From assembly GCA_022825265.1 (NCBI GenBank), contig JAJDXE010000004.1, forward strand, positions 270,341 to 334,340: DNA of 64,000 nucleotides, read 5' to 3'. The notes under the pieces were generated by a model. That model saw only the letters and a program-made list of their open reading frames with translations, was not told where the DNA came from and searched no databases. This document shows positions 1 through 64,000 of this stretch, piece after piece; positions within the stretch are counted from its first letter, which is position 1; the number at the start of each line of letters is the position of its first letter. The DNA comes from Dehalococcoidia bacterium. Its GTDB lineage: Bacteria > Chloroflexota > Dehalococcoidia > Bin125. The translations under genes were made by a program, and so were the position numbers.

Positions 1-490
1 ACGCCGACGGCGCCGTCACCGTCAAGCCCAGCGACGCCTTGATGTCCGGCTGATCAAAGCAGGGCAGCAACCGGTGAGCGTCGTACGGCTCGAAGTGCGT
101 GTACAGATACTCCTCGCCGTCCTCGGGATCGACGAACTGGTGCAGCCCCGCGCCGATGTGGTCGTACTCGTTGGTGTAGGAGATCTCGACGACGTTCTCA
201 GCGGACAGGTCTCCCCCATCGAGATACAGCCGATTGCGCTCATGTTTGACCTCGACCGAGGCGCCGTTGACCGTGAGTGAGTCGATCGACTTTGAGGTGC
301 AGTCAAGGAACGTGCCCGCCTCCGGTTCGGCCAGGCTGAACCTGACCGTCAGCGCGCCCTCATAGGTCTCCGAGCCTTTGGTCAGGCTCAGCGCCAGCGT
401 GTAGCCAACATCCGAAACGCGTCCGGCCCGCTCCTGAGCTTCCGCCTCGCTGAGAACATTCAGCGTGTCCATCGTCGCTGCCTCGGCCAT
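1..490 (-). CDS. pepN: Aminopeptidase N (M1 family), N-terminal portion only; the gene continues leftward beyond the window.
   Basis: Minus-strand translation from an ATG at about 488-490 gives MAEAATMDTLNVLSEAEAQERAGRVSDVGYTLALSL...LHQFVDPEDGEEYLYTHFEPYDAHRLLPCFDQPDIKA, the conserved PepN N-terminus. The open frame runs to position 1. It is absent from the ORF track only because it has no in-window stop. Confidence 0.8.
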   Translation of the reverse strand, partial: MAEAATMDTLNVLSEAEAQERAGRVSDVGYTLALSLTKGSETYEGALTVRFSLAEPEAGTFLDCTSKSIDSLTVNGASVEVKHERNRLYLDGGDLSAENVVEISYTNEYDHIGAGLHQFVDPEDGEEYLYTHFEPYDAHRLLPCFDQPDIKASLGLTVTAPSA

Positions 491-606
491 GTGAAATCCC
501 TTCGCCCGGTCTCAGCGGATATCTCAGGCCGAGGGTATCAGCGAGCCTGCCGTACCATGCCGCACGACGACGCTTTTCCGTGATCGATGAGTGAGAGGCC
601 GAGACC

Positions 607-1371
607 ATGTCCGACGGATACACCGAGTCCAGCATCGAGGTCGCCGGCCTCCCGATCCAGGTCCGCCGGGGCGGCGAGGGACCCGGCGTCCTCGTCATCC
701 ATCACGAGACCGGCAATCCAGGCTGGCTCGAGTTCCACAACGCTCTCTCTGCCCAGCGAGACGTCATCCTGCCGACTCTCCCCGGCTGGGACGGCACCGA
801 GCGCGGCGACTGGATGCGCAGCGTCCGCGACATCGCCGCCGTCTGCTCGTTGCTGTTGGACGAACTTGGCGTCGGCGAGGCGACCGTGGTCGGACTCGGC
901 TTCGGCGGCTACGTCGCGGCCGAGATGGCGACCGCCAACCAGTCGCGCCTGAGCAGCCTGGTCCTGGTCAATGCGATGGGCCTGCAGCCGGAGGAGGGCG
1001 AGATCCGCGACCAGTTCCTCGAAGCCCACGCCGACTACGTCAAGTCCTGCTTCGCCGACCCGGCCAACTTCACCGACCTCTACGGCGAGGAAGTCTCGAC
1101 CGAGCAGCTCGTCGCCTGGGACGCTAACCGGGAGATGACCGCCCGGACGGCCTGGAAACCGTTCCTCTACAGCCAGACCCTGCCCCACCTGCTCAAGAAT
1201 GTCAGCGTCAAGACGAAGGTGATCAGGGGCGCGCAGGACACCGTCGTCCCAGCCGCCGTCGGCGAGCAGTACGTGGAACTTCTCGGAGACGCCGAGATGA
1301 TCGAGATTCCCGGAGGCCACAACCTCGAATCCGACGCCGCCGAAGCTCTCGCCGAGGCGATCGTCGGCTGA
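607..1371 (+). CDS. Alpha/beta-hydrolase fold protein.
   Basis: 254 aa. Contains the HHETGNPGW motif and a nucleophile-elbow-like GLGFGGYVAAE, typical of the alpha/beta hydrolase family. Confidence 0.75.
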   Translation: MSDGYTESSIEVAGLPIQVRRGGEGPGVLVIHHETGNPGWLEFHNALSAQRDVILPTLPGWDGTERGDWMRSVRDIAAVCSLLLDELGVGEATVVGLGFGGYVAAEMATANQSRLSSLVLVNAMGLQPEEGEIRDQFLEAHADYVKSCFADPANFTDLYGEEVSTEQLVAWDANREMTARTAWKPFLYSQTLPHLLKNVSVKTKVIRGAQDTVVPAAVGEQYVELLGDAEMIEIPGGHNLESDAAEALAEAIVG

Positions 1372-1381
1372 CCTCATATTC

Positions 1382-3757
1382 GTGCGCGCCGTTGGCATCG
1401 TTGCACTTTCGGCGCTGATGGCTGCCGCGCTCTGGGCGGCGCTCCCACTTTCGAAAGTCGAGGCCCAGGAGACGCCGGGTGCCGAGATTCGCCTGGCGGC
1501 GCGCGACTTCGGCAATGGTTCAGTCTCAGTCGGACTGCAACACCGTCAGGCTGGCGCCTGGCGATTTGTAACTCCGGTGCGAAACGTACTGCCGGCATCT
1601 GCCGGCTTCAATCAGTGGTACACGACCTCGGCGACCGAGATAGCGGTGGTTCAGGCCAGTGTCGAGGTCGGATTGCGCAATCGAGCCTGGACTGCCGTTG
1701 ACGGCCCAGACCAATTCACCGTCACCATCGGCGACACTCGCTATCACGCTCGCTGCGGACGCCTGATCCTCTCGCTTCATGATGACGGACTGGAGATGCA
1801 GACCGGCTCGAGAAACTGCGAAGATGTCGTCACCGTGGAACCTCCGGAGTTGGCAGATCCGACGGATGTCGGCATGCAGGTCCTCCGTGTTGCGGCTCGG
1901 CGCCTCTCCAACGTCGGCATCGAGCTCGGCGTGCAACGCCTGGTCGACGGTCGCTGGGAGGCGTTGCGGCAGCCGACCCGCCCGGTGTTGACTGGACTCT
2001 CGCGCAACACCTGGCGCTACACATCGGTGCTTGACTTGCCGGCGGCGCCTGCGCACGTATCCGGCGAGCTGCGGCGCGGAGCATCAATCTCGACCCGCGA
2101 CGGCGATTTCGATGTTGAGGTTGATGGACGCGCCTATCGCACACGTTGCGGAACCCTGGATCTACATATTCTTGCCGAGCACATCCTGGTCGACACCGGG
2201 GCTGAAGGATGCCATGAGAGCGCTCCGCTGCTCACGATCTGCCCGACCTCCGATTGCGACGTGCAGCAGAATGCCGCTTATGCCTGGGAATCGCGTCAGA
2301 TTGGCGCATCGCTGGATCAGATCGAAGTAACACACTCCGAGGCGCAGGCAGTCGTCAACGCCATCTTCGCCGACTTCTTTCCCCGCAGCAGAGCTCCAAC
2401 GGTCTCATTCAGCAGCGAACAGTCACACGGTCACGCCGGTCGGAGTGAGATTGTGCTCGGAACAAGAGTGCAAACTTTAGGGTCGGTCGTGCACGAACTG
2501 GCCCACTCACTGGTCGATCGAGCGAACGTCAGGGACGTCGGTCACGGCGGCGCGTTTACCGCGATGCTGCTGTACCTCTGGGAGCGGTACTTCCCGATCG
2601 CCGATGTGGAAGCCGCCCGCGATGATGCCGACCATCACGGGATCGAGATTGCTTCGCGTTCACCGATTCAAACAAGGTTTAGCGAGGCGCGCCAGGTGAT
2701 CGGTGAACTGTTCTGCGACCGGACAGATACATCGCCGGAGCTATGCGCTGCAGCGACCGGTGCCATGACGCAACTGCCTGATGCCGTGTTCTCCGGCAAG
2801 TACGTTGGCGGCGGCAGCCTGCCGAACGGATGGTACGGCGCGGGCGAGCGAGCTGGAGTCGGCTTCCGTTCATATCTTGCTGTCGAATCGAATGAGCCGA
2901 CAACTGGGCCATCCCGCGCGCGGCTCAGCATTGAGTGCAATACGGACGATGAGCTGGAGGTGGATGTGTGGTGGCGGCAGGCGGAAGAGCTTCCCTCAGT
3001 GCTGCAGTATCGATTCGGTCACGCTGAGTGGATTGAAGATCGTTGGTACACCATTAGCGGCGGAACCTGGAGCGACGACTCGTGGGCATTGCATCGTGCA
3101 CCTGATGCGCGAACGTTCCTGCAGGCTGCCTTGTGGCATACGCGCAACGGCGAACCCTTCACAGTGAGGTATGTCCTGGACGGCCGCTTTTTCACCGCAT
3201 CATTCGGTACCGACGGCATGTTCGATACACCGGTCCAGCCGAATCTCGTTCGGTGCGGCGAGAGTGATGTCGCTGTCGTCTCCGACGATCCAGTCATCGA
3301 CTGGGGCCGCTTCGGCGACAACCTCTTCTGGGGCGTCGACGAAGACGAGTTGCTGCTGAAGTCCTACGTCGCGATGGACGCCCTGATCGTGCAGACTGGT
3401 ACCACGGCGCGACTGTCCCTTCAGTGCGAGATGGGACAGTTGGAAGTCGATCTCTACTGGGAGGTCGACAGTGACTTGGACTGGACCATCCTGTACCTCA
3501 TCAACGATGGAACCGTGCAGACTGAAGAATGGTCGTCAGGTTGGGGACGCTGGGGAGACACAGAGTACAAGTGGACCGGCCTCGAGGAGGCCGCTGACTT
3601 GGTGGCGGCGCTCGCCTGGGCCGCGCAGACGGACGGAACTTTCACCGTCCAGTCGCACGCGCGAGACGACGCCAACAGCCCCTACACCGCCACCTTCGAC
3701 CTTGACGGCCTCTTCGACACCCCGGTCCAACCCAATCTCGCCCGTTGCGGCCGTTAG
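1382..3757 (+). CDS. Secreted 791-aa protein with an HEXXH zinc-binding motif (putative metallopeptidase-like), internal repeats, and the shared N-terminal GLQxR motif.
   Basis: Has a signal-peptide-like N-terminus (MRAVGIVALSALMAAALWAALPLSKVEAQE) and the motif VVHELAHSLVDR. Two C-terminal repeats of about 110 aa each end in F(D/G)xDG(M/L)FDTPVQPNL(V/A)RCG. Coding periodicity is strong across the frame. Confidence 0.7.
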   Translation: MRAVGIVALSALMAAALWAALPLSKVEAQETPGAEIRLAARDFGNGSVSVGLQHRQAGAWRFVTPVRNVLPASAGFNQWYTTSATEIAVVQASVEVGLRNRAWTAVDGPDQFTVTIGDTRYHARCGRLILSLHDDGLEMQTGSRNCEDVVTVEPPELADPTDVGMQVLRVAARRLSNVGIELGVQRLVDGRWEALRQPTRPVLTGLSRNTWRYTSVLDLPAAPAHVSGELRRGASISTRDGDFDVEVDGRAYRTRCGTLDLHILAEHILVDTGAEGCHESAPLLTICPTSDCDVQQNAAYAWESRQIGASLDQIEVTHSEAQAVVNAIFADFFPRSRAPTVSFSSEQSHGHAGRSEIVLGTRVQTLGSVVHELAHSLVDRANVRDVGHGGAFTAMLLYLWERYFPIADVEAARDDADHHGIEIASRSPIQTRFSEARQVIGELFCDRTDTSPELCAAATGAMTQLPDAVFSGKYVGGGSLPNGWYGAGERAGVGFRSYLAVESNEPTTGPSRARLSIECNTDDELEVDVWWRQAEELPSVLQYRFGHAEWIEDRWYTISGGTWSDDSWALHRAPDARTFLQAALWHTRNGEPFTVRYVLDGRFFTASFGTDGMFDTPVQPNLVRCGESDVAVVSDDPVIDWGRFGDNLFWGVDEDELLLKSYVAMDALIVQTGTTARLSLQCEMGQLEVDLYWEVDSDLDWTILYLINDGTVQTEEWSSGWGRWGDTEYKWTGLEEAADLVAALAWAAQTDGTFTVQSHARDDANSPYTATFDLDGLFDTPVQPNLARCGR

Positions 3758-4038
3758 GCGGCGACCTCGATCCGATCGATCTTCTCGCAGGAGCGCCGAA
3801 CGCGCGCCAGATCGTGCCGAGCCTGCGCTCTCAGCCAGAATTCTGCGGTGCTGCCGAAGGCTTGCTCGAACCTAAACGCCATGTCCGCTGTAATCGGCGC
3901 TCGTTCTTCGCAGATTGCCGCGAGCTCTTGTTCGTCAACCTTGAGATGCTTCGCTGCTGCCCCGACGGTCAAGCCGAGTGCGGCGATGCAGTCCTCGCGG
4001 ATCGTGGCCCCTGGGTGAGATGGGTTCTCGCGGCTCAT
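3754..4038 (-). CDS. higA: HigA-type antitoxin (XRE-family HTH).
   Basis: Sequence MSRENPSHPGATIREDCIAALGLTVGAAAKHLKVDEQELAAICEERAPITADMAFRFEQAFG matches the HigA/XRE HTH family. An AAGGAG Shine-Dalgarno sits 6 nt upstream of the ATG. It lies 10 nt downstream of the higB stop. Confidence 0.8.
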   Translation of the reverse strand: MSRENPSHPGATIREDCIAALGLTVGAAAKHLKVDEQELAAICEERAPITADMAFRFEQAFGSTAEFWLRAQARHDLARVRRSCEKIDRIEVAA

Positions 4039-4048
4039 GTTCCGCTCC

Positions 4049-4327
4049 TTAGTGATAGTCCACAAACCGTACGTCAACGATATCGCCCCCATCGAACTGA
4101 AAGATCAGCCTCCAATTGCCGCTGATCCGAATCGACCAGAATCCGGCCAACTCTCCCGACAGTTGGTGCAAGCGGTAGCCCGGTAGATCGAGATCCTGCG
4201 GCGCCCCTGCATCGTCCATGCGGTCCAGCACCACGCCCAGTCGCGGCAACAGATGAGGCGGCAGCCGGCGCCCATCGCCACGCAAGTGGAAGGCCTGCAG
4301 CCGGCGGTCTGCGAAATGGGTGATCAC
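4049..4327 (-). CDS. higB: HigB-type toxin (RelE/ParE superfamily plasmid-maintenance killer).
   Basis: 92 aa with a GTG start. The LHQLSGELAGFWSIRISGNWRLIFQFDGGDIVDVRFVDYH segment is typical of HigB. The toxin-upstream-of-antitoxin order is characteristic of higBA. Confidence 0.8.
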   Translation of the reverse strand: MITHFADRRLQAFHLRGDGRRLPPHLLPRLGVVLDRMDDAGAPQDLDLPGYRLHQLSGELAGFWSIRISGNWRLIFQFDGGDIVDVRFVDYH

Positions 4328-4387
4328 CGACGCAGACTAGCTCGGCCGCTAGACTGCCCGACGACACCGCATCGAACGGAGCCTCCT

Positions 4388-5641
4388 ATGCACCTGATGT
4401 ACTTCACCGAGCAGCCGATGTCGGCCTACGACGAGCACGCCGCCGAGGAGGGCGTGACCGCCCTGCTGTTCTCCAACTCCAACTTCGATCCCGTCGCCGG
4501 CTCGGAGCTCTACAACCATCGGCTGACCGAGTACAAGCTGGCCGAGGAAGTCGGCGTTGACGGGATCATGCTCAACGAGCACCACAACGCGCCTTTCTGC
4601 ATGCAGGCCAAGTGCAACATCTGGGCCTCGGTCCTCGCCGGCGCCACCGAGCGGGTCAAGATCGTCCTGCTCGGCAACCCCCTGCCGCTGGCCGACAACC
4701 CGATCCGCCTGGCCGAAGAGCTGGCCATGATCGACATGATCTCCGGCGGCCGGCTCGTCTCCGGCTTCGTCCGCGGCGGCGGCACCGAGCAGCTCGCCAC
4801 CGGCGTTAACCCGGCCTACAACCGCGAGCGCTTCGAAGAGGCCCACGACCTGATCGTCGAGGCCTGGACCCGTCCCGGCCCCTTCCGCTGGGAGGGCCGC
4901 CATTACCAGCACCGCGTCGTCAATCCCTGGGCCCTGCCGATGCAGCAGCCGCATCCGCGCATCTGGATTCCCGGTGTGCTCTCGCGCGAGACCGTGGTCT
5001 GGGCGGCCAAGCACCGCTACCCCTACATCGCGCTCAACACGACCATCGAGGCGACCAAGCGCATCTGGCAGACCTACGACGACGCAGCCCACGAGGTCGG
5101 CTATGACCCCGGTCCCGAGAACCGCGGCTACCTGCTCCGCGTCCACGTCGCCGACACCACCGAGAAGGCGATGGAGAACGCCTCGCAGTTCATGTGGATG
5201 CAGGGTGAGTTCACCGGCCTCGCGCACCCGGTCTGGTCAAACCCGGCCGGTTACGCCTCGCCCCGCAACCGCGAAGCGCTGGTCGAAGTCATGAACGGAC
5301 GCCGACCGCCGCCGCGCGCGCAGTCCTTCGACAACCAGATCGAGAACATGCAAATCATCGCCGGCACGCCCGACGAATGCATCCACAAGCTGCGCACCAT
5401 CCTCGAAGAGACGCGTCCCGGCATTCTCGCCCTCTGGGGCAACGACGGCCGCGTCACGCACGAGGACTCAATGCGCTGCATCGAGCTCCTCGGCACCGAG
5501 GTCATGCCCGCCCTCCGAGACATGGGGGCCGAGCTCGACCTTGACGGACCGTTCGACTCCGAGCCGCCGGTCAGCATCAACTACGACGAAGCCGCCAAAG
5601 CCCGCGTCGCAGCGGCGGCAGCCGCTGGTTCGGGCGACTAG
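4388..5641 (+). CDS. LLM-class (luciferase-like) flavin/F420-dependent oxidoreductase.
   Basis: Begins MHLMYFTEQPMSAYDEHAAEEG...NEHHN...GGRLVSGF..., a luciferase-like monooxygenase fold. The ATG at 4388 has a GGAG 7 nt upstream. The ORF-track N-terminal extension from 4253 is rejected. Confidence 0.8.
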   Translation: MHLMYFTEQPMSAYDEHAAEEGVTALLFSNSNFDPVAGSELYNHRLTEYKLAEEVGVDGIMLNEHHNAPFCMQAKCNIWASVLAGATERVKIVLLGNPLPLADNPIRLAEELAMIDMISGGRLVSGFVRGGGTEQLATGVNPAYNRERFEEAHDLIVEAWTRPGPFRWEGRHYQHRVVNPWALPMQQPHPRIWIPGVLSRETVVWAAKHRYPYIALNTTIEATKRIWQTYDDAAHEVGYDPGPENRGYLLRVHVADTTEKAMENASQFMWMQGEFTGLAHPVWSNPAGYASPRNREALVEVMNGRRPPPRAQSFDNQIENMQIIAGTPDECIHKLRTILEETRPGILALWGNDGRVTHEDSMRCIELLGTEVMPALRDMGAELDLDGPFDSEPPVSINYDEAAKARVAAAAAAGSGD

Positions 5642-5648
5642 CAACAAA

Positions 5649-5740
5649 GAGCTCCCCCTCTGGGGGAGCTGCCGCACCCATGTCCTCTCTCCCCCCGCGT
5701 AGCGGGGGGAGATGCCGAAGGCAGAGGGGGGTCCCCAGAA
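5649..5740. repeat. Intergenic palindromic repeat element of the CCCCCTCTGGGGG family, locus A.
   Basis: Sequence is gagctCCCCCTCTGGGGGagctg, then ctccccccgcgtagcggggggag, then gaggggggtcccc. The same family is seen at about 15468, 15894, 19730 and 40581. Confidence 0.7.
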
Positions 5741-5796
5741 GGAGCCAAGAACCAGAACCAACACGCGACCCAGCACGAGCCAAAGGACTCCTAGAA

Positions 5797-6570
5797 ATGG
5801 CAACCGTAGACATCCTCCTCCCCGGCTACTCGTTCGGCACCGACTCCGGCACGCCCGCCTTCTGCGCCGTGATCCTGGTTGAATCCGACGGCCGCCGCAT
5901 CCTCGTCGACACGGCCCACGTCGGCCGCCGCGTCCAGCTACAGGAACAGCTCGCCGCCCGCGGACTCGGCGTCTCCGACATCGACCTGGTCTTCATGACC
6001 CACGCCCACTGGGACCACGTCCAGAACTTCGACGCCTTCCCCGACGTGCCGATGGCGATCCACCCGCACGAGCGCAAGTACGCCTCCGAGCCCCATGTCA
6101 ACGACTGGGCCACCCCTCAGTGGACCGGCGCCGCCATCGAAACCCACCCGATGACCGAGGTCAACGACGGCGACGAACTGGCCAAGGGCGTCCGAGTGAT
6201 TCATCTGCCGGGGCACTCGCCGGGCAGTATTGGTCTGCTGGTCGAGACCGAAGCCGGCGTCGCCGGCCTGACCGGCGACGCGATGCACACCGCCGCCGTC
6301 GGCAAGGCCGGACGCAGCCCGCTCGTCTTCTACAGCGAGTCCCAGGCCAACGAGTCCATCGCCCGCGTGATGAGCGCCTCCGACCTGCTCTATCCCGGAC
6401 ACGACCGCCCATTCCGTATGGTCGACGGCGATCCGGAGTACATCGAGGAGTACAAGCTCACCCTCAGCGGAGTCCAGCCCGACATGGCCGGCCTCACGTT
6501 CGCCGATCCGCCGACCGAACTCGTCACCTGGGTCATGCCCGGCATCGAGGACCAGCCCACCTATCAGTAG
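5797..6570 (+). CDS. MBL-fold metallo-hydrolase (N-acyl-homoserine-lactonase-like).
   Basis: MATVDILLPGYSF...THAHWDHVQNF...HLPGHSPGS...GDAMH..YPGHD, giving metallo-beta-lactamase motifs HxHxDH, H and D. The start was chosen after the repeat element. Confidence 0.8.
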   Translation: MATVDILLPGYSFGTDSGTPAFCAVILVESDGRRILVDTAHVGRRVQLQEQLAARGLGVSDIDLVFMTHAHWDHVQNFDAFPDVPMAIHPHERKYASEPHVNDWATPQWTGAAIETHPMTEVNDGDELAKGVRVIHLPGHSPGSIGLLVETEAGVAGLTGDAMHTAAVGKAGRSPLVFYSESQANESIARVMSASDLLYPGHDRPFRMVDGDPEYIEEYKLTLSGVQPDMAGLTFADPPTELVTWVMPGIEDQPTYQ

Positions 6571-6571
6571 G

Positions 6572-7456
6572 TTGCGACTAGCACTCATCAACGGCCGCCG
6601 GGTCGCCTACGAAATCGGCGGCGACCCCAACGGCCGGCCCGTTCTGATCATCCACGGCGCCTGGGGCGGCCCATCCTCAACCCTGTGGAACGGCCCCAGG
6701 CTCCGCTGGCGGGTCCCCACCAACGGCCTCAAGCTGATCTACTACGATCGCCGCTGCGCCGGCCTCTCGCAGTACGACACCGAACCCTTCACCCTCGAGG
6801 ACCTCGCCAACGACGCCGTCGACGTCCTCGACTACCTGGACGTTGAACAGGCCGCAGCCATCGCCACATCCGCCGGCGGCCCAATCGGCCTGAGGCTCGC
6901 GCTCGACCATCCAGAACGCGTCGAAGCCCTGGTGCTGCTCAACACCGGAGCATCATTGATGTCGCTCACGCCGACCGGCATCGACCTTGACGACCCCTTC
7001 GTCGCGGACAGGCTTGCCACCGTAGCAAGGCGGCTCGCCCTCCTCAATCTGCTCGATCGCCGGGGCATCAACGCAGCCGTCGCCGCCTCAGAAGACGAGT
7101 GGCGGTCTCCGCCCCAGCCGGCGGAACCCGACCCGTCGCTGAAGACCTACCGACACAACCGCCAGGCAGCGGCGAAGAACCTGTCGGAGCCCGAACTCGC
7201 CCGCCTCGCGCACGGCGCGTTGCTCAACATGCGAGCGCAACGGGACGAAGACTTGAGCGACGAACTGTATCGAATTGGCTGCCCGGTCCTGATCGTCCAC
7301 GGCGACAGCGACACGACGGTGCCCCTGACCTTAGGCCAGGCATTGGCTTCCTCAACACCTGGCTCAGAAGTCACTATCCTTCGGGGAGTCGGCCACGGGC
7401 TGATCGTCGATCCGGCCGCGCAGGAGGTGGTCGTAACCTGGTTGAGACAGCGCTAA
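6572..7456 (+). CDS. Alpha/beta hydrolase.
   Basis: 294 aa with an alternative (TTG) start per the ORF track. Contains VLIIHGAWGG and a C-terminal HG. Confidence 0.65.
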   Translation: MRLALINGRRVAYEIGGDPNGRPVLIIHGAWGGPSSTLWNGPRLRWRVPTNGLKLIYYDRRCAGLSQYDTEPFTLEDLANDAVDVLDYLDVEQAAAIATSAGGPIGLRLALDHPERVEALVLLNTGASLMSLTPTGIDLDDPFVADRLATVARRLALLNLLDRRGINAAVAASEDEWRSPPQPAEPDPSLKTYRHNRQAAAKNLSEPELARLAHGALLNMRAQRDEDLSDELYRIGCPVLIVHGDSDTTVPLTLGQALASSTPGSEVTILRGVGHGLIVDPAAQEVVVTWLRQR

Positions 7457-7465
7457 GATGGTCGC

Positions 7466-7654
7466 ATGACGACCATTGAACCCAAGCGCAACGTACCTCC
7501 GGACCTGGACAAGCTCGCAGCAGAACAGGGTGTCAAGCCGATGACTGCGCAAGAATTCGCGCAGGCGCTACGCGATCTCTTCGAGGACGAGGAAGACAAA
7601 CAGAAGTTCCTGGAGAGGTTCGATCGCTTCTGGCCGAACGAGCCAGATGGCTGA
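7466..7654 (+). CDS. Small protein, putative antitoxin partner of the downstream PIN-domain protein.
   Basis: 62 aa, acidic C-terminus. Overlaps the downstream PIN gene by 8 nt, the usual translationally coupled TA arrangement. Confidence 0.5.
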   Translation: MTTIEPKRNVPPDLDKLAAEQGVKPMTAQEFAQALRDLFEDEEDKQKFLERFDRFWPNEPDG

Positions 7655-8102
7655 TTCCCTTCAGCGGGTCTCAGTCGACACGAATGTCGTTAGCTCCATC
7701 GTTCGGGACAATGCCTATAGCGCTCCCTATCTGCGCCTACTGCAGAGCTTCGCTCCAACGCTCACCTACTTTGTGCGAGGAGAACTCGCTGCCGCGAAGT
7801 GGAGTCAGCGCCGTCAAGAGCGATTCGATGCCCTACTCGCCGAGTACAGGTATCTTCCCGATCCCGATGAGCAGACAATCGACGCGTATGTCCAAGTGAG
7901 CGCAGCTGCTGTATCGCTCGGGTTTGAGGCCTCTCTGGGGTCTGACCTGTGGATACTGGCACAGACCCTTGCGCTAGGTCTTCCTTTCATGTCCCATGAC
8001 AGCAACGCGATTCGCACTGCTGAACGGGTAGGCATCGATTACCGGACATTGAACAGGCGCGCCCTTGACCGAATAGAACAGGATCGCGCTGCGCTCCGGT
8101 AA
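7647..8102 (+). CDS. PIN-domain protein (VapC-like toxin).
   Basis: 151 aa with an N-terminal VDTNVV. Acidic residues sit at about 11, 45, 100 and 118, matching PIN catalytic spacing. Confidence 0.6.
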   Translation: MADSLQRVSVDTNVVSSIVRDNAYSAPYLRLLQSFAPTLTYFVRGELAAAKWSQRRQERFDALLAEYRYLPDPDEQTIDAYVQVSAAAVSLGFEASLGSDLWILAQTLALGLPFMSHDSNAIRTAERVGIDYRTLNRRALDRIEQDRAALR

Positions 8103-8105
8103 GTC

Positions 8106-9359
8106 CTACAACTTGTCCAACACCTCGTCGGTGTGCTCGCCGAGCAGCGGCGGGCGACGGGTGATTGCCCAGCTTCCCTTCGTCAACTGATACGGCGCGC
8201 CGGGATAGATCACTTCTCGATCCAGCTCCGGATGCTCCACCCTGACCTGCATCCCGCGATCGACGAAGTGGGGATCCTCGAGCGCTTCCTCGGGGCTGTG
8301 GATCACACCGACCTGGAAGCCGAAGTTCTGGGCCTTGGTGAAGAACTCATAGGCCGTCAGTTTCGAGGCGAGCAGATCGAACGCCTCCCGACCGGCCCCG
8401 AAGATCGCCAGCAGCTCCTCGTTGTCGCCCCTGAACACGTCCGCCAGCGAGAAGCTTTCCAGCTCCGCTCCGACCAGCAGCAGCGCAGCCTCGGGCAACT
8501 GATCGAGCAGTCCCTCGTCCTCCAACCACTGGTAGCAGAGGCCGAACTCGGCCGGGCGACGCGGCGGGATGCCGGTGTTCACGTAGCGACCGTCGGCGCA
8601 CTTGATCTGCGAAGGCATCGATGGCGCGACGCCTGCGTGACGCCCGGTCTGGCGCTGCACGGTCGAGTGAGAGACCAGCCACGAATACGAGCCCGCCTCC
8701 GTTGTCACATTGACGGAGGCATTGATGTTGACGTTGATGTGCTGGCCGACGCCGGTCGCGTCGCGATGCAGCAGCGCCGTCAGGATTGACATGAACGCGT
8801 AGTTGGAACCCGTGTGATAGGCCTGCTGACCGCCGCCGCGGACTGGCGGCAGCGAGTGATCGTCGTAGCCGTTCATCCAGGCGAAACCGCCGTTGGCAGC
8901 GAGCGTCAGGTCGGTCTGCGGCTCGTCGTCGCGCACCGAGCCGAAGCCGAAGTTGGTGATCGTGCACCAGATCAGCCCCGGGTTGTCGGACATGATCTGG
9001 TGGTAATCGACTCCCAGGCGGCCGACCGGATCGTATGTATTGGTGTCGAAGATGATGTCCGCCGACCCGGCCAGCTTGAGGAACGCATCGGCGTTCGAGC
9101 GGTCGTCGAAGTCCATCACAATGCTGCGCTTCGACGTGTTGTAGTACCAGAAAAAGAGAGACCGTTCGTGGTGCGGCTCGTCGTCGGCAAACGGCTCGTA
9201 CTGTCGCGACGGGTCGCCTTCGGGCGGCTCGATCTTGATCACGTCGGCGCCCATGTCGGCCAGCAGTTTGCCGCACCAGGCGCCACGCTCGTCTCCGATC
9301 TCGAGCACGCGCAGGTCGTCGAGCGCCATCATCGCCAGGGGATTTGAGCTGGTTGTCAT
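8106..9359 (-). CDS. CoA-transferase family III (CaiB/BaiF) protein.
   Basis: 417 aa with LRVLEIGDERGAWCGKLLADMGADVIKIEPPEGDP, typical of family III CoA-transferases. Its start overlaps the stop of the next gene by 1 nt. Confidence 0.8.
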   Translation of the reverse strand: MTTSSNPLAMMALDDLRVLEIGDERGAWCGKLLADMGADVIKIEPPEGDPSRQYEPFADDEPHHERSLFFWYYNTSKRSIVMDFDDRSNADAFLKLAGSADIIFDTNTYDPVGRLGVDYHQIMSDNPGLIWCTITNFGFGSVRDDEPQTDLTLAANGGFAWMNGYDDHSLPPVRGGGQQAYHTGSNYAFMSILTALLHRDATGVGQHINVNINASVNVTTEAGSYSWLVSHSTVQRQTGRHAGVAPSMPSQIKCADGRYVNTGIPPRRPAEFGLCYQWLEDEGLLDQLPEAALLLVGAELESFSLADVFRGDNEELLAIFGAGREAFDLLASKLTAYEFFTKAQNFGFQVGVIHSPEEALEDPHFVDRGMQVRVEHPELDREVIYPGAPYQLTKGSWAITRRPPLLGEHTDEVLDKL

Positions 9360-10633
9360 TAGATCACGCCTTCTTCGTGCAGCCCGGCGATCTCGTCCTG
9401 GCTCAGGCCCAGCAGCTCGCCGTAGACGTAGTCGTTGTCCTCGCCCAGCGTCGCCGCGCCGCGAGTCATCGACCAGTCCGTCTTCGTGAAGTGGGCCGGA
9501 ATCCCGTCCACGCGCAAGCGGCCCATCTCCGCCTGCCGAATCGTCGGCCAGAGCCTTGCCTCGGATGAGTTGACGTCCTGGTCGATGCGTTGCTCGGGCG
9601 TCTGCACGGCGTTGGCCGGCACGCCGGCCTCACGCAGGATCTCGGCAGACTGGAATGGATCGCGGCGCAGGCACCATTCGGCGATCTGCGAATCCAGCTC
9701 GTCCTGCGCCGCCAATCGGCCGGAAAGCTGACCGTAGGCGTCGTTGGATGCCCAGTCGCAACCGTCGGCGGCCAGCACGTCGCGCATTTTGTGCCAGTCC
9801 TCGTCGTTGCGGCAGGCGATTGCGATCCAGGCCTCGTCGAACGAGCCCGGAACCGGTTTCGCCGCGTAGATGTTGTGCGGCGCCATCGCAGGAAACTGCG
9901 AGTGGTTGGCGTCGGGATATCCGTCGCGGCGCAGTGGGCGTCCATTGACGGTGTAGTCGAGCAGCACCGGACCGTTCAGCGTGAGCGCCGCCTCGGTGGC
10001 GGCCACGTCCACGTACTGACCCTCGCCCGTCCGGTTGCGGTGGTGAATCGCGAGCATGATCGCCATCGCCATGAAATACGCGCCGGTGTGATCCATGTAG
10101 GAGTATCCCCAGCCGGCCGGCGGCTGGTCTGGAATCGCCGACGACATCGTCAGTCCGCTGGTCGCCTGCACGATCGGTCCCCAGGTCTTGAACTTCTCGT
10201 ACGGCCCCGAGTGCCCGAAACCGCAGTTGGAGACGTAGATGATGTCTTCCCTGATCTGCTTGAGCGCGTCGTAGTCGTAGCCCCAGGAGCGCATCACGCC
10301 GGAGGAGAAGTTCTCGGTCACGCAGTCCGAGATCGCGACCAGCCGCTCGAACAGCTCGCGGCCCTTCTCGGTCTTGATGTTCAGCGAGATGCCCAGCTTG
10401 CCCACGTTGTGATTGTTGAACGGTCCGCCCAGTTCAGGGCCGCGCCGATCGTCCACATACGGAGGCATCCCGCGCAGGATGTCCCAGCGGCCGTGGTTGG
10501 ACGGATCCTCGATCCGGATCACCTCAGCGCCGAAGGCGGCCATGAACTTGGTCGCGCCTGCGCCGGCCAGTTGGCCGGTGAAGTCGCAAATCCGCAGGTG
10601 CGAGAGAGCCTTGCTCTTGACGTGATGGGGCAT
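9359..10633 (-). CDS. CoA-transferase family III (CaiB/BaiF) protein, tandem paralogue.
   Basis: 424 aa containing LRICDFTGQLAGAGATKFMAAFGAEVIRIEDP. Confidence 0.8.
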   Translation of the reverse strand: MPHHVKSKALSHLRICDFTGQLAGAGATKFMAAFGAEVIRIEDPSNHGRWDILRGMPPYVDDRRGPELGGPFNNHNVGKLGISLNIKTEKGRELFERLVAISDCVTENFSSGVMRSWGYDYDALKQIREDIIYVSNCGFGHSGPYEKFKTWGPIVQATSGLTMSSAIPDQPPAGWGYSYMDHTGAYFMAMAIMLAIHHRNRTGEGQYVDVAATEAALTLNGPVLLDYTVNGRPLRRDGYPDANHSQFPAMAPHNIYAAKPVPGSFDEAWIAIACRNDEDWHKMRDVLAADGCDWASNDAYGQLSGRLAAQDELDSQIAEWCLRRDPFQSAEILREAGVPANAVQTPEQRIDQDVNSSEARLWPTIRQAEMGRLRVDGIPAHFTKTDWSMTRGAATLGEDNDYVYGELLGLSQDEIAGLHEEGVI

Positions 10634-10716
10634 CGTGCTACTCCTCCAGCGGAAGTCTATATGGCAGGTATTCTGAGGCTCACGCCAAGCAATCAGACAA
10701 CTCGAGGAACATCATC

Positions 10717-11490
10717 ATGGCCAAAGTCGCATTCATCACCGGAGCCAGCCGAGGGATCGGCAAGCAGCTTGCCCAGGATTTCGCCATTGCCGGCTACGAC
10801 ATTGCCGCTGTCGCGCGGTCCACTGCGGACACGCCGACCAAGCTGCCGGGCACGGTCAACGAGACGGCCCAGCTCGTCGAGGAGGCCGGCCAGGAGTGCC
10901 TGCCGATCGGGGCGAACCTGGCCAAGGTCGAGGACCTCGACCGCGCGGTCGCGGCGACGTACGACCGCTTCGGCCAGATCGACGTGCTGATCAACAACGC
11001 CGCGATCGCGCCTCCCGGCAAGGCATTGGAGTCGGGCCGCAACCTCTGGAGCCTGGCCGTCGAGATCAACGTCAACGCGCCCTTCTACCTGACCCACGCG
11101 ATCGCCCCGAAGATGGCCGACGCCGACGGCGGCGCGGTGATCAACATCGGCTCGGGCGCGTCGGTCAGCCCCGACTTCGGCCGGGCCAGCTACACCACAA
11201 CCAAGCGAGCGCTCGAAGCGATGTCCGAGTCATTGGCCAGCGACCTCAAGGGAACCGGCGTCTCGGTCAACTGCCTGCGGTTGGAACTCTCGGTCTGGAG
11301 CGAGGGCTACGCCTTCACGCTCGGCGAGCAGGCCAAGCAGATGGACTTCGAAGACCCGATCATCATGTCCGACGCCTGCCTCTGGATGGTCGCCCAGGGC
11401 CCCGAGTGGACCGGCCGGATCGTCACCATCGCCGACCTGCGCAAGTACGGCGCCGTCCGCCCGAGGACTCGAAAGACCTTCGACGACTAG
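10717..11490 (+). CDS. SDR-family oxidoreductase.
   Basis: Has a TGASRGIG cofactor-binding motif and a YxxxK-type active site region. Confidence 0.8.
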   Translation: MAKVAFITGASRGIGKQLAQDFAIAGYDIAAVARSTADTPTKLPGTVNETAQLVEEAGQECLPIGANLAKVEDLDRAVAATYDRFGQIDVLINNAAIAPPGKALESGRNLWSLAVEINVNAPFYLTHAIAPKMADADGGAVINIGSGASVSPDFGRASYTTTKRALEAMSESLASDLKGTGVSVNCLRLELSVWSEGYAFTLGEQAKQMDFEDPIIMSDACLWMVAQGPEWTGRIVTIADLRKYGAVRPRTRKTFDD

Positions 11491-12908
11491 TCCGCCGCGT
11501 CTGCAGGATTGAGGTCACGCAGTTCTCGATGAGTCAGATTGCGTGTAGTGACGGCAAGCTCGTCGAGCTCAGGGGCGTCTTTGCCTTCCGTGCCACCACC
11601 GAGCTCCCGCATTCGACGCGCACCGACGAGCAAGTCGCCTTGCAGAGAGCCGACCCCGGTGTCGTAGGCCTTGGCCGTGCTTGAGATTGCGCGTCCCAAG
11701 CGGGCGTAGTGCTCGGCGTGTCGTCGAACCCCGTCATAGATCGTCTGGGCGTGCTGTTGAATCTCATTCGCCTTGTCATGAAAGCGTTCCTGTCGCAACG
11801 CCTCTGCCACTCCAGTCACCAAGGCGAGCATCGTGACCGGAGTCGCCAGCAACACGCGATGCTTTTCGAACGCCTCGGCGATCAAATCGGGACGGGCTCG
11901 GGTTGCCGCTTCGAGAATGCTGTCAGATGGAATCCACATAACGACCACGTCGAGGGCCTGGTCGATGTTCTCCGCATACTCCACGCGAGCCAGGTCGCGA
12001 GCGGTGTTCAAGACATTCGACGCATGACTCCTGAGCAGTTCCTGCTGTTGCGCTTCGTCAGTGGCGTCAAGCGCCGATCGATAGTCGTCAAAAGGGACCT
12101 TTGAATCGATCACAATCCTTCGTCCACCCGGCATGCGCACGACCACGTCTGCACGGCCCGACCCTTGATCGGTGTTGACCTGGGTCTGGTAATCGGTATC
12201 TGGTCGCATGCCTGCGAGCTGCAGGATGTTCTCCAGGGTTCTCTCGCCCCAATCACCGCGTAACTGACTTGAGCGCAGGATCTCTCGAAGGTCTCCAGTC
12301 TCAGAACTCAGTTGGCCGACTTGCTGCTGCGTGGCTTTGATGAGCGCGCTGACACCTTCGTACGCGCCCTCTCGCTGTTTCTCAAGGTCGGCAATCTGCT
12401 TCCGAAGCTCCGTCAGGCTCTCGCCGACCGGCTCGACTCGCTGTTTCAACTCCTGCTCGGCCAGTTCGCGCTGTCGCTTGAAGTCCTCGGCCGCCTGCTT
12501 GCGGAATTCCTCGTTGCTGGCTTTCGCGACATCGGCGGCGATGCTCTTGAACAGGGTGTCGATCTCCTGCTGCTTCTTGTTCAACTCCTCGATCCGCGCT
12601 TCCCGGTCCGACTCGACCTGTTTGAGTTCTTCGCGAGCCTCGCCCAGGCTGTCGCGCAGAGTAGAAGCGCGACCCCGCTCCGCCTCCAGATCGTGCGCAG
12701 CCTGCTGCAGTTGCGATGACCGCTCCTCCAACCGCGCGCTCGCCTCTGTTCGCTCCCGTTCGGCGTCTTGCAGCACTCCGCGAACTTGATCCAATTCCAT
12801 GCGCAGGTCCGCCGATTCAGCGCGCAAACCCGACGCCTCTCGCCTCACGAACCAGGCCGCTGCCGCGCCAACCGCTAACCCGACGATCAAGCCAATGACA
12901 ATTTCCAT
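11487..12908 (-). CDS. rmuC: DNA recombination protein RmuC.
   Basis: 473 aa with an N-terminal TM helix, a long coiled coil and a conserved C-terminal RmuC domain (RADVVVRMPGGRRIVIDSKVP...). Confidence 0.75.
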   Translation of the reverse strand: MEIVIGLIVGLAVGAAAAWFVRREASGLRAESADLRMELDQVRGVLQDAERERTEASARLEERSSQLQQAAHDLEAERGRASTLRDSLGEAREELKQVESDREARIEELNKKQQEIDTLFKSIAADVAKASNEEFRKQAAEDFKRQRELAEQELKQRVEPVGESLTELRKQIADLEKQREGAYEGVSALIKATQQQVGQLSSETGDLREILRSSQLRGDWGERTLENILQLAGMRPDTDYQTQVNTDQGSGRADVVVRMPGGRRIVIDSKVPFDDYRSALDATDEAQQQELLRSHASNVLNTARDLARVEYAENIDQALDVVVMWIPSDSILEAATRARPDLIAEAFEKHRVLLATPVTMLALVTGVAEALRQERFHDKANEIQQHAQTIYDGVRRHAEHYARLGRAISSTAKAYDTGVGSLQGDLLVGARRMRELGGGTEGKDAPELDELAVTTRNLTHRELRDLNPADAAD

Positions 12909-12956
12909 CGAGTCCTCCCGACTGCCGCTTCCGGGCGACCGTCTCGATGCTATCTA

Positions 12957-13769
12957 ATGGACGTAACGGCAGAGACGAAGATCGGAAGCGGCATGCCCTG
13001 GTTTCTCGTTCACGTGCTCTGGCTCGCGATTCTTGCCGGCGCGGCCTGCGCGACATTTGGATGCAGCTCGGGAGACTCGATCAGCGGCGAGGTCCGATTC
13101 CACCGAGAGGTCGACCTGCCCGACGGCGCCACCGTGACGGTCAAGCTGCTCGATACATCGCTGGCCGACGCGTCCGCGGTCGAGCTTGGCGCGGTAGTGA
13201 TTGAAGACGCCAAGAGCCTGCCCGTCGCCTTCAGCATCGAATACGACCCTGACGAGGTCGACAGTCGCGCCGAAATCACACTCCAGGCCAGGGTCGAAGT
13301 TGGCGACGACCTGCTCTACATCAACGACACCGTCCACCCCGTGCTGACCCGCGGCAATCCGCGTAACAGCGACGTTCAGGTGATCTCGGTGAGCGAGTCC
13401 GACCAGTGCGTCGAGCCGCTGCCGGGCCAGATTCACTCCAGCTTCTGGGAAGGCGACCTGCCCGATGATGCGGTCCTCGAAGTCCGGCTCTGGGACGTTT
13501 CCGAGCCAGGGGAGCGCTTCGTCGTGGTCGAGGCCAGCTTCGACAATCTCGGATCGTTCCCGATCGACTTCGAGCTACCGCACGAGGGCGTGGAGATCAG
13601 CCGTCATCATCGTTACGAACTCCAGGCCGACATCTGGTTCGACGGTGAGCTGCAATTCCATATCCCAAACCCCGAGTGGCGACGCACCATCCTGCCCTAC
13701 TGCCCCGACGGCGACGACCTGATGATCGTCAACGACGTCTTCCCAGTTTCCGAGTTCCCGGCTGAATAG
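12957..13769 (+). CDS. YbaY-like lipoprotein with duplicated domain.
   Basis: Signal/lipobox-like N-terminus (LAILAGAACATFGCSSG). Two repeats of the pattern VxLLDxSLADA...PVxFxIEYDP. The real start is possibly the internal Met at about 12993. Confidence 0.55.
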   Translation: MDVTAETKIGSGMPWFLVHVLWLAILAGAACATFGCSSGDSISGEVRFHREVDLPDGATVTVKLLDTSLADASAVELGAVVIEDAKSLPVAFSIEYDPDEVDSRAEITLQARVEVGDDLLYINDTVHPVLTRGNPRNSDVQVISVSESDQCVEPLPGQIHSSFWEGDLPDDAVLEVRLWDVSEPGERFVVVEASFDNLGSFPIDFELPHEGVEISRHHRYELQADIWFDGELQFHIPNPEWRRTILPYCPDGDDLMIVNDVFPVSEFPAE

Positions 13770-13870
13770 TCCGGGGATCGCCTCTATCCGAGTGCAATAA
13801 TGTTCCCGAATCCGCACCAGAATATGGGCGCTCGGTAGGTGCCCGCTGCGAATGATCGAGGGAGACGACG

Positions 13871-15460
13871 ATGGAAGTCCCGCTGCTAGTCAACGATTTT
13901 CTGCGCCGCGCATCGAAGCTCTACGGACCCTCCGAAGCCGTCATCGACGGCGACCGTCGCTTCACCTGGGCCGAGTTCAACGCCCGCGTCAACCAGCAGG
14001 CCCACGCCCTGCTCGACGCCGGCATCGGCAAAGGTGACCGGGTCGGCATCATCGCTCCCAACTCACACCAGTTCCTCGAGACGTTCTACGCCACGGCCGC
14101 GATCGGCGCGGTTGTGGTGCCGATGAACTACCGCCTGATCCCGGCCGACTTCGAGTACATGCTCGAACACTCCGGCTCGAAGGTCGTCCTGGTCGACGCC
14201 GAATTCACCCACCTCGTCGACGAGATTCGCGGCAACGTCAACACCGTCGAGCACTTCATCGCCATTCCCTACGGCGACGCGCCGATCAATCCCGGCTGGA
14301 CCAACTACGAGGACTGGATTACCGATCAGGCGACATCGCAGCCGCCCGACCCGGGCCTGAACGAGACCGACCTGCTCTCGATCAACTACACCTCGGGCAC
14401 CACGGCGCGGCCCAAGGGCGTGATGATCACGCACCGCAACGCCTACATCAACGCCTACAACTTCATCGCCCACCTGCGTATCTCGCAGGACGACGCCGAG
14501 ATGTGGACGCTGCCCATGTTCCACGCCAACGGCTGGGGTGGCCCCTATGCGATCACCGCGATGGGCGGCAAGCACGTCGTCCTTAGAGCGCCCGAGGCAG
14601 CCGACATCTACCAGGTGATCCAGGACGAGAACTGCACCTTCGCCTGCATGGCTCCGGCGGTTCTGGCGCGCATCCTCGAGTTCGAGCGCAAGGACGATTA
14701 CAACATCACGGTCCGCCCGCGATTCACCGTCGCCGGCGCGCCGCCACCGCAGGCCTTCATCGAGCGCCTGGAGAAGGAGATCGGCTGGGAGTTCATCCAG
14801 ATTTACGGGCTCACCGAGACCTCGCCGATCCTCACCGTCTCCGAGGTCAAGCCCTACCTCGGCGTCGACGATGACGGCTACTTCGGCACCAAGGTCCGCG
14901 CGGGACACGACGTGATCGGCGTCGAGGTCAAGGTCGTCCGAGACTCCGGCAAGGAAGTCGCCTGGGACGACGAGGAGGTCGGCGAAGTCGTCGCCCGCTC
15001 CAACGTCGTCCTGCGCGGTTACTGGCAGCAGCAAGAAGAGACCGACAAGGTCATCGTCGACGGCTGGTTCCACACCGGCGACATGGCGACGGTCAACCAG
15101 GACGGTTACATCAACATCGTCGACCGGGCCAAGGACGTGATCATCTCAGGAGGAGAGAACATCTCCAGCATCGAGGTCGAGGACGTGCTCTACGACCACC
15201 CGGCGGTGCTCGAAGCGGCGGTCATCGGAGTGCCTTCGGAGCAGTGGGGCGAGACGCCGCTCGCCCTGATCGTGCCTCGGGAGGGGCATGATGTCACGAG
15301 GGATGACATCGTGGCCCACTGCCGAGCGACGATGGCAGGCTTCAAGATCCCGCGTCGGGTGGAGTTCGTGGAGACACTGCCTCGCACGGCGACGGGCAAG
15401 CTCAAGAAGTTCGAGCTCCGTGAGGCCTACTGGGAAGGCGTCGAAAAGCGGGTCAACTGA
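13871..15460 (+). CDS. AMP-dependent acyl-CoA synthetase/ligase (FadD-like).
   Basis: Contains YTSGTTARPKGV (AMP-binding motif I) and a C-terminal GKLKK. Confidence 0.85.
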   Translation: MEVPLLVNDFLRRASKLYGPSEAVIDGDRRFTWAEFNARVNQQAHALLDAGIGKGDRVGIIAPNSHQFLETFYATAAIGAVVVPMNYRLIPADFEYMLEHSGSKVVLVDAEFTHLVDEIRGNVNTVEHFIAIPYGDAPINPGWTNYEDWITDQATSQPPDPGLNETDLLSINYTSGTTARPKGVMITHRNAYINAYNFIAHLRISQDDAEMWTLPMFHANGWGGPYAITAMGGKHVVLRAPEAADIYQVIQDENCTFACMAPAVLARILEFERKDDYNITVRPRFTVAGAPPPQAFIERLEKEIGWEFIQIYGLTETSPILTVSEVKPYLGVDDDGYFGTKVRAGHDVIGVEVKVVRDSGKEVAWDDEEVGEVVARSNVVLRGYWQQQEETDKVIVDGWFHTGDMATVNQDGYINIVDRAKDVIISGGENISSIEVEDVLYDHPAVLEAAVIGVPSEQWGETPLALIVPREGHDVTRDDIVAHCRATMAGFKIPRRVEFVETLPRTATGKLKKFELREAYWEGVEKRVN

Positions 15461-15467
15461 CTCCCGA

Positions 15468-15512
15468 GACCTCCCCCTCTGGGGGAGGTGCCCCGAAGGG
15501 GCGGAGGGGGCC
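15468..15512. repeat. Left inverted-repeat arm of the CCCCCTCTGGGGG-family element flanking the DUF559 gene.
   Basis: Sequence gacctCCCCCTCTGGGGGaggtgccccgaaggggcggagggggcc. It is an imperfect reverse complement of the arm at 15894-15938. Confidence 0.7.
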
Positions 15513-15528
15513 CGCCGAGGCACCGACG

Positions 15529-15888
15529 ATGGCACATCGCGAATACGAGTACGCGCCTCTTGAGCAGATCGACTTTGCAAGAACGCTACGCGCGAACGCC
15601 ACCGACGCTGAGATTTTGCTCTGGAGCAGGCTCCGCCGAAAGCAGGTAGGCGGCCATCGGTTCCGGCGACAGCACCCGATAGGCGGATACGTGGCTGATT
15701 TCACCTGCGTCTCGGAACGCCTGGTCATCGAACTCGATGGTGGGCAGCACTCAGAGCGCAGGCGCCGCGACGAAGCTCGTACCCAAGACCTAGAAGCGAT
15801 GGGATATCGCGTGCTCCGATTCTGGAACGACGATGTCTTCAATGATCTTGACAACGTCGTCGAGCGAATCGCGGCCGAGTTGACGTAG
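15529..15888 (+). CDS. DUF559 domain endonuclease (Vsr-like / very-short-patch-repair-like fold).
   Basis: 119 aa: ...ILLWSRLRRKQVGGHRFRRQHPIGGYVADFTCVSERLVIELDGGQHSE...DLEAMGYRVLRFWNDDV, a DUF559 signature. Confidence 0.8.
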   Translation: MAHREYEYAPLEQIDFARTLRANATDAEILLWSRLRRKQVGGHRFRRQHPIGGYVADFTCVSERLVIELDGGQHSERRRRDEARTQDLEAMGYRVLRFWNDDVFNDLDNVVERIAAELT

Positions 15889-15893
15889 CGGGC

Positions 15894-15938
15894 GGCCCCC
15901 TCAGTCGCTTCGCGACAGCTCCCCCAGAGGGGGAGCTC
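15894..15938. repeat. Right inverted-repeat arm of the DUF559-carrying element.
   Basis: Sequence ggccccctcagtcgcttcgcgacagctcCCCCAGAGGGGGagctc. Its reverse complement aligns to the left arm. Confidence 0.7.
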
Positions 15939-16103
15939 CTGACGTTCGGAATTTTAGTCGCCGAGTGCCAGAATCTCGATCACGGTGCACGTGACGCGAG
16001 ATTCTGCTCGTCCGTGTTGAGCCTCCGCATCCATCACACTGCACGCGCCTTCATCTCACGGCGCGGCGAACCGCGGCCCTTGAGCACCTATCTGGCGACG
16101 CGC

Positions 16104-16910
16104 TCAGGTGTTGCGGCGACGCCCGAGGCGGTCGAAGAAGCTATTGTCGAGTTGCAGCACTCTGCCCAGATCGTCGTCAATCACCAGTCCCAGCCCGTAG
16201 TCCCGAAGCAAGTCGACCAATTCCTCGCCGTCCACCAGCTCAATAGGCTTCGCGCCACCGCGCCGGTCCGCCTCTTCGCGGGCGGCCGCCGTGAACGTCC
16301 CCGTTGTGATCAACAGTCCTTGTCCCGTTCGCCCGTCGAGGACGCCCCGAAAGTCCCGCACCTCCGAGGGTCCGACCGACCTCTGGTACCGCTTGCATTG
16401 GAAATAGACGGGGAACGACTTGCGCAGAATTCGATGCTGGCCAACGCCGTCGATTCCCTGATCGCCCGACCCGCCGAGGACCCTGACTTCGGTCAGCCCA
16501 GCCGATTGCAGCAGCTTGGCGGCTAGGTATTCAAACTGCATCGGGTCAAGCTGTTGCAGGCGCGCTAGAAGCTGGCCTTGCCAATCAGTGAGCGCGACGG
16601 CCAACGATGCTGCGGTCGCGCGATCTTGGTGAACCGGAGGCGGGAAGCCATCCAATGCGCGCAGTTGGCGCTCGAGCTCGGTTTGGCGATCTTGAGATTT
16701 GTGCAGGAGGCCCTCTACCGACTCATACCATCCTCTGTCTGAACGACGACGAGACTTACTGTCTAACTCTCGCTTGGCGAGTACTCGTTCGTACATCTCC
16801 TGATTCGCCTGCTCAGACTTGATCTTCTTCTCTAGCCTGTCGCGTTCGGCGCGTTCGTTCGCTTGTTGCCAGGCGGTCTTTAGTCGATTGAAGGTGTTGC
16901 CCAGTCCCAC
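16104..16910 (-). CDS. Mrr-like restriction endonuclease (Mrr_cat domain) with N-terminal coiled coil.
   Basis: Segment FEYLAAKLLQSAGLTEVRVLGGSGDQGIDGV...YFQCKRYQRSVGPSEVRDFRGVL...GLLITTGTFTAAAREEA matches the Mrr catalytic core. GC is lower than in neighbouring genes. Confidence 0.7.
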   Translation of the reverse strand: MGLGNTFNRLKTAWQQANERAERDRLEKKIKSEQANQEMYERVLAKRELDSKSRRRSDRGWYESVEGLLHKSQDRQTELERQLRALDGFPPPVHQDRATAASLAVALTDWQGQLLARLQQLDPMQFEYLAAKLLQSAGLTEVRVLGGSGDQGIDGVGQHRILRKSFPVYFQCKRYQRSVGPSEVRDFRGVLDGRTGQGLLITTGTFTAAAREEADRRGGAKPIELVDGEELVDLLRDYGLGLVIDDDLGRVLQLDNSFFDRLGRRRNT

Positions 16911-16931
16911 GCAGCTTTACCTTACGCTTCC

Positions 16932-17861
16932 CTACCCCAGACACCCGCTCAAGAAGTTATTGATCCGGTTCGTCGCGTCCATCCCAGCCGGTGTCGGGAA
17001 CCCATCAAACCCGTGCGGCGCGTCCGGGAAGACGTGCAGCTCAGTCTCGTGACCCGCCGCCTGCCACCGAGCAGCCATGAACAGCGAATCATCCAGCAGT
17101 GGATCCAATGTCCCCACCGTGAAGATCGCCGGTGGCATTCCCGACAGATCAGCCAGCAGCGGTGTCACGTCCGGCAGGTCGCGCAGCTCCGGCTCCTCCG
17201 GTGTGACGTAGTGGTCGATGAACCACTCCATGATTGGCGAGGAGAGAATCAGGTTGCGCTCACCCCACAGACGGGCCGACGGCGAATGTCGCAGGTCGAA
17301 GACGCCATAGGTCAGCGCCGCGCCCTTGAAACCGGTGTAGCCGTGGTTGTCCCGCATCCGCAGCAAGGTCGTGGCCGAGAGATGACCGCCGGCAGATTCT
17401 CCGCCGATCGTGAACGCGTCCGTGCCGAATTCCGACTGGCCGTTCTCGACCAGCCAGACCGCTGCCGCTTCGCAGTCCTCGTTGGGACCGGGATACGGAT
17501 GCTCGGGCGAGAGCCGGTAACCGACTGACACCACCGCCTGTTGCGTTGTCTGGGCACGCTCCCAGAGCCGCTCATCCTGGCCGTCGTGCGTACCGATCAC
17601 CCAGCCGCCGCCGTGGATGTGCAGGTACACGCCGCGCACGACCGGCGGGATGAACACTCGGATCGGAACGTCACCGGCCGGACCCGGTACCGTCCGTTCC
17701 TGGGCGATGTCGTCCAGCTTGGGCGGCGGCGGACCGAACGGACCACCCTCGGCCAGCACGTCGCGCAACTCCTGCGCCTCCATCTCGTGCCAGGGCTTGC
17801 CCTGCACCGAGGCCTCCTCGATCATCACGTTCAGCGCCTGCGTCTGCGGATCGGCTTTCAT
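16932..17861 (-). CDS. Alpha/beta-hydrolase esterase/lipase (HSL family).
   Basis: Contains HGGGW and GESAGG motifs. Confidence 0.8.
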   Translation of the reverse strand: MKADPQTQALNVMIEEASVQGKPWHEMEAQELRDVLAEGGPFGPPPPKLDDIAQERTVPGPAGDVPIRVFIPPVVRGVYLHIHGGGWVIGTHDGQDERLWERAQTTQQAVVSVGYRLSPEHPYPGPNEDCEAAAVWLVENGQSEFGTDAFTIGGESAGGHLSATTLLRMRDNHGYTGFKGAALTYGVFDLRHSPSARLWGERNLILSSPIMEWFIDHYVTPEEPELRDLPDVTPLLADLSGMPPAIFTVGTLDPLLDDSLFMAARWQAAGHETELHVFPDAPHGFDGFPTPAGMDATNRINNFLSGCLG

Positions 17862-17966
17862 GTCGCGTTCCTAACTGAAATAGACGTGCTATATTGGCGC
17901 AGCGCAGGCTAACCTGAGTCCGCCCGCACAACCAGTCGGAGTATAGGAAGTAGTGAGGAACTGACG

Positions 17967-18437
17967 ATGGCTCTTGAGGGACCCGCCCTGCCCGCATTCG
18001 AAACCGCCTGCGATTCGATCGAACGCATCCTCGCCGCCGCTGACGGACTCTCCTCCGAGCAGCTCGACACCGCCCCTTGGGACGATGCCTCCACGATGTT
18101 CGTCCTCGCCACGCACGCCATCTCCGCGACCGAGTGGAACTTCGTCGAAGTGCTGGCCGGTGCGCAGCTCGATCGCAGCCGCCAGGCCGAGTTCGACTCG
18201 CGCGCCGCGTCCTTCGACGACCCCGAGCGTGTGCTCGTCGACGCCTGGGCCGGCGCGAAGGCCGCTATCGAATCGGCGCTCGCCGGACTCTCGGCCGACG
18301 CCTGGGACGGCCCGCACTACCACATGTTCATGGACAGAAATCTCAGTGGACACGAGCTCGTCGTCCGCGCGCTCTCGCACACCGCCGAACACGTCGGCCA
18401 CGCCGAGATGACCCGTCAGTGGTTGGACGCGCAATGA
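17967..18437 (+). CDS. DinB-family (DinB_2) protein.
   Basis: 156 aa with a C-terminal His cluster (HTAEHVGHAEM). Confidence 0.6.
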   Translation: MALEGPALPAFETACDSIERILAAADGLSSEQLDTAPWDDASTMFVLATHAISATEWNFVEVLAGAQLDRSRQAEFDSRAASFDDPERVLVDAWAGAKAAIESALAGLSADAWDGPHYHMFMDRNLSGHELVVRALSHTAEHVGHAEMTRQWLDAQ

Positions 18438-18792
18438 ACCGGTCGGCGTCTCCCTCCGCGGGCGAACGGAATCGAACAACCCCGAACGCTCGCGGACCTG
18501 GGGCCCGCCGAAAAAACCTGAAAAAACCTGAAAGTCCCAAATGCGCGATCCCCAGCAAAACACTGGAGATCGTGTCCGTTTTTCGCGGAATTCGGTCCAG
18601 AAAAAAAGTTCACCGAAAACCTGAAAGTCGCCGATGGTCGAACGCTCGGAGCGAAACCAATCCGGTCCCCGACTTGATCGGGGACCCGCTCGGCCCTCCG
18701 CCCAACGTCGGAACGCCTAGCGCTTATCCTGTCCGCGTTGCGCCGTGCAGCGCATCGAAGCCGAACACCACACACCGCACGAGGAGTGAACC

Positions 18793-19719
18793 ATGCCCCC
18801 AACCCCAGAGACCCAGGGACTGCTCGCCATGCTCGAGGAAGCCGGCGGCCCCGATATCTCCGAACAGACTCCCGAGGAAGCCCGCGCGGCGATCGCCAAC
18901 TTCGCGGCGATGCAGGCCGGCGCTCCCGAGCCCGCTCGTGTCGAAGACCGCACGGTGCCCGGTCCCGGCGGCGATATTCCCGTTCGCGTCTACGCCTCAG
19001 AGGGCGACAACCTGCCCGTCGTGATGTACTTCCACGGAGGCGGCTGGGTGCTGGGCGACATCGACTCGCACGACGGCACCTGCAAGCAACTGCTGGCTGA
19101 GCTGGGAGACGCTGCCGTCGTCTCCGTTCACTACCGGCTCGCGCCCGAGGCGAAGTACCCGGCAGCCGCCGACGACTGCTACGCCGCCGCTGCCTGGGTC
19201 GCCGAGAACGGCGCCGAGATCGGCGTCGACGGTTCACGCATGGCGGTCGCCGGAGACTCCGCCGGGGGCAATCTGTCGGCCGTCGTCTCGCAGATGGCGC
19301 GCGACAAGGGCGGCCCGGCGATTGCCGCTCAGGTCCTCCACGTCCCGGTCACCGACCACAACTACAGCTATCCCTCCTACACCGAGAACGCCGAGGGCAT
19401 GCTGCTCACGCGCGCCTCGATGGTCTGGTTCTGGGACCACTACCTGCCCAATGCCGACGCAGGCCAGGAAGCGTATGCGTCGCCGATCAAGGCCGCCGAC
19501 CTCTCCGGTCTCGCGCCGGCGCTGATCCAGACCGCCGAGTACGACCCGCTGCGCGACGAGGGCGAAGCCTACGGAGCCGCGATCGAGGCGGCCGGCGGCG
19601 ACGTCACGGTGCATCGCTACGACGGCGTCGTGCACGACCCGTTCATGATGTTCGCCGTGATCCCCACCGGCGTCGAATGCCTCAAGGAGGCCGCCGCCTT
19701 CATCAACGAGCGGATCTAG
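18793..19719 (+). CDS. HSL-family esterase.
   Basis: Contains HGGGW and GDSAGG, with a GGAG upstream of the ATG. Confidence 0.85.
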   Translation: MPPTPETQGLLAMLEEAGGPDISEQTPEEARAAIANFAAMQAGAPEPARVEDRTVPGPGGDIPVRVYASEGDNLPVVMYFHGGGWVLGDIDSHDGTCKQLLAELGDAAVVSVHYRLAPEAKYPAAADDCYAAAAWVAENGAEIGVDGSRMAVAGDSAGGNLSAVVSQMARDKGGPAIAAQVLHVPVTDHNYSYPSYTENAEGMLLTRASMVWFWDHYLPNADAGQEAYASPIKAADLSGLAPALIQTAEYDPLRDEGEAYGAAIEAAGGDVTVHRYDGVVHDPFMMFAVIPTGVECLKEAAAFINERI

Positions 19720-19729
19720 CGCGATCCTC

Positions 19730-19784
19730 GCTTCCCCCCTCTGGGGGGGAAGCTGTCCCGTAGGGACTGAAGGGGGGTCCCCGC
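19730..19784. repeat. CCCCCTCTGGGGG-family palindromic element, locus D, between the two esterase paralogues.
   Basis: Sequence gcttCCCCCCTCTGGGGGGGaagc, then gtcccgtagggac, then gaaggggggtcccc. Confidence 0.7.
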
Positions 19785-19817
19785 CGCGAACAGGGATCAG
19801 CCTGAAAGGAACCACTT

Positions 19818-20750
19818 ATGCCCGTCACCCCGGAAACCCAGGCCATCCTCGACATGCGGGCCGGCGCCACGCCGTTCAACGAACTCTCGGTGCAAGAGGC
19901 CCGCGAGGCGATGGCCGCTCTGCGACCGCAGGGCGAACCCGAGCCCGTCGCCCAGGTCCACGAGATGGTCATTCCCGGCACCGCCGGCGACATTCGGGCG
20001 CGCGGCTATCTGCCGACCGACGACCCGCGCGAACTCCCGACCATCGTCTACTTCCACGGCGGCGGTTGGGTGATCGGCGACCTCGACTCGCACGACGCAG
20101 TCTGCCGCGCTCTCTGCAACCGGGCCGGGATCAGCGTTTGCTCTGTCGACTATCGGCTTGCACCCGAGGCCACATATCCCGCCGCGGCAGAGGATGCGTA
20201 CGCTGCCGTCGCCTGGATGAACGGCATGTACGAACAGCAGGGCGGTCGGGCCGATCGGATCGCTGTGGCCGGAGACTCAGCCGGCGGGAATCTGGCCGCA
20301 GTCGTCTCGCAGATGGCCCGCGATCGGGGCGGGCCACGGATTGACGCGCAGGTGCTGATCTATCCGGTTACCGATTTCAACTTCGAGACGGAGTCGTACA
20401 AGGTCAACGGCCGCGGCGAGTACGGACTCTCCGAAGCCGGCATGCGCTGGTTCTGGGACCTCTACCTGAACGACGACTCGGAGGGCTCCCAGCCCTACGC
20501 CTCGCCGCTGCAGGCCGAGGATCTCTCGAACCTGCCGAGGTCTCTGACCATCACGGCCGAGTACGATTCGCTCCGCGACGAGGGCGAGGCCTACGCACAT
20601 GCGCTCGCCGCAGCGGGCGTCCAGTCCAGTTGCACCCGCTACGACGGCGTGATCCACGGTTTCGTCAGCGCGTTCGCAGCCGTCCCCGAGGGCAACCAGG
20701 CTCTCGACCAGATCGCCGCCGAACTCCGCGCCGCCTTCGACATGGACTGA
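19818..20750 (+). CDS. HSL-family esterase, tandem paralogue.
   Basis: Contains HGGGW and GDSAGGNLAAVVSQMARD, identical to the blocks in the upstream paralogue. Confidence 0.85.
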   Translation: MPVTPETQAILDMRAGATPFNELSVQEAREAMAALRPQGEPEPVAQVHEMVIPGTAGDIRARGYLPTDDPRELPTIVYFHGGGWVIGDLDSHDAVCRALCNRAGISVCSVDYRLAPEATYPAAAEDAYAAVAWMNGMYEQQGGRADRIAVAGDSAGGNLAAVVSQMARDRGGPRIDAQVLIYPVTDFNFETESYKVNGRGEYGLSEAGMRWFWDLYLNDDSEGSQPYASPLQAEDLSNLPRSLTITAEYDSLRDEGEAYAHALAAAGVQSSCTRYDGVIHGFVSAFAAVPEGNQALDQIAAELRAAFDMD

Positions 20751-20759
20751 GGCGCTCCC

Positions 20760-21134
20760 TTAACCGGGCATCTGCTTCTGGAACGAGGCCATGTCGAAGT
20801 AGTCGCGCCAACGCGCAATCTTGCCGTCGCGGATCTCGAAGACACCCATGACCTGTACCGACACCTCGGTGCCGCCCATGTCGAAGCGGTCCACTCGCTC
20901 GTTCAGCACCACGTCGCCGTTGGCCGCCGAGTGCAGTATCTCCCAGCCCTTCGACGTCATCTGGGTGACGCCGGCCAGCGCCGCCCTGACCGCCTCGATG
21001 CCCTCGGCCGGAGCCATCGGCATGTTGTGGTAGACCGCGTCGTCGGTGAAGTAGGACGCGAGTTGGTCCGCGTCGGGGTGTTCGACGTCAAACTCGGCCA
21101 TGAATGCGTTGACAATTGCTTCCGCGTCGGACAT
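20760..21134 (-). CDS. SnoaL-like / limonene-1,2-epoxide-hydrolase-family (NTF2 fold) protein.
   Basis: 124 aa with the pattern typical of LEH/SnoaL polyketide-cyclase-like proteins. Confidence 0.6.
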   Translation of the reverse strand: MSDAEAIVNAFMAEFDVEHPDADQLASYFTDDAVYHNMPMAPAEGIEAVRAALAGVTQMTSKGWEILHSAANGDVVLNERVDRFDMGGTEVSVQVMGVFEIRDGKIARWRDYFDMASFQKQMPG

Positions 21135-21178
21135 GGGTGGTTCCTTTCAATCGGATCTCGGGTGCGAGCCTTGAGGCA

Positions 21179-22237
21179 CTAGACGCCTGAGGACTCCTTC
21201 GCCAGGTCGGCCATCAGCTCCATCGCCTCCGGCTGGTTCGTCCTGACGGTTAGGCCGGTGATGTAACTGTCGGCCCAGGCCTGGTAGCGCTCCTTGATCC
21301 GCGCCGGCGGACCGAGCAGCGCCTGCTCGTCGAGGAAGTCCTCCGGGACCTCCTCGATCGCTTCTGCCTTGCGGCCTTCCAGGTACAGCTCCTGGATCCG
21401 CTCGGCAGCGTCGCCGTAGCCGCGGCGAATCATCGACATCTTGTGGAAGTTCAGCGTCTTGTGGCCCATCCCGCCCACATAGAGTGCAACGTTCGGCTTC
21501 ATCTTGCGGAAGGCGTCGCGCAGGTCGTCGGTGATCTCCACCTCGGCCGACGACTGCACCTCGAAGTCCGGCCACCACTTGGCGGCCCCGGTCTTGGCCT
21601 CCGAGCGCTTGAAGCCCTCTTCGACCCATGGCGTGAACAGGTCGGCGTTGTAGGGCGTCAGGCCCAGCGGCAGCCAGCCGTCGGCGACCTCGCCGGTCAT
21701 GCGCACGTTCATCTCGGTGCCGGTCCCCAACCAGATCGGAATGTTGGGATTCATGTGCAGGATCGACCGCAACGGCTTCGCCAGCCCCGCGCTGCCGGGA
21801 CCAACGTAGGGCAACGCAATCTCCTTGCCGTCATGCGTGACCGGCTCTTCGCGAGCGAGAATCTTGCGGATGATCGCCACATAGTCGCGAATCCGCGTGT
21901 TCGGCTTGCCCCACGGCTCGCCGTACCAACCCTCGACGATCTGCGGACCGGAGACGCCGATACCCAGGATCACGCGGTCGCCGCCGGCTAGCGCATCAAT
22001 CGTCGCCGCCGTCATCGCCGCGTTCGCCGGTGATCGAGCGGCAAGCTGGATCACGCCCGTGCCCAGGCGAATCTTGTCAGTCACCGCGGCCAGGTAGGCC
22101 AGCGGCGAGAACGCATCCGAGCCATACGCCTCAGCCGTCCAGACCGAGTCGTAGCCCAACTCCTCCGCCCTGCGAACCAGGTCGACCGGCAAGGCCATGT
22201 TCGCGCCCGAGTAACCAAGCGCCAGTCCGAGTTTCAT
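21179..22237 (-). CDS. LLM-class F420-dependent oxidoreductase.
   Basis: 352 aa of the luciferase-like family (MKLGLALGYSG...). Confidence 0.8.
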   Translation of the reverse strand: MKLGLALGYSGANMALPVDLVRRAEELGYDSVWTAEAYGSDAFSPLAYLAAVTDKIRLGTGVIQLAARSPANAAMTAATIDALAGGDRVILGIGVSGPQIVEGWYGEPWGKPNTRIRDYVAIIRKILAREEPVTHDGKEIALPYVGPGSAGLAKPLRSILHMNPNIPIWLGTGTEMNVRMTGEVADGWLPLGLTPYNADLFTPWVEEGFKRSEAKTGAAKWWPDFEVQSSAEVEITDDLRDAFRKMKPNVALYVGGMGHKTLNFHKMSMIRRGYGDAAERIQELYLEGRKAEAIEEVPEDFLDEQALLGPPARIKERYQAWADSYITGLTVRTNQPEAMELMADLAKESSGV

Positions 22238-22260
22238 GTTCTGTTCCTCTCCGCCGCGAC

Positions 22261-22890
22261 TCAGCGCAGCGTAATCTGGCCGTTCGGACCCTCAAGCACT
22301 GCAACCAGCGCTGGCTCAGGAGCCTCGCGCAGCTCAAGCTCAACACCGAGCGCCTCATGCGCCCGGCGAACTTCAGCAACGTCCGGATGTTCGCCGTGCC
22401 ACGAGACCAGGCTCATGCCTTTGACCGCCGTCGTCGAGGGATGACGCGCGTCGCCCCAGTTGATCACGAAGGGCATCAGCCCGCCCAGCAGCGGCGGCCA
22501 TCCGGCCACCGACAGGTGCCAATCCAACCTGGTGCCATCGGCGAGTACCCGGCCCAGCGGGCGCACTTCGCCGATATCGAAGCCGGCCTCCCTGGCCGCG
22601 GCGACACGTTCTTCAATCTCAGCGCCGGCTTTGCAGCACCAGTGAGGCACATGCGCACCCTTGTCGCCAAATTCGTGCATCCCGAACGGCAACGGCCCCT
22701 CGTGATCTGCCTGGTTCGGGTCTGGGCCAATGATCTCCAGGTAGGCGTCGTCCTGCAGTGCGATCAGGTGGTTGTAGACCCCCCGGCCCTGGAAGTGTCC
22801 GCCCAGTTCGGCGCGAATGCCGGTTGCAGCGGCGATCCGTTCAACCGTCGCCTGTACGTCGGGTGTGGCCAGCACGATGTGATCCAGCAT
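22261..22890 (-). CDS. VOC-family (glyoxalase/bleomycin-resistance fold) protein.
   Basis: Begins MLDHIVLATPDVQATVERI..., a VOC family signature. The internal Met at 22890 was chosen as start; the ORF-track extension is rejected. Confidence 0.65.
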   Translation of the reverse strand: MLDHIVLATPDVQATVERIAAATGIRAELGGHFQGRGVYNHLIALQDDAYLEIIGPDPNQADHEGPLPFGMHEFGDKGAHVPHWCCKAGAEIEERVAAAREAGFDIGEVRPLGRVLADGTRLDWHLSVAGWPPLLGGLMPFVINWGDARHPSTTAVKGMSLVSWHGEHPDVAEVRRAHEALGVELELREAPEPALVAVLEGPNGQITLR

Positions 22891-22901
22891 CTTGCGCCTC
22901 C

Positions 22902-24083
22902 TCAGTCTGCGTGGGTTGCTTCGAAATCGGCGAGCGCACGGTCTCGCAGGTCCGGATCGGTCAGCCAATCCAGCGCCGCGTGCGCCATCGCCTTGGTCGC
23001 CGTCAGCGTGAGTTGGTGTCCATCATCCGATGCTGCGGCAGCGGTGAACTGCGGCGTGTGATTCCCGCTCTCGTGCGGGATGAAGTACATCGGGTGGATC
23101 GAGGGCACGACGTGCGAGACATTGCCCATGTCGGTCGAGCCGAAACTGCCCTGGATGCCGCCGTCAAGGTCTGCTGCCCGGATACCCAGGTCCAACCAGC
23201 GATGACCATACGCCTCGGCCAATGGGCCGTTGTTGGCCATGTTGCTGTAACGCTCGCCGGCCTGCCAGTCGACCGACCACTCGCAGTTGGCCGCCTGCGC
23301 CGCACCGGCAAAGCAGTCCTCGACCCGCTTGATCATCTCGTTCAGACGCGACTCATACGGAGCGCGGACGTAGAACTCGGCCTGCGCGTAGTCGGGAATG
23401 ATGTTGGGCTTCTCGCCGCCGTGATGAATCTTGCCGTGAATCCGCACTGTCGGGTGCGACTGCTGACGCAACAGTCCGATCGCCTGATAGGCCAGCACCA
23501 GCGCATCGAGAGCATTGCGACCCTCCCAGGGTGCGCCGGCCGCGTGAGCGTTCTTGCCTCGGAACTCGACGAAGCAGGTGTCAATTGCCAGCACGAAGGG
23601 ATAGATGATGTCGCCGGTGCCGGGATGAATCATCATCGCCGCGCCGACATCCTCAAACGCGCCCTCGTCGATCAGGCGAATCTTGCCCCCGCCACCCTCT
23701 TCCGCCGGCGAGCCGAGCACACGAACCGTCCCCTCAACCCCCTCACGTTCCAGCGCCTCAGCAACGGCGAGTCCGGCGGCGACGCCGGAGATGGCGATCA
23801 AGTTGTGCCCGCAGGCGTGTCCAATCCCTGGCAACGCGTCGTACTCGCTGAGCACCGCAATTGTCGGGCCGCCTGAGCCGCGCGTTGCCTCAAAGGCGGT
23901 TTCCATCCCATACGCCGATGGAGTCACCTCGAAGCCCGAATCAGTCAGGAACTGAGTCAACGCCGCGTGGGCATGGACCTCCTGATAGTTCTCCTCGGGA
24001 TGGGAGTGGATGTCCAGGCTCAGAGCGCGCAGCGACTCGGATGCCGCATCAATCGTCTGCGAAGCGATGTCCCAGAGTGACAT
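22902..24083 (-). CDS. M20-family amidohydrolase/peptidase (M20D-like).
   Basis: Contains HACGHN...E...H motifs typical of the M20 aminoacylase / hippurate-hydrolase family. Confidence 0.8.
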   Translation of the reverse strand: MSLWDIASQTIDAASESLRALSLDIHSHPEENYQEVHAHAALTQFLTDSGFEVTPSAYGMETAFEATRGSGGPTIAVLSEYDALPGIGHACGHNLIAISGVAAGLAVAEALEREGVEGTVRVLGSPAEEGGGGKIRLIDEGAFEDVGAAMMIHPGTGDIIYPFVLAIDTCFVEFRGKNAHAAGAPWEGRNALDALVLAYQAIGLLRQQSHPTVRIHGKIHHGGEKPNIIPDYAQAEFYVRAPYESRLNEMIKRVEDCFAGAAQAANCEWSVDWQAGERYSNMANNGPLAEAYGHRWLDLGIRAADLDGGIQGSFGSTDMGNVSHVVPSIHPMYFIPHESGNHTPQFTAAAASDDGHQLTLTATKAMAHAALDWLTDPDLRDRALADFEATHAD

Positions 24084-24147
24084 GAGAGCCTCCTGGTGAT
24101 TCCGGTCCCGTTGTCGGCCGCGGATGCGCTCGGCTCGTGGGAGTCAT

Positions 24148-24954
24148 CTACTCGGTGAACCAGCCGCCGTCCGGGTGAATGATCTCGCCCGTCACATACG
24201 ACGCTTCGTCCGATGCCAGGAAGCAGGCCACCTTGGCGATCTCTTCCGGCTGACCAAAACGCCGCATCGGGGTCATGCTGAGCACCCACTGGTTGAGTTC
24301 TTCATGTCCCGAAATCGCGGCCGTCATGGGCGTCTCGATGAAACCGGGACCAATCGCGTTGACGCGAATACCGTCCTGGACCAGTTCCTGCGCCAGCACC
24401 TTGGTCAGCATCCAGACCCCGGCCTTGGAGACGCAGTAGTTCGCTGCGCCAGGCTGCGGGAACTTGGCCATGATCGAGGCAATGTTGATGATTGATCCCC
24501 CGTTGCCCAGCTCAATCATCTTGCGGGCACAGGAGCGGTCGGTCATCATCACCCCGGTCAGGTTGACCGACATGACTTTCTCCCAGTGCTCAACGTTCTG
24601 ATTGGTGATGAAGGACGCAGTCCGGTCGTCGCCCAGGTCCGTGGTCTCACCTGAGACATACTCGGCATTAGAGATGCCCGCCGCCGCGACGACCACATCG
24701 AGCCGTCCGAACTCGTCGACACACGCCTGAGCAGCAGCGTCATTGGCTGCCTCGGTCGACGTGTCGCACTCCACGACCACTGCGCGTCGGCCGAGCGCCT
24801 CAACCGCCGCCACTGTGTCTGCTGCGCGCTCCGGGAGTAGATCGGCCAACAGCACGTCGGCCCCCTCCTGTGCAAAACGGATCGCGCAGGCCGCGCCGAT
24901 GCCGCTCGCCCCACCTGTGATGAGCGCCGCCTGACCCTCAAGTGCTCCAGCCAT
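24148..24954 (-). CDS. SDR-family oxidoreductase.
   Basis: Has a TGGASGIG motif and an NYCVSKAG (YxxxK) region. Confidence 0.85.
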   Translation of the reverse strand: MAGALEGQAALITGGASGIGAACAIRFAQEGADVLLADLLPERAADTVAAVEALGRRAVVVECDTSTEAANDAAAQACVDEFGRLDVVVAAAGISNAEYVSGETTDLGDDRTASFITNQNVEHWEKVMSVNLTGVMMTDRSCARKMIELGNGGSIINIASIMAKFPQPGAANYCVSKAGVWMLTKVLAQELVQDGIRVNAIGPGFIETPMTAAISGHEELNQWVLSMTPMRRFGQPEEIAKVACFLASDEASYVTGEIIHPDGGWFTE

Positions 24955-25172
24955 ATCATCAGCCTCTCAATCCTGCCGCGTCGCCTCTCGGCGACTGGAT
25001 GTCCTCATTCCGCCGACGGCAGGATAAGCGCTCTTGGGAGCGCCGGTGCAGTTTGTGAGCGGTCAATCAAAAGTTCGACGAGCGCAGGCAACGGCGAGCG
25101 TCGCCTCCCTCGCGGGTTGTCTGTACGATACGCGTGCGGTCCTTTTACTAGACGTAACGAAGGAAAACGCCA

Positions 25173-26705
25173 ATGCGAAATCTGATGTTGGTCCTGCTCG
25201 GAGTGGTGATCGGCGTCGCGACTCTCGGCGCCGTCTGGGCAAACGTTGCCAACACGCCAGATGATCCCGATGGCGCCGTCGACGTACGCATCGTCCTTGA
25301 GCGTCTCGAAGACGGTCGTGTCGAGGCAGGCCTGCAGCAGCGCGAGACTGACGGTGGCTGGGGCGAGGTCTTGAAACCCGACTATCGATTCCTGGCGCCC
25401 GATGCCGAGGTGAACACGCCGCTGCACAGCTCCGTCATCGTCGTCGATACCGACAGCCGTTACGAGACCGTCGCGAACAACTACGCCGCCTACTTGTTCC
25501 AGTCGGGCCAGGAGTCAGGCATCAGGTTCCACGAACGCTTTGGTCGCGACGAAGATTTGCCCAAGATGCTCTGCATCAACGACCTCAACGACCCTGGCTT
25601 CGACCAGTACTGCGACGGAATTGAGACGGCCTACAACGGGCCGGTCGAACGTATGGAAGTCACCGACTACGAGGACTTCCGCCTCGAGCTTGAAACGCGC
25701 CTGCTCGAAGATCGCGAAGTCCGCGCCCTATTCGCGACCAGCCTGCCAACCGGAGCCATCGTTGACGAGGTTCGCGAAGCGACTGGACGATTTGTTCGCT
25801 GGAGCTACTGGATCGAACTCATTGATCCGCTCCTGCCTTCGCCCGACAACCTCCACTGCGTGATCAGTCACGGTAGCGACGAAGACCTCTTCTGGGGTCT
25901 GTCGGCTGAGACGTCGGTTGCGGCCGCAGGCATGCTCGGCATCAACGTACGCAGCGAGGTCTACCTGACCGGCGCCGAGCAGGCTGCCGCTGTTCGACGC
26001 TGCGCCGCCGATGGCGCCGTCGCCATCGCAACCACGCTCTCGGAGCCGGAGGTCCTGAAGCCGGCCGTCAAGGAGGCGATTGAGGCGGGTGTTCCGGTCA
26101 TCTCATTCAATTCGGGGGCGGAACAGGCTGCCGGAGTCGGCACCGCTTTGCATATTTCCCTCGATGACTACGAGGCCGGCCGAGTCGCCGGCAACGAGTT
26201 CAACGATCGCGGCATTGAGGGACATGTGCTCTGTGTAATCCACGAGCCTGAGAATCTAGGACTGCACGACCGCTGCGACGGACTCGAGGAATCATTCGTC
26301 GGTACTGTTGAGCGTTGGAGCATGACCGACCGCGAAACTACGGTTGAAGAGCTCTCGGCGCGGTTGCGCCAGGGCGATGTCAGCGCGGTGCTCGGCCTGT
26401 CGTCATCGATCGGCACCCAGGTCCGGAGCGCCATTTTCTTGACCCGTCGCGATGTCCAGGCAGCCACCTTTGGCTTCAGCCGCACGATCGCCGAGTACGT
26501 CTCGGATGGGCGATTGATGTTCGCGATCTTCGACCACCCGGAGATTCAGTCCTATCTCGCGGCGGTCGGGACGCTCCTGGCCGAACGCCTACGAATCGAT
26601 CCCATCGCCTACTTCAACAGCATGCAGATGCTGATTGTCCCCACCATCGTCAACGCTGAGGAAATGCAGCGCTTGCTCGACTCGCTCACGGCCTGGCAGG
26701 AGTAG
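25173..26705 (+). CDS. Membrane-anchored protein with N-terminal GLQxR motif and a periplasmic-binding-protein type I-like domain.
   Basis: N-terminal TM helix (MRNLMLVLLGVVIGVATLGAVWANV). C-terminal part resembles PBP-I sugar-binding folds (AIATTLSEPEVLKPAVKEAIEAGVPVISFNSG). Confidence 0.6.
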   Translation: MRNLMLVLLGVVIGVATLGAVWANVANTPDDPDGAVDVRIVLERLEDGRVEAGLQQRETDGGWGEVLKPDYRFLAPDAEVNTPLHSSVIVVDTDSRYETVANNYAAYLFQSGQESGIRFHERFGRDEDLPKMLCINDLNDPGFDQYCDGIETAYNGPVERMEVTDYEDFRLELETRLLEDREVRALFATSLPTGAIVDEVREATGRFVRWSYWIELIDPLLPSPDNLHCVISHGSDEDLFWGLSAETSVAAAGMLGINVRSEVYLTGAEQAAAVRRCAADGAVAIATTLSEPEVLKPAVKEAIEAGVPVISFNSGAEQAAGVGTALHISLDDYEAGRVAGNEFNDRGIEGHVLCVIHEPENLGLHDRCDGLEESFVGTVERWSMTDRETTVEELSARLRQGDVSAVLGLSSSIGTQVRSAIFLTRRDVQAATFGFSRTIAEYVSDGRLMFAIFDHPEIQSYLAAVGTLLAERLRIDPIAYFNSMQMLIVPTIVNAEEMQRLLDSLTAWQE

Positions 26706-26813
26706 CCGTGCCCCAACAGGCGGCCTGCGCACCTCCAGACGACCAGGGTCATTTGACCTATAGCTCTCACCAGTCACGCACGACGGTCTCGTGAATAGAA
26801 GAGGGATAGACAG

Positions 26814-28418
26814 ATGCGCACACTATTCATTTTGGTGCTCGGTACTCTGATCGGCGCAGCGGCCGTGGGCGCTGTCTGGTCCGTAGGACAGCCAGGTGAA
26901 AACGAGCAACTGGAAGTCCGCGCGACTGTTGAGCGCCTTGATGACGGCCGCGTCGAGATCGGTTTGCAGCGCCGCGGAGACGATGGCGAATGGAGCGAGA
27001 CGGAAAAGCCGCAGCATCGCTTTCTCGCTCCCGACGCCAAGAGCGGCGTGGTCAAATTCAGTTCATCGATCGCGTTTGATCTCGTCACGCGAGCAGAGCG
27101 CATCGAGGTCGAGTATCACGCTCAACTGGCCCAGGAAGGCCGCAGAGTAGGTAGCTACTTCGTCCAGCGATTCCACGCGGGCGACGATCCGCAAACGGTC
27201 GCGCCGGTGCTCTGCCTGGTTGATCCCAATCAGGCGGCGTTGCGCACTCTATGCGATGGAATAGCCGAAACGTTCCCAGCCGGCGTCGAAGTGCTCGAGT
27301 CGGACAGCTACAACGCCGTCGCCGACGAAATCGAACGCCGACTGATGGCCGGCGAAGTCTCGCAAATCATGGCGACTTCGAACCGCCTGCTTGAGACGGC
27401 TGTCTTCGCCCGCGACCACATCCTGCTCAACAATCCCGACCTTGGTTGGACCTGGGTCCATTACTGGTTCGAACTGCTCGATCCGCGCCTACCCGCCACG
27501 GACGACCTCTTCTGCATGATTAGCCACGGCGGTCGGGATCTGTTCTGGGGTCAGGCCTCCGACGCGGCAATCACAGCCGCCGCGGCACTCGGGATCAACA
27601 TGCGAGCCGAGTCGTATAGCGATGTCGCAGAACAGGCCGATGCGATTCGTCAGTGCGTCGAAGATGGCGCGGTTTCGATTGCCACGACGTTGGTCTCGCC
27701 GGACGAACTCGCCCCAGCGATTGCCGAAGCCAGAGCGGCAGGGATTCCCGTGATGTCGTTCAACTCCGGCGTCCAAGCCGCCGCTGAGGTCGGCAGCAGC
27801 TTTCACATCGGCCTTGACGATCGCCGAGCGGGAGAAATCGCGGGCGAACAGTTCAACCAGGAAGGCACCCAGGGCACGATTCTCTGTGTCATCCACGAGC
27901 AGAACAACACAGGCCTCCACGAACGCTGCGATGGCCTGGCAGCGACCTATGCCAACGGAGAAGTCGAGACCTGGAGTTATCAGGGCAGAGATGCCGCCGA
28001 TGAAGTGCTCGCACGCGCCGCCGAGGGTGACATCGCTGCCGTGATGGCGCTTTCCGACTCCGTTGGTCTCAGGATCCTGTTCGCCCAATGGCCCGACCCG
28101 GAGGTACCGCTCGCCACGTTCGGATTCAACCTGGGCTTCGCCAAGTGGGTCGAAGAGGGGAAGATCATGTTCGCCATCTACGACCACCCGCTCGTCCAAA
28201 CCTATCTGAGCGTGATGGGGGCCTTGCTGATCGACCGCATGAATCTCGACCCGGTCACGCTCTTCAACGGCATGGCCATGTTGATCGAACCTCAGATTGC
28301 CGACGCTGAACAGATGCGCAGGGTGACCAATCGGCTGATTCCGCAGGAGATTCAAGACCGCTACCTGGAAAGCGCTGAGGAGGACCGAAGCGATGATTCG
28401 AGGGATGACCCAGAGTAG
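26814..28418 (+). CDS. Tandem paralogue of the preceding membrane-anchored PBP-like protein.
   Basis: Same architecture and many colinear blocks (ERLDDGRVEIGLQRRGDDGEW; IATTLVSPDELAPAIAEARAAGIPVMSFNSG; MFAIYDHP). Confidence 0.6.
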   Translation: MRTLFILVLGTLIGAAAVGAVWSVGQPGENEQLEVRATVERLDDGRVEIGLQRRGDDGEWSETEKPQHRFLAPDAKSGVVKFSSSIAFDLVTRAERIEVEYHAQLAQEGRRVGSYFVQRFHAGDDPQTVAPVLCLVDPNQAALRTLCDGIAETFPAGVEVLESDSYNAVADEIERRLMAGEVSQIMATSNRLLETAVFARDHILLNNPDLGWTWVHYWFELLDPRLPATDDLFCMISHGGRDLFWGQASDAAITAAAALGINMRAESYSDVAEQADAIRQCVEDGAVSIATTLVSPDELAPAIAEARAAGIPVMSFNSGVQAAAEVGSSFHIGLDDRRAGEIAGEQFNQEGTQGTILCVIHEQNNTGLHERCDGLAATYANGEVETWSYQGRDAADEVLARAAEGDIAAVMALSDSVGLRILFAQWPDPEVPLATFGFNLGFAKWVEEGKIMFAIYDHPLVQTYLSVMGALLIDRMNLDPVTLFNGMAMLIEPQIADAEQMRRVTNRLIPQEIQDRYLESAEEDRSDDSRDDPE

Positions 28419-28804
28419 GCCGACAACTCCAAGGACGGCGACCACTGTCGGCAGGTACGGCAAAGGTCGCCGTCCGCAGCAAGGCCAGGCGCGCAGCCGC
28501 AGTTGCTCGGTCTTCCCGGACGACATCCCGTTTTCATTCGAGTTTACGAAATGACTTGCGGATAATGGGTCCGCAGGGGTAGCGTCCTAATCGACGGGGA
28601 TGTACCGGGAGTTACTGAATGACCGGCCCGCGTGGCGCGCAGTCCCCTGTTTTCTACAGTGTTCACCCTGGCATTGCGTATCCTGCACAGCACAGGTCTA
28701 TGGTGCGCACGGGAGCAGCTTGGGTGTCCACGTTCGGAGGCACCTTCCCCAATAGTCTGGGCGGTGCGCGCCATGCCCGCGCCGTCCGCGGAGGCCGTTG
28801 AGAG

Positions 28805-30688
28805 ATGACCACCACTTCAACGCAGGCGAACGGATCGGGCAACACCAGCGCTCCGATCCAGGAACGCGACCGAGTTACGGTCCGGTTTGCGGGCGACTCT
28901 GGCGACGGCATGCAGCTCGCCGGCAATCGCTTCGCCGATGCGACCGCGGTCTTCGGCAACGACTTCTCAACGTTGCCGGATTTCCCCGCCGAGATTCGGG
29001 CGCCAGCCGGCTCGCTCGCCGGTGTCTCCAGCTTCCAGATCTCGTTCTCGAAGCACCAGATCTTCACCCCTGGCGACGAGCCGGACACGCTCGTTGCGAT
29101 GAACCCGGCCGCGCTCAAGTCGCACCTCTCGGCGCTGACCAAGGGTGGCCTGCTCGTGGTCAACGAAGACGCCTTCACCTCGGGCAACCTGAAGAAGGCG
29201 AACTATCCCAGCAACCCGTTGAGCGATGGCTCGCTCGATGGGTTCCGAATCATCAAGGCTCCGATCACTACCGCTGCCGTCGCCGCGGTCGACGACCTCG
29301 GCCTCTCCAACCAGAACGCCGAGCGAACCAAGAACTTCTTCGCGCTCGGCCTGGTCTATTGGCTCTACGACCGCGACCTCCAACCCACGCTCGACTGGAT
29401 CGAAGACCGCTTCGGCCGGCTGCCCAATATCGCCGAGGCCAACCGCCGCGCACTCTTCGCGGGACATGCCTATGGAGAGACGACCGAGATCGCCGACGCG
29501 CATGTTCGCGTTCCACCGGCCGTCCTCAACCCGGGTGAGTACCGCACCATCACCGGCAACCAGGCGCTCGTCCTCGGTCTGATCACCGCCGCCCACCTGA
29601 CCGACCTCGAACTGTTCTATGGCTCCTACCCGATCACGCCGGCCTCCGATGTGCTCGTCGAACTCGCGGCTCTGCGCGAGTTCGGCGTGCGCACCTTCCA
29701 GGCCGAGGACGAGATCTCCGCTGTCGGCACCGCGATCGGCGCTGCCTACGGTGGGGCGCTCGGTGTCACCGGCACCTCTGGTCCCGGCATCGCGCTCAAG
29801 AGCGAGGCGATCAACCTGGCAGTGATGACTGAGCTACCCCTCATCGTCCTCGACGTGCAGCGCTCCGGTCCGTCGACCGGTATGCCGACCAAGACCGAAC
29901 AAACCGACCTGCTCCAGGTCATGTTCGGACGCAATGGCGAGTCTCCGCTTTGCGTGCTCGCTGCGAAGTCGCCGGGTGACTGCTTCTACATGGTGCTCGA
30001 GGCAGTCCGCCTCGCCTACCAGTTCGTCACGCCCGTCGTCCTGCTCTCCGACACTTACCTGGCCAACACCGCCGAGCCCTGGCCGGTTCCAGACCTGTCC
30101 CAGCTCAGCCCCATCGATGTCCCCTACCGACGCCTGGTGAACACCTCTCCCGAGGACTACCAGCCGTACGAACGCGACCCCGACACCCTGGCGCGTATGT
30201 TCGTGCCACCGGGACAGCCCGGCCTCCAGCACCGCATCGGCGGCCTGGAGAAGTCCGACATCAGCGGCGATGTTGCCTATTCGCCCGAGAATCACCAGCG
30301 CATGACCGATCTGCGCGCCGAGAAGATCCAGCGAATCGCCAACTTCATTCCCGAGGTCGAAATCGACGGCCCGGAATCCGGTGACCTGCTGGTGCTGAGC
30401 TGGGGTTCGACCTACGGCGCCGTTTTCACCGCCGTCAACGACGCGCGTGAAGCCGGGCACGAGGTCGCTCACGCGCACTTGCAGTACCTGAACCCGTTCC
30501 CGCGCAACCTTGGAGACGTGGTCTCCCGCTACAAGAAGGTGCTGGTCCCTGAGGCCAACACCGGCCAGCTGCGCATGCTGGTCCGCGCCAACTTCCTCGT
30601 CGACGCCAAGGGTTACAACGAGGTCACAGGCCAACCGCTCTCAGCACGATTGCTCACCGAGGCGATCAAGCAGTTGGCCGACGAATAA
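28805..30688 (+). CDS. korA: 2-oxoglutarate (2-oxoacid):ferredoxin oxidoreductase alpha subunit.
   Basis: 627 aa with pyruvate-flavodoxin/ferredoxin oxidoreductase domains. Architecture is like mycobacterial KorA. Confidence 0.8.
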   Translation: MTTTSTQANGSGNTSAPIQERDRVTVRFAGDSGDGMQLAGNRFADATAVFGNDFSTLPDFPAEIRAPAGSLAGVSSFQISFSKHQIFTPGDEPDTLVAMNPAALKSHLSALTKGGLLVVNEDAFTSGNLKKANYPSNPLSDGSLDGFRIIKAPITTAAVAAVDDLGLSNQNAERTKNFFALGLVYWLYDRDLQPTLDWIEDRFGRLPNIAEANRRALFAGHAYGETTEIADAHVRVPPAVLNPGEYRTITGNQALVLGLITAAHLTDLELFYGSYPITPASDVLVELAALREFGVRTFQAEDEISAVGTAIGAAYGGALGVTGTSGPGIALKSEAINLAVMTELPLIVLDVQRSGPSTGMPTKTEQTDLLQVMFGRNGESPLCVLAAKSPGDCFYMVLEAVRLAYQFVTPVVLLSDTYLANTAEPWPVPDLSQLSPIDVPYRRLVNTSPEDYQPYERDPDTLARMFVPPGQPGLQHRIGGLEKSDISGDVAYSPENHQRMTDLRAEKIQRIANFIPEVEIDGPESGDLLVLSWGSTYGAVFTAVNDAREAGHEVAHAHLQYLNPFPRNLGDVVSRYKKVLVPEANTGQLRMLVRANFLVDAKGYNEVTGQPLSARLLTEAIKQLADE

Positions 30689-30737
30689 CTCCGACGATCA
30701 CGTAGGATCGAGAGCAGAGAACCACAGGAGGCACGAG

Positions 30738-31790
30738 ATGGTACTCCAGACGCCGCCGCTTGAACCTGTCGAGTCCATCATCCCGCTCGCGGATGAAGAC
30801 CTGACTCGCAAGGACTACGCCTCCGACGTCGACACGCGCTGGTGCCCCGGCTGCGGCGACTATTCGATCCTCGCGCAGATGCAGCGAGGACTCTCCAACC
30901 TCAACGTCGCGCCCGAGAAGATGGTCTTCGTCTCCGGGATTGGCTGCTCCTCGCGCTTCCCCTACTACATGAACACGTACGGGATGCATTCGATTCACGG
31001 CCGAGCACCGACGATCGCCTCCGGCCTCAAGCTCTCACGTCCCGACCTGATGGTCTTCGTGATCACTGGCGACGGCGACGCGCTCTCAATCGGCGGCAAT
31101 CACCTGCTGCACGTCCTGCGCCGCAACGTCGACGTGAAGATCTTCCTCTTCAACAACCGCATCTACGGACTGACCAAGGGTCAGTACTCGCCGACCTCCG
31201 AGCTGGGCAAGGTGACCAAGTCGTCGCCCGTCGGCACGACCGAGCGCCCACTCAACCCGCTGTCGGTGGCGCTCGCATCCGAGGCGACCTTCGTCGCGCG
31301 CAGCTTCGACACCGACCCGCAGCACCTGACTGCGACGATTGAGCGAGCCGCCCGGCACCATGGCGCCGCGTTCGTCGAGATCCTGCAGAACTGCAACATC
31401 TTCAACGACCGCGCGTTCGCCGACTACACCGATCGCAACGTCCGCGACGAGCGCCTGCTCTACCTCGAACACGGCCAGCCGATGCTCTTCGGCGAGAACA
31501 AGAACAAGGGACTTGCAGTCTCCGCAACCGGCCTGCGAGTGGTTGACGCCGGCGGCCCCGACGCCGGCCTGATCCTGACGCACGACGCCACGCGGCCGGC
31601 GCCCGACGTGCATCAACTCCTCGCCCGCTGCGCCTACCCCGAAATGCCCGTCCCCATGGGAGTCATCCGCCAGGTCACCACACCGACCTACGGCGACTAC
31701 CTCGACAGCCAGATCGAGGTGCAGAAGTTCAAGAACCGCCACGACGTCACCCAACTCCTCCGAGGCCGCTCCACCTGGCAGGTGGAGTAG
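30738..31790 (+). CDS. korB: 2-oxoglutarate:ferredoxin oxidoreductase beta subunit (TPP-binding).
   Basis: Begins MVLQTPPLEP...WCPGCGDYSIL...GIGCSSRFPYY...GDGD, the TPP motif. An AGGAGG RBS lies upstream of the ATG at 30738. The ORF-track extension from 30510 is rejected. Confidence 0.8.
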   Translation: MVLQTPPLEPVESIIPLADEDLTRKDYASDVDTRWCPGCGDYSILAQMQRGLSNLNVAPEKMVFVSGIGCSSRFPYYMNTYGMHSIHGRAPTIASGLKLSRPDLMVFVITGDGDALSIGGNHLLHVLRRNVDVKIFLFNNRIYGLTKGQYSPTSELGKVTKSSPVGTTERPLNPLSVALASEATFVARSFDTDPQHLTATIERAARHHGAAFVEILQNCNIFNDRAFADYTDRNVRDERLLYLEHGQPMLFGENKNKGLAVSATGLRVVDAGGPDAGLILTHDATRPAPDVHQLLARCAYPEMPVPMGVIRQVTTPTYGDYLDSQIEVQKFKNRHDVTQLLRGRSTWQVE

Positions 31791-31827
31791 CACTCGACAC
31801 TCGCCAGTTCGAGAGATGTAGAGAGGC

Positions 31828-31857
31828 CGCCCAAACGGGCGGCCTCTTTCGTTCAGA
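31828..31857. terminator. Bidirectional Rho-independent terminator between convergent korB and the SDR gene.
   Basis: Sequence gaggccgcccaaacgggcggcctcTTTcgtt forms a GC-rich stem-loop followed by a T-tract. Confidence 0.6.
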
Positions 31858-31871
31858 TGGGCAGCTATCGC

Positions 31872-32648
31872 CTAGCGACCGCGGTTGCCGCCTCCGTCGA
31901 TGGTGTGCATGGCTCCGTTGATGTATCGGGAGTCGTCGGAGCAGAGCCAGGTGACCAGTGAGGCGACCTCTTCGGGTTCTCCGTAGCGACCGAGTGGGTT
32001 TGCAGAGGCGAACATCTCGTGGACGCCCTCCGGGTTGTCGGGGTCGAACTGGCGCTCGAGGCTGCGCATCATCCTGGTCTCGATCGGGCCGGGGCAGACG
32101 GCGTTGACCCGGACTGCGGGGGCGAGTTCCTGCGAGGCCGACTTGGTCATCCCGACGACTGCGTGCTTTGAGGCGCCGTAGGCGATGATCCCCGGCGTTG
32201 GCGCGAGGCCGGCGATTGAGGCGGTGTTGACGATAGCGCCGCCGCCCGACTCAACCATCGCCGGCGCAACGTGCTTCATGCCCAGCCAGACGCCCTTGAG
32301 ATTGACCGCGATCACTCGATCGAAGTCGGCCTCGTCGAGGTCGGTCAGGGCTGAACGGACGCCCTCGATGCCGGCGTTGTTGAAGAAGGCGTCGACTCGG
32401 CCGTAGGCCGACATGGCTTCGGAGACGTAGCGGGCGACGTCGGCTTCCTGGGTGACATCGGCTTCGACCGTGATGCATTCGCCGCCGGCGTTGGCGATCG
32501 CTGCGACGGTCTCGTCGAGGTCAGAGCCGGCCAGGTCGACCGCGACTACTTTGGCTCCGTCCTGGGCGAAGCGGACGCAGGCTGCTCGTCCGATGCCTCC
32601 CGCTGCTCCGGTCACGATTGCCACCATGCCTTCGAATCGATCGCTCAT
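31872..32648 (-). CDS. SDR-family oxidoreductase.
   Basis: Has a TGAAGGIG motif and a YGASKHA catalytic region. Confidence 0.85.
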   Translation of the reverse strand: MSDRFEGMVAIVTGAAGGIGRAACVRFAQDGAKVVAVDLAGSDLDETVAAIANAGGECITVEADVTQEADVARYVSEAMSAYGRVDAFFNNAGIEGVRSALTDLDEADFDRVIAVNLKGVWLGMKHVAPAMVESGGGAIVNTASIAGLAPTPGIIAYGASKHAVVGMTKSASQELAPAVRVNAVCPGPIETRMMRSLERQFDPDNPEGVHEMFASANPLGRYGEPEEVASLVTWLCSDDSRYINGAMHTIDGGGNRGR

Positions 32649-32716
32649 CGTCTGCCGTCCTCTCAGTCGAGTTGTTGTTCAGGTTCCTGCGGAGGATAGA
32701 GCGTCCGCCGGCGCGT

Positions 32717-33592
32717 TCAGAAGATGGGGGTGCGCCAGTTTGGGGCGGCCCAGGCGAGGGCGAGGAAGACGCAGAGGACTCCGAGGCCGAGGACCAGGAC
32801 CTCGGGCAGCGGTCGGAGGATCTTGATTTTGGTTGCGGTCTGGATAAAGCCGGTCCAGTTGGGGAAGGTCCAGAGGATGACGGCGGCGATTGCGCCGACG
32901 ATCATGCCGCCGAGGTGGCCGCCGATGCTGATGTTGGGCCAGAGGAAGGAGATGACGATGTTGAGGACGAGGAAGGCGAGGATGCCGGAGTCTCGCCAAC
33001 GGACTCCGGAGGCTCGCTCGGCGATGACGACGGCGCCGGCGAGGCCGAAGACGGCTCCCGAGGCTCCGGCGGTGAAGCCGTTGGGCTCGACCAGTAGCGC
33101 GCCGAGCGCTCCGCCGGTGAGGGAGACTCCGTAGAGCAGCAGCATCCGCCACCAGCCGATGGCGGGCTCGAGCATTCGGCCGAGGAGGACGAGGATGAAG
33201 ACGTTCATGCCCATGTGGAGCAGGCCGTAGTGGAGGAAGGCTGAGGTGACGAGCCGCCACCACTCGCCGTTGTCGACGAAGCGGCCGTGCAGGGCGTAGT
33301 CGTAGTGGATCTCGGTCAGGCCGCCGCCCCAGAAGGCAAGGGAGCCGGTGTAGAGGGCGACGAAGATCCAGATCAGCGCGTTGGCGGCGGCCAGGCCCTG
33401 GGTCACCCGGATCGGCGAGGCGGTCGACCACTGGCGGGTCCGTTTGCGACCTTCGGCGACGCATTCGGGGCACTGGAAGCCGACCGCTGCCGTGATCATG
33501 CATTCGGTGCAGATCGGTCGTGAGCAGCGCTGGCAGAGGACGCCGGCCCAGGTGTCGGAGTGCCGGTAGCAGGAGGCGTCGCGCGAGCTCAT
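32717..33592 (-). CDS. Rhomboid-family intramembrane serine protease with N-terminal Cys-rich zinc ribbon.
   Basis: Contains GASGAVFGL (catalytic Ser) and GGHLGG (catalytic His), several TM segments, and N-terminal CxxC...CxxC. Confidence 0.8.
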   Translation of the reverse strand: MSSRDASCYRHSDTWAGVLCQRCSRPICTECMITAAVGFQCPECVAEGRKRTRQWSTASPIRVTQGLAAANALIWIFVALYTGSLAFWGGGLTEIHYDYALHGRFVDNGEWWRLVTSAFLHYGLLHMGMNVFILVLLGRMLEPAIGWWRMLLLYGVSLTGGALGALLVEPNGFTAGASGAVFGLAGAVVIAERASGVRWRDSGILAFLVLNIVISFLWPNISIGGHLGGMIVGAIAAVILWTFPNWTGFIQTATKIKILRPLPEVLVLGLGVLCVFLALAWAAPNWRTPIF

Positions 33593-33610
33593 AGCCTCAG
33601 TGTATGAGGG

Positions 33611-33926
33611 GGTGGTCGGTGGTTAGGGAGGAATTTTTTTCTGAGGCCGCTGTGAGAAAAAGAATCGCGATCTCCAGTGTTTTACGGGAGATCGTGAGCG
33701 TCTGGGTGGTCGGAAGTGGTTGGGGTTGGAAGGTGTTGGAAAGCGGGGGTGTCCAGTTGAGCCTTGCTCGGCTTTGCTGGGCGTGTGGCGAGTGGCTGAA
33801 TGGTCGGTGGTCGGGCCGGAAATTTTTTCCTGAGCGCGCCGAGGAAAAAAGAGGCACGATCTCCTGTGTTTTGCAGGGAATCTTGGAGAGCGAGGTGGTC
33901 GGAAGTGGTTTGGAAGGTGTTGGAAC
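33611..33926. repeat. Two tandem direct repeats of about 130 bp separated by about 60 bp, each carrying an A/U-rich hairpin. Possibly a duplicated sRNA or integration-site remnant.
   Basis: Unit 1 runs about 33611-33741 and unit 2 about 33801-33926, with long colinear identity. The hairpin is tttttct...agaaaaa in one copy and tttttcct...aggaaaaa in the other, a compensatory change. Local GC is lower than the genome. Confidence 0.6.
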
Positions 33927-34026
33927 GTTGGCGGTCACTGCGGATTGCTTCTCTTCTGCCTGTCGAACCTGTGTGCGTTATTCTATCGTGATGGGCGATG
34001 GGCTGGGGGAGTCGTAGGATTCAGCT

Positions 34027-37000
34027 ATGCCAACTCCGGAGCTATGCGGCAAATTCGCTCAATACATCCTCGATCGGCACAATCAGGCCGCCGCCGAGGC
34101 AGACATCCGAGCGGCGGCGCGCGACTTTCTGATCGAAACAGGACTCGCCGATCGCGAAGAGATCGACATGGAACAGTCACCGGCGAGCGGTTGGTCGGGA
34201 CGGGTCGACCTGCGGACGCGTGACGTCATTGTCGAGTTCAAGGTGAGAATCGGCGATCGGATCAACCCGGACGAGAAGCACGTCAACCAGCTCGACGACT
34301 ATCTCAAGGCGGCAGTGGAAGGCGGACGACCACAGCGATTCGGGATCCTGACCGACGGCAAGTACTGGGTTCTGAGATGGCCGGGGATGGGGCTGGTGCG
34401 GACGCAGGCGCCGCACGCCTTCACGCTGAACAGTGCTGACCAGGGCCTGCTGCTGTACGAGTGGCTGCGCGACCAATCGCAGGCGCTGGAAGAGCGTGGC
34501 GTGCCGCCAACGGAGGACGAAGTCAAGAAGCGACTGGGCGAGGGCCCGCGATTCGAGCAGCACATTGCTGCGCTCAACGACCTCTACCAGGCCAAGCGAG
34601 ATGATCCGACGATTGCTCTCAAGCGCGATCTCTGGCGGAGCCTGCTGGCTGCCGCGCTGGGTCAGGTGGTGGAGGAGGAACCGGACCTTGACGAGCTCTT
34701 TGTGCGACATACCTATCTCTCGGTCGTGGTCGGACTGGCGGTGCAGGCGGCGTTCGGGATTGAAATCGAAGGGGCGGCTAACAGCGATCCCGTCGCGCTG
34801 CTGGGCGGTCAATTGTTCGTCGACCAGACCGGCGTCAGCGGCGTGGTCGAGTCGGACTTCTTTACCTGGCCTGCGGAAATCGGCGGGGACGAGTGGATCC
34901 GCGACCTGGCGCAGCGGATTGGCTGGTTCGACTGGAACGAGGCGGAGTCGGACATTGCGCGGATTCTGTACGAATCGGTGATTCCCGCCGACGACCGGCG
35001 ACGGCTGGGCGAGTACTACACGCCCGACTGGCTGGCGCGGGAGATTGTCGACGCGGTGGTGACCGACCCGCTGAATCAGCGGGTGCTCGATCCGGCCTGC
35101 GGATCGGGATCGTTCATCTTCGCGGCGGTGCGCAAGTACCTGAGCGCGGCCCAGGCCGACGGGCGGAGCTCGGCGCAGGCGGTGGACGGACTGCTGGATC
35201 ACGTGATCGGGATCGACGTGCATCCGGTCGCGGTGCATCTCGCCCGGGCGACCTGGACGCTGGCCGCCCGCGACGCGCTGGAAGGCGCGGTCGCCGAAGG
35301 CCAGTCGGTCAACGCGACGGTGCCTGTCTACCTGGGCGACTCGCTGCAATTGCGGGCCGAGACCTCGGGCATGTTCGCCCAGCAGACGGTGACGATTCCC
35401 GTGCCCGACCCGCCCGACTCAGACCTCGAGTTCAACCGAGAGCTGGAGTTTCCCCGAGCCCTGGTCGAGCAAGCCGACTGGTTCGACAACCTCATGACGC
35501 GAATGGCCAACGCGATCGAGAACGGTGAGGACCCGGCCTGGGCGCTGGACGACGAAGCGATCGGCAGCGGGCCGGAGCGGGAGATGCTGGAGAAGACCGC
35601 CGCCCTGCTGCAGCAACTCCACGAAGAAGGCCGCGACCACATCTGGGCGTACTACACGCGGAACCTAGTACGTCCGGTGGCGCTGCGGGCGGATCCGGTG
35701 GATGTGATCGTCGGAAATCCGCCGTGGATCACGTACAACAAGACGCAGGCGGTGATTCGTGAGGAGTTGGAGCGGCAGAGCAAGCAGCGATACGAAATCT
35801 GGGCGGGTGGTCGCTACGCGACGCACCAGGACATCGCGGGCATGTTCTACGCGCGCTGCGTGGAGCTGTACCTCAAGCAAGGCGGCATGGCGGCGATGGT
35901 GCTACCGCACAGCGCCTTGCAGACCGGACAGTACACGAAGTGGCGAACAGGTCAGTGGGGCGTGCTATCGGTTGACCTGGGCGTGCGCCCGCCGTGGGAC
36001 CTCGAACAGGTCGAACCGAACAGCTTCTTCCCCGTCCCATCTTGCGTGGCGTTTCTGCTGCGCAGGGAACCGAGCGGTAAGCCGCTCGCAAGTCAGGCGG
36101 AGCGGTGGTTGGGGGGTGCCGGAGGGCCGTTCTCGCGTGAGCGAGTTCGCCTATTCGACACATCCGGCGACTTTGCATCGCCATATGGGGGACGTGCCAG
36201 GCAAGGTGCAACAATCGTGCCTCGTGTTCTCTTTTTCGTCAACGAACAGTCTTCAATGGCCGCCGTCCAAGCGGCCAACACCGTGACCGTCTCTCCTCGG
36301 CGAAGCAGACAAGAAAAAGCACCCTGGAAACACCTTCAGCTACCAGAGCTGAAGGGTCAGACGATTGAAGCTGGGCACGTCTTCGACGTTCACCTCGGTG
36401 AGACCCTTGCCCCGCATGTGTTGTTGACGCCCCTAAGGGCAGCCTTGCCTCTTGCGAAGTCAACAAGAGTGTTGGCCAAGGCGGAGGATGGTTGGTTTGG
36501 AGTGGATCCGTTATCACTCGACGAGCGAATGCGTCGTCGCTGGAGACGAATCAGTGGTATCTGGGATAAGCAGAAGGGTGTGAACAACAAGCTAAGCCTG
36601 CTTGAAAGATTGGATTACGTCGGCAATCTCACTAACCAGAGAACGCTTGTCTCGCTAGGCACGAGGATCGCCTACACGAAGTCCGGCCGTCCGACGGCAG
36701 CTGTTGTCGATGATGATGCAGCCGTCATCGATCACACGGCCTATTGGGTTCAAGTCGGTTCGGAGACCGAAGCACATTATATTTCCGCAGTCATCAATAG
36801 CGACACTCTGGAAGCTGCGGTCGCACCGCTCATGTCGAAGGGTCAGTTCGGCGCGCGCGACATGCATAAGCACCTCTGGCGACTGCCTATCCCCGAGTAC
36901 GACGACACCGACCCGCTCCACGTCGAACTGGCTGAGGCCGGTGAGGCGGCGGCGATTGGCGCGAAGGCGCTCTGGGATGGGGTTCGGGTTGAGCGCGAGG

Positions 37001-37116
37001 GCAAGGGTCAGTCGACATCGGTGACGGTGGCTCGGCGTGAGATACGGAAGTGGTTGTCGGAGTCGGCGGAGGGTCGGCGGGTGGAGGAGTTGGTGTCGAG
37101 GTTGTTGGGGGGTTAG
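34027..37116 (+). CDS. MmeI-family Type IIL restriction-modification enzyme: single polypeptide with N-terminal PD-(D/E)xK nuclease, N6-adenine methyltransferase and C-terminal specificity domain.
   Basis: 1029 aa. The N-terminal RVDLRTRDVIVEFKV matches the MmeI VDLx8IEMK nuclease motif. Also has GEYYTPDWLAREIV, LDPACGSGSFIF (motif I) and IVGNPPWITYNK (motif IV, NPPW, gamma-class amino-MTase). A C-terminal region of about 400 aa would be the target recognition domain. Confidence 0.75.
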   Translation: MPTPELCGKFAQYILDRHNQAAAEADIRAAARDFLIETGLADREEIDMEQSPASGWSGRVDLRTRDVIVEFKVRIGDRINPDEKHVNQLDDYLKAAVEGGRPQRFGILTDGKYWVLRWPGMGLVRTQAPHAFTLNSADQGLLLYEWLRDQSQALEERGVPPTEDEVKKRLGEGPRFEQHIAALNDLYQAKRDDPTIALKRDLWRSLLAAALGQVVEEEPDLDELFVRHTYLSVVVGLAVQAAFGIEIEGAANSDPVALLGGQLFVDQTGVSGVVESDFFTWPAEIGGDEWIRDLAQRIGWFDWNEAESDIARILYESVIPADDRRRLGEYYTPDWLAREIVDAVVTDPLNQRVLDPACGSGSFIFAAVRKYLSAAQADGRSSAQAVDGLLDHVIGIDVHPVAVHLARATWTLAARDALEGAVAEGQSVNATVPVYLGDSLQLRAETSGMFAQQTVTIPVPDPPDSDLEFNRELEFPRALVEQADWFDNLMTRMANAIENGEDPAWALDDEAIGSGPEREMLEKTAALLQQLHEEGRDHIWAYYTRNLVRPVALRADPVDVIVGNPPWITYNKTQAVIREELERQSKQRYEIWAGGRYATHQDIAGMFYARCVELYLKQGGMAAMVLPHSALQTGQYTKWRTGQWGVLSVDLGVRPPWDLEQVEPNSFFPVPSCVAFLLRREPSGKPLASQAERWLGGAGGPFSRERVRLFDTSGDFASPYGGRARQGATIVPRVLFFVNEQSSMAAVQAANTVTVSPRRSRQEKAPWKHLQLPELKGQTIEAGHVFDVHLGETLAPHVLLTPLRAALPLAKSTRVLAKAEDGWFGVDPLSLDERMRRRWRRISGIWDKQKGVNNKLSLLERLDYVGNLTNQRTLVSLGTRIAYTKSGRPTAAVVDDDAAVIDHTAYWVQVGSETEAHYISAVINSDTLEAAVAPLMSKGQFGARDMHKHLWRLPIPEYDDTDPLHVELAEAGEAAAIGAKALWDGVRVEREGKGQSTSVTVARREIRKWLSESAEGRRVEELVSRLLGG

Positions 37117-38321
37117 GCAATCGGAGCCTTCCGAAGTTCCGCGTAAGGAATCTCAGGAATGTCAAGCAACGCAGACAAGTCAACACCCTCTGTCCAAAGC
37201 AACTGACCATCGTGAACGTGAGCCGACGCTACACTCAGGAGTTCTTTCGGGAGGTTCTGCTTGTAATGAGGGTTGAGAAACAGACGATCTCCGTAGCCAG
37301 TAGGCGTTGTCGCGACTGGACGTGCATTGCCGAACAGCCATACAGCCGCGAGATTCTCATTTCGAGCAACGCCGCTCTTATCGATCCAGACGCCTCTCTC
37401 AAGCCTTGGTTCTCCTAACTTTACATTCCAGTCAGGAGGCCCGTACTCTCGATTGCGAAGGCCGAAAAGTGATACAAGTCCTTCTTCAGCAAAGTTGTAG
37501 AAGCCATCTACTGTGCTGCACGCAACAACTAAAGGAGCGTCCAGCTGGCCTACTCGTTTCTCCCGCGCCTTCCTGTCGACCGCGGCACCAAGTGTAGGAG
37601 ATACATCCTTTGCGCCACCACCGAACCAAGCTGCTATCGTTCGCCCGGCAGAGATACCCCACTTTTCTCGCGGCTTGGGCCAAAGCCCTACATGGAGACT
37701 GCAGCCATCGAGCTCAATCGTCACTGAAGGAGCGTCGACGCGACGTGAATAACTACCGTCGACCTGCTGGAGAACTCTATCGGGGTCGCTATCCGCCATA
37801 AGACGTCGAATGCGCGATTGGATGTATCTTTTGGATGGTTGATTTGTAGGACAGCCGGATGGACGGACAGTGACCAGAAAGTGAGGGTCGTCGATTTCAT
37901 CGATCCACGTGTAAATCTGGTCTAGGATCGCGTTATCTGGTATCTCGGCGCTCGATGCCTGACTTACGGTTGCTTCGAGGTAGAATCGATTATCTCCCGA
38001 TCGGGCAAGGAAGTCTGGTTGGGAGTTAACACCCGGCACCCTTGGATGGACGGTGACAGCAAAGCCGAGGCGGCGTAGGAGCTCATGCACAACGAGCTCA
38101 AAGTACGCGCCAAGATGTTGGCCCTCGTCGTCTGACGTGAAGCGGCCGTGCAAATCGTCTCGATGATGATCCGTGGATGGATAGTCCTCAAACATAGCTT
38201 GGCACAAATCGCGGGATCGAATGGAGACATTCCAAGATGATCGATTCAGGAACTCGTACTCGCTCTCAAGGTGGTGTTTGGCCGAGGAATCCATCTGGAT
38301 ATCGTGTTCGAAGAGCTGCAT
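37113..38321 (-). CDS. Hypothetical 402-aa protein of unknown function, lower GC, convergent with and overlapping the 3' end of the Type IIL gene.
   Basis: Long ORF with coherent codon usage distinct from the host. Has a possible degenerate PD-(D/E)xK-like stretch (QPDFLARSGDNRFYLEATVS). No family recognised. Confidence 0.5.
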   Translation of the reverse strand: MQLFEHDIQMDSSAKHHLESEYEFLNRSSWNVSIRSRDLCQAMFEDYPSTDHHRDDLHGRFTSDDEGQHLGAYFELVVHELLRRLGFAVTVHPRVPGVNSQPDFLARSGDNRFYLEATVSQASSAEIPDNAILDQIYTWIDEIDDPHFLVTVRPSGCPTNQPSKRYIQSRIRRLMADSDPDRVLQQVDGSYSRRVDAPSVTIELDGCSLHVGLWPKPREKWGISAGRTIAAWFGGGAKDVSPTLGAAVDRKAREKRVGQLDAPLVVACSTVDGFYNFAEEGLVSLFGLRNREYGPPDWNVKLGEPRLERGVWIDKSGVARNENLAAVWLFGNARPVATTPTGYGDRLFLNPHYKQNLPKELLSVASAHVHDGQLLWTEGVDLSALLDIPEIPYAELRKAPIA

Positions 38322-38438
38322 GGCGGTCGATCCTCCAGCGATTGTTGTATCACGAAATCACGACGGTGGGTGGGATGTGGAGCGGCTATAGGTCGCGGTA
38401 GGTGGCTTCGTTGCGGCGGAGAACGTCGGTGATCGTGA

Positions 38439-38924
38439 TCAGGCGGGCGCGGCTTCAGTGAGCGTGACCGAGTGTGGGTTGTAGGAGAGGGCGAGGTCGA
38501 AGGAGCGGAGGGCGTCCTGGCCGAGGAGACTGGGGGCTTCCCAGTTGCTATCGGGCGTGGGTAGTGGGGTGGATGGCCGGGCGATCAGGATTGGTTGATC
38601 GACGACCACGGGCTTGTGCTCTTCGTCGCTGAAGGTCAGGCTAGCGGGCCGAATCACGTACTGACTCGCGCTGCCGCTGATCCCGTAGAGGTCGAAACGG
38701 GCGATGTCCCGGTCAAAGTCGATGCCCTGATAGGCCGCCCCCAGGACAGCACGCGCATGAGCTGGAGACAGCGCGGTGTAGTCCGCCCCGGTGTCGATCT
38801 GCATCCAGATCGCCGCGCTACGGCCCGCAATCTGAACCGATACGCGAACCACGGGCCGCAACACATTGCCGAGAAGCGGATGAAAGGAAGCTTCGCTCTC
38901 AAACTCCGCTCGAACCCGCGCCAC
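38439..38924 (-). CDS. Retropepsin-like (clan AA) aspartic protease.
   Basis: 161 aa with an IDTGADYTAL (DTGA) aspartyl-protease motif and a GTG start that overlaps the upstream stop (TAGTG). Confidence 0.65.
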   Translation of the reverse strand: MARVRAEFESEASFHPLLGNVLRPVVRVSVQIAGRSAAIWMQIDTGADYTALSPAHARAVLGAAYQGIDFDRDIARFDLYGISGSASQYVIRPASLTFSDEEHKPVVVDQPILIARPSTPLPTPDSNWEAPSLLGQDALRSFDLALSYNPHSVTLTEAAPA

Positions 38925-39222
38925 TACTGCGCTCGTTTGGGACGGGGGAAGGAATCAGCATGACGGAGCATCGGCCGCCGCCGAATGAAGTAGTGATAGG
39001 CGCCGCGCCGCTGTGAATCGGGCAGCGCTTCCAGCGCGGCGAACATCTCGGCAGGGTGGTCGAAGATGTGGATCGTCTCCGCGTCGTAGATCAGGACCCA
39101 TTTTCCGCGATTGTGAGGAGAGATTTCGGCGCTCTGCTCGGCCCAGCAAGCGACGTTGCGCTCGTACACGGCAAGATCCGCAAGTTGAGTCTCAACGTCG
39201 GACGCGTGCTGACTGCTGACCA
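38924..39222 (-). CDS. Small conserved hypothetical protein (about 99 aa, possibly DUF5678-like), translationally coupled to the retropepsin-like protease.
   Basis: Sequence MVSSQHASDVETQLADLAVYERNVACWAEQSAEISPHNRGKWVLIYDAETIHIFDHPAEMFAALEALP... It is embedded as the C-terminus of a long spurious antisense ORF in the track. Its stop overlaps the protease start by 1 nt. Confidence 0.5.
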
Positions 39223-39322
39223 TGATGAACGGCCTCCCTGTCGACGATGGTAATCGAACGTGTGCCCACCCTCTACACTGGCCCCAGACCTCCCGCGTAC
39301 CCCTCCGATGAAGGAGTTTCCG

Positions 39323-40561
39323 ATGAAGTTTCACTGGTTCAACCTGATGCCCTGGCCTCATCTTCCGGATGATTTCCGGGAGACGAATCGGTCGGTCTGG
39401 GTCGATGTGGACTCTCGGCTGTATGACCCGGTGGAGGGTCACCGGGTGTACAACGAGTACCTGGACCAGCTTGAGTTTGCGGCCGGGCTGGGCTTTGACG
39501 GGATCGGCGTGAACGAGCATCACCAGAACGCGTACGGGATGATGCCGTCGCCGCAGATCATGGCGGCCTCGCTGGCTCGGCGGACGAAGGACGTGACGCT
39601 GCTGCTGCTGGGTCAGTCGATTGCGCTGTACAACCCGCCGACTCGGGTGGCGGAGGAGATGGCGATGCTCGACGTGATGTCGGGCGGTCGGCTGGTGGCG
39701 GGATTCCCGGTGGGGACGTCGATGGACGACAACTTCTGCTTCGGCTCGAATCCGGCGACGCTGCGGGACAAGTACAGGGAGAATCACGACCTGATCCGTC
39801 GGGCGTGGGAGGATCCGGATGTCTTCTCGTGGAACGGCGAGTACAACAAGATTCGCTACGTCAACCTCTGGCCGCGTCCGATCCAGAAGCCGCACCCGCC
39901 GATCTGGATTCCCGGCGGCGGCTCGGTGGAGACCTGGGACTTCTGCGCGGAGATGGGCTACAACTACAGCTATCTCTCGTTCAATGGCTATGTCCGCGGT
40001 GAGGCTCTGATGCAGGGCTTCTGGAATCGGCTGGGCGAGATGGGCGTCGAGTTCAATCCGTTCCAGGGCGCGTTTGCGCAGCAGGTCGTGGTCGCCGAGA
40101 CCGACGATCAGGCCGAGCAGATGTACACCGAGCATCTGCAGTACTTCTTCGACAAGTGTCTGCATGTGTATCCCGGCTTCGCCGACGCGCCCGGGTACCG
40201 GACCGAGAACACAATCCGGGCCGGTCTGCGAGCCGGCGGCGCGCAGGGTCTGGGCATTGCGCACACGCTCGAGTGGAAGGACTGGGTGCGCGAGGGCTAC
40301 ATCGTGGCCGGCTCGCCGGACTCGGTGGCGGAGCAGATCGAGGCCCTGGCGACGAAGCTGCAGGTCGGCCACCTGGTGACTCTGCTGCACTGCGGCGACA
40401 TGCCGGACGACAAGGCTCGGGCGTCGACGAAGCTGTTCGCCGAGCAGGTGATGCCTCGGGTGAAGCACATCTGGGAAGACTACGAAGATCACTGGTCGCC
40501 GAAGCCGATCGGCTCGGAGCAGGTCGCGACGCCGGCTCCGGTGCTGACGGGCTCCAACTAG
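39323..40561 (+). CDS. LLM-class flavin-dependent oxidoreductase.
   Basis: Begins MKFHWFNLMPWPHLPDDFRETNRSVWVD...NEHHQN. An AAGGAG sits 7 nt upstream of the ATG at 39323. Confidence 0.8.
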   Translation: MKFHWFNLMPWPHLPDDFRETNRSVWVDVDSRLYDPVEGHRVYNEYLDQLEFAAGLGFDGIGVNEHHQNAYGMMPSPQIMAASLARRTKDVTLLLLGQSIALYNPPTRVAEEMAMLDVMSGGRLVAGFPVGTSMDDNFCFGSNPATLRDKYRENHDLIRRAWEDPDVFSWNGEYNKIRYVNLWPRPIQKPHPPIWIPGGGSVETWDFCAEMGYNYSYLSFNGYVRGEALMQGFWNRLGEMGVEFNPFQGAFAQQVVVAETDDQAEQMYTEHLQYFFDKCLHVYPGFADAPGYRTENTIRAGLRAGGAQGLGIAHTLEWKDWVREGYIVAGSPDSVAEQIEALATKLQVGHLVTLLHCGDMPDDKARASTKLFAEQVMPRVKHIWEDYEDHWSPKPIGSEQVATPAPVLTGSN

Positions 40562-40580
40562 GCGCATGCCTCTACTTGGT

Positions 40581-40722
40581 GAAGACCTCCCCCTCTGGGG
40601 GAGGTGCCCCGGAGGGGCGGAGGGGGCCTCTCTGCGAGCTGCGGACGTTAACGAATCTGACAGTGGGAGCCGAGCCCCCTCAGTCGCTTCGCGACAGCTC
40701 CCCCAAAAGGGGGAGGTCTTGC
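40581..40722. repeat. Complete but empty MITE-like copy of the CCCCCTCTGGGGG-family element: both inverted-repeat arms around a 44-bp core.
   Basis: Left arm is gacctCCCCCTCTGGGGGaggtgccccggaggggcggagggggcc. Right arm is gccccctcagtcgcttcgcgacagctcCCCCAAAAGGGGGaggtc. These match the arms flanking the DUF559 gene at 15468 and 15894 nearly base for base. Confidence 0.7.
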
Positions 40723-40787
40723 CTCGTGGTTGACGTGACCTGCTCGCGCATGGTGATCAGCAACGATGGACTTTTCGGACTGATCCG

Positions 40788-42038
40788 GTGAAGTTCCACT
40801 GGTTTCACGGGATGCCGTGGCCGCATTTGCCGGCCGATTTCCGTGAGCGCAATCGATCCGTGTGGGTTGACGCCGACTCGCGGTTGTACGAGCCGGTCGA
40901 GGGCCACCGGCTGTATCACGAATACCTGGATCAGCTCGAGTTCGCCGAGCGCGTTGGTTTCGACGGGCTGGTGCTCAACGAGCATCATCAGCACGTCTTT
41001 GGCCTGATGCCGTCGCCTCAATTGATGGCGGCGGCGTTGGCCCGGCGAACGTCGCGGGCGGCGATCGTTCTGCTGGGCATGTCGATCGCGCTCTACCGTC
41101 CGGCGACGCGGGCGGCGGAGGAGATCGCGATGCTCGACGTGATCTCCGGCGGCCGGATCGTGGCTGGATTTCCACTCGGCACGCCGATGGACGCAAACTA
41201 CGCCTATGGAGCGAATCCGGCGGAGTTTCGTCGCGTCTACCGCGAGCACCACGATCTGATCCTGCGGGCCTGGAAGGATCCGGACGTATTCACCTGGAAC
41301 GGCGAGTCGGCGAAGCTGCGCTACGTGAATGTCTGGCCGCGTCCGGTTCAGCAGCCGCATCCGCCGGTCTGGATTCCCGCGGATGGCGTCTCGTCGGAGA
41401 CGTGGGACTTTTGTGCTGAGCACAGGTACGCCTATGTTTGTCTCGCCTCTCGCGGATTCGCACCGGCGCAGTCGGCGATGGACGGATTCTGGTCGCGAGT
41501 TGAGTCGCGAGGGATCCCATGCAATCCGTACCAGGGTGTGGTTTCTCAAACGATTGTGGTGGCTGAATCCGATGAGGAGGCGCAGGAACGGTATCAGCCG
41601 CATCTGGACTACACGTCGCGGCACACGCTTGGCGACTTCCCCGGCTGGACCGAGGCGCCCGGCTGGCGCACGGAGCGGGGCATCCGCGAACGCGCCGTCC
41701 GAACGATGGCCGACCTGGGTAATCCAACTCCGCCGCGCATCCCGACGTGGCAAGAGCGAATAGACAGCGGCTCGCTGGCCGCCGGTTCGCCGGTGACGGT
41801 CACCGAGCACTTGGAGCACCTGGTGACAACGCTGCGCGCCGGCCACCTGGTCGGCGTGTTCCACGTCGGCGATATGCCGCACGACGCGACCCTGCGCAGC
41901 ACTCGACTGTTTGCTGAGCAGGTAATCCCACGTCTGCGACACTTGTGGGACGATTACGACGACCACTGGTCGCCGACCCCGATCGCGACCGAACCACTGA
42001 AACGAACGACTGAACCCGAACTCGCAGGAGTGAACTGA
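40788..42038 (+). CDS. LLM-class flavin-dependent oxidoreductase, paralogue of 39323-40561.
   Basis: GTG start. MKFHWFHGMPWPHLPADFRERNRSVWVD..., colinear with the upstream paralogue. Confidence 0.8.
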   Translation: MKFHWFHGMPWPHLPADFRERNRSVWVDADSRLYEPVEGHRLYHEYLDQLEFAERVGFDGLVLNEHHQHVFGLMPSPQLMAAALARRTSRAAIVLLGMSIALYRPATRAAEEIAMLDVISGGRIVAGFPLGTPMDANYAYGANPAEFRRVYREHHDLILRAWKDPDVFTWNGESAKLRYVNVWPRPVQQPHPPVWIPADGVSSETWDFCAEHRYAYVCLASRGFAPAQSAMDGFWSRVESRGIPCNPYQGVVSQTIVVAESDEEAQERYQPHLDYTSRHTLGDFPGWTEAPGWRTERGIRERAVRTMADLGNPTPPRIPTWQERIDSGSLAAGSPVTVTEHLEHLVTTLRAGHLVGVFHVGDMPHDATLRSTRLFAEQVIPRLRHLWDDYDDHWSPTPIATEPLKRTTEPELAGVN

Positions 42039-42832
42039 TGGCTGAACTGAAGACGCTCGACCTCCGCCCTGGCGGACAGACCGCCCACGTCTGGGAAGGC
42101 GGCGATCCCGGATCGCCGGCGCTGCTCTTTCTGCACCCGATCACGGGGATTCCTCGCTGGGGCGACGCGCTGGAGACGTTGGCTAACGACTTCCACGTGA
42201 TTGCGCCGTATCAGCCCGGCTGGGGTCCGGCCAAGGACGATCTGCCCGGAGCTCACGATGGGCTCGACCTCGTGCTCTTCAACGTCGACCTGCTCAACAC
42301 GCTGGGCGTCGGCTCGGCGCATGTGATCGGGGTCAGCATTGGCGCCTGGATCGGCGCGGAGATTGCGGCGATTCGGCCGGACGCGGTGCAGTCGCTGACG
42401 TTGGTCAACCCGCTCGGTCTGTGGTCCGAGCAGTACCCGGGCGAGGACGCGTTCGCCCAGCATCCGGGGTTCCCTACCGCCGTCCTGTTCAGTAATCCGG
42501 ACAAGCGCACCGAGCTCTTGATGGCCGACCGCGATCCGATGGACGCGTACGTCGGCGAGTTGCTCGATTTGCGCGCCTCGGCCAAGTTCCTCTGGCCGAT
42601 TCCGGACACGGGCGTCGGCCGGCGTCTGGTGCGGATCGACACGCGGACGCTGATCGCCACCTCCGAGCACGACAATATCGTGGCGACTGAGATGGGCGAT
42701 ATCTGGCGAGCGGCGATCCCGGGGGCGCAGTCGGTGCAGTTGTCCGACTCCGGGCACATCGCCGACCTGGAGATCCCGGAGGCCCTCGCCGACCTGGTGC
42801 GCAACTTCGCTCTGGAGGGCGTGACGGCGTGA
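42038..42832 (+). CDS. Alpha/beta hydrolase.
   Basis: 264 aa with LLFLHP, GVSIGAW (nucleophile elbow) and a C-terminal SGH. Confidence 0.75.
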   Translation: MAELKTLDLRPGGQTAHVWEGGDPGSPALLFLHPITGIPRWGDALETLANDFHVIAPYQPGWGPAKDDLPGAHDGLDLVLFNVDLLNTLGVGSAHVIGVSIGAWIGAEIAAIRPDAVQSLTLVNPLGLWSEQYPGEDAFAQHPGFPTAVLFSNPDKRTELLMADRDPMDAYVGELLDLRASAKFLWPIPDTGVGRRLVRIDTRTLIATSEHDNIVATEMGDIWRAAIPGAQSVQLSDSGHIADLEIPEALADLVRNFALEGVTA

Positions 42833-43788
42833 CCAAGTTTGGACTGACTCTGACCAACCGGGGGGTGGTGACTGGCGATTCCTCGCTTGAGGAGATGTAT
42901 GCGCTGACTCGGTTGGTGGATGAAGATGAGCGCTGGACTTCGGTCTGGGTTGGGGACTCGATCACGGCCAAGCCTCGGTTGGACGCGCTTTCGCTGATGA
43001 GCGCGCTGGCGGCTCTGACCGAGCGCGTGCGGATTGGGCCTGGTTGCTTTGCGACGACTCCGGTGCGCCCGGCGACGCTGCTTGCCTATCAGTTAGCGGC
43101 GATCGACGTGATTTCCAATGGCCGGTTGACCTTTGCCGCCTGTATGGGGGCGGCCGACAACTCCGAGTTTGAGCACTTCTGCGTCCCGGCCGTGACTCGG
43201 TCGGGACGGATGGAAGAGGCCGTCGAGATCATTCGCCTACTGACCTCGGAGGACAACGCGTCCTATCACGGCAAGTACAACGATTTTGACAACCTGACGA
43301 TCGAGCCTCACTCGATCCAGCGGCCGATCCCGATTCTGATCGTTTCCAATCCGAATCCCAATGATGCGCGAAATCGGGAACGCGGGTTGAGCCGCGTCGC
43401 CAGGTTGGGCGACGGCTGGATGTCGACGACTCTAACTCCCGAGTTGCTGGGCGAGTATCTCGGCGACATCCGACGCTACGCCGACGAGGCGGGACGCGAG
43501 TTGCGGGAGGACTTTGACGTCGTGGCTTTCCACTCGGTCATGATCGACGACGATCGGGATGCGGCCTTTGCTGAGGCCAAGCGGTTCCTGGACGAGTACT
43601 ACTTCCTCGACCATTCCGAGACCGCCGTGCGGCGCTGGTGCTCCTACGGTCCGCCTGAGCAGGCGGTCGAGGACATCCAGCGCTACATCGAGGCGGGGGC
43701 GACGACGGTGCTGCTGCGGATTTGCAGTGGCGACCAGACGACACAGTATCGGCGGATATCGGAGGAAGTGCTGCCGGCGTTCGTCTGA
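42829..43788 (+). CDS. LLM-class F420-dependent oxidoreductase.
   Basis: 319 aa. MTKFGLTLTNRG...VWVGDS... is typical of F420-dependent LLM proteins. Confidence 0.8.
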   Translation: MTKFGLTLTNRGVVTGDSSLEEMYALTRLVDEDERWTSVWVGDSITAKPRLDALSLMSALAALTERVRIGPGCFATTPVRPATLLAYQLAAIDVISNGRLTFAACMGAADNSEFEHFCVPAVTRSGRMEEAVEIIRLLTSEDNASYHGKYNDFDNLTIEPHSIQRPIPILIVSNPNPNDARNRERGLSRVARLGDGWMSTTLTPELLGEYLGDIRRYADEAGRELREDFDVVAFHSVMIDDDRDAAFAEAKRFLDEYYFLDHSETAVRRWCSYGPPEQAVEDIQRYIEAGATTVLLRICSGDQTTQYRRISEEVLPAFV

Positions 43789-43842
43789 CTTCATCGTCTT
43801 GCGGTAATCCCTACCCTGCGTTCGCATGAACGGGGGACTGGC

Positions 43843-44820
43843 ATGGTCAACTTTGGACTGACACTTTCGAATCGGGGCGTTGTGACGGGCGCTTCGACGC
43901 TGGAGGACATGATTGCGCTGGCTCAGCGGGCGGACTCGGATGAGCGCTGGGACAGCATCTGGGTTGGCGACTCGATCCTGGCAAAGCCTCGGCTGGACGC
44001 GCTGACGCTGATGGGCGCGCTGGCGGTGGTGACGGAGCGGGTCCGGATTGGGCCGGCGTGCTTTGCCTCGACTCCGTTGCGGGACGGGTTGTTGTTGGCG
44101 TACCAGTGGGCGTCGCTCGACTTCATGTCCAACGGACGGACGATCTTTGCGGCCTGTATGGGCCAAGCCGCGCCGGGCGGCGGCGACATGCTGCATGAGT
44201 TCGACGCGTTCTGCGTGGCGCCGGAGTCGCGGATGAAGCGGATGGAGGAGGCGATCGAGGTGATGCGATTGCTGACCTCGGAGGACGACGTCTCGTATCA
44301 CGGCGAGTACAACGACTTCGACAACGTCACCATCGAGCCGCGCTCGGTTCAGCGTCCGGTTCCCATCTGGGTGACATCGAATCCTCGGCCGAACCTGACT
44401 CGCAACCGTGAGGCGGGGTTGCGACGGACGGCTCGGCTTGGCGACGGTTGGATGACGACGTTCCAGCCTCCGGCGATTGTCGAGGAGTACCTGGCCGACA
44501 TTCGTCGTTACGCCGATGAGGAGGGTCGCAAGCTGGCGGATGACTTTGAGGTTTGCGTTTACTACAACATCAATGTTAATGATGATCGTCAGGCGGCGTT
44601 GGATGAGTCGCGTCGCTACCTCGAGGCGTACTACACGACGACCTACACGGACGAGGCACTGGGCCTGTGGGTGGCGATGGGGACTCCTGAGCAGTGCATT
44701 GGCGACATCCAGCGGTACGTTGACGCGGGGGCGACGACGATCACGCTGCGGCTGGTGGGCTACGACCAGCAGGCGATGTACGACCGTGTGGTGGACGAGG
44801 TCTTGCCGGCGTTCGACTGA
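43843..44820 (+). CDS. LLM-class F420-dependent oxidoreductase, tandem paralogue.
   Basis: 325 aa, colinear with 42829-43788. Confidence 0.8.
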   Translation: MVNFGLTLSNRGVVTGASTLEDMIALAQRADSDERWDSIWVGDSILAKPRLDALTLMGALAVVTERVRIGPACFASTPLRDGLLLAYQWASLDFMSNGRTIFAACMGQAAPGGGDMLHEFDAFCVAPESRMKRMEEAIEVMRLLTSEDDVSYHGEYNDFDNVTIEPRSVQRPVPIWVTSNPRPNLTRNREAGLRRTARLGDGWMTTFQPPAIVEEYLADIRRYADEEGRKLADDFEVCVYYNINVNDDRQAALDESRRYLEAYYTTTYTDEALGLWVAMGTPEQCIGDIQRYVDAGATTITLRLVGYDQQAMYDRVVDEVLPAFD

Positions 44821-44893
44821 GTCCTGCGCACGTCGAGTGTCTTCCTCGATCGCATCCCGCGCTAGCCTGCGGGGTGAGTGATTGGAGTTGGGG

Positions 44894-45940
44894 ATGGAGA
44901 CTCAGCGGGTTGATTCCAATGGGATTCGGATCAATGTGCTCACGGATGGGCCGTCGGATGGGCCTCCCGTTCTGCTGATCCATGGATTTCCTGAGACTTC
45001 CTATGAGTGGCGGAAGCAGATTCCGGCTCTGGTTGATGCCGGGTATCGGGTGATTGTTCCCGATACTCGCGGGTACGGCGAGTCGGACAAGCCTCCCGGG
45101 CCGGTGTCTCGGCGGACGCTGGCGGCGGACATGGTGGGGGTGCTGGACCACTTCGACGTTGACGAGGTTGCGCTGGTCGGGCATGACTGGGGTGGGATTA
45201 TCGGGTTCAAGGTGGTGATCGACTGGCCCGAGCGGATCTCGAGCGTGGCTCTGATGGACACGCTCTGCACGGTCTGGACGCCGTTTGCGGTGCATGGATT
45301 CTGGTTCAAGGCTCGGCCGCTGCCGGAGCACTTCTATGCGGAGTATCACGCGCAGTTCATCGAGGCGATCTTCACCGGCGAGTCAGACCCTGAGCTGCCG
45401 GGCTGGCCGGAATCGCCGTGGAATGTGAGCGGGCGACGGCTGACGCCGAATCGGTGGGCGACGGACGAGGATGTCGAGGTCTACAAGCGTGCGTTTTCGG
45501 ACCCGGACTCGCAGGCGGCGGCGATTTCGTACTACCGACACGCGCTGCCCTTCCATCGGATGCACGCCGACGAGAATGTCGCCGGCGGCTATCGCTGTGA
45601 GCGGCTGACGTCGGCGCAGGTCGGCGAGGTCTGGCGTCGGGGGCTGGACGACCATCCCTGGGGCCGGGAGTTCATGGAATACGGGCCGGAGGATCGGCAC
45701 AAGCGATTCGAGAAGCCGGCGCTGTGGATGTACGGGAACGCTCGGCTGGCGCCGGACAGTCCGCCGAGTCGGGAGACGCCGTCGGGCAATCCGTTCTTCG
45801 ACCAGTTCCCGATGTACTTCCCCGACCTGACATCGGTGGGCGTGCCGGGGGCGGGTCATTTCTTCCCGGAGGAGGCGCCGGAGTTTACGAACAAGACGCT
45901 GCTTGAGTTTCTCGCGAATGCGAGCCAGACGGAACAGTAG
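44894..45940 (+). CDS. Alpha/beta hydrolase (epoxide-hydrolase / haloalkane-dehalogenase-like).
   Basis: Contains LLIHGFPETSYEWR and GHDWGG. Confidence 0.75.
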   Translation: METQRVDSNGIRINVLTDGPSDGPPVLLIHGFPETSYEWRKQIPALVDAGYRVIVPDTRGYGESDKPPGPVSRRTLAADMVGVLDHFDVDEVALVGHDWGGIIGFKVVIDWPERISSVALMDTLCTVWTPFAVHGFWFKARPLPEHFYAEYHAQFIEAIFTGESDPELPGWPESPWNVSGRRLTPNRWATDEDVEVYKRAFSDPDSQAAAISYYRHALPFHRMHADENVAGGYRCERLTSAQVGEVWRRGLDDHPWGREFMEYGPEDRHKRFEKPALWMYGNARLAPDSPPSRETPSGNPFFDQFPMYFPDLTSVGVPGAGHFFPEEAPEFTNKTLLEFLANASQTEQ

Positions 45941-45946
45941 GACACC

Positions 45947-46405
45947 ATGACCAACACATCGGAATCGACGGAGCTGGCGCTCAGACTGCTTCGCCAACTG
46001 ACCGAGACGGTCGAGCAACTGTCGGGTCTGTCGGACGACGATTTGGCGTTTCCGACGGAGCATGGCTGCGCGATGAATGGCGGCGTTCGGCGGCTGCTGG
46101 TTCACAACGCGGAGCATGATCGGATGCATGCGGGGGCGGTCTCGACGGCGCGCTACACGGCGAAGCAGATGCAGGAGTCGCCGCTTTCGCATCTGACCCG
46201 CGATCTGATTTTCCAGCGGGCCGAGCTGGTGGGTCAGTTGCTGCATATGGACGACTCGTTGCTGGATGCGAAGGCTCCGAACGACGAGTGGTCGATCCGG
46301 GAGCATGTCGAGCACGTGCTGTACTGGGAGAACAACTCGATGTCGCAGGTGGCGTCGGAGATGAAGTCGCAGGCAGGCTCGGCGGCGGCGGGAGGTTTGG
46401 GATGA
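45947..46405 (+). CDS. DinB-family protein.
   Basis: 152 aa with LLVHNAEHDRMHAG and HVEHVLYWE His motifs. Confidence 0.55.
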   Translation: MTNTSESTELALRLLRQLTETVEQLSGLSDDDLAFPTEHGCAMNGGVRRLLVHNAEHDRMHAGAVSTARYTAKQMQESPLSHLTRDLIFQRAELVGQLLHMDDSLLDAKAPNDEWSIREHVEHVLYWENNSMSQVASEMKSQAGSAAAGGLG

Positions 46406-47595
46406 CATCGACTCAGCGATATGACGTGGCCGTTGTTGGACTGGGCGCGATGGGATCGGCTGCGGCCTGGCATCTGGCGCGGCGCGGACAGCGGGTGATC
46501 GGGTTTGATCGATTTCATCCGCCTCACATGATGGGCTCGACGCATGGCGATACTCGCGGGATCCGCGAGGCGTACTACGAGGGTCCGTCCTACGTGCCGT
46601 TCGTTCGGCGGGCGTATGAGTTGTGGGACGAGCTGTCGGAGCTGGTTGGGCAGCCGCTGTTCCGGCAGACCGGGTCGCTGACCCTGGGCACGGAAGGCTC
46701 GCTGCAGATCAACGGCGTGCTGGCCAGCGCTCGCGAGCATGACATTCCGATCGATTACATGGACGGCGCCGAGCTGAAGCAGCGCTATCCGGCGATCCTG
46801 GCGACCGATGACCTGGTCGGGATCCTGGAGCATCGGGGCGGGATGATCGAGATCGAACCGGCGCTCAAAGGTCAGCTCGACCAAGCGGCGAAGCACGGGG
46901 CGGAGCTGCACTTCGACGAGCCGGTCGAGCGCTGGCTGCCGCAGGAGATGGACGACGTCGAATCGCCGATCGTGATCAACACGGCCAAGGGGACCTACGA
47001 GGCTGAGCGGATGGTCGTGACGGCCGGCGCCTGGAACGCGGGCTTGGTGGGCAAGCTCAACCTGCCGCTTCTGGTGACCCGGCAGGTGATGTTCTGGTTC
47101 GAGCCGCGGGCCAATCCGGAGGCGTTCGAGGTCGGCGCGCTGCCCTTCTGGATGTGGGAGCGCGGACCGCAGGACTTCGCCTACGGATTCCCAAACGTTG
47201 GCAAGGGATTCAAGCTGGGGCATCATCAGCCGCTGGATGAGGTGGATCCGAACGGCTACAACCAGGAGATGACGGCCGAGGACGAGGCGAACGTCCGCCA
47301 GTGGCTCGAGCGCACGTTCCCGGATGTCGGCGGCAAGCTGCTGCGGGCCGAGACCTGCATGTACACCAGCACGCCCGACGCGCACTTCCTGATCGACATT
47401 CATCCGAAGCGTCCGAACATCGTGCTGGCCAGTCCGTGTTCGGGTCACGGGTTCAAGTTCTCGCCGGCGATCGGCGAGGCGCTGGCCGACCTGAGCATGT
47501 ATCGCAAGACCGAGCACGACCTTGGTCTGTTCCGCGTGGACCGGTTTGTCGAGCGGCCCGGCGAGCAGGCGTCGCAGTCGGCGGCGGGGGACTGA
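46402..47595 (+). CDS. FAD-dependent sarcosine oxidase / N-methyl-L-tryptophan oxidase family (MSOX/SolA-like).
   Basis: Begins MTSTQRYDVAVVGLGAMGSAAAWHLARRGQRV (a GxGxxG FAD site). C-terminal ASPCSGHGFKF is typical of MSOX. Its start overlaps the DinB stop (ATGA). Confidence 0.8.
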   Translation: MTSTQRYDVAVVGLGAMGSAAAWHLARRGQRVIGFDRFHPPHMMGSTHGDTRGIREAYYEGPSYVPFVRRAYELWDELSELVGQPLFRQTGSLTLGTEGSLQINGVLASAREHDIPIDYMDGAELKQRYPAILATDDLVGILEHRGGMIEIEPALKGQLDQAAKHGAELHFDEPVERWLPQEMDDVESPIVINTAKGTYEAERMVVTAGAWNAGLVGKLNLPLLVTRQVMFWFEPRANPEAFEVGALPFWMWERGPQDFAYGFPNVGKGFKLGHHQPLDEVDPNGYNQEMTAEDEANVRQWLERTFPDVGGKLLRAETCMYTSTPDAHFLIDIHPKRPNIVLASPCSGHGFKFSPAIGEALADLSMYRKTEHDLGLFRVDRFVERPGEQASQSAAGD

Positions 47596-47601
47596 CGGAC
47601 G

Positions 47602-48543
47602 ATGCCGCAGCGGGTCGCGGTGGTGGGAGCTGGCGCTGTCGGCGGTTACTTCGGCATGCGCCTCGCCGAGGCGGGCCATGATGTTCGCTTCCTGATGCGG
47701 CGCGACTATGAGGCGGTCAAGGCGGGCGGCCTGCACCTGAGCAGCCATCTTGGCGATATGTCGCTAGACTCTCCGACGATCGAGCGGACGCCCGAGGCGC
47801 TGGCCTCGCACGGTCCGGTCGACTGGGTCCTGGTCGGGCTCAAGGCGACCGCGATTCCCGACATTCCGAAGCTGGTCGGACCGCTGCTGTCTGAGGGCAC
47901 GCGAGTTCTTGCGATCATGAACGGCCTAACCGTCGACGACGAGATCGCCGCCCAGTTGCCCGAGGGCACGTCGCTATTCGGCGGGCTCGGTTTCATCGGC
48001 GTGATCCGCGGCGAGCTAGGGCGGATCCTGCACCAGGAGTTCGGCGCCATCAACCTCGGACATCACGGCGACGACCCCGACGAGCTGCAGCGCGGCGTCG
48101 ACCTGTTCGCCGGCAGCAAGGTCGAGATCCGGCCCGAACCGAGCCTGCTGCGGGCGCGCTGGGAGAAGCTCTGCTGGAACATTCCCTTCAACGGGTTGTG
48201 CGTGATCGCGGGCGGCGTGCCCGTCGACCAGGTGATCGAGGAGCCGCCGCTCTACGACGCCGCCTACGAGATCATCCGCGAGATCGTGGACGCCGGCAAC
48301 GCCGACCTCGAAGCCCACGGCGAGACCGTCCGCATCGACGGCCCCCGCATCGCCAACCAGTTCCTCACGCAGACGCTCGGGATGGGCGCGTATCGGCCGA
48401 GCACGGTGATCGACTACAACGAGGGCCGGCCGCTGGAGCTGGAGGCGATCTTCCGCCAGCCCGTGCAGCGAGCGAGTGAGTTGGGGGTGGGGGTTCCGAT
48501 GATGTCGATGGTGGCGTCGCTGGTTGGGAAGCTGGGTGGTTAG
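47602..48543 (+). CDS. panE: 2-dehydropantoate 2-reductase (ApbA/PanE family).
   Basis: Begins MPQRVAVVGAGAVGGYFG (Rossmann fold). Contains the conserved ...KLCWN... Confidence 0.75.
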   Translation: MPQRVAVVGAGAVGGYFGMRLAEAGHDVRFLMRRDYEAVKAGGLHLSSHLGDMSLDSPTIERTPEALASHGPVDWVLVGLKATAIPDIPKLVGPLLSEGTRVLAIMNGLTVDDEIAAQLPEGTSLFGGLGFIGVIRGELGRILHQEFGAINLGHHGDDPDELQRGVDLFAGSKVEIRPEPSLLRARWEKLCWNIPFNGLCVIAGGVPVDQVIEEPPLYDAAYEIIREIVDAGNADLEAHGETVRIDGPRIANQFLTQTLGMGAYRPSTVIDYNEGRPLELEAIFRQPVQRASELGVGVPMMSMVASLVGKLGG

Positions 48544-48701
48544 GCGGTGCTGAGGATGTGCCTGTTGTATCGGGAGGGGAGGGTGCTGAGTCGGGGGTTG
48601 ACAGTGTCGGAGGTGGCTTGGTTCTCGGAAGTTGCGCGCCGGGCTCAAATGACTCTATCTATGTCAGAGAGCAGCTAAGCCTCGCTCACGGAGCTGTCAG
48701 G

Positions 48702-49814
48702 ATGCACATGGGACACAAGCTTTCTCAAGTCGGTCGCTGGCTCGCTCGAAACGCATTACGGCACCGACGGTGGCTCATCGCAATCCTTATTGTGTATGTG
48801 ATTGTTCGGGGCCTGTCATACGTCGATTTGGCTGCCGACATACCATGGGGATGGGCAGATCACCTCAAGTCGTGGATCACGGAGAATTCGTCTGGACGAG
48901 AGTCTGGAAGCACAACCATACGCAATGTAGGGTTAGTTGTAGGTGGCTTCTTTGCGCTCGTACTCGCGTGGTGGCGAACTCGAATCGCGCAACGAGAAGC
49001 GCAGACAGCACAGCAGGGCCTTTTAAATGAGCGCTACCAGGGTGCCGCAGAGATGCTCGGAAGCGATCAACTGTCGGCCCGCTTAGGCGGGATTTACGCA
49101 CTTGAACGTCTACTTGAGGACGATCTTCAGCGATACTACCCAGAGGTTGTGCGGTTGTCTTGCGCATTCGTGCGCCGCCCGAAGGATGATGAGTCCGCGG
49201 AAATAGCCGATCGATTACGTGAAGATGTACAGGCGGTTCTCGACCTGATCGGTCGCCGAAACAGTGCGGTGGATGCTGAGATGCGAAGGATAATCCCGGA
49301 CGAGCCGAGGGAAATGTTCTCTATGCGCGTAGGGGTCTTCGACCTTTCCGGTGCTGTTATTCGCAAGGCGATTGTGATGGTCCCAAATTTTACCGGAGTG
49401 ATATTCACGAATGCAGATATGACAGGGATTATAAGCTATCAACCCATATTCACAGATGCAGAGCTAAATGGGGCAAGACTGACCGAAGCGAAGATTTTCA
49501 AAGGCAATTTCACTAAAGCAGACCTTTCTGGCTCCGACTTATCCGGTGCGCAACTGCCTGAGGCGAATCTTACAAATGCGGAGTTCACCGAGGCAAAGCT
49601 AGCAAACGCCAATCTGATTGAGACCAACCTGAGCGGTGCAGTTCTGCAAGCGGCAGACATTTCGGGTGTGCAGTTCTCGCGTGATGGTGAGAGGTGTGCG
49701 ACAGGTCTAACACAGCAGCAATTGGACGAGGCGATCGCGGATCCTGACAATCCCCCAGTGATCGTTGGCGTTGTGGATGCGGAAACCGACTTGCCTTTGG
49801 TATGGCGGGATTGA
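48702..49814 (+). CDS. Pentapeptide-repeat protein with N-terminal transmembrane anchor, encoded in a low-GC segment.
   Basis: Two TM helices (WLIAILIVYVIVRGL; VGLVVGGFFALVLAWW). The C-terminal half is built of A(D/N)LxG-type pentapeptide repeats. The track starts it at 48558; an internal Met at 48702 with GGAG upstream is preferred. Confidence 0.7.
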   Translation: MHMGHKLSQVGRWLARNALRHRRWLIAILIVYVIVRGLSYVDLAADIPWGWADHLKSWITENSSGRESGSTTIRNVGLVVGGFFALVLAWWRTRIAQREAQTAQQGLLNERYQGAAEMLGSDQLSARLGGIYALERLLEDDLQRYYPEVVRLSCAFVRRPKDDESAEIADRLREDVQAVLDLIGRRNSAVDAEMRRIIPDEPREMFSMRVGVFDLSGAVIRKAIVMVPNFTGVIFTNADMTGIISYQPIFTDAELNGARLTEAKIFKGNFTKADLSGSDLSGAQLPEANLTNAEFTEAKLANANLIETNLSGAVLQAADISGVQFSRDGERCATGLTQQQLDEAIADPDNPPVIVGVVDAETDLPLVWRD

Positions 49815-49830
49815 TGCATCCAGCGCGCTA

Positions 49831-50175
49831 TCATCTCTCCCCTCTGGCCGCGCGTTCAAGCCGCTTGATCGCGCAGGTCGTCTTGCGGGCGCGGGCCAGA
49901 TCGTAGGCGTTCCGGAGGCGGAGCCGAGTTTCGGCGGTGCCGCCGCCGAACGCAACCTGGGCGGCACCACCCAGCGCTCCAATAGCAGCCATGTCTGCAT
50001 ACAATGGATGGCGCTCAACAATGAGCGTCGACTCCGGCGAGCGAGCCATGTATCCGCGACCGCGGCACACAGCCCCGGCGACAAGTCTGGACCTTCCTGG
50101 ATTCACCCGGACAAACACTGCTGAAATCGAGAGAAATCGGGACGGATCTGGACTGATCAAGACAAATCTGGACAA
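49831..50175 (-). CDS. Questionable small ORF (hypothetical).
   Basis: 114-aa ORF. Only the C-terminal about 70 aa lie in GC-typical sequence. It may be non-coding. Confidence 0.2.
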   Translation of the reverse strand: MSRFVLISPDPSRFLSISAVFVRVNPGRSRLVAGAVCRGRGYMARSPESTLIVERHPLYADMAAIGALGGAAQVAFGGGTAETRLRLRNAYDLARARKTTCAIKRLERAARGER

Positions 50176-50229
50176 ACCTGAACACCTTGACGCCGAATTC
50201 CTAGCTCACAGCGCCAAAGCCGCCCGATC

Positions 50230-50736
50230 TCAGCGGAATCTCAGCGCCTCGCACCACTCCGACAGCGCCGCTGACCTCGAGGCCTCCGTGTTCCAGTGGA
50301 GGGGGCGGGGGCTCGTGCTGGGGAGGGGGATGAGGTCGGCTTTGAGGTTGGGGAAGGCTCGGCGGAACTCTCGGAGGCGTCGGCCGTTGAGGAGGATGGG
50401 GAACGGGCCGCGCGAATCCAACAAATTTCCGACCTCGTTCGGCACCGCGTCCTGGATCTTGTCGTCGCCGGAACCTTCTCGGCGGACCTGATGGTAGAGG
50501 TCCCAGATGGCTAGTTGATTGGCCTGGACCTGAGCGATTCGGTCTTCGTATGGCGCGGTGGCGTCCTCGACGACGTTGCAGTGCTGGAGGACTCGCCAGA
50601 ACCAGTTCTGGGGATGGGCGTAGTATTGCTGCTTCTCCAGCGACTGGACGCTGGGGAATGAGCCGAGGATGAGGGCTCGGATGGGGCCGTCGGGCAGGAT
50701 CGGCGGGAGGCCGTTGAGGAGCGGGTCGGGAGGCAC
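50230..50736 (-). CDS. DNA-deoxyinosine glycosylase (hypoxanthine-DNA glycosylase, UDG superfamily).
   Basis: 168 aa with LILGSFPS...YYAHPQNWFW, diagnostic of the deoxyinosine glycosylase family. Confidence 0.75.
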   Translation of the reverse strand: MPPDPLLNGLPPILPDGPIRALILGSFPSVQSLEKQQYYAHPQNWFWRVLQHCNVVEDATAPYEDRIAQVQANQLAIWDLYHQVRREGSGDDKIQDAVPNEVGNLLDSRGPFPILLNGRRLREFRRAFPNLKADLIPLPSTSPRPLHWNTEASRSAALSEWCEALRFR

Positions 50737-50739
50737 CCG

Positions 50740-51972
50740 CTACTTCGCAGGGAAGACCGGTTCTCCGCCGATGATGCCGGCGGCTTCCATCTCCTGGAGG
50801 TCTCCGGCGCTGAGGCCGAGGTCGTCGCTGAGCACCTGGGACGTGTGCTCACCGAGGAGAGGGGCACGGACGATGGGCACATCGCTCTTGGACATTCGCG
50901 GGGCCCAGCCGAGCAGGCGGATCTTGCCGTGCGCGGGGTGATCGAGGTCGTGGACGAAACCGCGCTCCTCGAAGTGCGGATTGTGGAAGAGGTCGTAGGT
51001 GTCGAGCACAGCCGAGCAGGGCACGCCCGCCTCGCCCAGGATCTCCATCACCTCCCACTTGGTCCGCGTCTTGGTCCACTTTGAGATCTCGGCGTACAGC
51101 TCGTCGCCGTTCTCGTTGCGCTTCCACATGTCCTCGAAGCGCGGGTCGAGCAGCAGTTCGGGCCGGTCGATGGTGGCGCAGAGGGTGTCCCACATGCGGC
51201 TGGTCACGACCATGATGTAGACCCACTCGTTGTTGCCGCCGCGCTCCTCGCTCTCGGGCGTGGACTTGCAGGGATAGAGATTGGTCGGCGCGCCGGCGGC
51301 GTTGCCGTTGCGCGGCGCGACGCGCTCGCCCCACTGCGAGTAGGCGATGCGAGTGCGCATGAAGTAGGTCATCGCCTCCTGCATCGTGATCTCGATGAAC
51401 TGGCCCTCGCCGGTGCGCTGACGCTGGACGTAGGCGGCCGTGATCGCCAGTGCGAGCTCGGTGCCGGTGCCTGAGTCGCCGACGGTGGAGCCGGGCATCA
51501 TCGGCGGTCCGTCTTTCTCACCAGTCACCGAGAACGCGCCGGCGGCCGCCTGGGCGACCATGTCGTAGCACTTGAAGTCCTGCCAGGGACCTGAGAGGCC
51601 GAAGCCCTTGAGCCGGCCGTAGATGATCGCCGGATTGATCTCCTTCATCACCTCGTAGGTGAGATTGAGCCGCTCCATCACGCCGGGGCCGTAGTTCTCG
51701 ACGAAGACGTCGTAGTGGGGCAGCATCTCGAGCAGCAGCTCGCGGCCCTTGGGGTCCTGCAGGTTGATCGTGACCGAGCGCTTGTTGGAGTTCCAGTTGA
51801 TGAAGTAGGGCGAGTTCAGCGTCCCCGTGCGAACGCCCCGTCCAGGGTCGCCCACGCCGGGCTGCTCGACCTTGACCACATCCGCCCCAAGCCAGGCCAG
51901 CGCCTGCGTGCAGGAAGTCCCCGCCTCGTACTGAGTCATGTCCAGAACGCGCATTCCATCAAGAGCGGGCAT
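50740..51972 (-). CDS. CoA-transferase family III (formyl-CoA-transferase-like).
   Basis: Begins MPALDGMRVLDMTQYEAGTSCTQALAWLGADVVKVEQP. The ORF-track N-terminal extension is rejected. Confidence 0.8.
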   Translation of the reverse strand: MPALDGMRVLDMTQYEAGTSCTQALAWLGADVVKVEQPGVGDPGRGVRTGTLNSPYFINWNSNKRSVTINLQDPKGRELLLEMLPHYDVFVENYGPGVMERLNLTYEVMKEINPAIIYGRLKGFGLSGPWQDFKCYDMVAQAAAGAFSVTGEKDGPPMMPGSTVGDSGTGTELALAITAAYVQRQRTGEGQFIEITMQEAMTYFMRTRIAYSQWGERVAPRNGNAAGAPTNLYPCKSTPESEERGGNNEWVYIMVVTSRMWDTLCATIDRPELLLDPRFEDMWKRNENGDELYAEISKWTKTRTKWEVMEILGEAGVPCSAVLDTYDLFHNPHFEERGFVHDLDHPAHGKIRLLGWAPRMSKSDVPIVRAPLLGEHTSQVLSDDLGLSAGDLQEMEAAGIIGGEPVFPAK

Positions 51973-52087
51973 CGTCAAGTCCTCCTGCGGGCGCGGCGCC
52001 GAGCAGACGCCATCGCTGGTCAGATTCTCCACCATCATAGGGAACGCGGTCTGGCCCAGATTTCATCGAGCGGTCTAGGCCTTCTCG

Positions 52088-52663
52088 CTAGCGGCCAAGC
52101 CGTTCGCGCTCCTCGCGTATCTCACGTGGGCAAGCGCAAACGCCGTCCGTGCGACCCCTGGGTATTGTGGCGCCCTTTGCAAGATTGCACGGTTCACAGA
52201 GCAGCTGGTAGCTGCAGATGCAGCTGACGCCGCCCTTTGAACGAGGCCAGACATGGTCGATCTGCAGCTTGCGTCTGACGTTGACCGCATCGAGCTCGGC
52301 AACCCACCAGATGCGCCCGTGGCACAAGGTGCATTTGTTGCCTTGATCGCGCAGCTGTTGGATGAGCCAGCTCGGTTCCACACGGTACGTACTACATAGA
52401 CTGCGAAATCGTCGCTGCACAGGAGTCAGGTGTTTGTGGTAATGGTCGCTCCGCGCGTCTCGGATAGCCTGTTGATCCGCCCCTTCGGTTTGCAGCGATG
52501 CGAAGTCCCAGTCCACGTCTTCGGGCTCGCTCGTTCCCCAGGCCAGTTCGCTTACGCTGTACCGCGGATCTCCCTGCTGGTACTCATCCCAGACCTCGAA
52601 ATCGCCCCAGCGTTCGTGCTGATGATCGTCGGTAGAGCTCTCGTCTGGAGGATGCTGGCTCAC
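52088..52663 (-). CDS. HNH endonuclease domain protein.
   Basis: Contains CTLCHGRIWW...IDHVWPRSKGG...CEPCNLAKG, an HNH motif with flanking Cys. It has an acidic, Trp-rich N-terminus. Confidence 0.75.
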   Translation of the reverse strand: MSQHPPDESSTDDHQHERWGDFEVWDEYQQGDPRYSVSELAWGTSEPEDVDWDFASLQTEGADQQAIRDARSDHYHKHLTPVQRRFRSLCSTYRVEPSWLIQQLRDQGNKCTLCHGRIWWVAELDAVNVRRKLQIDHVWPRSKGGVSCICSYQLLCEPCNLAKGATIPRGRTDGVCACPREIREERERLGR

Positions 52664-52806
52664 TTCGCGATCTCGCTTACGGCAGTGCGGAGAGGGCGTG
52701 GTCGGCCGATGTCACGTCTGCACACACCCACACCGAGGATTCGCGTCATACGACGTAACACGACGAGGTGACGATGCCCGGCGCCCCACCTCGTGAAACG
52801 ACGCAT

Positions 52807-54018
52807 CTAGCGGCTGCTAACGATGCCCTCGGCCTCAAGCCTGGCGAACTCTTCGCCCTCGATGCCGAGGTCGTCGCAGAGGACTTCTCGGGTGTGCTCG
52901 GCGAGGAGCGGAGCGGCGGTCATCGGGACGTTGCTCTTGGACATCTTCGGCGCCCAGCCGAGGAGGCGGATGGGGCCCCACTCGGGATGCTCGATGTCCT
53001 GGATGAAGTTGCGCTCGTCGAAGTGGGGGTTGTGGAAGAGGTCGTAGGTGCTGTGCGTGGCTGAGCAGGGGACGCCGGCCTCGCCGAGGATCTGCATCGC
53101 TTCCCACTTGTCGTGTTGGATCGTCCAGGCGCGGATCTCGGCCTTGAGCGCGTCATTGTTGTCGATTCGCGCCTGTTCGTCGGCGAATCGGGGGTCGACG
53201 ACCATGTCGGGCCGACCCATGGCAGCGCAGAAGGTGTCCCACATCCTCGTGGTCAGCGCGATGATGTAGAGGTAGTCGTCTGCGCCGTTGGAGTCGGGCA
53301 GTGGTTTGCAGGGGTAGAGGTCGGTGGGACCGTTCCAGCCGTTGCCTCGGCGCTCGGCGGCGACGTCGCCCCAGCTCTGGGTGCCGGCGACGGGCGTGCG
53401 GACGTAGTAGGTCATCGCTTCCTGCATCGAGATCTCGATGTGCTGACCCTCGCCGGTGCGCAGCTTCTGGACGTAGGCGGAGGTGATCGCGAAGGCGAGC
53501 TGCATGCCCGTCCCGCTGTCGCCGACGCAGGCGCCGGGCCGCATCGGCGGACCGTCGGCTTCGCCGGTGACCGAGAACGCGCCGGCCGCGTTCTGGGCAA
53601 CCGGGTCGAAGCTCTTGAAGTTGGCGAACGGACCGGAGAGACCGAAGCCCTTGAGTCGGGCGTAGATGATGCTGGGGTGGACTTCCTTGAGCGCCTCGTA
53701 GGTGAGGCCGAGTTTCTCCATCACGCCGGGGCCGTAGTTCTCGACGAAGACGTCGTAGTGCGGGAGCATCTCGAAGAGCAGCGCCTTGCCGCGCTCGTCG
53801 CGAAGGTTGATCGTGACGGAGCGCTTGTTGGCGTTCCAGTTGATGAAGTAGTGCGAGTCGATCTCGGCACCGCTGCCGACGCCGCGGCCGGGGTCGCCGA
53901 CGCCGGGCTGCTCGATCTTGACGACGTCGGCACCGTGCCAGGCCAGCGCCTGGGTGCAGGACGTGCCCGCTTCGTACTGGGTCATATCGAGGACTCGAAG
54001 TCCGTCGAGTGCTGGCAT
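52807..54018 (-). CDS. CoA-transferase family III, paralogue of 50740-51972.
   Basis: Begins MPALDGLRVLDMTQYEAGTSCTQALAWHGADVVKIEQP, colinear with its paralogue. Confidence 0.8.
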   Translation of the reverse strand: MPALDGLRVLDMTQYEAGTSCTQALAWHGADVVKIEQPGVGDPGRGVGSGAEIDSHYFINWNANKRSVTINLRDERGKALLFEMLPHYDVFVENYGPGVMEKLGLTYEALKEVHPSIIYARLKGFGLSGPFANFKSFDPVAQNAAGAFSVTGEADGPPMRPGACVGDSGTGMQLAFAITSAYVQKLRTGEGQHIEISMQEAMTYYVRTPVAGTQSWGDVAAERRGNGWNGPTDLYPCKPLPDSNGADDYLYIIALTTRMWDTFCAAMGRPDMVVDPRFADEQARIDNNDALKAEIRAWTIQHDKWEAMQILGEAGVPCSATHSTYDLFHNPHFDERNFIQDIEHPEWGPIRLLGWAPKMSKSNVPMTAAPLLAEHTREVLCDDLGIEGEEFARLEAEGIVSSR

Positions 54019-54138
54019 TGTGGTGTCCTTCCGCGGCCGGGATGAAAGTCCTCACCATCATAGGGAAGGAGGGATCTGCCTCGGCAGCGCTTACCATGGC
54101 TCCAAGCCAAACCAGAGCGCAGGGATGGAGTCGATGAC

Positions 54139-54960
54139 ATGACGACCGCCACCGTTGGAGTTTCACCCGATGCACCGCCCGAGCCGGACAGCTACGACTG
54201 GCCGGGGATCGTCGCCGGATTGCAGCGCTACCTGCGTCTGACGGCGACGCCGGTCGGAATGAAGATGTTCGAGACGATCGAGGAGATGCAGGAGGTCGAG
54301 CGGATCCGTCGGCCGCAGTTCAAGCATGCACTTGATCAGTTGGTGGCGCAGGCTCGCTGGTTGAACTTCACTCTGGGCGTGACGATGGACGACCTGATCG
54401 GGGCGCAGTGCGGGGCACCGGTAGGTCTGTATCCCAATGAGGACGACGGTGAGTGGCGTCTGCGGACGACGATGACCAATGTCTGGTTCGAGACCGACGA
54501 GGACTCGATCCTGCACCAGCAGGCGATGGATGTGATGCCGTATGGGCGCTATGCCGCGTTGGCGCTCTCGCCGATCGCGACCGGTCGGTTGGATCCGCCC
54601 GACGTGGTGCTGCTGTATGGGACTCCGGGGCAGATGATCATCCTGATCAACGGGCTGCAGTTTTCGGGCTTCAAGAAGTTTGAGTTCGCCTCGGTGGGTG
54701 AGTCGGCTTGCGCCGATAGCTGGGGCCGGGCGCTGCGGACGGGCGAGCCATCGCTGAGCATTCCCTGCTACGCCGAGCGGCGCTTTGGCGGCGTCCAGGA
54801 CGACGAGCTGCTGATGGCAATTCCTCCGAGGTATCTGCCGAAGCTGCTGGACGGCCTGGACAAGCTGTCGCGGAATGGTCTGAGATACCCGATTCCACCA
54901 CTGGGAATCCAGGCGGATCCGTCGGAGTCGCTGGCGAGGTCGTACCAGGACCGGTTCTAG
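54139..54960 (+). CDS. DUF169-family protein.
   Basis: 273 aa, soluble. The pattern resembles DUF169 proteins. Low certainty on family. Confidence 0.45.
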   Translation: MTTATVGVSPDAPPEPDSYDWPGIVAGLQRYLRLTATPVGMKMFETIEEMQEVERIRRPQFKHALDQLVAQARWLNFTLGVTMDDLIGAQCGAPVGLYPNEDDGEWRLRTTMTNVWFETDEDSILHQQAMDVMPYGRYAALALSPIATGRLDPPDVVLLYGTPGQMIILINGLQFSGFKKFEFASVGESACADSWGRALRTGEPSLSIPCYAERRFGGVQDDELLMAIPPRYLPKLLDGLDKLSRNGLRYPIPPLGIQADPSESLARSYQDRF

Positions 54961-55012
54961 GTGGGCTGGTGGAGTCTCTGTGATCGTCCAGCTGCGGTCC
55001 AGCGAGTCTGTA

Positions 55013-55042
55013 AAGCGCTTGTTGACAGGCGGATCGGGGCGC
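55013..55042 (+). promoter_or_regulatory. Sigma-70/sigma-A-type promoter for the 23S rRNA transcript.
   Basis: TTGACA, then 18 nt, then TAACAT (cttgTTGACAggcggatcggggcgcgggTAACATtgc), about 380 nt upstream of the mature 23S 5' end. Confidence 0.5.
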
Positions 55043-55425
55043 GGGTAACATTGCTCCTTGCACCCCTAGTTCAGCAGCCCTCGTTCTGACGCGAGGCGAC
55101 CGACCTCGGGATGCGCCTTTACAAGGGACATAGTGATTGAGATGCGTCCACAGCATCCCCCCGGAAGTCGGCGACGGCGCCGGTTTCCAACGACATCAGG
55201 GGGGCTGCGGGAAACTCTCGCGACGGCTGGTTGCTTGCTGCAGCTGGACGGGCGCGGGAGGTACGTGTGTGGTTCTAGATGACATGCAAGATGACTGCGC
55301 TGGTCCCCGGATTTGCCTCGGGGACGTAACCAGCGCGGCGCGCGGCACGATCGGGAGCCTCGAGGAGCGCAACTACCTCGGGGACTGGCTCTCGATCAGA
55401 AGTGCATGCGCGTGGCGTAGCGCAG

Positions 55426-58420
<2,995 letters not shown>

Positions 58421-58548
58421 ACGCCACGCGCAGCAACTGCAGCACGTACCTAATGCGCAGCACGCGTTGCAACGTGCTGTGAGGCGGAATGCAGCATCAG
58501 GCATGCGTCAACTACACACGAACGCATCTCTTCACTATGACCCCGCGT

Positions 58549-58623
58549 TGCGGGATAGAGCAGCGGTAGCTCGTCAGGCTCATAACCTGGAGGTCGTGGG
58601 TTCGAATCCCACTCCCGCTACCA
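58549..58623 (+). tRNA. tRNA-Met (anticodon CAT), fMet-like sequence.
   Basis: TGCGGGATAGAGCAGCGGTAGCTCGTCAGGCTCATAACCTGGAGGTCGTGGGTTCGAATCCCACTCCCGCTACCA folds as a cloverleaf with a CTCATAA anticodon loop and an encoded CCA. It is highly similar to bacterial initiator tRNA, but the 1:72 pair appears to be U-U. Confidence 0.8.
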
Positions 58624-58689
58624 CTCCCAAACCAACCGGCCGATGCTCAGGCATCGGCCGGTTGTTGTATCTGCCTGTTTGATGGAAGG

Positions 58690-59334
58690 TTAGCTTCGGC
58701 CGTCGAGTGGTTCTCCGAGCTGCTCGTCCAGGGCGGAGAAGACGAAGCGGTCGCCTACCTGCACCTGCTCGGACATCACCGGGTTGAGCAGGACTTCGTC
58801 GCCTCGGACGACGGCGATCAGCCGGCGGTTGCCGGCTCGCTCCAGCGCCCATTCCACGGTCTGATTGACCCAGGTCGCGGGGATCGGGAAGACGCCGATC
58901 CCGTAGCTCGCGGTTAGCGGCAGGAAGTCGCTGGCCGATGCGACCTGGATGATGTGAGCGAAGCGTTCGGCTCCGTCGCGCTCGGGACGGATGACCCGTT
59001 TCGCGCCCAGCAGTCGCAGGATCCGCGCGTGACGGTCGGTCGATGCCTTGGCGTAGACCATCTGAACATTGAGTTGTTGCAGGTTCATCATTGCCAGGAC
59101 TGAGGCCTCGAGGTCAGCGGTGGCGACGACCGCAACGTCGACTTCGGCCAGCGAGAGGGCACGAAGCGCGTCGATGTCGGTGATGTCGGCGATGCGGGCG
59201 TCGGTCACTTTTGGCGCGAGTTCGTGGACGTTGCCTTCGTCGAGGTCGATCGCCAGGACCTCGTGTCCCAGGTCGTCCAGCGCCTCGGCCAGGTGCGAAC
59301 CGAAGCGTCCCAATCCTAAGACGGCCACTTGCAT
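58690..59334 (-). CDS. trkA: Potassium transporter peripheral NAD-binding subunit TrkA (KTN domain).
   Basis: Begins MQVAVLGLGRFGSHLAEALDDLGHEVLAIDLDEGNV... (a Rossmann GxGxxG). The track fuses it into a 693-aa ORF; the true start is the Met at about 59334. Confidence 0.8.
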   Translation of the reverse strand: MQVAVLGLGRFGSHLAEALDDLGHEVLAIDLDEGNVHELAPKVTDARIADITDIDALRALSLAEVDVAVVATADLEASVLAMMNLQQLNVQMVYAKASTDRHARILRLLGAKRVIRPERDGAERFAHIIQVASASDFLPLTASYGIGVFPIPATWVNQTVEWALERAGNRRLIAVVRGDEVLLNPVMSEQVQVGDRFVFSALDEQLGEPLDGRS

Positions 59335-59342
59335 GTCGGCTC

Positions 59343-60767
59343 CTAACCGATCCGGACCGCTTCGGTGGGGAAGCGGAAGCGTTCGCGCGGACGGTCCGGG
59401 ATCAGGCTGGTGATCACGAGCGGTCCCAGGCGTCCGACGAACATCATCATGATCAGGATATTGGCCCCTGCCTGGGTTGCGGCCTGCGAGGCGCCCTGCG
59501 ACCAGCCGCAGTTGGCCAGCGCCGACATCACGTCGAAGGCGGCCGGCAATACTTCGATGTTCGGATCGACCGCGATGAAGAAGAGCAGCCCGAAGACGTA
59601 GCCGCCCAGCGCGATGAGGACGAGCGCGTTGGCCCGCAGCACGACGGAAGCTGGAATCTCGCGGCCGAACGCGACCACGCGCGGGGAACCGATCAGCGCT
59701 GACACGACGCCGAATGTGACGACCATGAACGAACCGATCTTGATGCCTGAGGCTGTCGAGGTTGAGGCGCCGCCGATGAACATGAGGATGATCATGACCA
59801 GGGAGGTGTCGTCGCTGGCCTGGTCGAGCGGCGAGGTGGTCATCCCGGTGGTGCGGTTGACCGAGAGGAAGAGGGAGTTGACCAGCTTGGAGCCGACGCT
59901 CTGATCGGCAAACATCCGTGACCAGTCTGCGATGAGGAAGAACGCGGCGCCGACCACGAGCAACAGGCCCATGCCGGTGACGACGAGCTTGGTGTCGAGT
60001 GTCCAGCGTCGGCGCGGCTGTCGCAGGTTGAACACGGTCAGGAAGGAGAGCGAGCCGAGAAACGCGGAGATTCCCATCACGACCATCGGCCAGGCGTCGT
60101 GAGCCTGTCCAATGAAGCTTCGGCTGCCACCCATGAGGTCGAACCCGGCATTGTTGAAGGCGGAGATTGCGTGATACCCAGCCAACCATACGGCGCGTCC
60201 GTCGGAGACGCCTCCGGGTTGCTCGATCATGAACCAGGGCAGGAGCAGGATGAACGTCGTGAACTCGACGAGGGCGGTGTAGATCATTACTCGGCGCAGG
60301 AGCACTGAGGCGCCTGAACCGTCGATTCCGGTCGTCATCAGCTCGAGCCCGAAGAATGCGCGACCGCGAATCCCCAGGCGCTGTCCCGCAAGCACAATCA
60401 GGACGCCTGCGTACATCGTCACGCCCAGCCCGCCGAGCTGGAACAAGGCCAGGGTGATGAACTCGCCGAAGTTCGAGAATGTCTCCTCTGTGTCGAATCG
60501 GGTCAAGCCGGTCACGCTGACCGCGGAGACGGACGTGAACAGCGCGTCGAGGAAGGGGATGGATTGACCGCTGGCCGATGAGATCGGCAGACTGAGCAGG
60601 GCTCCGCCGGCCAACATCACGAGGGCGAAGAGGACAACCACCATCCAGGCGCGCGGTGTGATCCGAATGCGACGCTGACGCGTGGCCCTGACACGTTCCG
60701 GCTGCAGGCGTACCCGTCGCAGCACCACATCGCCAGGCCGCCGACGGTAACCGCGTCGCTGGCTCAT
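59343..60767 (-). CDS. trkH: TrkH/KtrB-family potassium uptake membrane protein.
   Basis: 474 aa, polytopic, with recurring GFD/GGS selectivity-filter-like loops (NNAGFDLMGG). Confidence 0.8.
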   Translation of the reverse strand: MSQRRGYRRRPGDVVLRRVRLQPERVRATRQRRIRITPRAWMVVVLFALVMLAGGALLSLPISSASGQSIPFLDALFTSVSAVSVTGLTRFDTEETFSNFGEFITLALFQLGGLGVTMYAGVLIVLAGQRLGIRGRAFFGLELMTTGIDGSGASVLLRRVMIYTALVEFTTFILLLPWFMIEQPGGVSDGRAVWLAGYHAISAFNNAGFDLMGGSRSFIGQAHDAWPMVVMGISAFLGSLSFLTVFNLRQPRRRWTLDTKLVVTGMGLLLVVGAAFFLIADWSRMFADQSVGSKLVNSLFLSVNRTTGMTTSPLDQASDDTSLVMIILMFIGGASTSTASGIKIGSFMVVTFGVVSALIGSPRVVAFGREIPASVVLRANALVLIALGGYVFGLLFFIAVDPNIEVLPAAFDVMSALANCGWSQGASQAATQAGANILIMMMFVGRLGPLVITSLIPDRPRERFRFPTEAVRIG

Positions 60768-60913
60768 CCACAGCCCTCCATGTCGGAGTGTATGCCCCTA
60801 CGAACCGTTGACGGGAAGCGCGTTCCGGTGTGCGGCAGCCGCGTTAGCATGAGCCTCGTTCCTCTCCTCAATCATTCAGCGAGTCACCGCGGGCCAGCGG
60901 AAGCGTTTCATCG

Positions 60914-62515
60914 ATGACACACCTCCGCGTCGCGGCGAACGATTCGCCTTCTTCCATCGGGTGCCGCTGGATAACTGTGTTGCTCTTGATGGCGGTGTTC
61001 CTTGGCGCTTGCGACTCGTCGCAGCCGCAGCGGAGCGAACAAGACGCCTCCGTCACAGCCACAAATGAGGCGGCGACGTCCGAGCAGTCGCAAGCGCGCA
61101 CCAGCCGGGAGCCCACCGCGTCGGATGCGCCGGATGGTGAGGAGCAGAACAATTCGCAATCGGAGGATGCCCCTGGCGTGGGTGCTTTAGAGCCGGCGAA
61201 CGGAATCTGTGACCGGCACGAACACATCCAGGGCGAGATCCTCTGGACGCTCGGCAAGGAAGATTGCGCCGATGTGTCGGATGCAGACCTGGCGGGTATC
61301 ACCGGGCTGCTCGACCTTTCTGATCACTTCGCGTTCAGATCTCTGGATCTCGGGGACCTTCAGGGCTTGACATCCTTGGAGCGATTGTTCATGGATCTGA
61401 GTCTTGACCGGCTTCCGCTCGGCATCTTCGACGACCTGACCAGCCTGCGAGAACTACGCCTCTATCACACGAGAATCATTGACGACTCCGACCACACCGT
61501 CACCCTGCCGAACGGGATTTTCGACTCTCTGTCGAGTTTGGAGTCATTGCATTTGATGATCGCCCCAACTCAAGCCGGGCTGTTCGATTCTCTACAAAAC
61601 CTGACTCAACTCACGATCTCTACGACGAGTTCAACCAATCCGCCCCAAGGTCTCTTCGATCGATTGCATAACCTCGAGGAACTGCTCGTAGGCTATGGCG
61701 ATCTCAGTAGCCTCGATGCCGGAATCTTCGATGAGTTGCATAATCTCAAAGTGCTAGAGCTCGGCAACAACGAGTTGGTCGAGCTGCCAGCCGGTTTGTT
61801 CGACAACCTCACGCAGCTTCGATTCTTAAACCTGCGCGGGAACCAACTGACAGCATTGCCCCGCGGTGTCTTCGATAACTTGCACCAGCTTGAAAGGCTG
61901 TGGCTCTACGAGAACCCACTCACAGCGTTGCCGCCAGGGGTGTTCGATGACCTGAACAGCCTGACCCACCTGTCGCTTGGTACTGGAATGATGGAGTCGC
62001 TAGAGCCCGATGTCTTCACCGGCTTGGGCGGTTTACGTGAGTTGGCACTGTTCGGCGACAATCTGAGTGAGCTGCCGACCGGCTTGCTCGCGCCTCTCTC
62101 CAATCTGTATTGGTTGGATCTCCGATGGCCGGGGACGTCTGGCCTGCCGCCGGAACTGTTCGTCGGGTTAGAACAGCTGACGATTGTGCATTTATCGTCA
62201 TACGCGGAGTCGTTACCGCCGTTGACAGTGGCGCTGCGGAAGATCGACTCCACTTCCTTTGTGATCGACGTTGCTGAAGCCGCGCCATTTCAACTCGCCG
62301 TCTACCTCAAGGCGGACGGCGGGACTCTGTCCAGTAGCAGAGCGACGGTTCCCGCAGGACAAACGAGCAGTGAGGTCGTGCATATCGAGCCAGGCGAAAG
62401 CGGTACCGTCCAGATCTCCGTTAGCTCCTGGTCGCTTCCTGAGAATTATGTGTATGACGGACTCACGGTGCCGCCGCCGGAGGAGTGGGAGCCGCTGGTC
62501 TTTTCATTTGAGTGA
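60914..62515 (+). CDS. Leucine-rich-repeat (LRR) lipoprotein, low-GC gene.
   Basis: Lipobox LMAVFLGAC|DSS. Then a Ser/Glu-rich linker. Then about 12 LRRs (LxxLxxLxLxxNxLxxLPxGxFDxL). Then a C-terminal beta-rich domain. Confidence 0.75.
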   Translation: MTHLRVAANDSPSSIGCRWITVLLLMAVFLGACDSSQPQRSEQDASVTATNEAATSEQSQARTSREPTASDAPDGEEQNNSQSEDAPGVGALEPANGICDRHEHIQGEILWTLGKEDCADVSDADLAGITGLLDLSDHFAFRSLDLGDLQGLTSLERLFMDLSLDRLPLGIFDDLTSLRELRLYHTRIIDDSDHTVTLPNGIFDSLSSLESLHLMIAPTQAGLFDSLQNLTQLTISTTSSTNPPQGLFDRLHNLEELLVGYGDLSSLDAGIFDELHNLKVLELGNNELVELPAGLFDNLTQLRFLNLRGNQLTALPRGVFDNLHQLERLWLYENPLTALPPGVFDDLNSLTHLSLGTGMMESLEPDVFTGLGGLRELALFGDNLSELPTGLLAPLSNLYWLDLRWPGTSGLPPELFVGLEQLTIVHLSSYAESLPPLTVALRKIDSTSFVIDVAEAAPFQLAVYLKADGGTLSSSRATVPAGQTSSEVVHIEPGESGTVQISVSSWSLPENYVYDGLTVPPPEEWEPLVFSFE

Positions 62516-62549
62516 TGCGGCTCGATCCTGTCTTGCGTAGGCTGAACCC

Positions 62550-62963
62550 ATGCGCGTCCTGGTGATCTGCACTGGCAACCGGGCTCGGTCACAGATGGCT
62601 CACGGCTGGCTGCGACGAATCGGTGGGGACCGCGTTGACATCTACAGCGCGGGGACCGAGCCGAAGGGCGTGCATCCGATCGCGATCCAGGTGATGTCCG
62701 AGGTCGGCATCGACATTTCCTGTCACACATCCGACCATGTCGACCGCTACCGGGAGGATGACTTCGACCTCATTTTGACCGTCTGTGACTCGGCGAGGGA
62801 AGCTTGTCCGGTCTTCCCCGGCGCTCGCCGAGTGATTCACCGCTCGTTCGAAGATCCCGATTATCCAGACCATAGTGAGAGCGAGCTGACGGAGGTCTTC
62901 CGCCGACTTCGCGATGAGATTGGCGACTACTGTCGCGAGCTGCTGTGTGAGGTGCTGGAGTAG
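62550..62963 (+). CDS. arsC: Arsenate reductase, LMW-PTP/thioredoxin-coupled type.
   Basis: Has a CTGNRARS P-loop (CX5R) and downstream Cys pair CDSAREAC. Confidence 0.75.
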   Translation: MRVLVICTGNRARSQMAHGWLRRIGGDRVDIYSAGTEPKGVHPIAIQVMSEVGIDISCHTSDHVDRYREDDFDLILTVCDSAREACPVFPGARRVIHRSFEDPDYPDHSESELTEVFRRLRDEIGDYCRELLCEVLE

Positions 62964-63013
62964 CCTGCTCAAGAGGTTCCATGCGGCGAGCTGGAGGGTG
63001 ACGATGGCGATTG

Positions 63014-64000
63014 CGTCTGACATTGAGCGGGCGATGGAGGACAGTTCCTGGATTCGTCGGATGTTCGAGCTGGGCATCCAGCTCCGACAGGAGCGTGGAC
63101 CCGAGAACGTTTTCGACCTCTCGTTAGGCAACCCGATCGCCGAGCCGCCGCCGCAGTTCTTCGACGAACTACGCAGCTACGCCGGCGCCGACACGCCCGG
63201 CGCGCATCGCTACATGCCTAACTCCGGCTATGTCGAAACTCGGCAGGCCGTGGCCGACGCGCTTTCCGATGAGACCGGACTGAGCTACGGCCCCGACCAC
63301 ATCGTCATGACCGTTGGGGCTGCTGCGGCGCTGAACGTCGTCGTGCACTCGCTTTGCGACCGAGACGATGAGGTCATCATCCTCACGCCGTTCTTCGCCG
63401 AGTACCTGTTCTATGCCAGTAACCACACCGCCAAGCCGGTGGTCGTCGGATGCGACGACGAGTTCATTCCCGACCTTGATGAGCTTGAACGCAAGCTCTC
63501 CGAACGCACCAAGATTGTGATCGTCAACTCACCGAACAATCCATCGGGCGCGATGTATCCGGGCTCGTTCATCGAGGCGCTTGGCGACTTGCTGCGCCAG
63601 AAGTCGACTGAGTTTGGTTCCGAGATCTTCCTGGTCAGCGATGAGCCGTACCGCAAGATCCTGTTCGACGAACACGTCTACCCATTCCCTCAGCTCGCCT
63701 ATGAGCGGACGATTACGGTTACCTCTCATGCGAAGGACCTGGCGCTGCCGGGTGACCGGATCGGCTACATCGCGGTCCATCCCGGCTACGACGACGGCGG
63801 TCAGCTCATGGACGCGATGATCTTCTGCAATCGCGTCCTGGGATTCGTCAATGCGCCGGCGATCATGCAGCACCTGGTGCGCAACCTGCAAACGGTGACC
63901 ATCGACACGGCCGACTACCAGCAGAAGCGGGACTATCTCTACGGCGTGCTGACCGCCGCCGGCTACGAGGTGCGGAAGCCTGAGGGGGCGTTCTACATGT
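63014..64000 (+). CDS. PLP-dependent aminotransferase (class I/II), 3'-truncated at the window edge.
   Basis: Contains LSLGNP, NSPNNPSG, SHAKDLALPGDRIGY (with the K in SHAK as the probable PLP lysine). A GGAGGG lies upstream of the ATG at 63014. Confidence 0.75.

Follow-up and report, generated by a model that had tools for sequence, protein, structure and literature searches.

What kind of sequence are the palindrome-rich segments at positions 5649-5736 (locus C) and 19730-19782 (locus D) of the 64-kb stretch of DNA analysed here (the window), and what makes such elements come and go? A preliminary description had ascribed the same three-part layout to both, with a first palindrome, a second, locus-specific palindrome and a shared tail, and had called them REP-like structured elements rather than simple terminators. 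All the strings that it quoted were found: gagctCCCCCTCTGGGGGagctg (5649-5671), ctccccccgcgtagcggggggag (5689-5711) and gaggggggtcccc (5724-5736) at locus C, and gcttCCCCCCTCTGGGGGGGaagc (19730-19753), gtcccgtagggac (19755-19767) and tgaaggggggtcccc (19768-19782) at locus D. The common layout applied to locus D but not to locus C, which turned out to be composite.

Units at loci C and D and elsewhere in the window

Locus D is a lone R-like unit between tandem esterase genes. On the plus strand, it consists of a first hairpin, H1 (GCTTCCCCCC-tct(g)-GGGGGGAAGC, 19730..19753), a mini-hairpin, H2 (GTCCC-gta-GGGAC, 19755..19767), and a tail (TGAAGGGGGG(TCCCC), 19768..19782). Locus C comprises an orphan H1 hairpin (gagctCCCCC-tct-GGGGGagctg, 5649..5671, plus strand), which has R-type arms and no tail of its own, followed, after a spacer of 17 nt, by one complete unit (5689-5736). 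The latter is also on the plus strand and is formed by an H1 made of the pyrimidine arm CTCCCCCCGC, a gta loop and the purine arm GCGGGGGGAG (5689..5711), an H2 mini-hairpin with a GNA triloop (tGCC-gaa-GGCa, 5713..5723) and the tail GAGGGGGG(TCCCC) (5724..5736). Thus, the 'second palindrome' of locus C, previously taken as the counterpart of that of locus D, is in fact a C-arm/G-arm hairpin of the H1 class, while the real H2 of this locus had been missed.

Six full units are present in the window, all of them intergenic. Each is made of an H1 of the form xxCTCCCCC-tct-GGGGGAGxx, an H2 hairpin of 3-10 bp, usually with a GNA triloop, and a tail reading (G/T)GAGGGGG; the termini read AAGA(G/C)CTCCCCC...GGGGGAG(G/C)TCTT. 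Two types can be distinguished, L (..CCTCCCCC..GGGGGAGGTG-H2-(C)GGAGGGGG) and R (..GCTCCCCC..GGGGGAGCTG-H2-CTGAGGGGG). Element A has an L-type unit at its left end (15466..15513, plus strand; H1 15468-15489, H2 15490-15502, tail 15503-15512) and an inverted R-type unit at its right end (15893..15940, minus strand; tail 15894-15903, H2 15904-15916, H1 15917-15937). Doublet B (40582-40720, about 139 bp) is an inward-facing pair without an ORF, which folds as one long hairpin and contains an L-type unit (40582..40629, plus strand) and an inverted R-type unit (40672..40720, minus strand). Its spacer aligned weakly with the interior of element A (best block 14/20).

The motif CCCCCTCTGGGGG, searched with at most one mismatch, gave 5 matches in the window (at 5654, 15473, 15921 on the minus strand, 19735 and 40589) versus 0.12 expected from shuffles. 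A strict detector of C-arm/G-arm hairpins (pyrimidine 5' arm with at least 5 C, perfect stem of at least 6, loop of 3-8) returned seven hairpins in 64 kb, every one of them at the four family loci. The window has 63% G+C, and runs of G5 or C5 are common in it, but their paired arrangement is not. We also built the covariance model for which the preliminary description had called. This model (R1), made from 38 units with C and D left out, recovered both at E ~6e-8, with 35.0 bits for D (E 6e-8) and 35.0 bits for C (E 6.5e-8). The four ends of A and B scored 57-72 bits (67 and 72 for the left and right ends of A, 68 and 57 for the L- and R-type units of B). The best unrelated match in the window reached 10.6 bits (E 0.34), and the matches above 16.5 bits beyond the units were just partial or opposite-strand matches at the same loci. 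The C5/G5 core of H1 was invariant in 38/38 aligned units. The excess of motif matches and the recovery of C and D by R1 thus confirm the proposal that a dispersed, structured, REP-like repeat family is present, and C and D are copies of it.

Pairing, mirror symmetry and relation to BoxC

That the stems change while the pairing persists, as had been proposed from the window alone, was borne out for H2. In an alignment of units (A1), all 5 H2 pairs were changed on both sides, with a covariation of 0.315 versus 0.082 in shuffled alignments (0/500). Because A1 had been selected with a filter on H2 pairing, which makes its percentage paired true by construction, the test was repeated on unfiltered arm-to-tail linkers, which are 13-25 nt long and contain H2. 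A perfect stem of at least 5 was found in 82 of 125 distinct linkers, versus 12 after shuffling. This pattern of substitution indicates that H2 is under selection to pair. Its loops read GAA, GGA, GCA or GTA in 58/96 cases; GNA triloops closed by a C-G pair form exceptionally stable DNA mini-hairpins.

The shared tail had been described correctly for both loci, but it is more than a tag, since it mirrors the purine arm of H1 and co-varies with it. It is the reverse, and not the reverse complement, of this arm, the canonical pair being GGGGGAG and GAGGGGG. Locus C keeps the rule exactly with its own unusual arm (arm GGGGGGAG, tail GAGGGGGG). At locus D, the arm GGGGGGAAG corresponds to the tail GAAGGGGGG or, in a longer reading, GGGGGGAAGC to TGAAGGGGGG, with the triplet code G·G-C, A·A-T, T·C-G. 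Other arm/tail mirror pairs were GGGGGAGG with GG(A/T)GGGGG, GGGAGAGG with GG(A/T)GAGGG, GGGGGAAG with G(A/T)(A/T)GGGGG, GGGAGAAG with GATGAGGG and GGGGAGAG with GTGAGGGG. In a sample of 659 hairpins, corresponding to 1318 strand instances, there were 484 mirror matches (371 mirror-only) versus 191 direct matches (78 direct-only), while random re-pairing of arms and tails gave 158 mirror matches (maximum 186). The 8th arm base also followed the base before the tail in the three-part family (G with G in 54/56, C with T in 75/78), though this covariation mostly reflects two conserved lineages, L and R, and thus few independent events.

A mirror repeat is meaningless for Watson-Crick pairing and for the symmetry of duplex binding. 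A purine-motif triplex that folds back antiparallel (G·G-C, A·A-T, T·A-T) does require one. The tail of clostridial units, GAGAGGG, is one mismatch away from the mirror, which counts against this reading. Folding as single-stranded DNA, with DNA parameters and Watson-Crick pairs only, gave -30.6 kcal/mol (z -4.4) for C, -19.7 kcal/mol (z -3.8) for D and -46.5 kcal/mol (z -5.8) for doublet B. We infer from the mirror rule that the units would fold as triplexes in vivo. Another structure that we considered is a switch in which H1 competes with a G-quadruplex built from the G tracts of purine arm and tail. The units of relatives that lack H2 do fit canonical G-quadruplex patterns (GGGGGAGGGctaGGGTGGGGG, GGGAGAGGGttaGGGTGAGGG), but those of the window have just two long G runs plus GG pairs. 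Furthermore, the interruptions of the tail would not need to mirror those of the arm in a quadruplex, yet mirror-only matches far outnumber direct-only ones, and the CD and NMR data on the E. coli motif discussed below were interpreted as a triplex (PMC4666352). We consider such a switch very improbable, and rank it below the triplex because of the mirror rule.

These features recall a motif noticed in E. coli in the 1990s under the name BoxC, renamed PIT elements in 2000 and then TM, for G/C-rich class II intrastrand triplex motif (Holder et al. 2015, PMC4666352). Its E. coli form, TMECO, has the consensus CCCTCNCCC-N3-6-GGGNGAGGG-N3-GGGNGAGGG. It is present in 23 copies in MG1655, all intergenic, and more than 260 genomes carry TM, whose loci are unusually rearranged between strains (PMC4666352). 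In vitro, CD and NMR showed TMECO to fold as a class II intrastrand triplex, while DMS footprinting in E. coli gave no stable triplex signal in vivo (PMC4666352). A pyrimidine arm, a short loop and a complementary purine arm are found in H1 of all our units, the third segment mirrors the purine arm (G·G-C, A/T·A-T) in the mirror-only excess reported above, and the units are multi-copy, intergenic (6 in the window) and variable between close strains (loci L201-L205, L250 and L251, see below). The second loop, by contrast, is 13-25 nt long here, versus 3 nt in TMECO and 1-6 nt in the ITxF search used to collect TM (PMC4666352). For this reason, the window units are classed as a variant and not as canonical TM; with the loop range allowed by ITxF, units with H2 in loop 2 would escape detection. 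These comparisons show that C and D belong to a BoxC/PIT/TM-type family, of which they represent a new hairpin-in-loop variant.

Distribution and turnover of the units

A scan for the 17-mer CTCCCCCTCTGGGGGAG, with one genome per species, gave at least 120 loci. Among the matches listed, the three-part unit was found in Dehalococcoidia, other Chloroflexota, Caulobacter, Brevundimonas, Phenylobacterium and Sphingomonadales, as well as in Oscillospiraceae and other Clostridia (with the tail GAGAGGG), Acidimicrobiia and Planctomycetota (Phycisphaerales). Over the 714 kb of other genomes that these same matches cover, R1 detected 183 copies. They often formed L/R pairs of alternating orientation, some facing inward and some outward, like E. 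coli BIMEs (arrangements were read from the covariance-model table; a heuristic that orients units by their tail mislabels closely abutting pairs). The R-type unit of element A was identical over 41/41 nt to a unit of Caulobacter vibrioides (L014) and over 45/45 nt to one of a Dehalococcoidia MAG (L109), and 43 IMG/VR contigs carried the unit. A blastn search of plasmids with a 48-nt unit found none, for which the low-complexity filter may be responsible. The family is therefore abundant in relatives and in other phyla, contrary to the possibility raised in the preliminary description that the motif might be confined to the four loci of the window and absent from relatives.

We compared the window with syntenic loci of other Chloroflexota (L201-L205, L250, L251). 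Exact-sequence searches with its DUF559 and LLM proteins had no match, and these loci were reached by way of homologues. The esterase upstream of D has homologues on MAG chromosomes that are 97% down to 77% identical, and the site next to it was strikingly variable. It was empty in L250 (87%; 47 nt) and L251 (79%; 40 nt), and contained unrelated palindromes in L204. The R-like solo unit of the window was replaced in L202 by a different solo unit with an L-type H1 and a GTCGC H2, in L201 by an inward doublet of the H2-less TM form and in L203 by two tandem H2-less units. At the C site of L205, where the flanking LLM protein is 98% identical, only AAGAGCTCCCCC was left (also read as AAGAGCTCCCCCCTCAGAAGG). 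The C site of the window is longer by about 75 nt, and this difference is bounded by a direct repeat, CTCCCCC (5652-5658) and the TCCCC of the tail, suggesting that a deletion at microhomology took place and left a footprint. The H2 and tail of locus C were also present at site 3 of L202. Three more insertion polymorphisms were found, two involving doublets, one a solo unit, and one of the three lying in a divergent promoter region; neither a target-site duplication nor a clean insertion boundary was seen at these three, the flanks of which have diverged. These comparisons show that units are gained, lost and replaced between close relatives.

This turnover bears on the idea that the units act in RNA as 3'-end stem-loops, by which the upstream transcript would be terminated or stabilised, and that they are conserved for this role and spread only incidentally. 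Their position agrees with it, as the 4/4 plus-oriented units of the window begin 8-22 nt past a plus-strand stop codon, the sites in relatives are mostly between tandem or convergent genes, and strong hairpins are predicted (z -3.8 to -4.5, DNA parameters). On the other hand, close relatives have no unit, or another one, at orthologous sites, which implies that the neighbouring genes do not depend on the units, and one doublet lies in a divergent promoter region. A Watson-Crick RNA fold would make no use of the mirror-repeat tail, and PIT elements had neither promoter nor terminator activity in E. coli (PMC4666352). The units lack a T/U run and no sense-strand terminator was called at any of them, in agreement with the preliminary view that they are not simple terminators; the sole call at a unit was on the antisense strand of locus C, and an intrinsic terminator was rejected as their identity. 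A known Rfam RNA was likewise rejected, as no covariance model matched any unit, either at the gathering threshold over the whole window or at E <= 1 over positions 5500-20000. Taken together, this makes an RNA-level role quite unlikely as the explanation of the units.

The DUF559 gene, a possible mechanism and likeness to known systems

The inverted units of element A enclose a gene (15529..15888, plus strand) for a DUF559/Vsr-like PD-(D/E)XK nuclease of 119 aa. The protein matched Pfam PF04480 (E 4e-41, profile positions 4-108 of 109) and PDB 3HRL (E 6e-26), with IELDGGQH aligned to VEADGGQH and a conserved ELDG..H core. It also matched the PADLOC family HEase (homing endonuclease), although a PADLOC defence system was considered as its identity and rejected, and PDB 3R3P ('Mobile intron protein'; E 6e-4). 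We take 3R3P to be the catalytic domain of a homing endonuclease, I-Bth0305I. NCBIfam PRK09767 (YcjD) gave 96 bits for a cut-off of 218 bits, so that the protein is a relative of YcjD and not its equivalog. The gene is flanked by 50-nt inverted ends, 82% complementary to each other, and is compactly packed, with about 16 nt between one tail and its start codon and about 5 nt between its stop codon and the other tail. The preliminary description had suggested a correlation with a RAYT-like or DUF559 protein. No HUH Y1 (RAYT) gene flanked by inverted units and no known transposase domain were found in the window, where terminal inverted repeats (TIRs) are present at element A and the flanked gene is DUF559 (PF04480).

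The correlation with DUF559 extended well beyond the window. We analysed 80 unrelated metagenomic DUF559 loci, the proteins of which are 47-64% identical to that of the window. C-arm/G-arm hairpins amounted to 3.2 per kb within 300 nt of the DUF559 gene versus 0.16 per kb elsewhere in the same loci, a 20-fold enrichment. When both flanks were available, at least one hairpin was present in 64 of 71 loci and one on each side in 36; the 7 loci of 71 from which such a hairpin was absent count against the link with the nuclease. Upstream hairpins mostly had the G tail on their 3' side, while downstream ones were mostly inverted. The sequence of the arms varied from one DUF559 locus to another, but the two flanking hairpins had identical arms in 17 of 39 loci, versus 5% of random pairs (permutation 0/5000). 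In the opposite direction, among the listed matches of the 17-mer, only 2 of 120 unit-bearing 8-kb blocks contained a DUF559 gene. This is expected if most units are non-autonomous, and leaves dependence on the nuclease unproven.

Further evidence came from E. coli K-12, in which the DUF559 gene ycjD has a degenerate CCCTCTCCC..GAGGGGG over its 3' end and a 42-nt duplicate of this 3' end. A full BoxC lies about 170 nt downstream of ycjD, in the ycjD-fabI spacer, while the chance of finding one in a 1-kb neighbourhood is about 0.5% (23 copies in 4.64 Mb). The orientation of this BoxC is opposite to that of most downstream units in the metagenomic loci, which counts against the link. Of 5426 complete E. 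coli genomes, 3346 had the whole ycjD-BoxC segment, and the rest matched only its fabI-proximal 134 nt; in one strain without the full segment, a different gene set abutted the fragment CCAACCTCCCCCTTGCAGG. Taken as a whole, the super-family is thus strongly associated with DUF559 genes, both statistically and in its architecture, and the DUF559 nuclease is a candidate for the partner enzyme of the units. In the literature on DUF559 (PF04480), we found no link of this domain to repeats, and the association appears to be unreported in the literature that could be searched.

The A site itself provides information on the behaviour of the cassette. The arrangement that follows the AMP-binding gene was L(+)-DUF559-R(-) in the window, L201 and L204, whereas L202 had R(+)...R(-) around a DUF559 gene on the opposite strand. 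In L205, HigB/HigA and another ORF replaced the left unit and DUF559, the R unit being kept, and L203 was rearranged. The DUF559 proteins at this site were 71%, 72% and 49% identical to that of the window, versus 89-96% for the flanking proteins, which means that the cassette is exchanged or evolves far faster than its surroundings.

We weighed these observations against the possibility that the units are moved by another enzyme (RAYT, IS200/IS605 TnpA or a DDE transposase), or by host recombination or replication slippage, DUF559 being trapped cargo. The HigB/HigA cassette that occupies the position of DUF559 in L205 next to a retained right unit suggests that the units may simply be recombination hot spots that trap cargo and, like the lack of clean junctions, speaks for this alternative. 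Also in its favour, a Mrr-type restriction gene lies beside element A in the window only, most units are far from DUF559 genes, and the pairs, inward- and outward-facing and of alternating types, resemble E. coli BIMEs. It accounts poorly, however, for the 20-fold enrichment at 80 DUF559 loci with arms matched on the two sides, and for the compactness of element A. Moreover, the units lack the GTAG/CGTC tags of RAYT-type REPs, and transposase or integrase remnants were never found around TMECO sites in E. coli (Holder et al., PMC4666352), in a paper from the text of which the word 'endonuclease' is absent. On balance, we regard it as rather unlikely that the units are moved by other means and DUF559 is trapped cargo.

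Our preferred reading, which we hold to be probable, is that C and D are solo repeats of the BoxC/PIT/TM class with a fast turnover and that DUF559 is their putative partner nuclease. When the strand is unpaired or extruded, CTCCCCC and GGGGGAG would form a hairpin on which the GAGGGGG tail is laid back by reverse-Hoogsteen pairing. Loop 2, of 3 nt in E. coli BoxC, has grown here into the very stable GNA-triloop hairpin H2, which would keep the third strand in place. The units are non-autonomous and turn over quickly by gain, microhomology deletion and replacement, and the intergenic sites at which this happens mostly lie immediately 3' of a stop codon. By analogy with REP/RAYT and with homing endonucleases of the same fold, the DUF559 nuclease may cut at or near folded units, and recombinational repair from other copies could then lead to the spread, homogenisation and rearrangement of units. 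Nuclease-driven copying is what this analogy would predict; we know of no PD-(D/E)XK nuclease that transposes DNA by itself, which counts against it. More tentatively, DUF559 (YcjD-type) nucleases could be the missing partners of BoxC/PIT/TM elements in general and form with them a second, RAYT-independent REP-like system spanning several phyla, in which structure-recognising cutting would drive copying, homogenisation and local instability.

We know of no function, mode of spread or associated enzyme for BoxC, and DUF559 is, to our knowledge, a very common domain without a function, the E. coli member of which, YcjD, is uncharacterised. Their pairing makes both questions testable in E. coli, through the genetics of ycjD and the biochemistry of YcjD on BoxC oligonucleotides. 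The partner-enzyme reading, if true, would also assign a function to a protein domain that ranks among the most widespread of those still uncharacterised. A link with a nuclease may also explain the rearrangement hot spots at unit loci. The pairing would add, beside REP/RAYT, a non-B-DNA, nuclease-linked class of bacterial repeats. As for the hairpin-in-loop variant, its existence means that triplex searches with limited loops overlook part of the family.

The closest known relative of the units is BoxC/PIT/TM, with which they share the order pyrimidine arm, short loop, purine arm, loop and G/(A,T)-rich mirror. Both are multi-copy, strictly intergenic, very conserved and found in many phyla at rearranged loci, and an H2-less form (CCCTCTCCC..GGGAGAGGGttaGGGTGAGGG) occurs at the D site of L201 and L203. 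They differ by the covarying GNA-triloop hairpin that fills loop 2 of the window units, by the arms (CTCCCCC/GGGGGAG here, CCCTCNCCC in TMECO), by the existence here of two unit types (L, R) paired in alternating orientation and by the DUF559 gene between unit pairs, whereas no mobility function was found near the motifs according to PMC4666352.

Like REP, BIME and REPIN sequences, the units are short extragenic palindromes that occur as singlets, inverted doublets and alternating clusters, with two unit types. As in REP/RAYT systems, inverted units of the same kind enclose an enzyme gene and most copies are non-autonomous. Classical REPs are defined by a GTAG/CGTC tetranucleotide tag (PMC3733652). 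These tags are absent from our units, GTAG being found only inside some H2 loops, and a RAYT-type REP was rejected as their identity. The enzyme is also different, a PD-(D/E)XK Vsr-like nuclease here and an HUH Y1 transposase there, and the mirror-repeat tail of the window units has no REP counterpart. Compared with MITEs and TIR transposons, element A has similar imperfect terminal inverted repeats of about 50 nt and insertion polymorphisms are observed, doublet B (about 139 bp) representing an ORF-less version. No target-site duplication was seen at the three polymorphisms with their diverged flanks, no DDE or other known transposase is present, and single units occur too.

On the enzyme side, the window protein is free-standing (119 aa), without an intron, an intein or an extra DNA-binding domain, which sets it apart from I-Bth0305I-type homing endonucleases, and its activity is predicted. 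It has in common with these enzymes and with Vsr the catalytic fold, as indicated by the match to 3R3P and by the grouping of DUF559 with Vsr in Pfam, and it shares with the homing endonucleases a homing-like turnover of its cassette, the protein being only 49-72% identical within flanks that are 89-96% identical.

Genes at the site of the DUF559 element

The element formed by inverted L- and R-type repeat units around a DUF559 nuclease gene (window 15466-15940) is directly adjoined by a gene for a methyl-directed (type IV) restriction enzyme of the Mrr type, on the minus strand (window 16104-16910). This gene is missing at the equivalent position in four Chloroflexota relatives (loci L201, L202, L204 and L205), in which the interval from the AMP-binding gene to the esterase gene is intact; in L203 this interval is rearranged. 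Because of its absence from these four loci, the Mrr-type gene is taken to be a strain-specific insertion beside the repeat. In L205 (19622-20740), from a relative with a 4.97-Mb genome, the left unit and the DUF559 gene are replaced by a HigB/HigA toxin-antitoxin pair and a 102-aa ORF, and the inverted R unit (about 20695-20740) is kept.

Paralogue arrays and other features of the window

The region 39260-44820 of the window contains tandem paralogue arrays. Two LLM paralogues lie at 39260-40561 and 40788-42038; a second duplicated pair of genes is found at about 42829-43788 and 43843-44820. Doublet B, an L/R pair of units without an ORF, lies exactly between the two LLM paralogues, just as solo D, a single unit, lies between two esterase paralogues. 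Another LLM oxidoreductase is encoded at 4253-5641, where the longest ORF comprises 462 aa. Its 5' end is probably over-extended; the homologues, of 411-417 aa, span 86-90% of this ORF.

The window also contains a second intergenic repeat of about 93 nt, relatively A+T-rich and unrelated to the BoxC/PIT/TM-type units. It reads AATTTTTTTCTGAGG...GAAAAAGA..CGATCTCCAGTGTTTTACGGGAGATCG, encloses the palindrome GATCTCC..GGAGATC, and matched none of the Rfam families at their gathering thresholds. Tandem copies (33632-33724 and 33821-33913) precede the 1029-aa ORF at 34027, and an inverted partial copy (18546-18584) is found 5' of the esterase gene at 18793. A further palindromic repeat family, in which CATACCCGCGC..GCGCGGGTATC is paired with GAGATTGCCGC..GCGCGGCAATGAC, is present in this Chloroflexota clade; it fills the position corresponding to solo D in L204 (10927-11115) and occupies the spacer of convergent genes in another relative (L250, 4229-4400).

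A 23S rRNA gene (55425-58416) is followed by a tRNA gene (58549-58620). Neither a 5S rRNA gene beyond this point nor a 16S rRNA gene within the preceding 55 kb was detected, which suggests that the rRNA genes are not linked.

DUF559 genes in other genomes

On one metagenomic contig (L173), two DUF559 genes lie 2.2 kb from each other (2047-2301 and 4292-4546), and the gene is therefore not always single-copy. In E. coli MG1655 (NC_000913.3; locus L249, 7200-7430, minus strand), the DUF559 gene ycjD is followed on its 3' side by a 42-nt imperfect duplicate of its own 3' end, then by GGGTTAGGGGC and by a complete BoxC. Among 5426 complete E. coli genomes, about 2080 lack the ycjD-BoxC segment or have other sequence in its place. 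The arrangement downstream of ycjD has the appearance of a scar left by an older DUF559 cassette.

What the first reader, a model, noticed from the sequence alone, without database searches (positions are those of the whole stretch)
15456..15950. Mobile-element-like unit: DUF559 (Vsr-fold) endonuclease gene bracketed by about 45-bp terminal inverted repeats of a CCCCCTCTGGGGG palindromic family.
The 119-aa DUF559 gene (15529-15888) sits exactly between two arms. The left arm (15468-15512) is gacctCCCCCTCTGGGGGaggtgccccgaaggggcggagggggcc. The right arm (15894-15938) is ggccccctcagtcgcttcgcgacagctcCCCCAGAGGGGGagctc. The right arm's reverse complement aligns to the left arm (ga.ctccccctctgggggag.tg.c.cgaag.g.c.gagggggcc). 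A CTGAC pentamer occurs just outside both ends, which could be a target-site duplication. A small nuclease with TIRs is the layout of an autonomous selfish element. DUF559 genes are not normally described as TIR-bounded cargo.
Basis: seen in the sequence. Interest (0 to 1): 0.75.

Follow-up and report, generated by a model that had tools for sequence, protein, structure and literature searches.

The report
Nuclease gene nested in triplex-repeat pair
A small DUF559 nuclease gene sits inside an inverted pair of BoxC/PIT-type "triplex" DNA repeats, and the same layout recurs around DUF559 genes in many bacterial phyla, which makes this nuclease a candidate partner enzyme for a repeat family whose origin has been unexplained for 30 years.

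Summary
The inverted repeat is real: 50 nt, 82% complementary. It brackets an intact YcjD-type DUF559 gene.

Each "arm" is a self-contained 42-nt module made of a C-block, a TCT loop, a complementary G-block, a GNA mini-hairpin and a mirror-image G-block. This is a variant of the BoxC/PIT/"TM" intrastrand-triplex repeats described in E. coli.

The window holds six such modules: the two arms, two solos, and a gene-less doublet at 40585-40716 with the same left and right arm types. The module, up to 40/40 nt identical, also occurs in Alphaproteobacteria, Bacillota, Chloroflexota, Acidimicrobiia and Phycisphaerales, almost always without DUF559.

The CTGAC "target duplication" is chance. The unit sits at the same site, arms intact, in four Dehalococcoidia genomes whose synonymous sites are about saturated. 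So there is no sign of recent mobility.

The reverse association is strong. Of 76 diverse DUF559 loci, 78% have such a motif just upstream. Of 69 with both flanks, 51% have inverted flanks (1% of control ORFs; ~2% expected for the upstream motif). E. coli ycjD, Enterobacter, Deinococcus and Picosynechococcus also carry flanking motifs.

I found no paper noting this link. My best reading is an old nuclease-repeat partnership laid out like RAYT-REP. The mechanism is inferred, not shown.

The parts
15469..15510 (+). Left arm: a 'G-type' intrastrand-triplex module. Block 1 is ACCTCCCCC (15469-15477). Loop 1 is TCT (15478-15480). Block 2 is GGGGGAGGT (15481-15489). Loop 2 is the mini-hairpin GCCCC-GAA-GGGG(C) (15490-15501). 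Block 3 is CGGAGGGGG (15502-15510), the mirror image of block 2. It starts 9 nt after the stop codon of the acyl-CoA synthetase gene.
   Evidence: Triplex-aware detector. The DNA fold gives a 9-bp and a 5-bp hairpin with the G tail unpaired. It is 42-45/45 identical in L001, L002 and L102.
15529..15888 (+). DUF559 (YcjD-type, Vsr-fold PD-(D/E)XK) nuclease gene, 119 aa, with a GAGG Shine-Dalgarno-like motif 9-12 nt upstream of the ATG.
   Evidence: Pfam PF04480 E=4e-41. NCBIfam PRK09767 E=1e-27, below its curated cut-off. PDB 3HRL E=6e-26 and 3R3P E=6e-4. It keeps all 24 invariant family columns. Amino-acid identity is 75% against 47% third-codon identity with L002, which indicates purifying selection.
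15896..15936 (-). Right arm: a 'C-type' triplex module on the minus strand. Read 5'-3' it is GCTCCCCC-TCT-GGGGGAGC, then TGTCGC-GAA-GCGAC, then TGAGGGGG. Hairpin B differs from the left arm by compensatory changes.
   Evidence: The 40-nt core is identical in Caulobacter vibrioides T5M6 (L009), other Caulobacter loci and Dehalococcoidia L052.
40585..40716 (.). Gene-less tail-to-tail doublet. It has the same G-type module (40585-40626, +) and C-type module (40675-40716, -), separated by a 48-nt spacer. It lies between two paralogous luciferase-like monooxygenase genes.
   Evidence: Left arm 30/31 and right arm 31/31 identical to the DUF559 arms. Detector. The DNA fold is -46.9 kcal/mol, z=-5.6.
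5650..5735 (+). Solo, composite module of the same family. Hairpin A is GAGCTCCCCCTCTGGGGGAGCTG, followed by an extra C/G hairpin, then TGCC-GAA-GGCA and a GAGGGGGG tail. It lies about 10 nt after a stop codon.
19730..19777 (+). Solo variant module: GCTTCCCCCC-TCTG-GGGGGGAAGC, then TGTCCC-GTA-GGGAC, then TGAAGGGGGG. It lies just after a stop codon. It is present at the orthologous site in L002 and replaced or degenerate in L001.

Best explanation
**What it is (shown).** The unit at 15469-15936 is a YcjD-type DUF559 nuclease gene. It lies in the spacer of a tail-to-tail inverted doublet of BoxC/PIT/TM-type intrastrand-triplex repeats.

**Anatomy of an arm (shown).** Each arm is a C-block, a Watson-Crick G-block and a mirror-image G-block. 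In place of the usual 3-nt second loop it has a stable GNA mini-hairpin.

**History (shown).** The unit is an old, chromosomally fixed resident, not a recently moved transposon. The same repeat family is scattered through this genome and through many phyla without the gene. The DUF559-triplex-motif linkage is a general property of this DUF559 subfamily.

**How it works (inferred).** The gene and the repeats form a nuclease-repeat partnership organised like RAYT-REP/REPIN. There is one vertically inherited nuclease gene flanked by the repeats it acts on. Gene-less doublets and solos are the dispersed, non-autonomous population.

The proposed action is that DUF559 recognises the folded or extruded motif, or mismatches between the two arm types, and nicks it. 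Repair and gene conversion then copy, homogenise or rearrange the repeats. No step of this enzymology has been tested.
For: **The arms are triplex motifs**
- The block 1/2/3 geometry is found by a mirror-repeat detector at all six window sites; 1-6 hits appear in shuffled windows.
- There is three-way covariation at the eighth triad in 86 distinct modules: G-C-T 46, C-G-G 33, other 7.
- The tail stays unpaired in DNA folds.
- Holder et al. 2015 (PMC4666352) describe the same architecture. They report inverted doublets that always pair two types, and they found no mobility genes.

**General linkage to DUF559**
- A triplex motif in + orientation ends within -120..+30 nt of the start in 59/76 DUF559 loci. 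About 0.02 is expected per flank.
- The upstream flank aligned to the reverse complement of the downstream flank scores >=30 in 35/69 loci, against 1/78 control ORFs.
- In several metagenome loci the DUF559 stop codon lies inside the right-hand motif.
- Isolate genomes also carry flanking motifs. Picosynechococcus and Deinococcus have them on both sides. E. coli K-12 ycjD and Enterobacter asburiae have them on the downstream side only.

**RAYT-like behaviour**
- The gene and arms are syntenic in four genomes.
- The arms are 93-100% identical while third-codon identity is 0.42-0.47.
- A gene-less doublet with the same arm types lies in the same genome.
- In a spread sample of E. coli complete genomes, 37 ycjD+ genomes have 16-33 matching places (mean 23). 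22 ycjD- genomes have 2-20 (mean 9). This agrees with the Holder supplement and the eef paper.
- Triplex-motif-rich Enterobacter asburiae has a DUF559 gene. No Salmonella homologue appears among the named top hits. Holder et al. report no TM_ECO motifs in Salmonella.

**Nuclease plausibility**
- The fold family includes a homing endonuclease (PDB 3R3P).
- Caulobacter, whose genomes are full of this exact module, has SOS-induced DUF559 genes. One of them, VsrA, causes DNA damage in vivo (PMC12907096).
Against: - No biochemical link between DUF559 and the motif exists. A Vsr-fold nickase has no known strand-transfer activity.
- The E. coli correlation is confounded by phylogeny and is not absolute. 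ycjD-less O157:H7 and some other genomes keep 14-20 copies.
- Only about 42% of DUF559 loci have a detectable downstream motif. Some have the opposite polarity, for example Deinococcus. Enterobacter asburiae has none upstream.
- Protein similarity tracks motif class only weakly: 51.5% within class against 49.9% between.
- Triplex motifs at orthologous sites in this lineage look old rather than actively spreading.
- Hoyne and Maher found no in vivo effect of PIT elements, as summarised in PMC4666352.
Confidence: 0.45

Rival explanations
1. Homing-endonuclease-like gene. DUF559 is a free-standing selfish nuclease gene that cleaves the spacer of gene-less triplex-motif doublets and is copied into them by repair. 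The doublets would be its landing pads rather than its products.
For: - The gene sits precisely in the doublet spacer. Removing the ORF leaves about 22 nt, within the 14-75 nt range of empty spacers.
- The Vsr-like fold is used by a known homing endonuclease (3R3P, E=6e-4; PADLOC 'HEase', E=1e-4).
- The DUF559 unit lies at different chromosomal loci in E. coli and Enterobacter.
- Partial tandem copies occur in L102 and next to E. coli ycjD.
Against: - An apparently intact gene coexists with an unoccupied doublet with near-identical arms 25 kb away.
- There is one copy in the window, and it is syntenic in four genomes with saturated synonymous divergence.
- It is rare on plasmids (34 of 72,556 records) and in viral contigs.
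- It is not sporadic among close relatives.
Confidence: 0.15
2. No enzymatic relationship. The motifs are cis-acting structures for the gene, or recombination-prone hot spots that trap it. As cis-acting structures they could act as insulators or translational controls of a potentially toxic nuclease. For example, the G-rich third block could double as a Shine-Dalgarno site and the CCUCC block as an anti-SD.
For: - The upstream motif is far more constant (78%) than the downstream one (42%), and it ends close to the start codon.
- Triplex-motif loci are documented hot spots of rearrangement (PMC4666352).
- A Mrr-type gene is inserted right next to the right arm in this window only.
- Tandem duplications occur at L102.
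Against: - Control ORFs in the same loci show no such flanks (1/78), so a general hot-spot effect does not explain the specificity for DUF559.
- Purine-motif triplexes do not form in RNA, and PIT elements showed no promoter or terminator activity (PMC4666352).
- No intrinsic terminator or promoter signal was found here.
- Regulation does not explain why the same modules are dispersed genome-wide.
Confidence: 0.2
3. One reading: an autonomous TIR-bounded transposon, with the 45-bp arms as transposon ends, CTGAC as the target-site duplication and DUF559 as the transposase-like nuclease.
For: - A 50-nt inverted repeat at 82%.
- A MITE-like gene-less pair.
- A dispersed arm family.
Against: - The CTGAC pentamers are asymmetric and absent in three orthologous loci.
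- There is no empty-site allele among the relatives.
- The arms are complete functional-looking modules that occur singly in most cases.
- There is no DDE, HUH or serine/tyrosine recombinase.
- The arms are far more conserved than the gene.
Confidence: 0.05
4. Chance juxtaposition. Two independent 3'-end modules of convergent genes (acyl-CoA synthetase and hydrolase) happen to flank a small gene.
For: - In the window every + module lies just after the stop codon of a + gene.
- In L001 the right arm starts 14 nt after the hydrolase stop.
Against: - The cross-phylum enrichment is 59/76 against about 2% expected, and 35/69 against 1/78.
- Stop codons are embedded in the right-hand motif in many loci.
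- The gene-less pair at 40585-40716 is not between convergent genes.
Confidence: 0.05

Closest known systems
BoxC / PIT (potential intrastrand triplex) elements / TM_ECO (Bergler 1992; Hoyne & Maher 2000, 2002; Holder et al. 2015, PMC4666352)
   Same: - The three-block architecture is the same: a C-block, a complementary G-block and a mirror G-block.
- Both are intergenic and multi-copy, with high sequence conservation across taxa.
- Inverted doublets always combine two subtypes.
- Both are associated with local rearrangement.
   Different: - The blocks are CTCCCCC / GGGGGAG / GAGGGGG, not CCCTCNCCC / GGGNGAGGG / GGGNGAGGG.
- The published work reports no associated gene. It states that no mobility functions were found and does not mention ycjD or DUF559.
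REP / REPIN - RAYT systems (REPtrons; Nunvar 2010, PMC2817692; Bertels & Rainey; from my own knowledge beyond the title and abstract)
   Same: - A single-copy, vertically inherited nuclease gene is flanked by inverted copies of a short structured repeat.
- That repeat also populates intergenic regions as singlets and as inverted doublets.
- Two repeat subtypes alternate in orientation, as in BIMEs.
   Different: - The gene is a Vsr-fold PD-(D/E)XK nuclease, not an HUH Y1 (IS200/IS605-type) transposase.
- The repeat is a triplex-capable mirror/inverted composite rather than a simple palindrome.
- The repeat sequence is shared across phyla rather than being species-specific.
MITEs and their parent TIR transposons
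   Same: There is a long copy with a gene and a short gene-less copy bounded by the same inverted arms.
   Different: - There is no target-site duplication and no transposase.
- The arms are autonomous modules that mostly occur singly.
- The long copy is syntenic and ancient.
Vsr-fold (EDxHD) homing endonuclease I-Bth0305I (PDB 3R3P; identification from my own knowledge)
   Same: It has a related nuclease fold (E=6e-4) and is a small selfish-type nuclease.
   Different: - That enzyme is intron-encoded in a phage gene.
- DUF559 here is free-standing, chromosomal and stably inherited.
Vsr / VsrA very-short-patch repair nickases (E. coli Vsr; Caulobacter VsrA, PMC12907096)
   Same: - Same fold superfamily.
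- VsrA carries a DUF559 domain, is SOS-induced and can damage DNA.
   Different: - No cytosine methyltransferase gene was identified among the genes adjacent to the unit.
- The match to the vsr model is only marginal (E=0.007, far below its cut-off).
- The repeat context is not part of the VSP-repair paradigm.

Membership tests
BoxC/PIT/TM intrastrand-triplex repeat | Pyrimidine (C-rich) block followed by a Watson-Crick complementary purine block (hairpin) | tested here: met
   9-bp (left arm) and 8-bp (right arm) perfect stems with a TCT loop.
BoxC/PIT/TM intrastrand-triplex repeat | Third block that is the mirror image of the purine block (G.G-C, A/T.A-T triads) | tested here: met
   GGGGGAGGT against CGGAGGGGG, and GGGGGAGC against TGAGGGGG, each with one mismatch. 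Three-way covariation holds in 79/86 distinct modules.
BoxC/PIT/TM intrastrand-triplex repeat | Short loops (ITxF: 1-6 nt; TM_ECO second loop = 3 nt) and the TM_ECO consensus CCCTCNCCC-N3-6-GGGNGAGGG-N3-GGGNGAGGG | tested here: not met
   The second loop is a 12-14 nt mini-hairpin and the block sequences differ (definition). It is therefore a variant, not TM_ECO itself.
BoxC/PIT/TM intrastrand-triplex repeat | Multi-copy and intergenic; inverted doublets pair two subtypes | tested here: met
   There are six modules in 64 kb, all intergenic. Both doublets pair a G-type with a C-type module. The same pairing occurs in Caulobacter.
BoxC/PIT/TM intrastrand-triplex repeat | [quoted passage not shown] | not testable with these tools
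   Only secondary-structure folding is available.
DUF559 (PF04480), YcjD-type Vsr-fold nuclease | Significant match to the family profile over its full length | tested here: met
   139.7 bits against a cut-off of 20.6, profile positions 4-108 of 109. PDB 3HRL E=6e-26.
DUF559 (PF04480), YcjD-type Vsr-fold nuclease | Conserved core residues retained | tested here: met
   All 24 invariant columns of a 27-sequence alignment are present, including D57, E68, D70, Q73, H74, R97 and N100.
DUF559 (PF04480), YcjD-type Vsr-fold nuclease | Endonuclease activity | not testable with these tools
No biochemical assay of a stand-alone DUF559 protein was seen in the papers I read.
TIR transposon / MITE | Terminal inverted repeats | tested here: met
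   50 nt, 82% complementary.
TIR transposon / MITE | Target-site duplication flanking the ends | tested here: not met
   The CTGAC pentamers are asymmetric. One overlaps a stop codon and the other lies in a lineage-specific insertion. Both are absent in L001, L002 and L102.
TIR transposon / MITE | Encoded transposase; presence/absence polymorphism; several full copies | tested here: not met
   The only ORF is a Vsr-fold nuclease. There is one copy in the window. It is present at the same site in four genomes.
REP/REPIN-RAYT | Gene flanked by inverted copies of a repeat that is dispersed as singlets and inverted doublets | tested here: met
REP/REPIN-RAYT | Gene encodes an HUH Y1 transposase (PF01797) | tested here: not met
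   Pfam gives only DUF559 and MTES_1575. It works like this family but is not a member.
REP/REPIN-RAYT | Repeat abundance tracks presence of the gene | tested here: inconclusive
   In E. coli, ycjD+ genomes have a mean of 23 places and ycjD- genomes a mean of 9. The distributions overlap and the comparison is confounded by phylogroup.
Homing endonuclease gene | Sporadic distribution and occupied/unoccupied alleles of one target site | tested here: not met
   The gene is syntenic in all four relatives. An empty doublet persists in the same genome.

The most novel reading that the evidence does not exclude
YcjD-type DUF559 nucleases are the cognate enzymes of BoxC/PIT intrastrand-triplex repeats. 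This would be a second, RAYT-independent nuclease-repeat symbiosis, spanning several phyla (seen here in Pseudomonadota, Bacillota, Chloroflexota, Deinococcota and Cyanobacteriota, with the arm module also in Acidimicrobiia and Phycisphaerales). The enzyme would recognise a folded DNA triplex/hairpin, or mismatches between the two arm types, and drive the spread, homogenisation and instability of these repeats by nick-initiated repair.
Probability: 0.35. Interest if true: 0.85.

Novelty: new variant of a known kind. Interest (0 to 1): 0.7.

Why it matters
BoxC/PIT/TM repeats have been known since 1992. They are abundant and highly conserved, and they are linked to genome instability. Yet no protein partner, origin or spreading mechanism is known. 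The main survey states that no mobility functions were ever found near them.

DUF559/YcjD is a very large family (thousands of homologues) whose function is essentially unknown.

A specific, cross-phylum physical linkage of the two gives each a testable hypothesis. YcjD-on-BoxC binding, nicking and instability assays can be done directly in E. coli K-12. If confirmed, the result would extend the REPIN-RAYT concept to a different nuclease fold and to a non-B-DNA repeat.

Tried and rejected
- **Exact-sequence look-ups.** Look-ups of the window protein and of P0044 found no contigs.
- **Rfam.** Scans of the unit and of the gene-less doublet gave only spurious long-hairpin (miRNA-type) matches far below gathering scores. 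It is not a curated RNA family.
- **Literature by sequence.** Full-text searches for CCCCCTCTGGGGG and its reverse complement returned nothing. The link to the triplex literature came only through the E. coli variant GGGTTAGGGTGAGGG.
- **TRIP1 repeats.** These are unrelated.
- **First module detector.** It required perfect stems and a narrow tail pattern and was too insensitive. I replaced it with a mirror-repeat detector.
- **Alternative hairpin idea.** I considered that the G tail pairs with the C-block. The K/S covariation fits a triad, not a Watson-Crick partner.
- **Flank versus dispersed motifs.** I tested whether DUF559-flanking and dispersed motifs in the same contig share block sequences. 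With n=14, 5 were observed against 3.1 expected, which is not significant.
- **Protein similarity versus motif class.** The difference is statistically detectable but tiny, 1.6 percentage points.
- **Plasmid and virus scans.** DUF559 of this type is rare there, so no obvious vector emerged.
- **Promoter/terminator scan.** Nothing useful.
- **Apparent convergent pair in L038.** It turned out to be tandem TM_ECO-like motifs upstream of a small membrane-protein ORF, not a second cargo gene.
Full report
**1.

The window has an inverted repeat with arms at 15468-15517 and 15889-15938. It is 50 nt long, 82% complementary, and the arms are 371 nt apart. Between the arms lies one ORF, 15529-15888 (+), 119 aa. 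It matches Pfam DUF559 at E=4e-41 over the whole profile.

The core CCCCCTCTGGGGG occurs five times in 64 kb against 0.12 expected. Both arm sequences recur, 30/31 and 31/31 identical, at 40597-40627 and 40674-40704. There they face each other across only 48 nt with no gene.

The CTGAC pentamers exist but are not a target duplication.
- The left one (15457-15461) is 6 nt from the arm and contains the TGA stop of the upstream acyl-CoA synthetase.
- The right one (15939-15943) is the first 5 nt of a 988-bp segment carrying an Mrr-type gene. That segment is present only in this genome.
- Neither is found at the orthologous positions of three relatives.

**2. What the arms are**

Each arm is a complete module in its own right. 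Read from its outer end, the left arm is ACCTCCCCC / TCT / GGGGGAGGT / GCCCC-GAA-GGGG(C) / CGGAGGGGG. The right arm is GCTCCCCC / TCT / GGGGGAGC / TGTCGC-GAA-GCGAC / TGAGGGGG.

The second block pairs with the first. The last block is the mirror image of the second, not a direct or inverted copy. Both arms fold as DNA into the same shape, a 9-bp hairpin and a 5-bp hairpin with the G-rich tail left free.

These came from Caulobacter, Phenylobacterium, Sphingomonadales, Clostridia/Oscillospiraceae, Veillonellaceae, Dehalococcoidia, Acidimicrobiia and Phycisphaerales. Nearly every hit (73 of 86 distinct modules had a detectable tail) continues with a small hairpin of variable, compensating stem sequence and then C(T/G)GAG(G/A)GGG.
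- The hairpin has at least 22 distinct perfect stems, with loops GAA, GCA or GGA.
- The right-arm core is 40/40 identical in Caulobacter vibrioides and in this Chloroflexota window.

At the eighth position the three strands covary: 5' base, stem base and tail base are G-C-T in 46 distinct modules, C-G-G in 33, and something else in 7. That pattern fits a base triad. It does not fit an alternative hairpin.

This is the architecture of the BoxC / PIT / "TM_ECO" elements of E. coli. Holder et al. 2015 (PMC4666352) define these as CCCTCNCCC-N3-6-GGGNGAGGG-N3-GGGNGAGGG.
- They show triplex formation in vitro.
- They count 23 copies in MG1655.
- They note five inverted doublets that always pair a type A with a type B motif.
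- They state that no transposase or integrase remnants were ever found nearby.

The window's arms are a variant. The same rule applies to doublets here: they pair two subtypes, G-type on the left and C-type on the right. This holds in both window doublets and in Caulobacter. Rfam has no matching family.

**3. The locus is old, not recently mobile**

The closest homologues are Chloroflexota proteins. Three relatives were examined.
- L001: 87% amino-acid identity.
- L002: 75% amino-acid identity, on a 3.26-Mb contig.
- L102: Dehalococcoidia OZ247431.1.

All three carry the gene at the same place, between the same acyl-CoA synthetase and alpha/beta-hydrolase genes, with both arms.

Between the two clades, third-codon positions are only 42-47% identical, yet the left arm is 42-45/45 identical. 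So the arms are constrained or homogenised far beyond neutral expectation, and the protein is under purifying selection.

The solo module at 19730 is likewise shared with L002 but degenerate in L001. L102 has three tandem ~165-nt units, each with the last bases of the synthetase gene, a left arm and the first codons of the ORF. Only the last unit continues into a full gene. Together with the Mrr insertion beside the right arm, this fits the published association of these motifs with local rearrangement.

**4. How often do arm pairs hold a gene?**

In the 119 genome loci (827 kb) the detector found 294 motifs.
- 56 gene-less tail-to-tail doublets, with spacers of 14-75 nt.
- 5 head-to-head doublets.
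- 174 motifs not in a close doublet.
- One doublet containing DUF559, which is L102, the orthologue of the window unit.

Only 5 loci have any DUF559 ORF within 8 kb. So the arms overwhelmingly occur without the gene.

**5. The converse is striking**

Eighty diverse DUF559 loci were drawn from metagenomes by protein similarity alone, at 45-63% identity.
- Of 76 with enough upstream sequence, 59 (78%) have a triplex motif in + orientation ending between -120 and +30 of the start.
- Of 72, 30 (42%) have a minus-orientation motif at the stop.
- Of 68, 21 have both.
- The background of 0.29 motifs per kb predicts about 0.02 per flank.

An alignment-only test that knows nothing about motifs gives the same picture. 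The upstream flank aligned to the reverse complement of the downstream flank scores at least 30 in 35/69 loci, against 1/78 control ORFs from the same contigs.

The block sequences differ by lineage (CCCTCTCCC, CCCTCCCC, CCTTCCCCC and others), but the layout is constant. In several loci the stop codon lies inside the right-hand motif, where TAA or TAG is the complement of the TTA or CTA loop.

Cultured organisms also carry flanking motifs.
- E. coli K-12 ycjD has a degenerate motif over its stop codon, a partial duplicate of its own 3' end, and an exact TM_ECO about 175 nt downstream. It has none upstream.
- The Enterobacter asburiae homologue lies at a different chromosomal locus. It ends inside a type-B motif that is followed by a type-A motif, and it also lacks an upstream motif.
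- Picosynechococcus PCC 7002 and Deinococcus proteolyticus genes are bracketed on both sides by their own local variants. Deinococcus has the opposite polarity.

**6. Does repeat number follow the gene?**

The eef paper (PMC12817139) reports ycjD in E. coli phylogroups A, B1 and C. In B2, D, E and others, eefRABCD occupies its place.

Holder's supplement lists TM_ECO counts by strain.
- A, B1 and C strains: 19-30.
- B2 strains: 1-2.
- O157:H7: 11.
- Phylogroup D strains and IAI39: 6-15.

I searched all 5,426 complete E. coli genomes with ycjD plus its downstream motif. The gene is present in 3,377 genomes. In an evenly spread sample, 37 ycjD+ genomes have 16-33 matching places (mean 23) and 22 ycjD- genomes have 2-20 (mean 9).

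Among named YcjD homologues are Enterobacter asburiae and E. cloacae, which are motif-rich according to Holder. No Salmonella appears, and Holder reports Salmonella as motif-free.

The trend is in the predicted direction, but it overlaps and is confounded by phylogeny. I treat it as suggestive only.

**7. The protein**

The protein keeps all invariant family positions. It matches the solved Neisseria DUF559 structure 3HRL at E=6e-26. It also matches 3R3P, "mobile intron protein", at E=6e-4. From my own knowledge, 3R3P is the Vsr-fold homing endonuclease I-Bth0305I.

It is only marginally similar to Vsr itself. Homologues are rare on plasmids (34 of 72,556 records, mostly megaplasmids) and in viral contigs.

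The one in vivo study I found is on Caulobacter VsrA. It carries a DUF559 domain, is SOS-induced, and causes DNA damage in a methyltransferase mutant (PMC12907096). Caulobacter genomes are full of the very module seen here.

**8. Interpretation**

Shown:
- The unit is a DUF559 gene in the spacer of an inverted doublet of triplex-type repeats.
- The repeats are a known kind, in a new variant.
- The unit is ancient and fixed.
- The DUF559-repeat linkage is general.

Inferred:
- The layout is one vertically inherited nuclease gene flanked by inverted copies of a repeat that also populates the genome as singlets and two-type doublets. This is the layout of RAYT-REP/REPIN systems, with a different nuclease fold.
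- I therefore favour a cognate nuclease-repeat partnership (about 0.45).

Rivals:
- A homing-type gene that targets doublets (0.15). An unoccupied near-identical doublet in the same genome and long-term synteny argue against it.
- A purely cis-regulatory or hot-spot relationship (0.2). The specificity for DUF559 and the genome-wide dispersal of the repeats argue against it.
- Chance (0.05).

**9. Novelty and limits**

Full-text searches gave the following.
- DUF559 returned 25 papers, ycjD 17.
- DUF559 combined with "inverted repeat" returned three papers, none relevant.
- Combining "intrastrand triplex" with "endonuclease" returned none.
- A broader search for later triplex-motif and BoxC/PIT papers turned up none linking the repeats to this gene family.
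- Holder et al. mention neither ycjD nor any endonuclease.

The library lacks most subscription journals, including the original BoxC and PIT papers, so prior mention cannot be excluded. All functional statements about DUF559 acting on the repeats are hypotheses.

Noticed in passing
window 15939-16926: A 988-bp segment carries an Mrr_cat (type IV restriction-like; PADLOC PDC-S02/mREase_IV) gene at 16104-16910 (-). It is inserted directly outside the right arm. It is absent from the orthologous site in L001, L002 and L102, where 4-60 nt of unrelated sequence stand instead. This is a defence-type gene landing next to a triplex motif.
   Followed up: partly
L102 5330-5740 (Dehalococcoidia OZ247431.1): Three tandem ~165-nt units. 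Each holds the last ~25 nt of the acyl-CoA synthetase gene, a left-arm module and the first codons of a DUF559-like ORF. Only the third unit continues into the full gene. This is local tandem duplication at the motif.
   Followed up: partly
L202 4190-4420 (E. coli K-12, downstream of ycjD): A partial duplicate of the ycjD 3' end (about 45 nt, GGAGACGGTGCTGGAGAATATTC...) lies between the gene and an exact TM_ECO motif. From memory, the repeat named BoxC was first described in the neighbouring fabI (envM) region; I did not check this.
   Followed up: no
window 39260-40561 and 40788-42038: Two paralogous luciferase-like monooxygenase genes in tandem, both starting MKFHWF(N/H).MPWPHLP.DFRE.NRSVWVD.DSRLY.PVEGHR.Y.EYLDQLEFA. 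The gene-less doublet lies exactly between them.
   Followed up: no
window 5650-5735: A composite solo module. Hairpin A is followed by an additional TCTCCCCCC-GCGTAGC-GGGGGGAGA hairpin before the mini-hairpin and G tail. On the other strand it reads as a second, overlapping triplex motif.
   Followed up: no
L038 80-150 and 513-555 (Dehalococcoidia OZ219765.1): One genome carries both TM_ECO-like motifs (CCCCTCTCCC-TCT-GGGAGAGGG-TTA-GGGTGAGGG, two in tandem) and the hairpin-loop variant seen in the window. They flank a small membrane-protein ORF, so two motif families coexist.
   Followed up: no
L009, L105, L116, L117 (Caulobacter) versus window 15897-15936: 40/40-nt identity of the right-arm core between Alphaproteobacteria and a Chloroflexota genome. 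This implies horizontal spread or extreme constraint on the module.
   Followed up: partly
L196 2870-3420 (metagenome contig Ga0209581_1000174): The ~130 nt upstream of the DUF559 start are repeated almost exactly after its stop, including what looks like the start of another copy. This suggests tandem DUF559 units.
   Followed up: no

Follow-up and report, generated by a model that had tools for sequence, protein, structure and literature searches.

The 5.6 kb between a rhomboid protease gene and a luciferase-like monooxygenase (LLM) gene appears to be a compact defence or addiction island, long resident but fluid, in which two convergent transcription units flank a variable slot and low GC marks the pieces that are exchanged. 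We give this reading a probability of roughly 0.68. The sequence analyzed, referred to here as the window, is 64 kb long and comes from a Dehalococcoidia metagenome-assembled genome (MAG). The block is likely a small movable unit that carries anti-virus genes. Its contents are a single-chain restriction enzyme of an ordinary kind, a nuclease that stands alone, lacks annotation, and is a distant relative of a proven phage-defence protein, and a protease paired with a small protein. All four of the features listed for this block in an earlier note, made from the sequence alone, are present where it placed them, and two of the four descriptions (the repeat and the GC dip) were loose. The features are as follows:

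32717-33592, minus strand: rhomboid protease, core gene of the left flank (Pfam Rhomboid, 1.2e-28)
33597-33752, plus strand: intergenic element, copy 1 (profile from seven relatives, E 4.7e-41)
33788-33943, plus strand: intergenic element, copy 2, a diverged duplicate (same profile, E 1.7e-33)
18542-18614, minus strand: third, partial copy of the element, outside the island (nhmmer E 2.2e-10)
34027-37116, plus strand: predicted single-chain Type IIG restriction-modification (RM) enzyme of 1029 aa, a fused nuclease and N6-adenine methyltransferase
34207-34242, plus strand: nuclease motif D61...E70-F-K72 of the RM enzyme (PD-ExK, N-terminal), invariant in 27 homologues of 54-82% identity
35086-35115, plus strand: SAM-binding motif I of the RM enzyme, LDPACGSGSF, aa 354-363 (L354, D355, P356, C358, G359, G361 and F363 invariant)
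35716-35727, plus strand: catalytic methyltransferase motif IV of the RM enzyme, NPPW, aa 564-567 (N564, P565, P566 and W567 invariant)
36108-36816, plus strand: putative target-recognition region of the RM enzyme, low in GC, placed by a homology break and by composition
37113-38321, minus strand: 402-aa stand-alone PD-(D/E)xK-type nuclease candidate (p402), member of a large unannotated family
38389-38445, minus strand: remnant of a ParE/RelE-type toxin gene, its last 17-19 codons (ITITDVLRRNEATYRDL and stop; tblastn with ParE of loci L002 and L008, E 4e-6 and 5e-5)
38439-38924, minus strand: 161-aa retropepsin-like aspartic protease candidate (D44-T45-G46 and LLGxD invariant in eight homologues of 35-43% identity)
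38924-39223, minus strand: 99-aa partner protein, translationally coupled to the protease (TAGTG overlap)
39260-40561, plus strand: LLM, core gene of the right flank (Pfam Bac_luciferase, 1.4e-36), its true start probably at 39324 and not 39260

In the arrangement that we propose, the left end would consist of a promoter-proximal conserved element, duplicated in the window, and then the RM enzyme. The middle slot would be occupied in this genome by the 402-aa nuclease, and the right end by the coupled small protein and protease. The order SDR, rhomboid, RM, variable slot, small protein with retropepsin-like protease, and LLM is found in at least 11 species-level relatives, with SDR-rhomboid-RM-...-LLM synteny in L008, L009, L012, L014-L018, L021, L022, and L026. 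The block is therefore long resident and not newly acquired in the window genome. The rhomboid protease is 73-84% identical among syntenic relatives. The slot after the RM gene holds alternative cargo in relatives: a DUF4917/PDC-S21 gene (1.7e-80), Abi_C/AbiJ, a ParE toxin-antitoxin system, an IS element, or the 402-aa gene. The RM gene itself has a frameshift in L018, L020, L021, and L026, and L003/L004 and L006 have lost it by deletion.

The block from the RM gene to the protease is also found at other chromosomal sites in other genomes. It adjoins an ABC transporter in L010 and ECH in L005, L011 and L013 are two further sites within one genome, and in L019 and L023 it lies between homologues of the window genes at 45950-46387 and 46420-47550, a site that is unoccupied in the window. 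Variable content and several chromosomal sites are thus the marks of an island that we found. Deviant composition of the whole block was not seen, and no integrase, transposase, terminal repeats, or att-like repeats were found in the window block, the last of which had been proposed as something to look for at its borders. Junction alignments at the block ends were uninformative. The earlier note had called the block a horizontally acquired defence island; its island behavior holds up in the varying cargo, the decay and loss of genes, and the other sites, but a recent acquisition marked by low GC does not agree with synteny in at least 11 species-level relatives.

GC was computed in 600-nt windows across the 64 kb (mean 0.632, sd 0.032). 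Inside the block, GC drops by more than 2 sd from the mean only at 36.2-36.8 kb and 37.0-38.4 kb. The first corresponds to residues ~721-930 of the RM enzyme (GC 0.549, GC3 0.571) and the second to the 402-aa gene (GC 0.536, GC3 0.533). The remaining RM gene (0.65-0.66), the protease gene (0.644), and the 99-aa gene (0.613) have flank-like GC, the 434-nt intergenic stretch has a GC of 0.558, and GC is equally low at three other places in the 64-kb window. The dip that had been ascribed to the whole block is real, at ~3 sd, but extends over only ~2.1 kb of the 5.66 kb, made up of the recognition region of the RM enzyme and the 402-aa gene. Both are low in GC in all relatives that carry them. 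Because this holds for the recognition region in every relative, the dip in that region is uninformative on recent transfer. As part of the main reading and with the same confidence, we take low GC as the mark of the recognition region and the slot gene, which are the two pieces most often exchanged, and not of a recent arrival of the whole block.

The same observations bear on the idea that the block is effectively core to the clade, with the GC dip arising in two fast-evolving segments from the composition of their proteins or from relaxed codon usage. The position between rhomboid and LLM that at least 11 species representatives share, the recognition region that is low in GC throughout, and the lack of mobility genes and att sites in the block are what such a locus would show. 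It is nonetheless unlikely, given the cargo that varies among relatives, an RM gene that is broken or missing in several, and at least four other positions where this RM subclade is present, sometimes without the protease pair, one of them a site that is unoccupied in the window. The protease pair is also only 35-47% identical, as against 91-97% for the flanking LLM. Conservation of the RM gene and protease pair in at least 11 species is also compatible with a quasi-core locus.

The island begins with an intergenic repeat (33597-33943), which had been described as a 130-bp tandem repeat. The repeat is there, but it is not a tandem array: Tandem Repeats Finder reported no repeat in the region, and what is present are two diverged, dispersed-type direct copies of ~125-155 nt each with a period of 189 nt, ~76% identical (BLAST E 2e-18), whose cores are separated by ~60 nt of unrelated sequence. 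Copy 1 adjoins the rhomboid start codon and is the copy closest to the single copy of relatives (82% identical). It consists of an AT-rich inverted repeat (TTTTTTTCT..AGAAAAAGA), a hairpin (CGATCTCC-AGTGTTTTAC-GGGAGATCG), and a G/T-rich tail. Copy 2 ends ~100 nt upstream of the RM start. The duplication is particular to the window genome, since relatives have one copy only. The third copy lies between two divergent Abhydrolase_3 genes. A search of Rfam with the element gave no match.

The RM enzyme, aligned over its full length with more than 100 homologues, belongs to a subfamily mostly restricted to Dehalococcoidia/Chloroflexota MAGs. Its sequence supports assignment to Type IIG, as an Eco57I-like enzyme with intact catalytic motifs. 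Like Eco57I and BpuSI, it has in one chain an N-terminal PD-ExK nuclease, a gamma-type N6-adenine methyltransferase with motifs I and IV, and a variable C-terminal target-recognition region. PADLOC, proposed earlier as a check, matched it as REase_MTase_IIG (1.1e-69), although only the methyltransferase part is covered (profile positions 296-691). The Pfam models N6_Mtase (47.8 bits, cut-off 20.4) and Eco57I (34.1 bits, cut-off 25.3) also matched, and comparison with solved structures of the Type IIG class found no match by sequence. Nucleotide homology of the RM gene to L010, L016, and L025 stops at ~36108 and returns after ~36786. The enzyme would methylate adenine in an asymmetric site and cut unmodified incoming DNA at a distance.

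The enzyme had been named Type IIL, a class defined by methylation of a lone strand, and this was not established. It resembles the MmeI family in overall domain order and has a weak match to the MmeI_Mtase domain, but its 26.9 bits fall just short of the Pfam cut-off, 27. The Pfam models for the other MmeI parts (N-terminal, helical, TRD, and C-terminal) went unmatched, and solved MmeI-type structures gave no sequence match.

The gene for p402 is convergent with the RM gene and their stop codons overlap, as had been noted for a tail-to-tail protein at this position. Its family, spread over bacteria and archaea, has 3,754 representatives (~3,750 clusters at 50% identity). In the predicted model (pLDDT 92), p402 has the alpha-beta-beta-beta-alpha-beta core fold of PD-(D/E)xK nucleases. 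The conserved acids are E75 (helix 66-84), D103 (before strand 104-108), and E116 (strand 111-120). T118 replaces the canonical lysine of (D/E)xK, and K251, invariant elsewhere in the chain, may have a role.

Among 80 members of the p402 family, 68 matched the PADLOC model for PD-T7-5 (PDLC04110, best E 4.6e-12) and 30 matched PD-T7-1. The PD-T7-5 match is confined to ~100 N-terminal residues (profile positions ~15-118 of 346). The window p402 matched no PADLOC model at E<=0.01, and its closest relatives also fall below the PD-T7-5 model. PD-T7-5 and PD-T7-1, which come from the E. coli pangenome, each act against phage as a single protein (Vassallo et al. 2022, PMC9519451, where orphan DNase-like defence proteins were reported), and both are classed among PD(D/E)XK defence proteins (PMC10952713). 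By sequence, the N-terminal module of the p402 family is common to these two validated phage-defence proteins. All consist of one chain of ~350-450 aa in which a PD-(D/E)xK module is accompanied by a large part without recognizable domains, but the sequences of the C-terminal two thirds are unrelated and p402 has T118 in place of lysine. The statement that the RM enzyme alone has a described family was too strong: the p402 family as such carries no name, but its nuclease module is that of PD-T7-5 and PD-T7-1. We predict that p402 would act as an independent single-gene anti-phage or abortive nuclease, with its unmatched C-terminal ~230 residues conferring sensing or target choice.

It had also been suggested that the neighbors form an accessory system that travels with the RM enzyme. 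For p402, this would mean a two-gene system in which it serves as a second nuclease, a modification-dependent back-up, or a cleavage partner. Several arrangements fit: the genes lie tail to tail with overlapping stops in the window and L002, a convergent RM and p402 pair is present in L025 (a different allele) and L005 (an unrelated site), and an RM 3'-end remnant still follows each p402 paralogue in L003/L004. We nevertheless consider this unlikely, at about one chance in ten. Among the 80 closest RM loci from species-representative genomes, 76 lack a family member within 7 kb, unrelated genes fill the slot in other relatives, and the p402 gene stays intact after RM loss. The two genes are convergent and so would not be co-transcribed. 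A profile comparison of p402 with the RM enzyme found no similarity. In a sample of ~12 independent neighborhoods, some of them on plasmids, family members occur near RM, Abi, CBASS, and toxin-antitoxin genes, adjoining Type I RM, Dcm/Vsr, Abi_C, CBASS, or nothing recognizable. We conclude that p402 is not an obligate partner of the RM enzyme.

A further possibility is that p402 is a selfish or mobility nuclease (homing, excision, or transposition helper) that makes or moves the variable slot. Its fold neighbors include XisH, the R2 retrotransposon endonuclease, TnsA, and a homing endonuclease. In L003/L004 a second p402 copy with its flanks stands in place of most of the RM gene, and at the ECH site p402 is at the border of a region whose content otherwise changes. 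Such a role is very improbable for a gene that is single-copy in almost all contexts, has sequence affinity to the defence proteins PD-T7-5 and PD-T7-1, and did not turn up in the searches made of 50,697 phage genomes and IMG/VR; no terminal repeats, reverse transcriptase, transposase, or intron or intein context was found either.

The slot of the proposed island also retains a trace of earlier cargo. At the position of the ParE remnant, L002, L008, and L003 have an intact ParE and partner. As in ParE/RelE type II toxin-antitoxin systems, the slot ParE of relatives (Pfam 9.6e-8) has a partner of ~180 aa upstream, but in the window the module is deleted, so what is left is a scar and not a working system. 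A ParE toxin-antitoxin pair that once stood beside p402 would have been lost except for these last codons.

The right end (38439-39223) is the coupled pair of small protein and aspartic protease that had been described, with the protease as a candidate. The TAG stop of the 99-aa ORF and the GTG start of the protease ORF overlap by 1 nt, and the ATG of the 99-aa ORF has a GGGAGG ribosome-binding site 9 nt upstream. A small homologous ORF overlaps the start of every protease homologue (12 loci). The protease shares with clan AA retropepsins the invariant DTG triplet and the downstream LLGxD, and its family profile matches FIV and HTLV retropepsins (E 3e-4 for the FIV protease). It differs in length (161 aa vs ~100-125 aa) and in always being preceded by the coupled ~100-aa partner. 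Scores fall below the Pfam cut-offs for gag-asp_proteas (23.6 bits, cut-off 28.2) and Asp_protease_2 (20.2 bits, cut-off 24.3), and NCBIfam gave no match. Family searches with the 99-aa protein gave no match, and its relatives were detected only within the clade. Membership of DUF5678 was considered and set aside: Pfam PF18929 was matched by one of nine homologues, at E 0.16.

The pair is conserved and fast-evolving, keeps its DTG intact, and accompanies the RM subclade to three chromosomal sites. It might conceivably be a toxin-antitoxin-like or protease-triggered module that would help to retain the island. It could instead be a housekeeping processing protease with its substrate or regulator, tied to the adjacent LLM gene and unrelated to defence or addiction. 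The pair is directly upstream of and divergent from LLM in most relatives and has no PADLOC or toxin-antitoxin family match. We regard a housekeeping role as rather unlikely, however, as the pair accompanies the RM gene at sites that lack LLM in L011 and L019, is pseudogenized in L006 and L016 and absent in L008, L020, and L021 where LLM is retained, and diverges far faster than LLM.

Taken jointly, these results allow a broader reading that we hold only tentatively and think doubtful as a whole. The 402-aa family may be a large, unnamed, cross-domain group of stand-alone defence nucleases, found in Bacteria and Archaea and without a Pfam, NCBIfam, or PADLOC model of its own, that combines a PD-T7-5-like module with a new C-terminal sensing domain. 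The small protein and retropepsin-like protease may form a new protease-based toxin-antitoxin or abortive-infection module, and this would travel with the Type IIG enzyme as a cassette-accepting mini-island without a recognizable recombinase.

The block between the rhomboid protease gene and the luciferase-like monooxygenase (LLM) gene is a genuine compact putative defence/addiction island. Its contents are an ordinary Type IIG restriction-modification (RM) enzyme, what is left of a ParE module, and two further components that are uncharacterised. The genes named in an earlier note on this DNA are all found in the window, at the following coordinates, which agree with that note:

32717-33592, minus strand: rhomboid protease gene
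34027-37116, plus strand: gene for the 1029-aa RM enzyme
37113-38321, minus strand: 402-aa ORF (candidate stand-alone nuclease), convergent with the RM gene, the two stop codons overlapping
38439-38924, minus strand: 161-aa ORF (retropepsin-like protease candidate)
38924-39223, minus strand: 99-aa ORF, ending in a TAG stop that overlaps the 161-aa ORF at its GTG start
39260-40561, plus strand: LLM gene

For the LLM gene, the ATG at 39324 is the most likely start, rather than the GTG at 39260; GAAGGAG precedes this ATG, and the LLM proteins of relatives can be aligned to that of the window only from residue ~13-22 on. A second LLM paralogue (40788-42038) is 57% identical to the first.

The flanking and internal genes have their nearest relatives in Dehalococcoidia (Chloroflexota) MAGs. 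The gene order SDR, rhomboid, RM, a variable 0.2-4.2 kb, small ORF and protease (in most loci), LLM and second LLM is found in at least 11 species-representative genomes (loci L008, L009, L012, L014-L018, L021, L022, L026) and in several metagenome contigs (L002-L004, L006, L020, L025). Amino-acid identity to the window is 85-95% for SDR, 73-84% for the rhomboid protein, 91-97% for LLM, 65-81% for the RM enzyme and only 35-47% for the protease. Given this shared synteny, both the RM gene and the protease pair have long been established at the site, which counts against the recent acquisition implied by the earlier note.

The genomic island is a well established concept, and the island idea holds here for variable cargo, gene decay, a ParE scar and alternative sites, but not for a recent arrival. 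The slot directly 3′ of the RM gene holds different genes among relatives: the 402-aa gene (window, L002, L025), a DUF4917 protein matching the PADLOC candidate PDC-S21 at 1.7e-80 (L012, L013, L026), an Abi_C/AbiJ-like protein (L011, L016), a repeat protein (L008, L022), a membrane protein (L014), ParE toxin-antitoxin pairs, and an IS transposase (L011). The RM gene is frameshifted or truncated in L018, L020, L021 and L026 and reduced to a remnant of 60 aa in L003/L004 and 26 aa in L006; the protease gene is interrupted in L006 and L016. In the window, a scar at 38389-38445 (minus strand) encodes ITITDVLRRNEATYRDL*, the C-terminus of a ParE toxin, and an intact ParE occupies its position in L002, L008 and L003. 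The conserved ~55 nt 3′ of the protease gene, considered as an attC-like cassette site, are actually the 3′ end of the deleted ParE gene.

The block also occurs at other sites. An RM gene (77% identical) with its upstream intergenic element adjoins an ABC transporter in L010, and an RM gene with a 402-aa homologue is located after an enoyl-CoA hydratase gene in L005. L011 and L013 are two more copies of the block within one genome. In L019 (7001-12542) and L023 (7001-11368) the block lies between homologues of the window genes 45950-46387 and 46420-47550, accompanied in L019 by the protease pair; the junction 46387-46420 is uninterrupted in the window. The att-like direct repeats that the earlier note proposed to look for at the block borders were not found, and neither were an integrase or terminal repeats; the junction alignments at the alternative site are too diverged to read. 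L003 (2226-3881), like L004, carries two tandem cassettes that each start with an RM 3′-end remnant followed by a different 402-aa paralogue, with a ParE remnant and a protease remnant between them. This arrangement resembles the outcome of two alleles of the locus recombining, with the RM gene deleted afterwards.

Low GC had been offered as the mark of a foreign block. The dip is real but partial: against a window mean of 0.632 (sd 0.032, 600-nt windows), it is confined to RM residues ~721-930 (GC 0.549, GC3 0.571) and the 402-aa gene (GC 0.536, GC3 0.533), both more than 2 sd below the mean. The remaining genes of the block resemble the flanks, and the low-GC argument is unsupported in its original form. 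The window has a second clearly low-GC gene elsewhere, the pentapeptide-repeat gene at 48480-49811 (GC 0.547, GC3 0.536), which may likewise be foreign or fast-evolving; a third low-GC stretch (61200-61700, 0.54-0.56) lies within the ORF 60848-62512. The window also encodes a 23S rRNA gene (55425-58416, plus strand), followed by tRNA-Met (58549-58623). No 16S or 5S gene was found in the 64 kb with Rfam at gathering thresholds, so the rRNA genes are unlinked here.

The RM enzyme matches the PADLOC model REase_MTase_IIG at 1.1e-69 and scores above the Pfam cut-offs for N6_Mtase and Eco57I. All 27 homologues compared (54-82% identity) keep three features unchanged: D61...E70-x-K72 near the N-terminus, motif I at 354-363 and NPPW at 564-567. 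The copy in the window is full length and thus probably active. The evidence falls short of the label Type IIL: the score for the MmeI methyltransferase model is 26.9, where the cut-off is 27, the other MmeI domains are absent, and no solved MmeI-type chain is matched. Nucleotide homology of the RM gene to some relatives is lost at ~36108-36786 and regained after it, a pattern that would be expected of an exchangeable recognition domain. In every relative examined, this recognition segment has a GC of 0.53-0.60 versus 0.63-0.67 in the rest of the gene. No homologues of the enzyme were found in the viral-contig and phage searches. The enzyme is an ordinary one.

Upstream of the RM gene, the reported 130-bp tandem repeat turned out to be two spaced direct copies of an intergenic element (33597-33752 and 33788-33943; ~76% identical, 189-nt period), and Tandem Repeats Finder reports no array. 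Relatives have a single copy that extends from ~20 nt off the rhomboid start to ~100 nt before the RM start. The element is also upstream of the RM gene in the different genomic context of L010, and it is retained in L003/L004 after RM loss. Its hairpin, GATCTCC-AGTGTTTTAC-GGGAGATC, is almost invariant and lies beside an AT-rich inverted repeat. A third, partial copy (18542-18614, minus strand) is in the ~930-nt spacer between divergent Abhydrolase_3 genes (16932-17861, minus strand, and 18793-19719, plus strand). A metagenome scan added three contigs that carry the element, and on two of these the copies come in pairs; in the unrelated contigs L097 (379-705) and L099 (2966-3239) the copies are ~185-260 nt apart, so pairing is recurrent in this hairpin element. 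There was no Rfam match at gathering or permissive thresholds, and promoter and terminator scans of the element gave nothing above shuffled expectation. RNAalifold on both strands gave no useful covariation and, with the hairpin invariant, RNA structure is neither supported nor excluded. Candidate roles for the element are those of promoter/operator module, small RNA and REP/MITE-like repeat.

The 402-aa protein has no Pfam, NCBIfam, PADLOC or PHROGs match. A word-indexed protein search returned only 7 relatives; an exhaustive profile search reached far wider, with 3,754 representatives (50% clustering), of which 1,177 score below 1e-30. Lengths are ~380-400 aa for nearly all members, those returned with names are all "hypothetical" (one from a Bathyarchaeia archaeon), and a Pfam scan of 80 members found nothing. 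In an alignment of 80 sequences, four residues (E75, E116, K251, G287) do not vary and four more (P102, D103, F104, A117) are conserved at 90% or more. We used a structure model built from these 80 sequences (pLDDT 92, pTM 0.91) instead of a 7-sequence version (pLDDT 66). The model places E75 on a helix (66-84), D103 at the start of a strand (104-108) and E116 on a strand (111-120), a predicted PD-(D/E)xK arrangement, with T118 at the customary lysine position. Foldseek of the model against PDB and viral models gave no significant full-length match, and a PDB-sequence profile search with the family returned nothing meaningful. Three sub-clades with mutual identity of ~32-40% are present in Dehalococcoidia, and two of them occupy the slot behind the RM gene.

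Links to defence come from family members. The PADLOC model PD-T7-5 is matched by 68 of the 80 (best E 4.6e-12) and PD-T7-1 by 30; the PD-T7-5 match is limited to the N-terminal module (profile positions ~15-118 of 346). Both are single-protein anti-phage systems from a functional selection in E. coli (PMC9519451) and are classed among PD(D/E)XK proteins (PMC10952713); how such orphan DNase-like proteins sense phage was left unexplained by their discoverers (PMC9519451). The prophage/phage family phrog_8571 of PHROGs (366-position profile) also matches the N-terminal nuclease module of members; it probably represents PD-T7-5-like proteins on the viral side. No member of the 402-aa family was found among the phage genomes or viral contigs searched. 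Genes of the family occur directly 3′ of hsdS, in a Type I RM island that also has Schlafen-like and nucleotidyltransferase genes; with Abi_C, SNF2 helicase and integrase genes; adjoining Vsr and Dcm; adjoining HicB; and on P. aeruginosa and A. baumannii plasmids. The A. baumannii plasmid pWM98-2 (L101, 4846-9164) encodes a complete type III CBASS (cyclase, HORMA, TRIP13 and NucC), and a 402-aa homologue, annotated hypothetical, is 4 nt downstream of the NucC effector.

The proposal that the 402-aa gene is part of an accessory system travelling with the RM enzyme is unsupported as stated, on three counts. A family member is near the RM gene in one of 80 genome RM loci (L025), and otherwise in the window, L002 and L005; two paralogues persist in L003/L004 despite the RM deletion; and profile-profile comparison shows no relationship between the two proteins. 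Descent from the RM nuclease domain was rejected (hhalign profile-profile probability 0.2%). The best reading of the 402-aa protein is a putative independent single-gene defence or abortive nuclease, often in defence neighbourhoods.

The 161-aa protein retains D44-T45-G46 and an LLGxD motif in eight homologues (35-43% identical). Its family profile matches FIV/HTLV retropepsins at E 3e-4; the single protein scores below the cut-offs of the Pfam aspartic-protease models. A small ORF overlaps the start of every protease homologue (12 loci), and these ORFs have the common core "ERN..F....L..Y..WLLIY....V.AF.D". The 99-aa protein has no family or structural match, including in a PDB-sequence profile search with its family; a likeness to DUF5678 was unsupported on testing. 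The pair accompanies this RM subclade and no other, and it occupies three different sites (the rhomboid/LLM site, L011, L019). The protease was absent from the viral-contig, phage and plasmid searches, and we found no relevant literature on the pair. The coupled translation of the pair, its rapid divergence, its occasional pseudogenisation and its joint movement with the RM gene would fit a putative toxin-antitoxin-like or protease-triggered module.

Novelty lies in the large unannotated 402-aa nuclease family, only distantly linked to PD-T7-5, and in the RM-to-protease mini-island layout with its swap slot; each varies a known kind and is not a new category, and nothing in the locus overturns current ideas. 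The nuclease family is missed or only marginally caught by current defence-finding tools, and its Pseudomonas and Acinetobacter plasmid members, such as the homologues on pWTJH36 and pWM98-2, are directly testable. Dehalococcoidia are uncultured or difficult to grow and, to our knowledge, their phage defences are almost unstudied. The simple, repeatedly reused layout, in which the RM gene and the protease pair form the two ends of a block around a swap slot, is usable as bait for harvesting new defence candidates in these bacteria.
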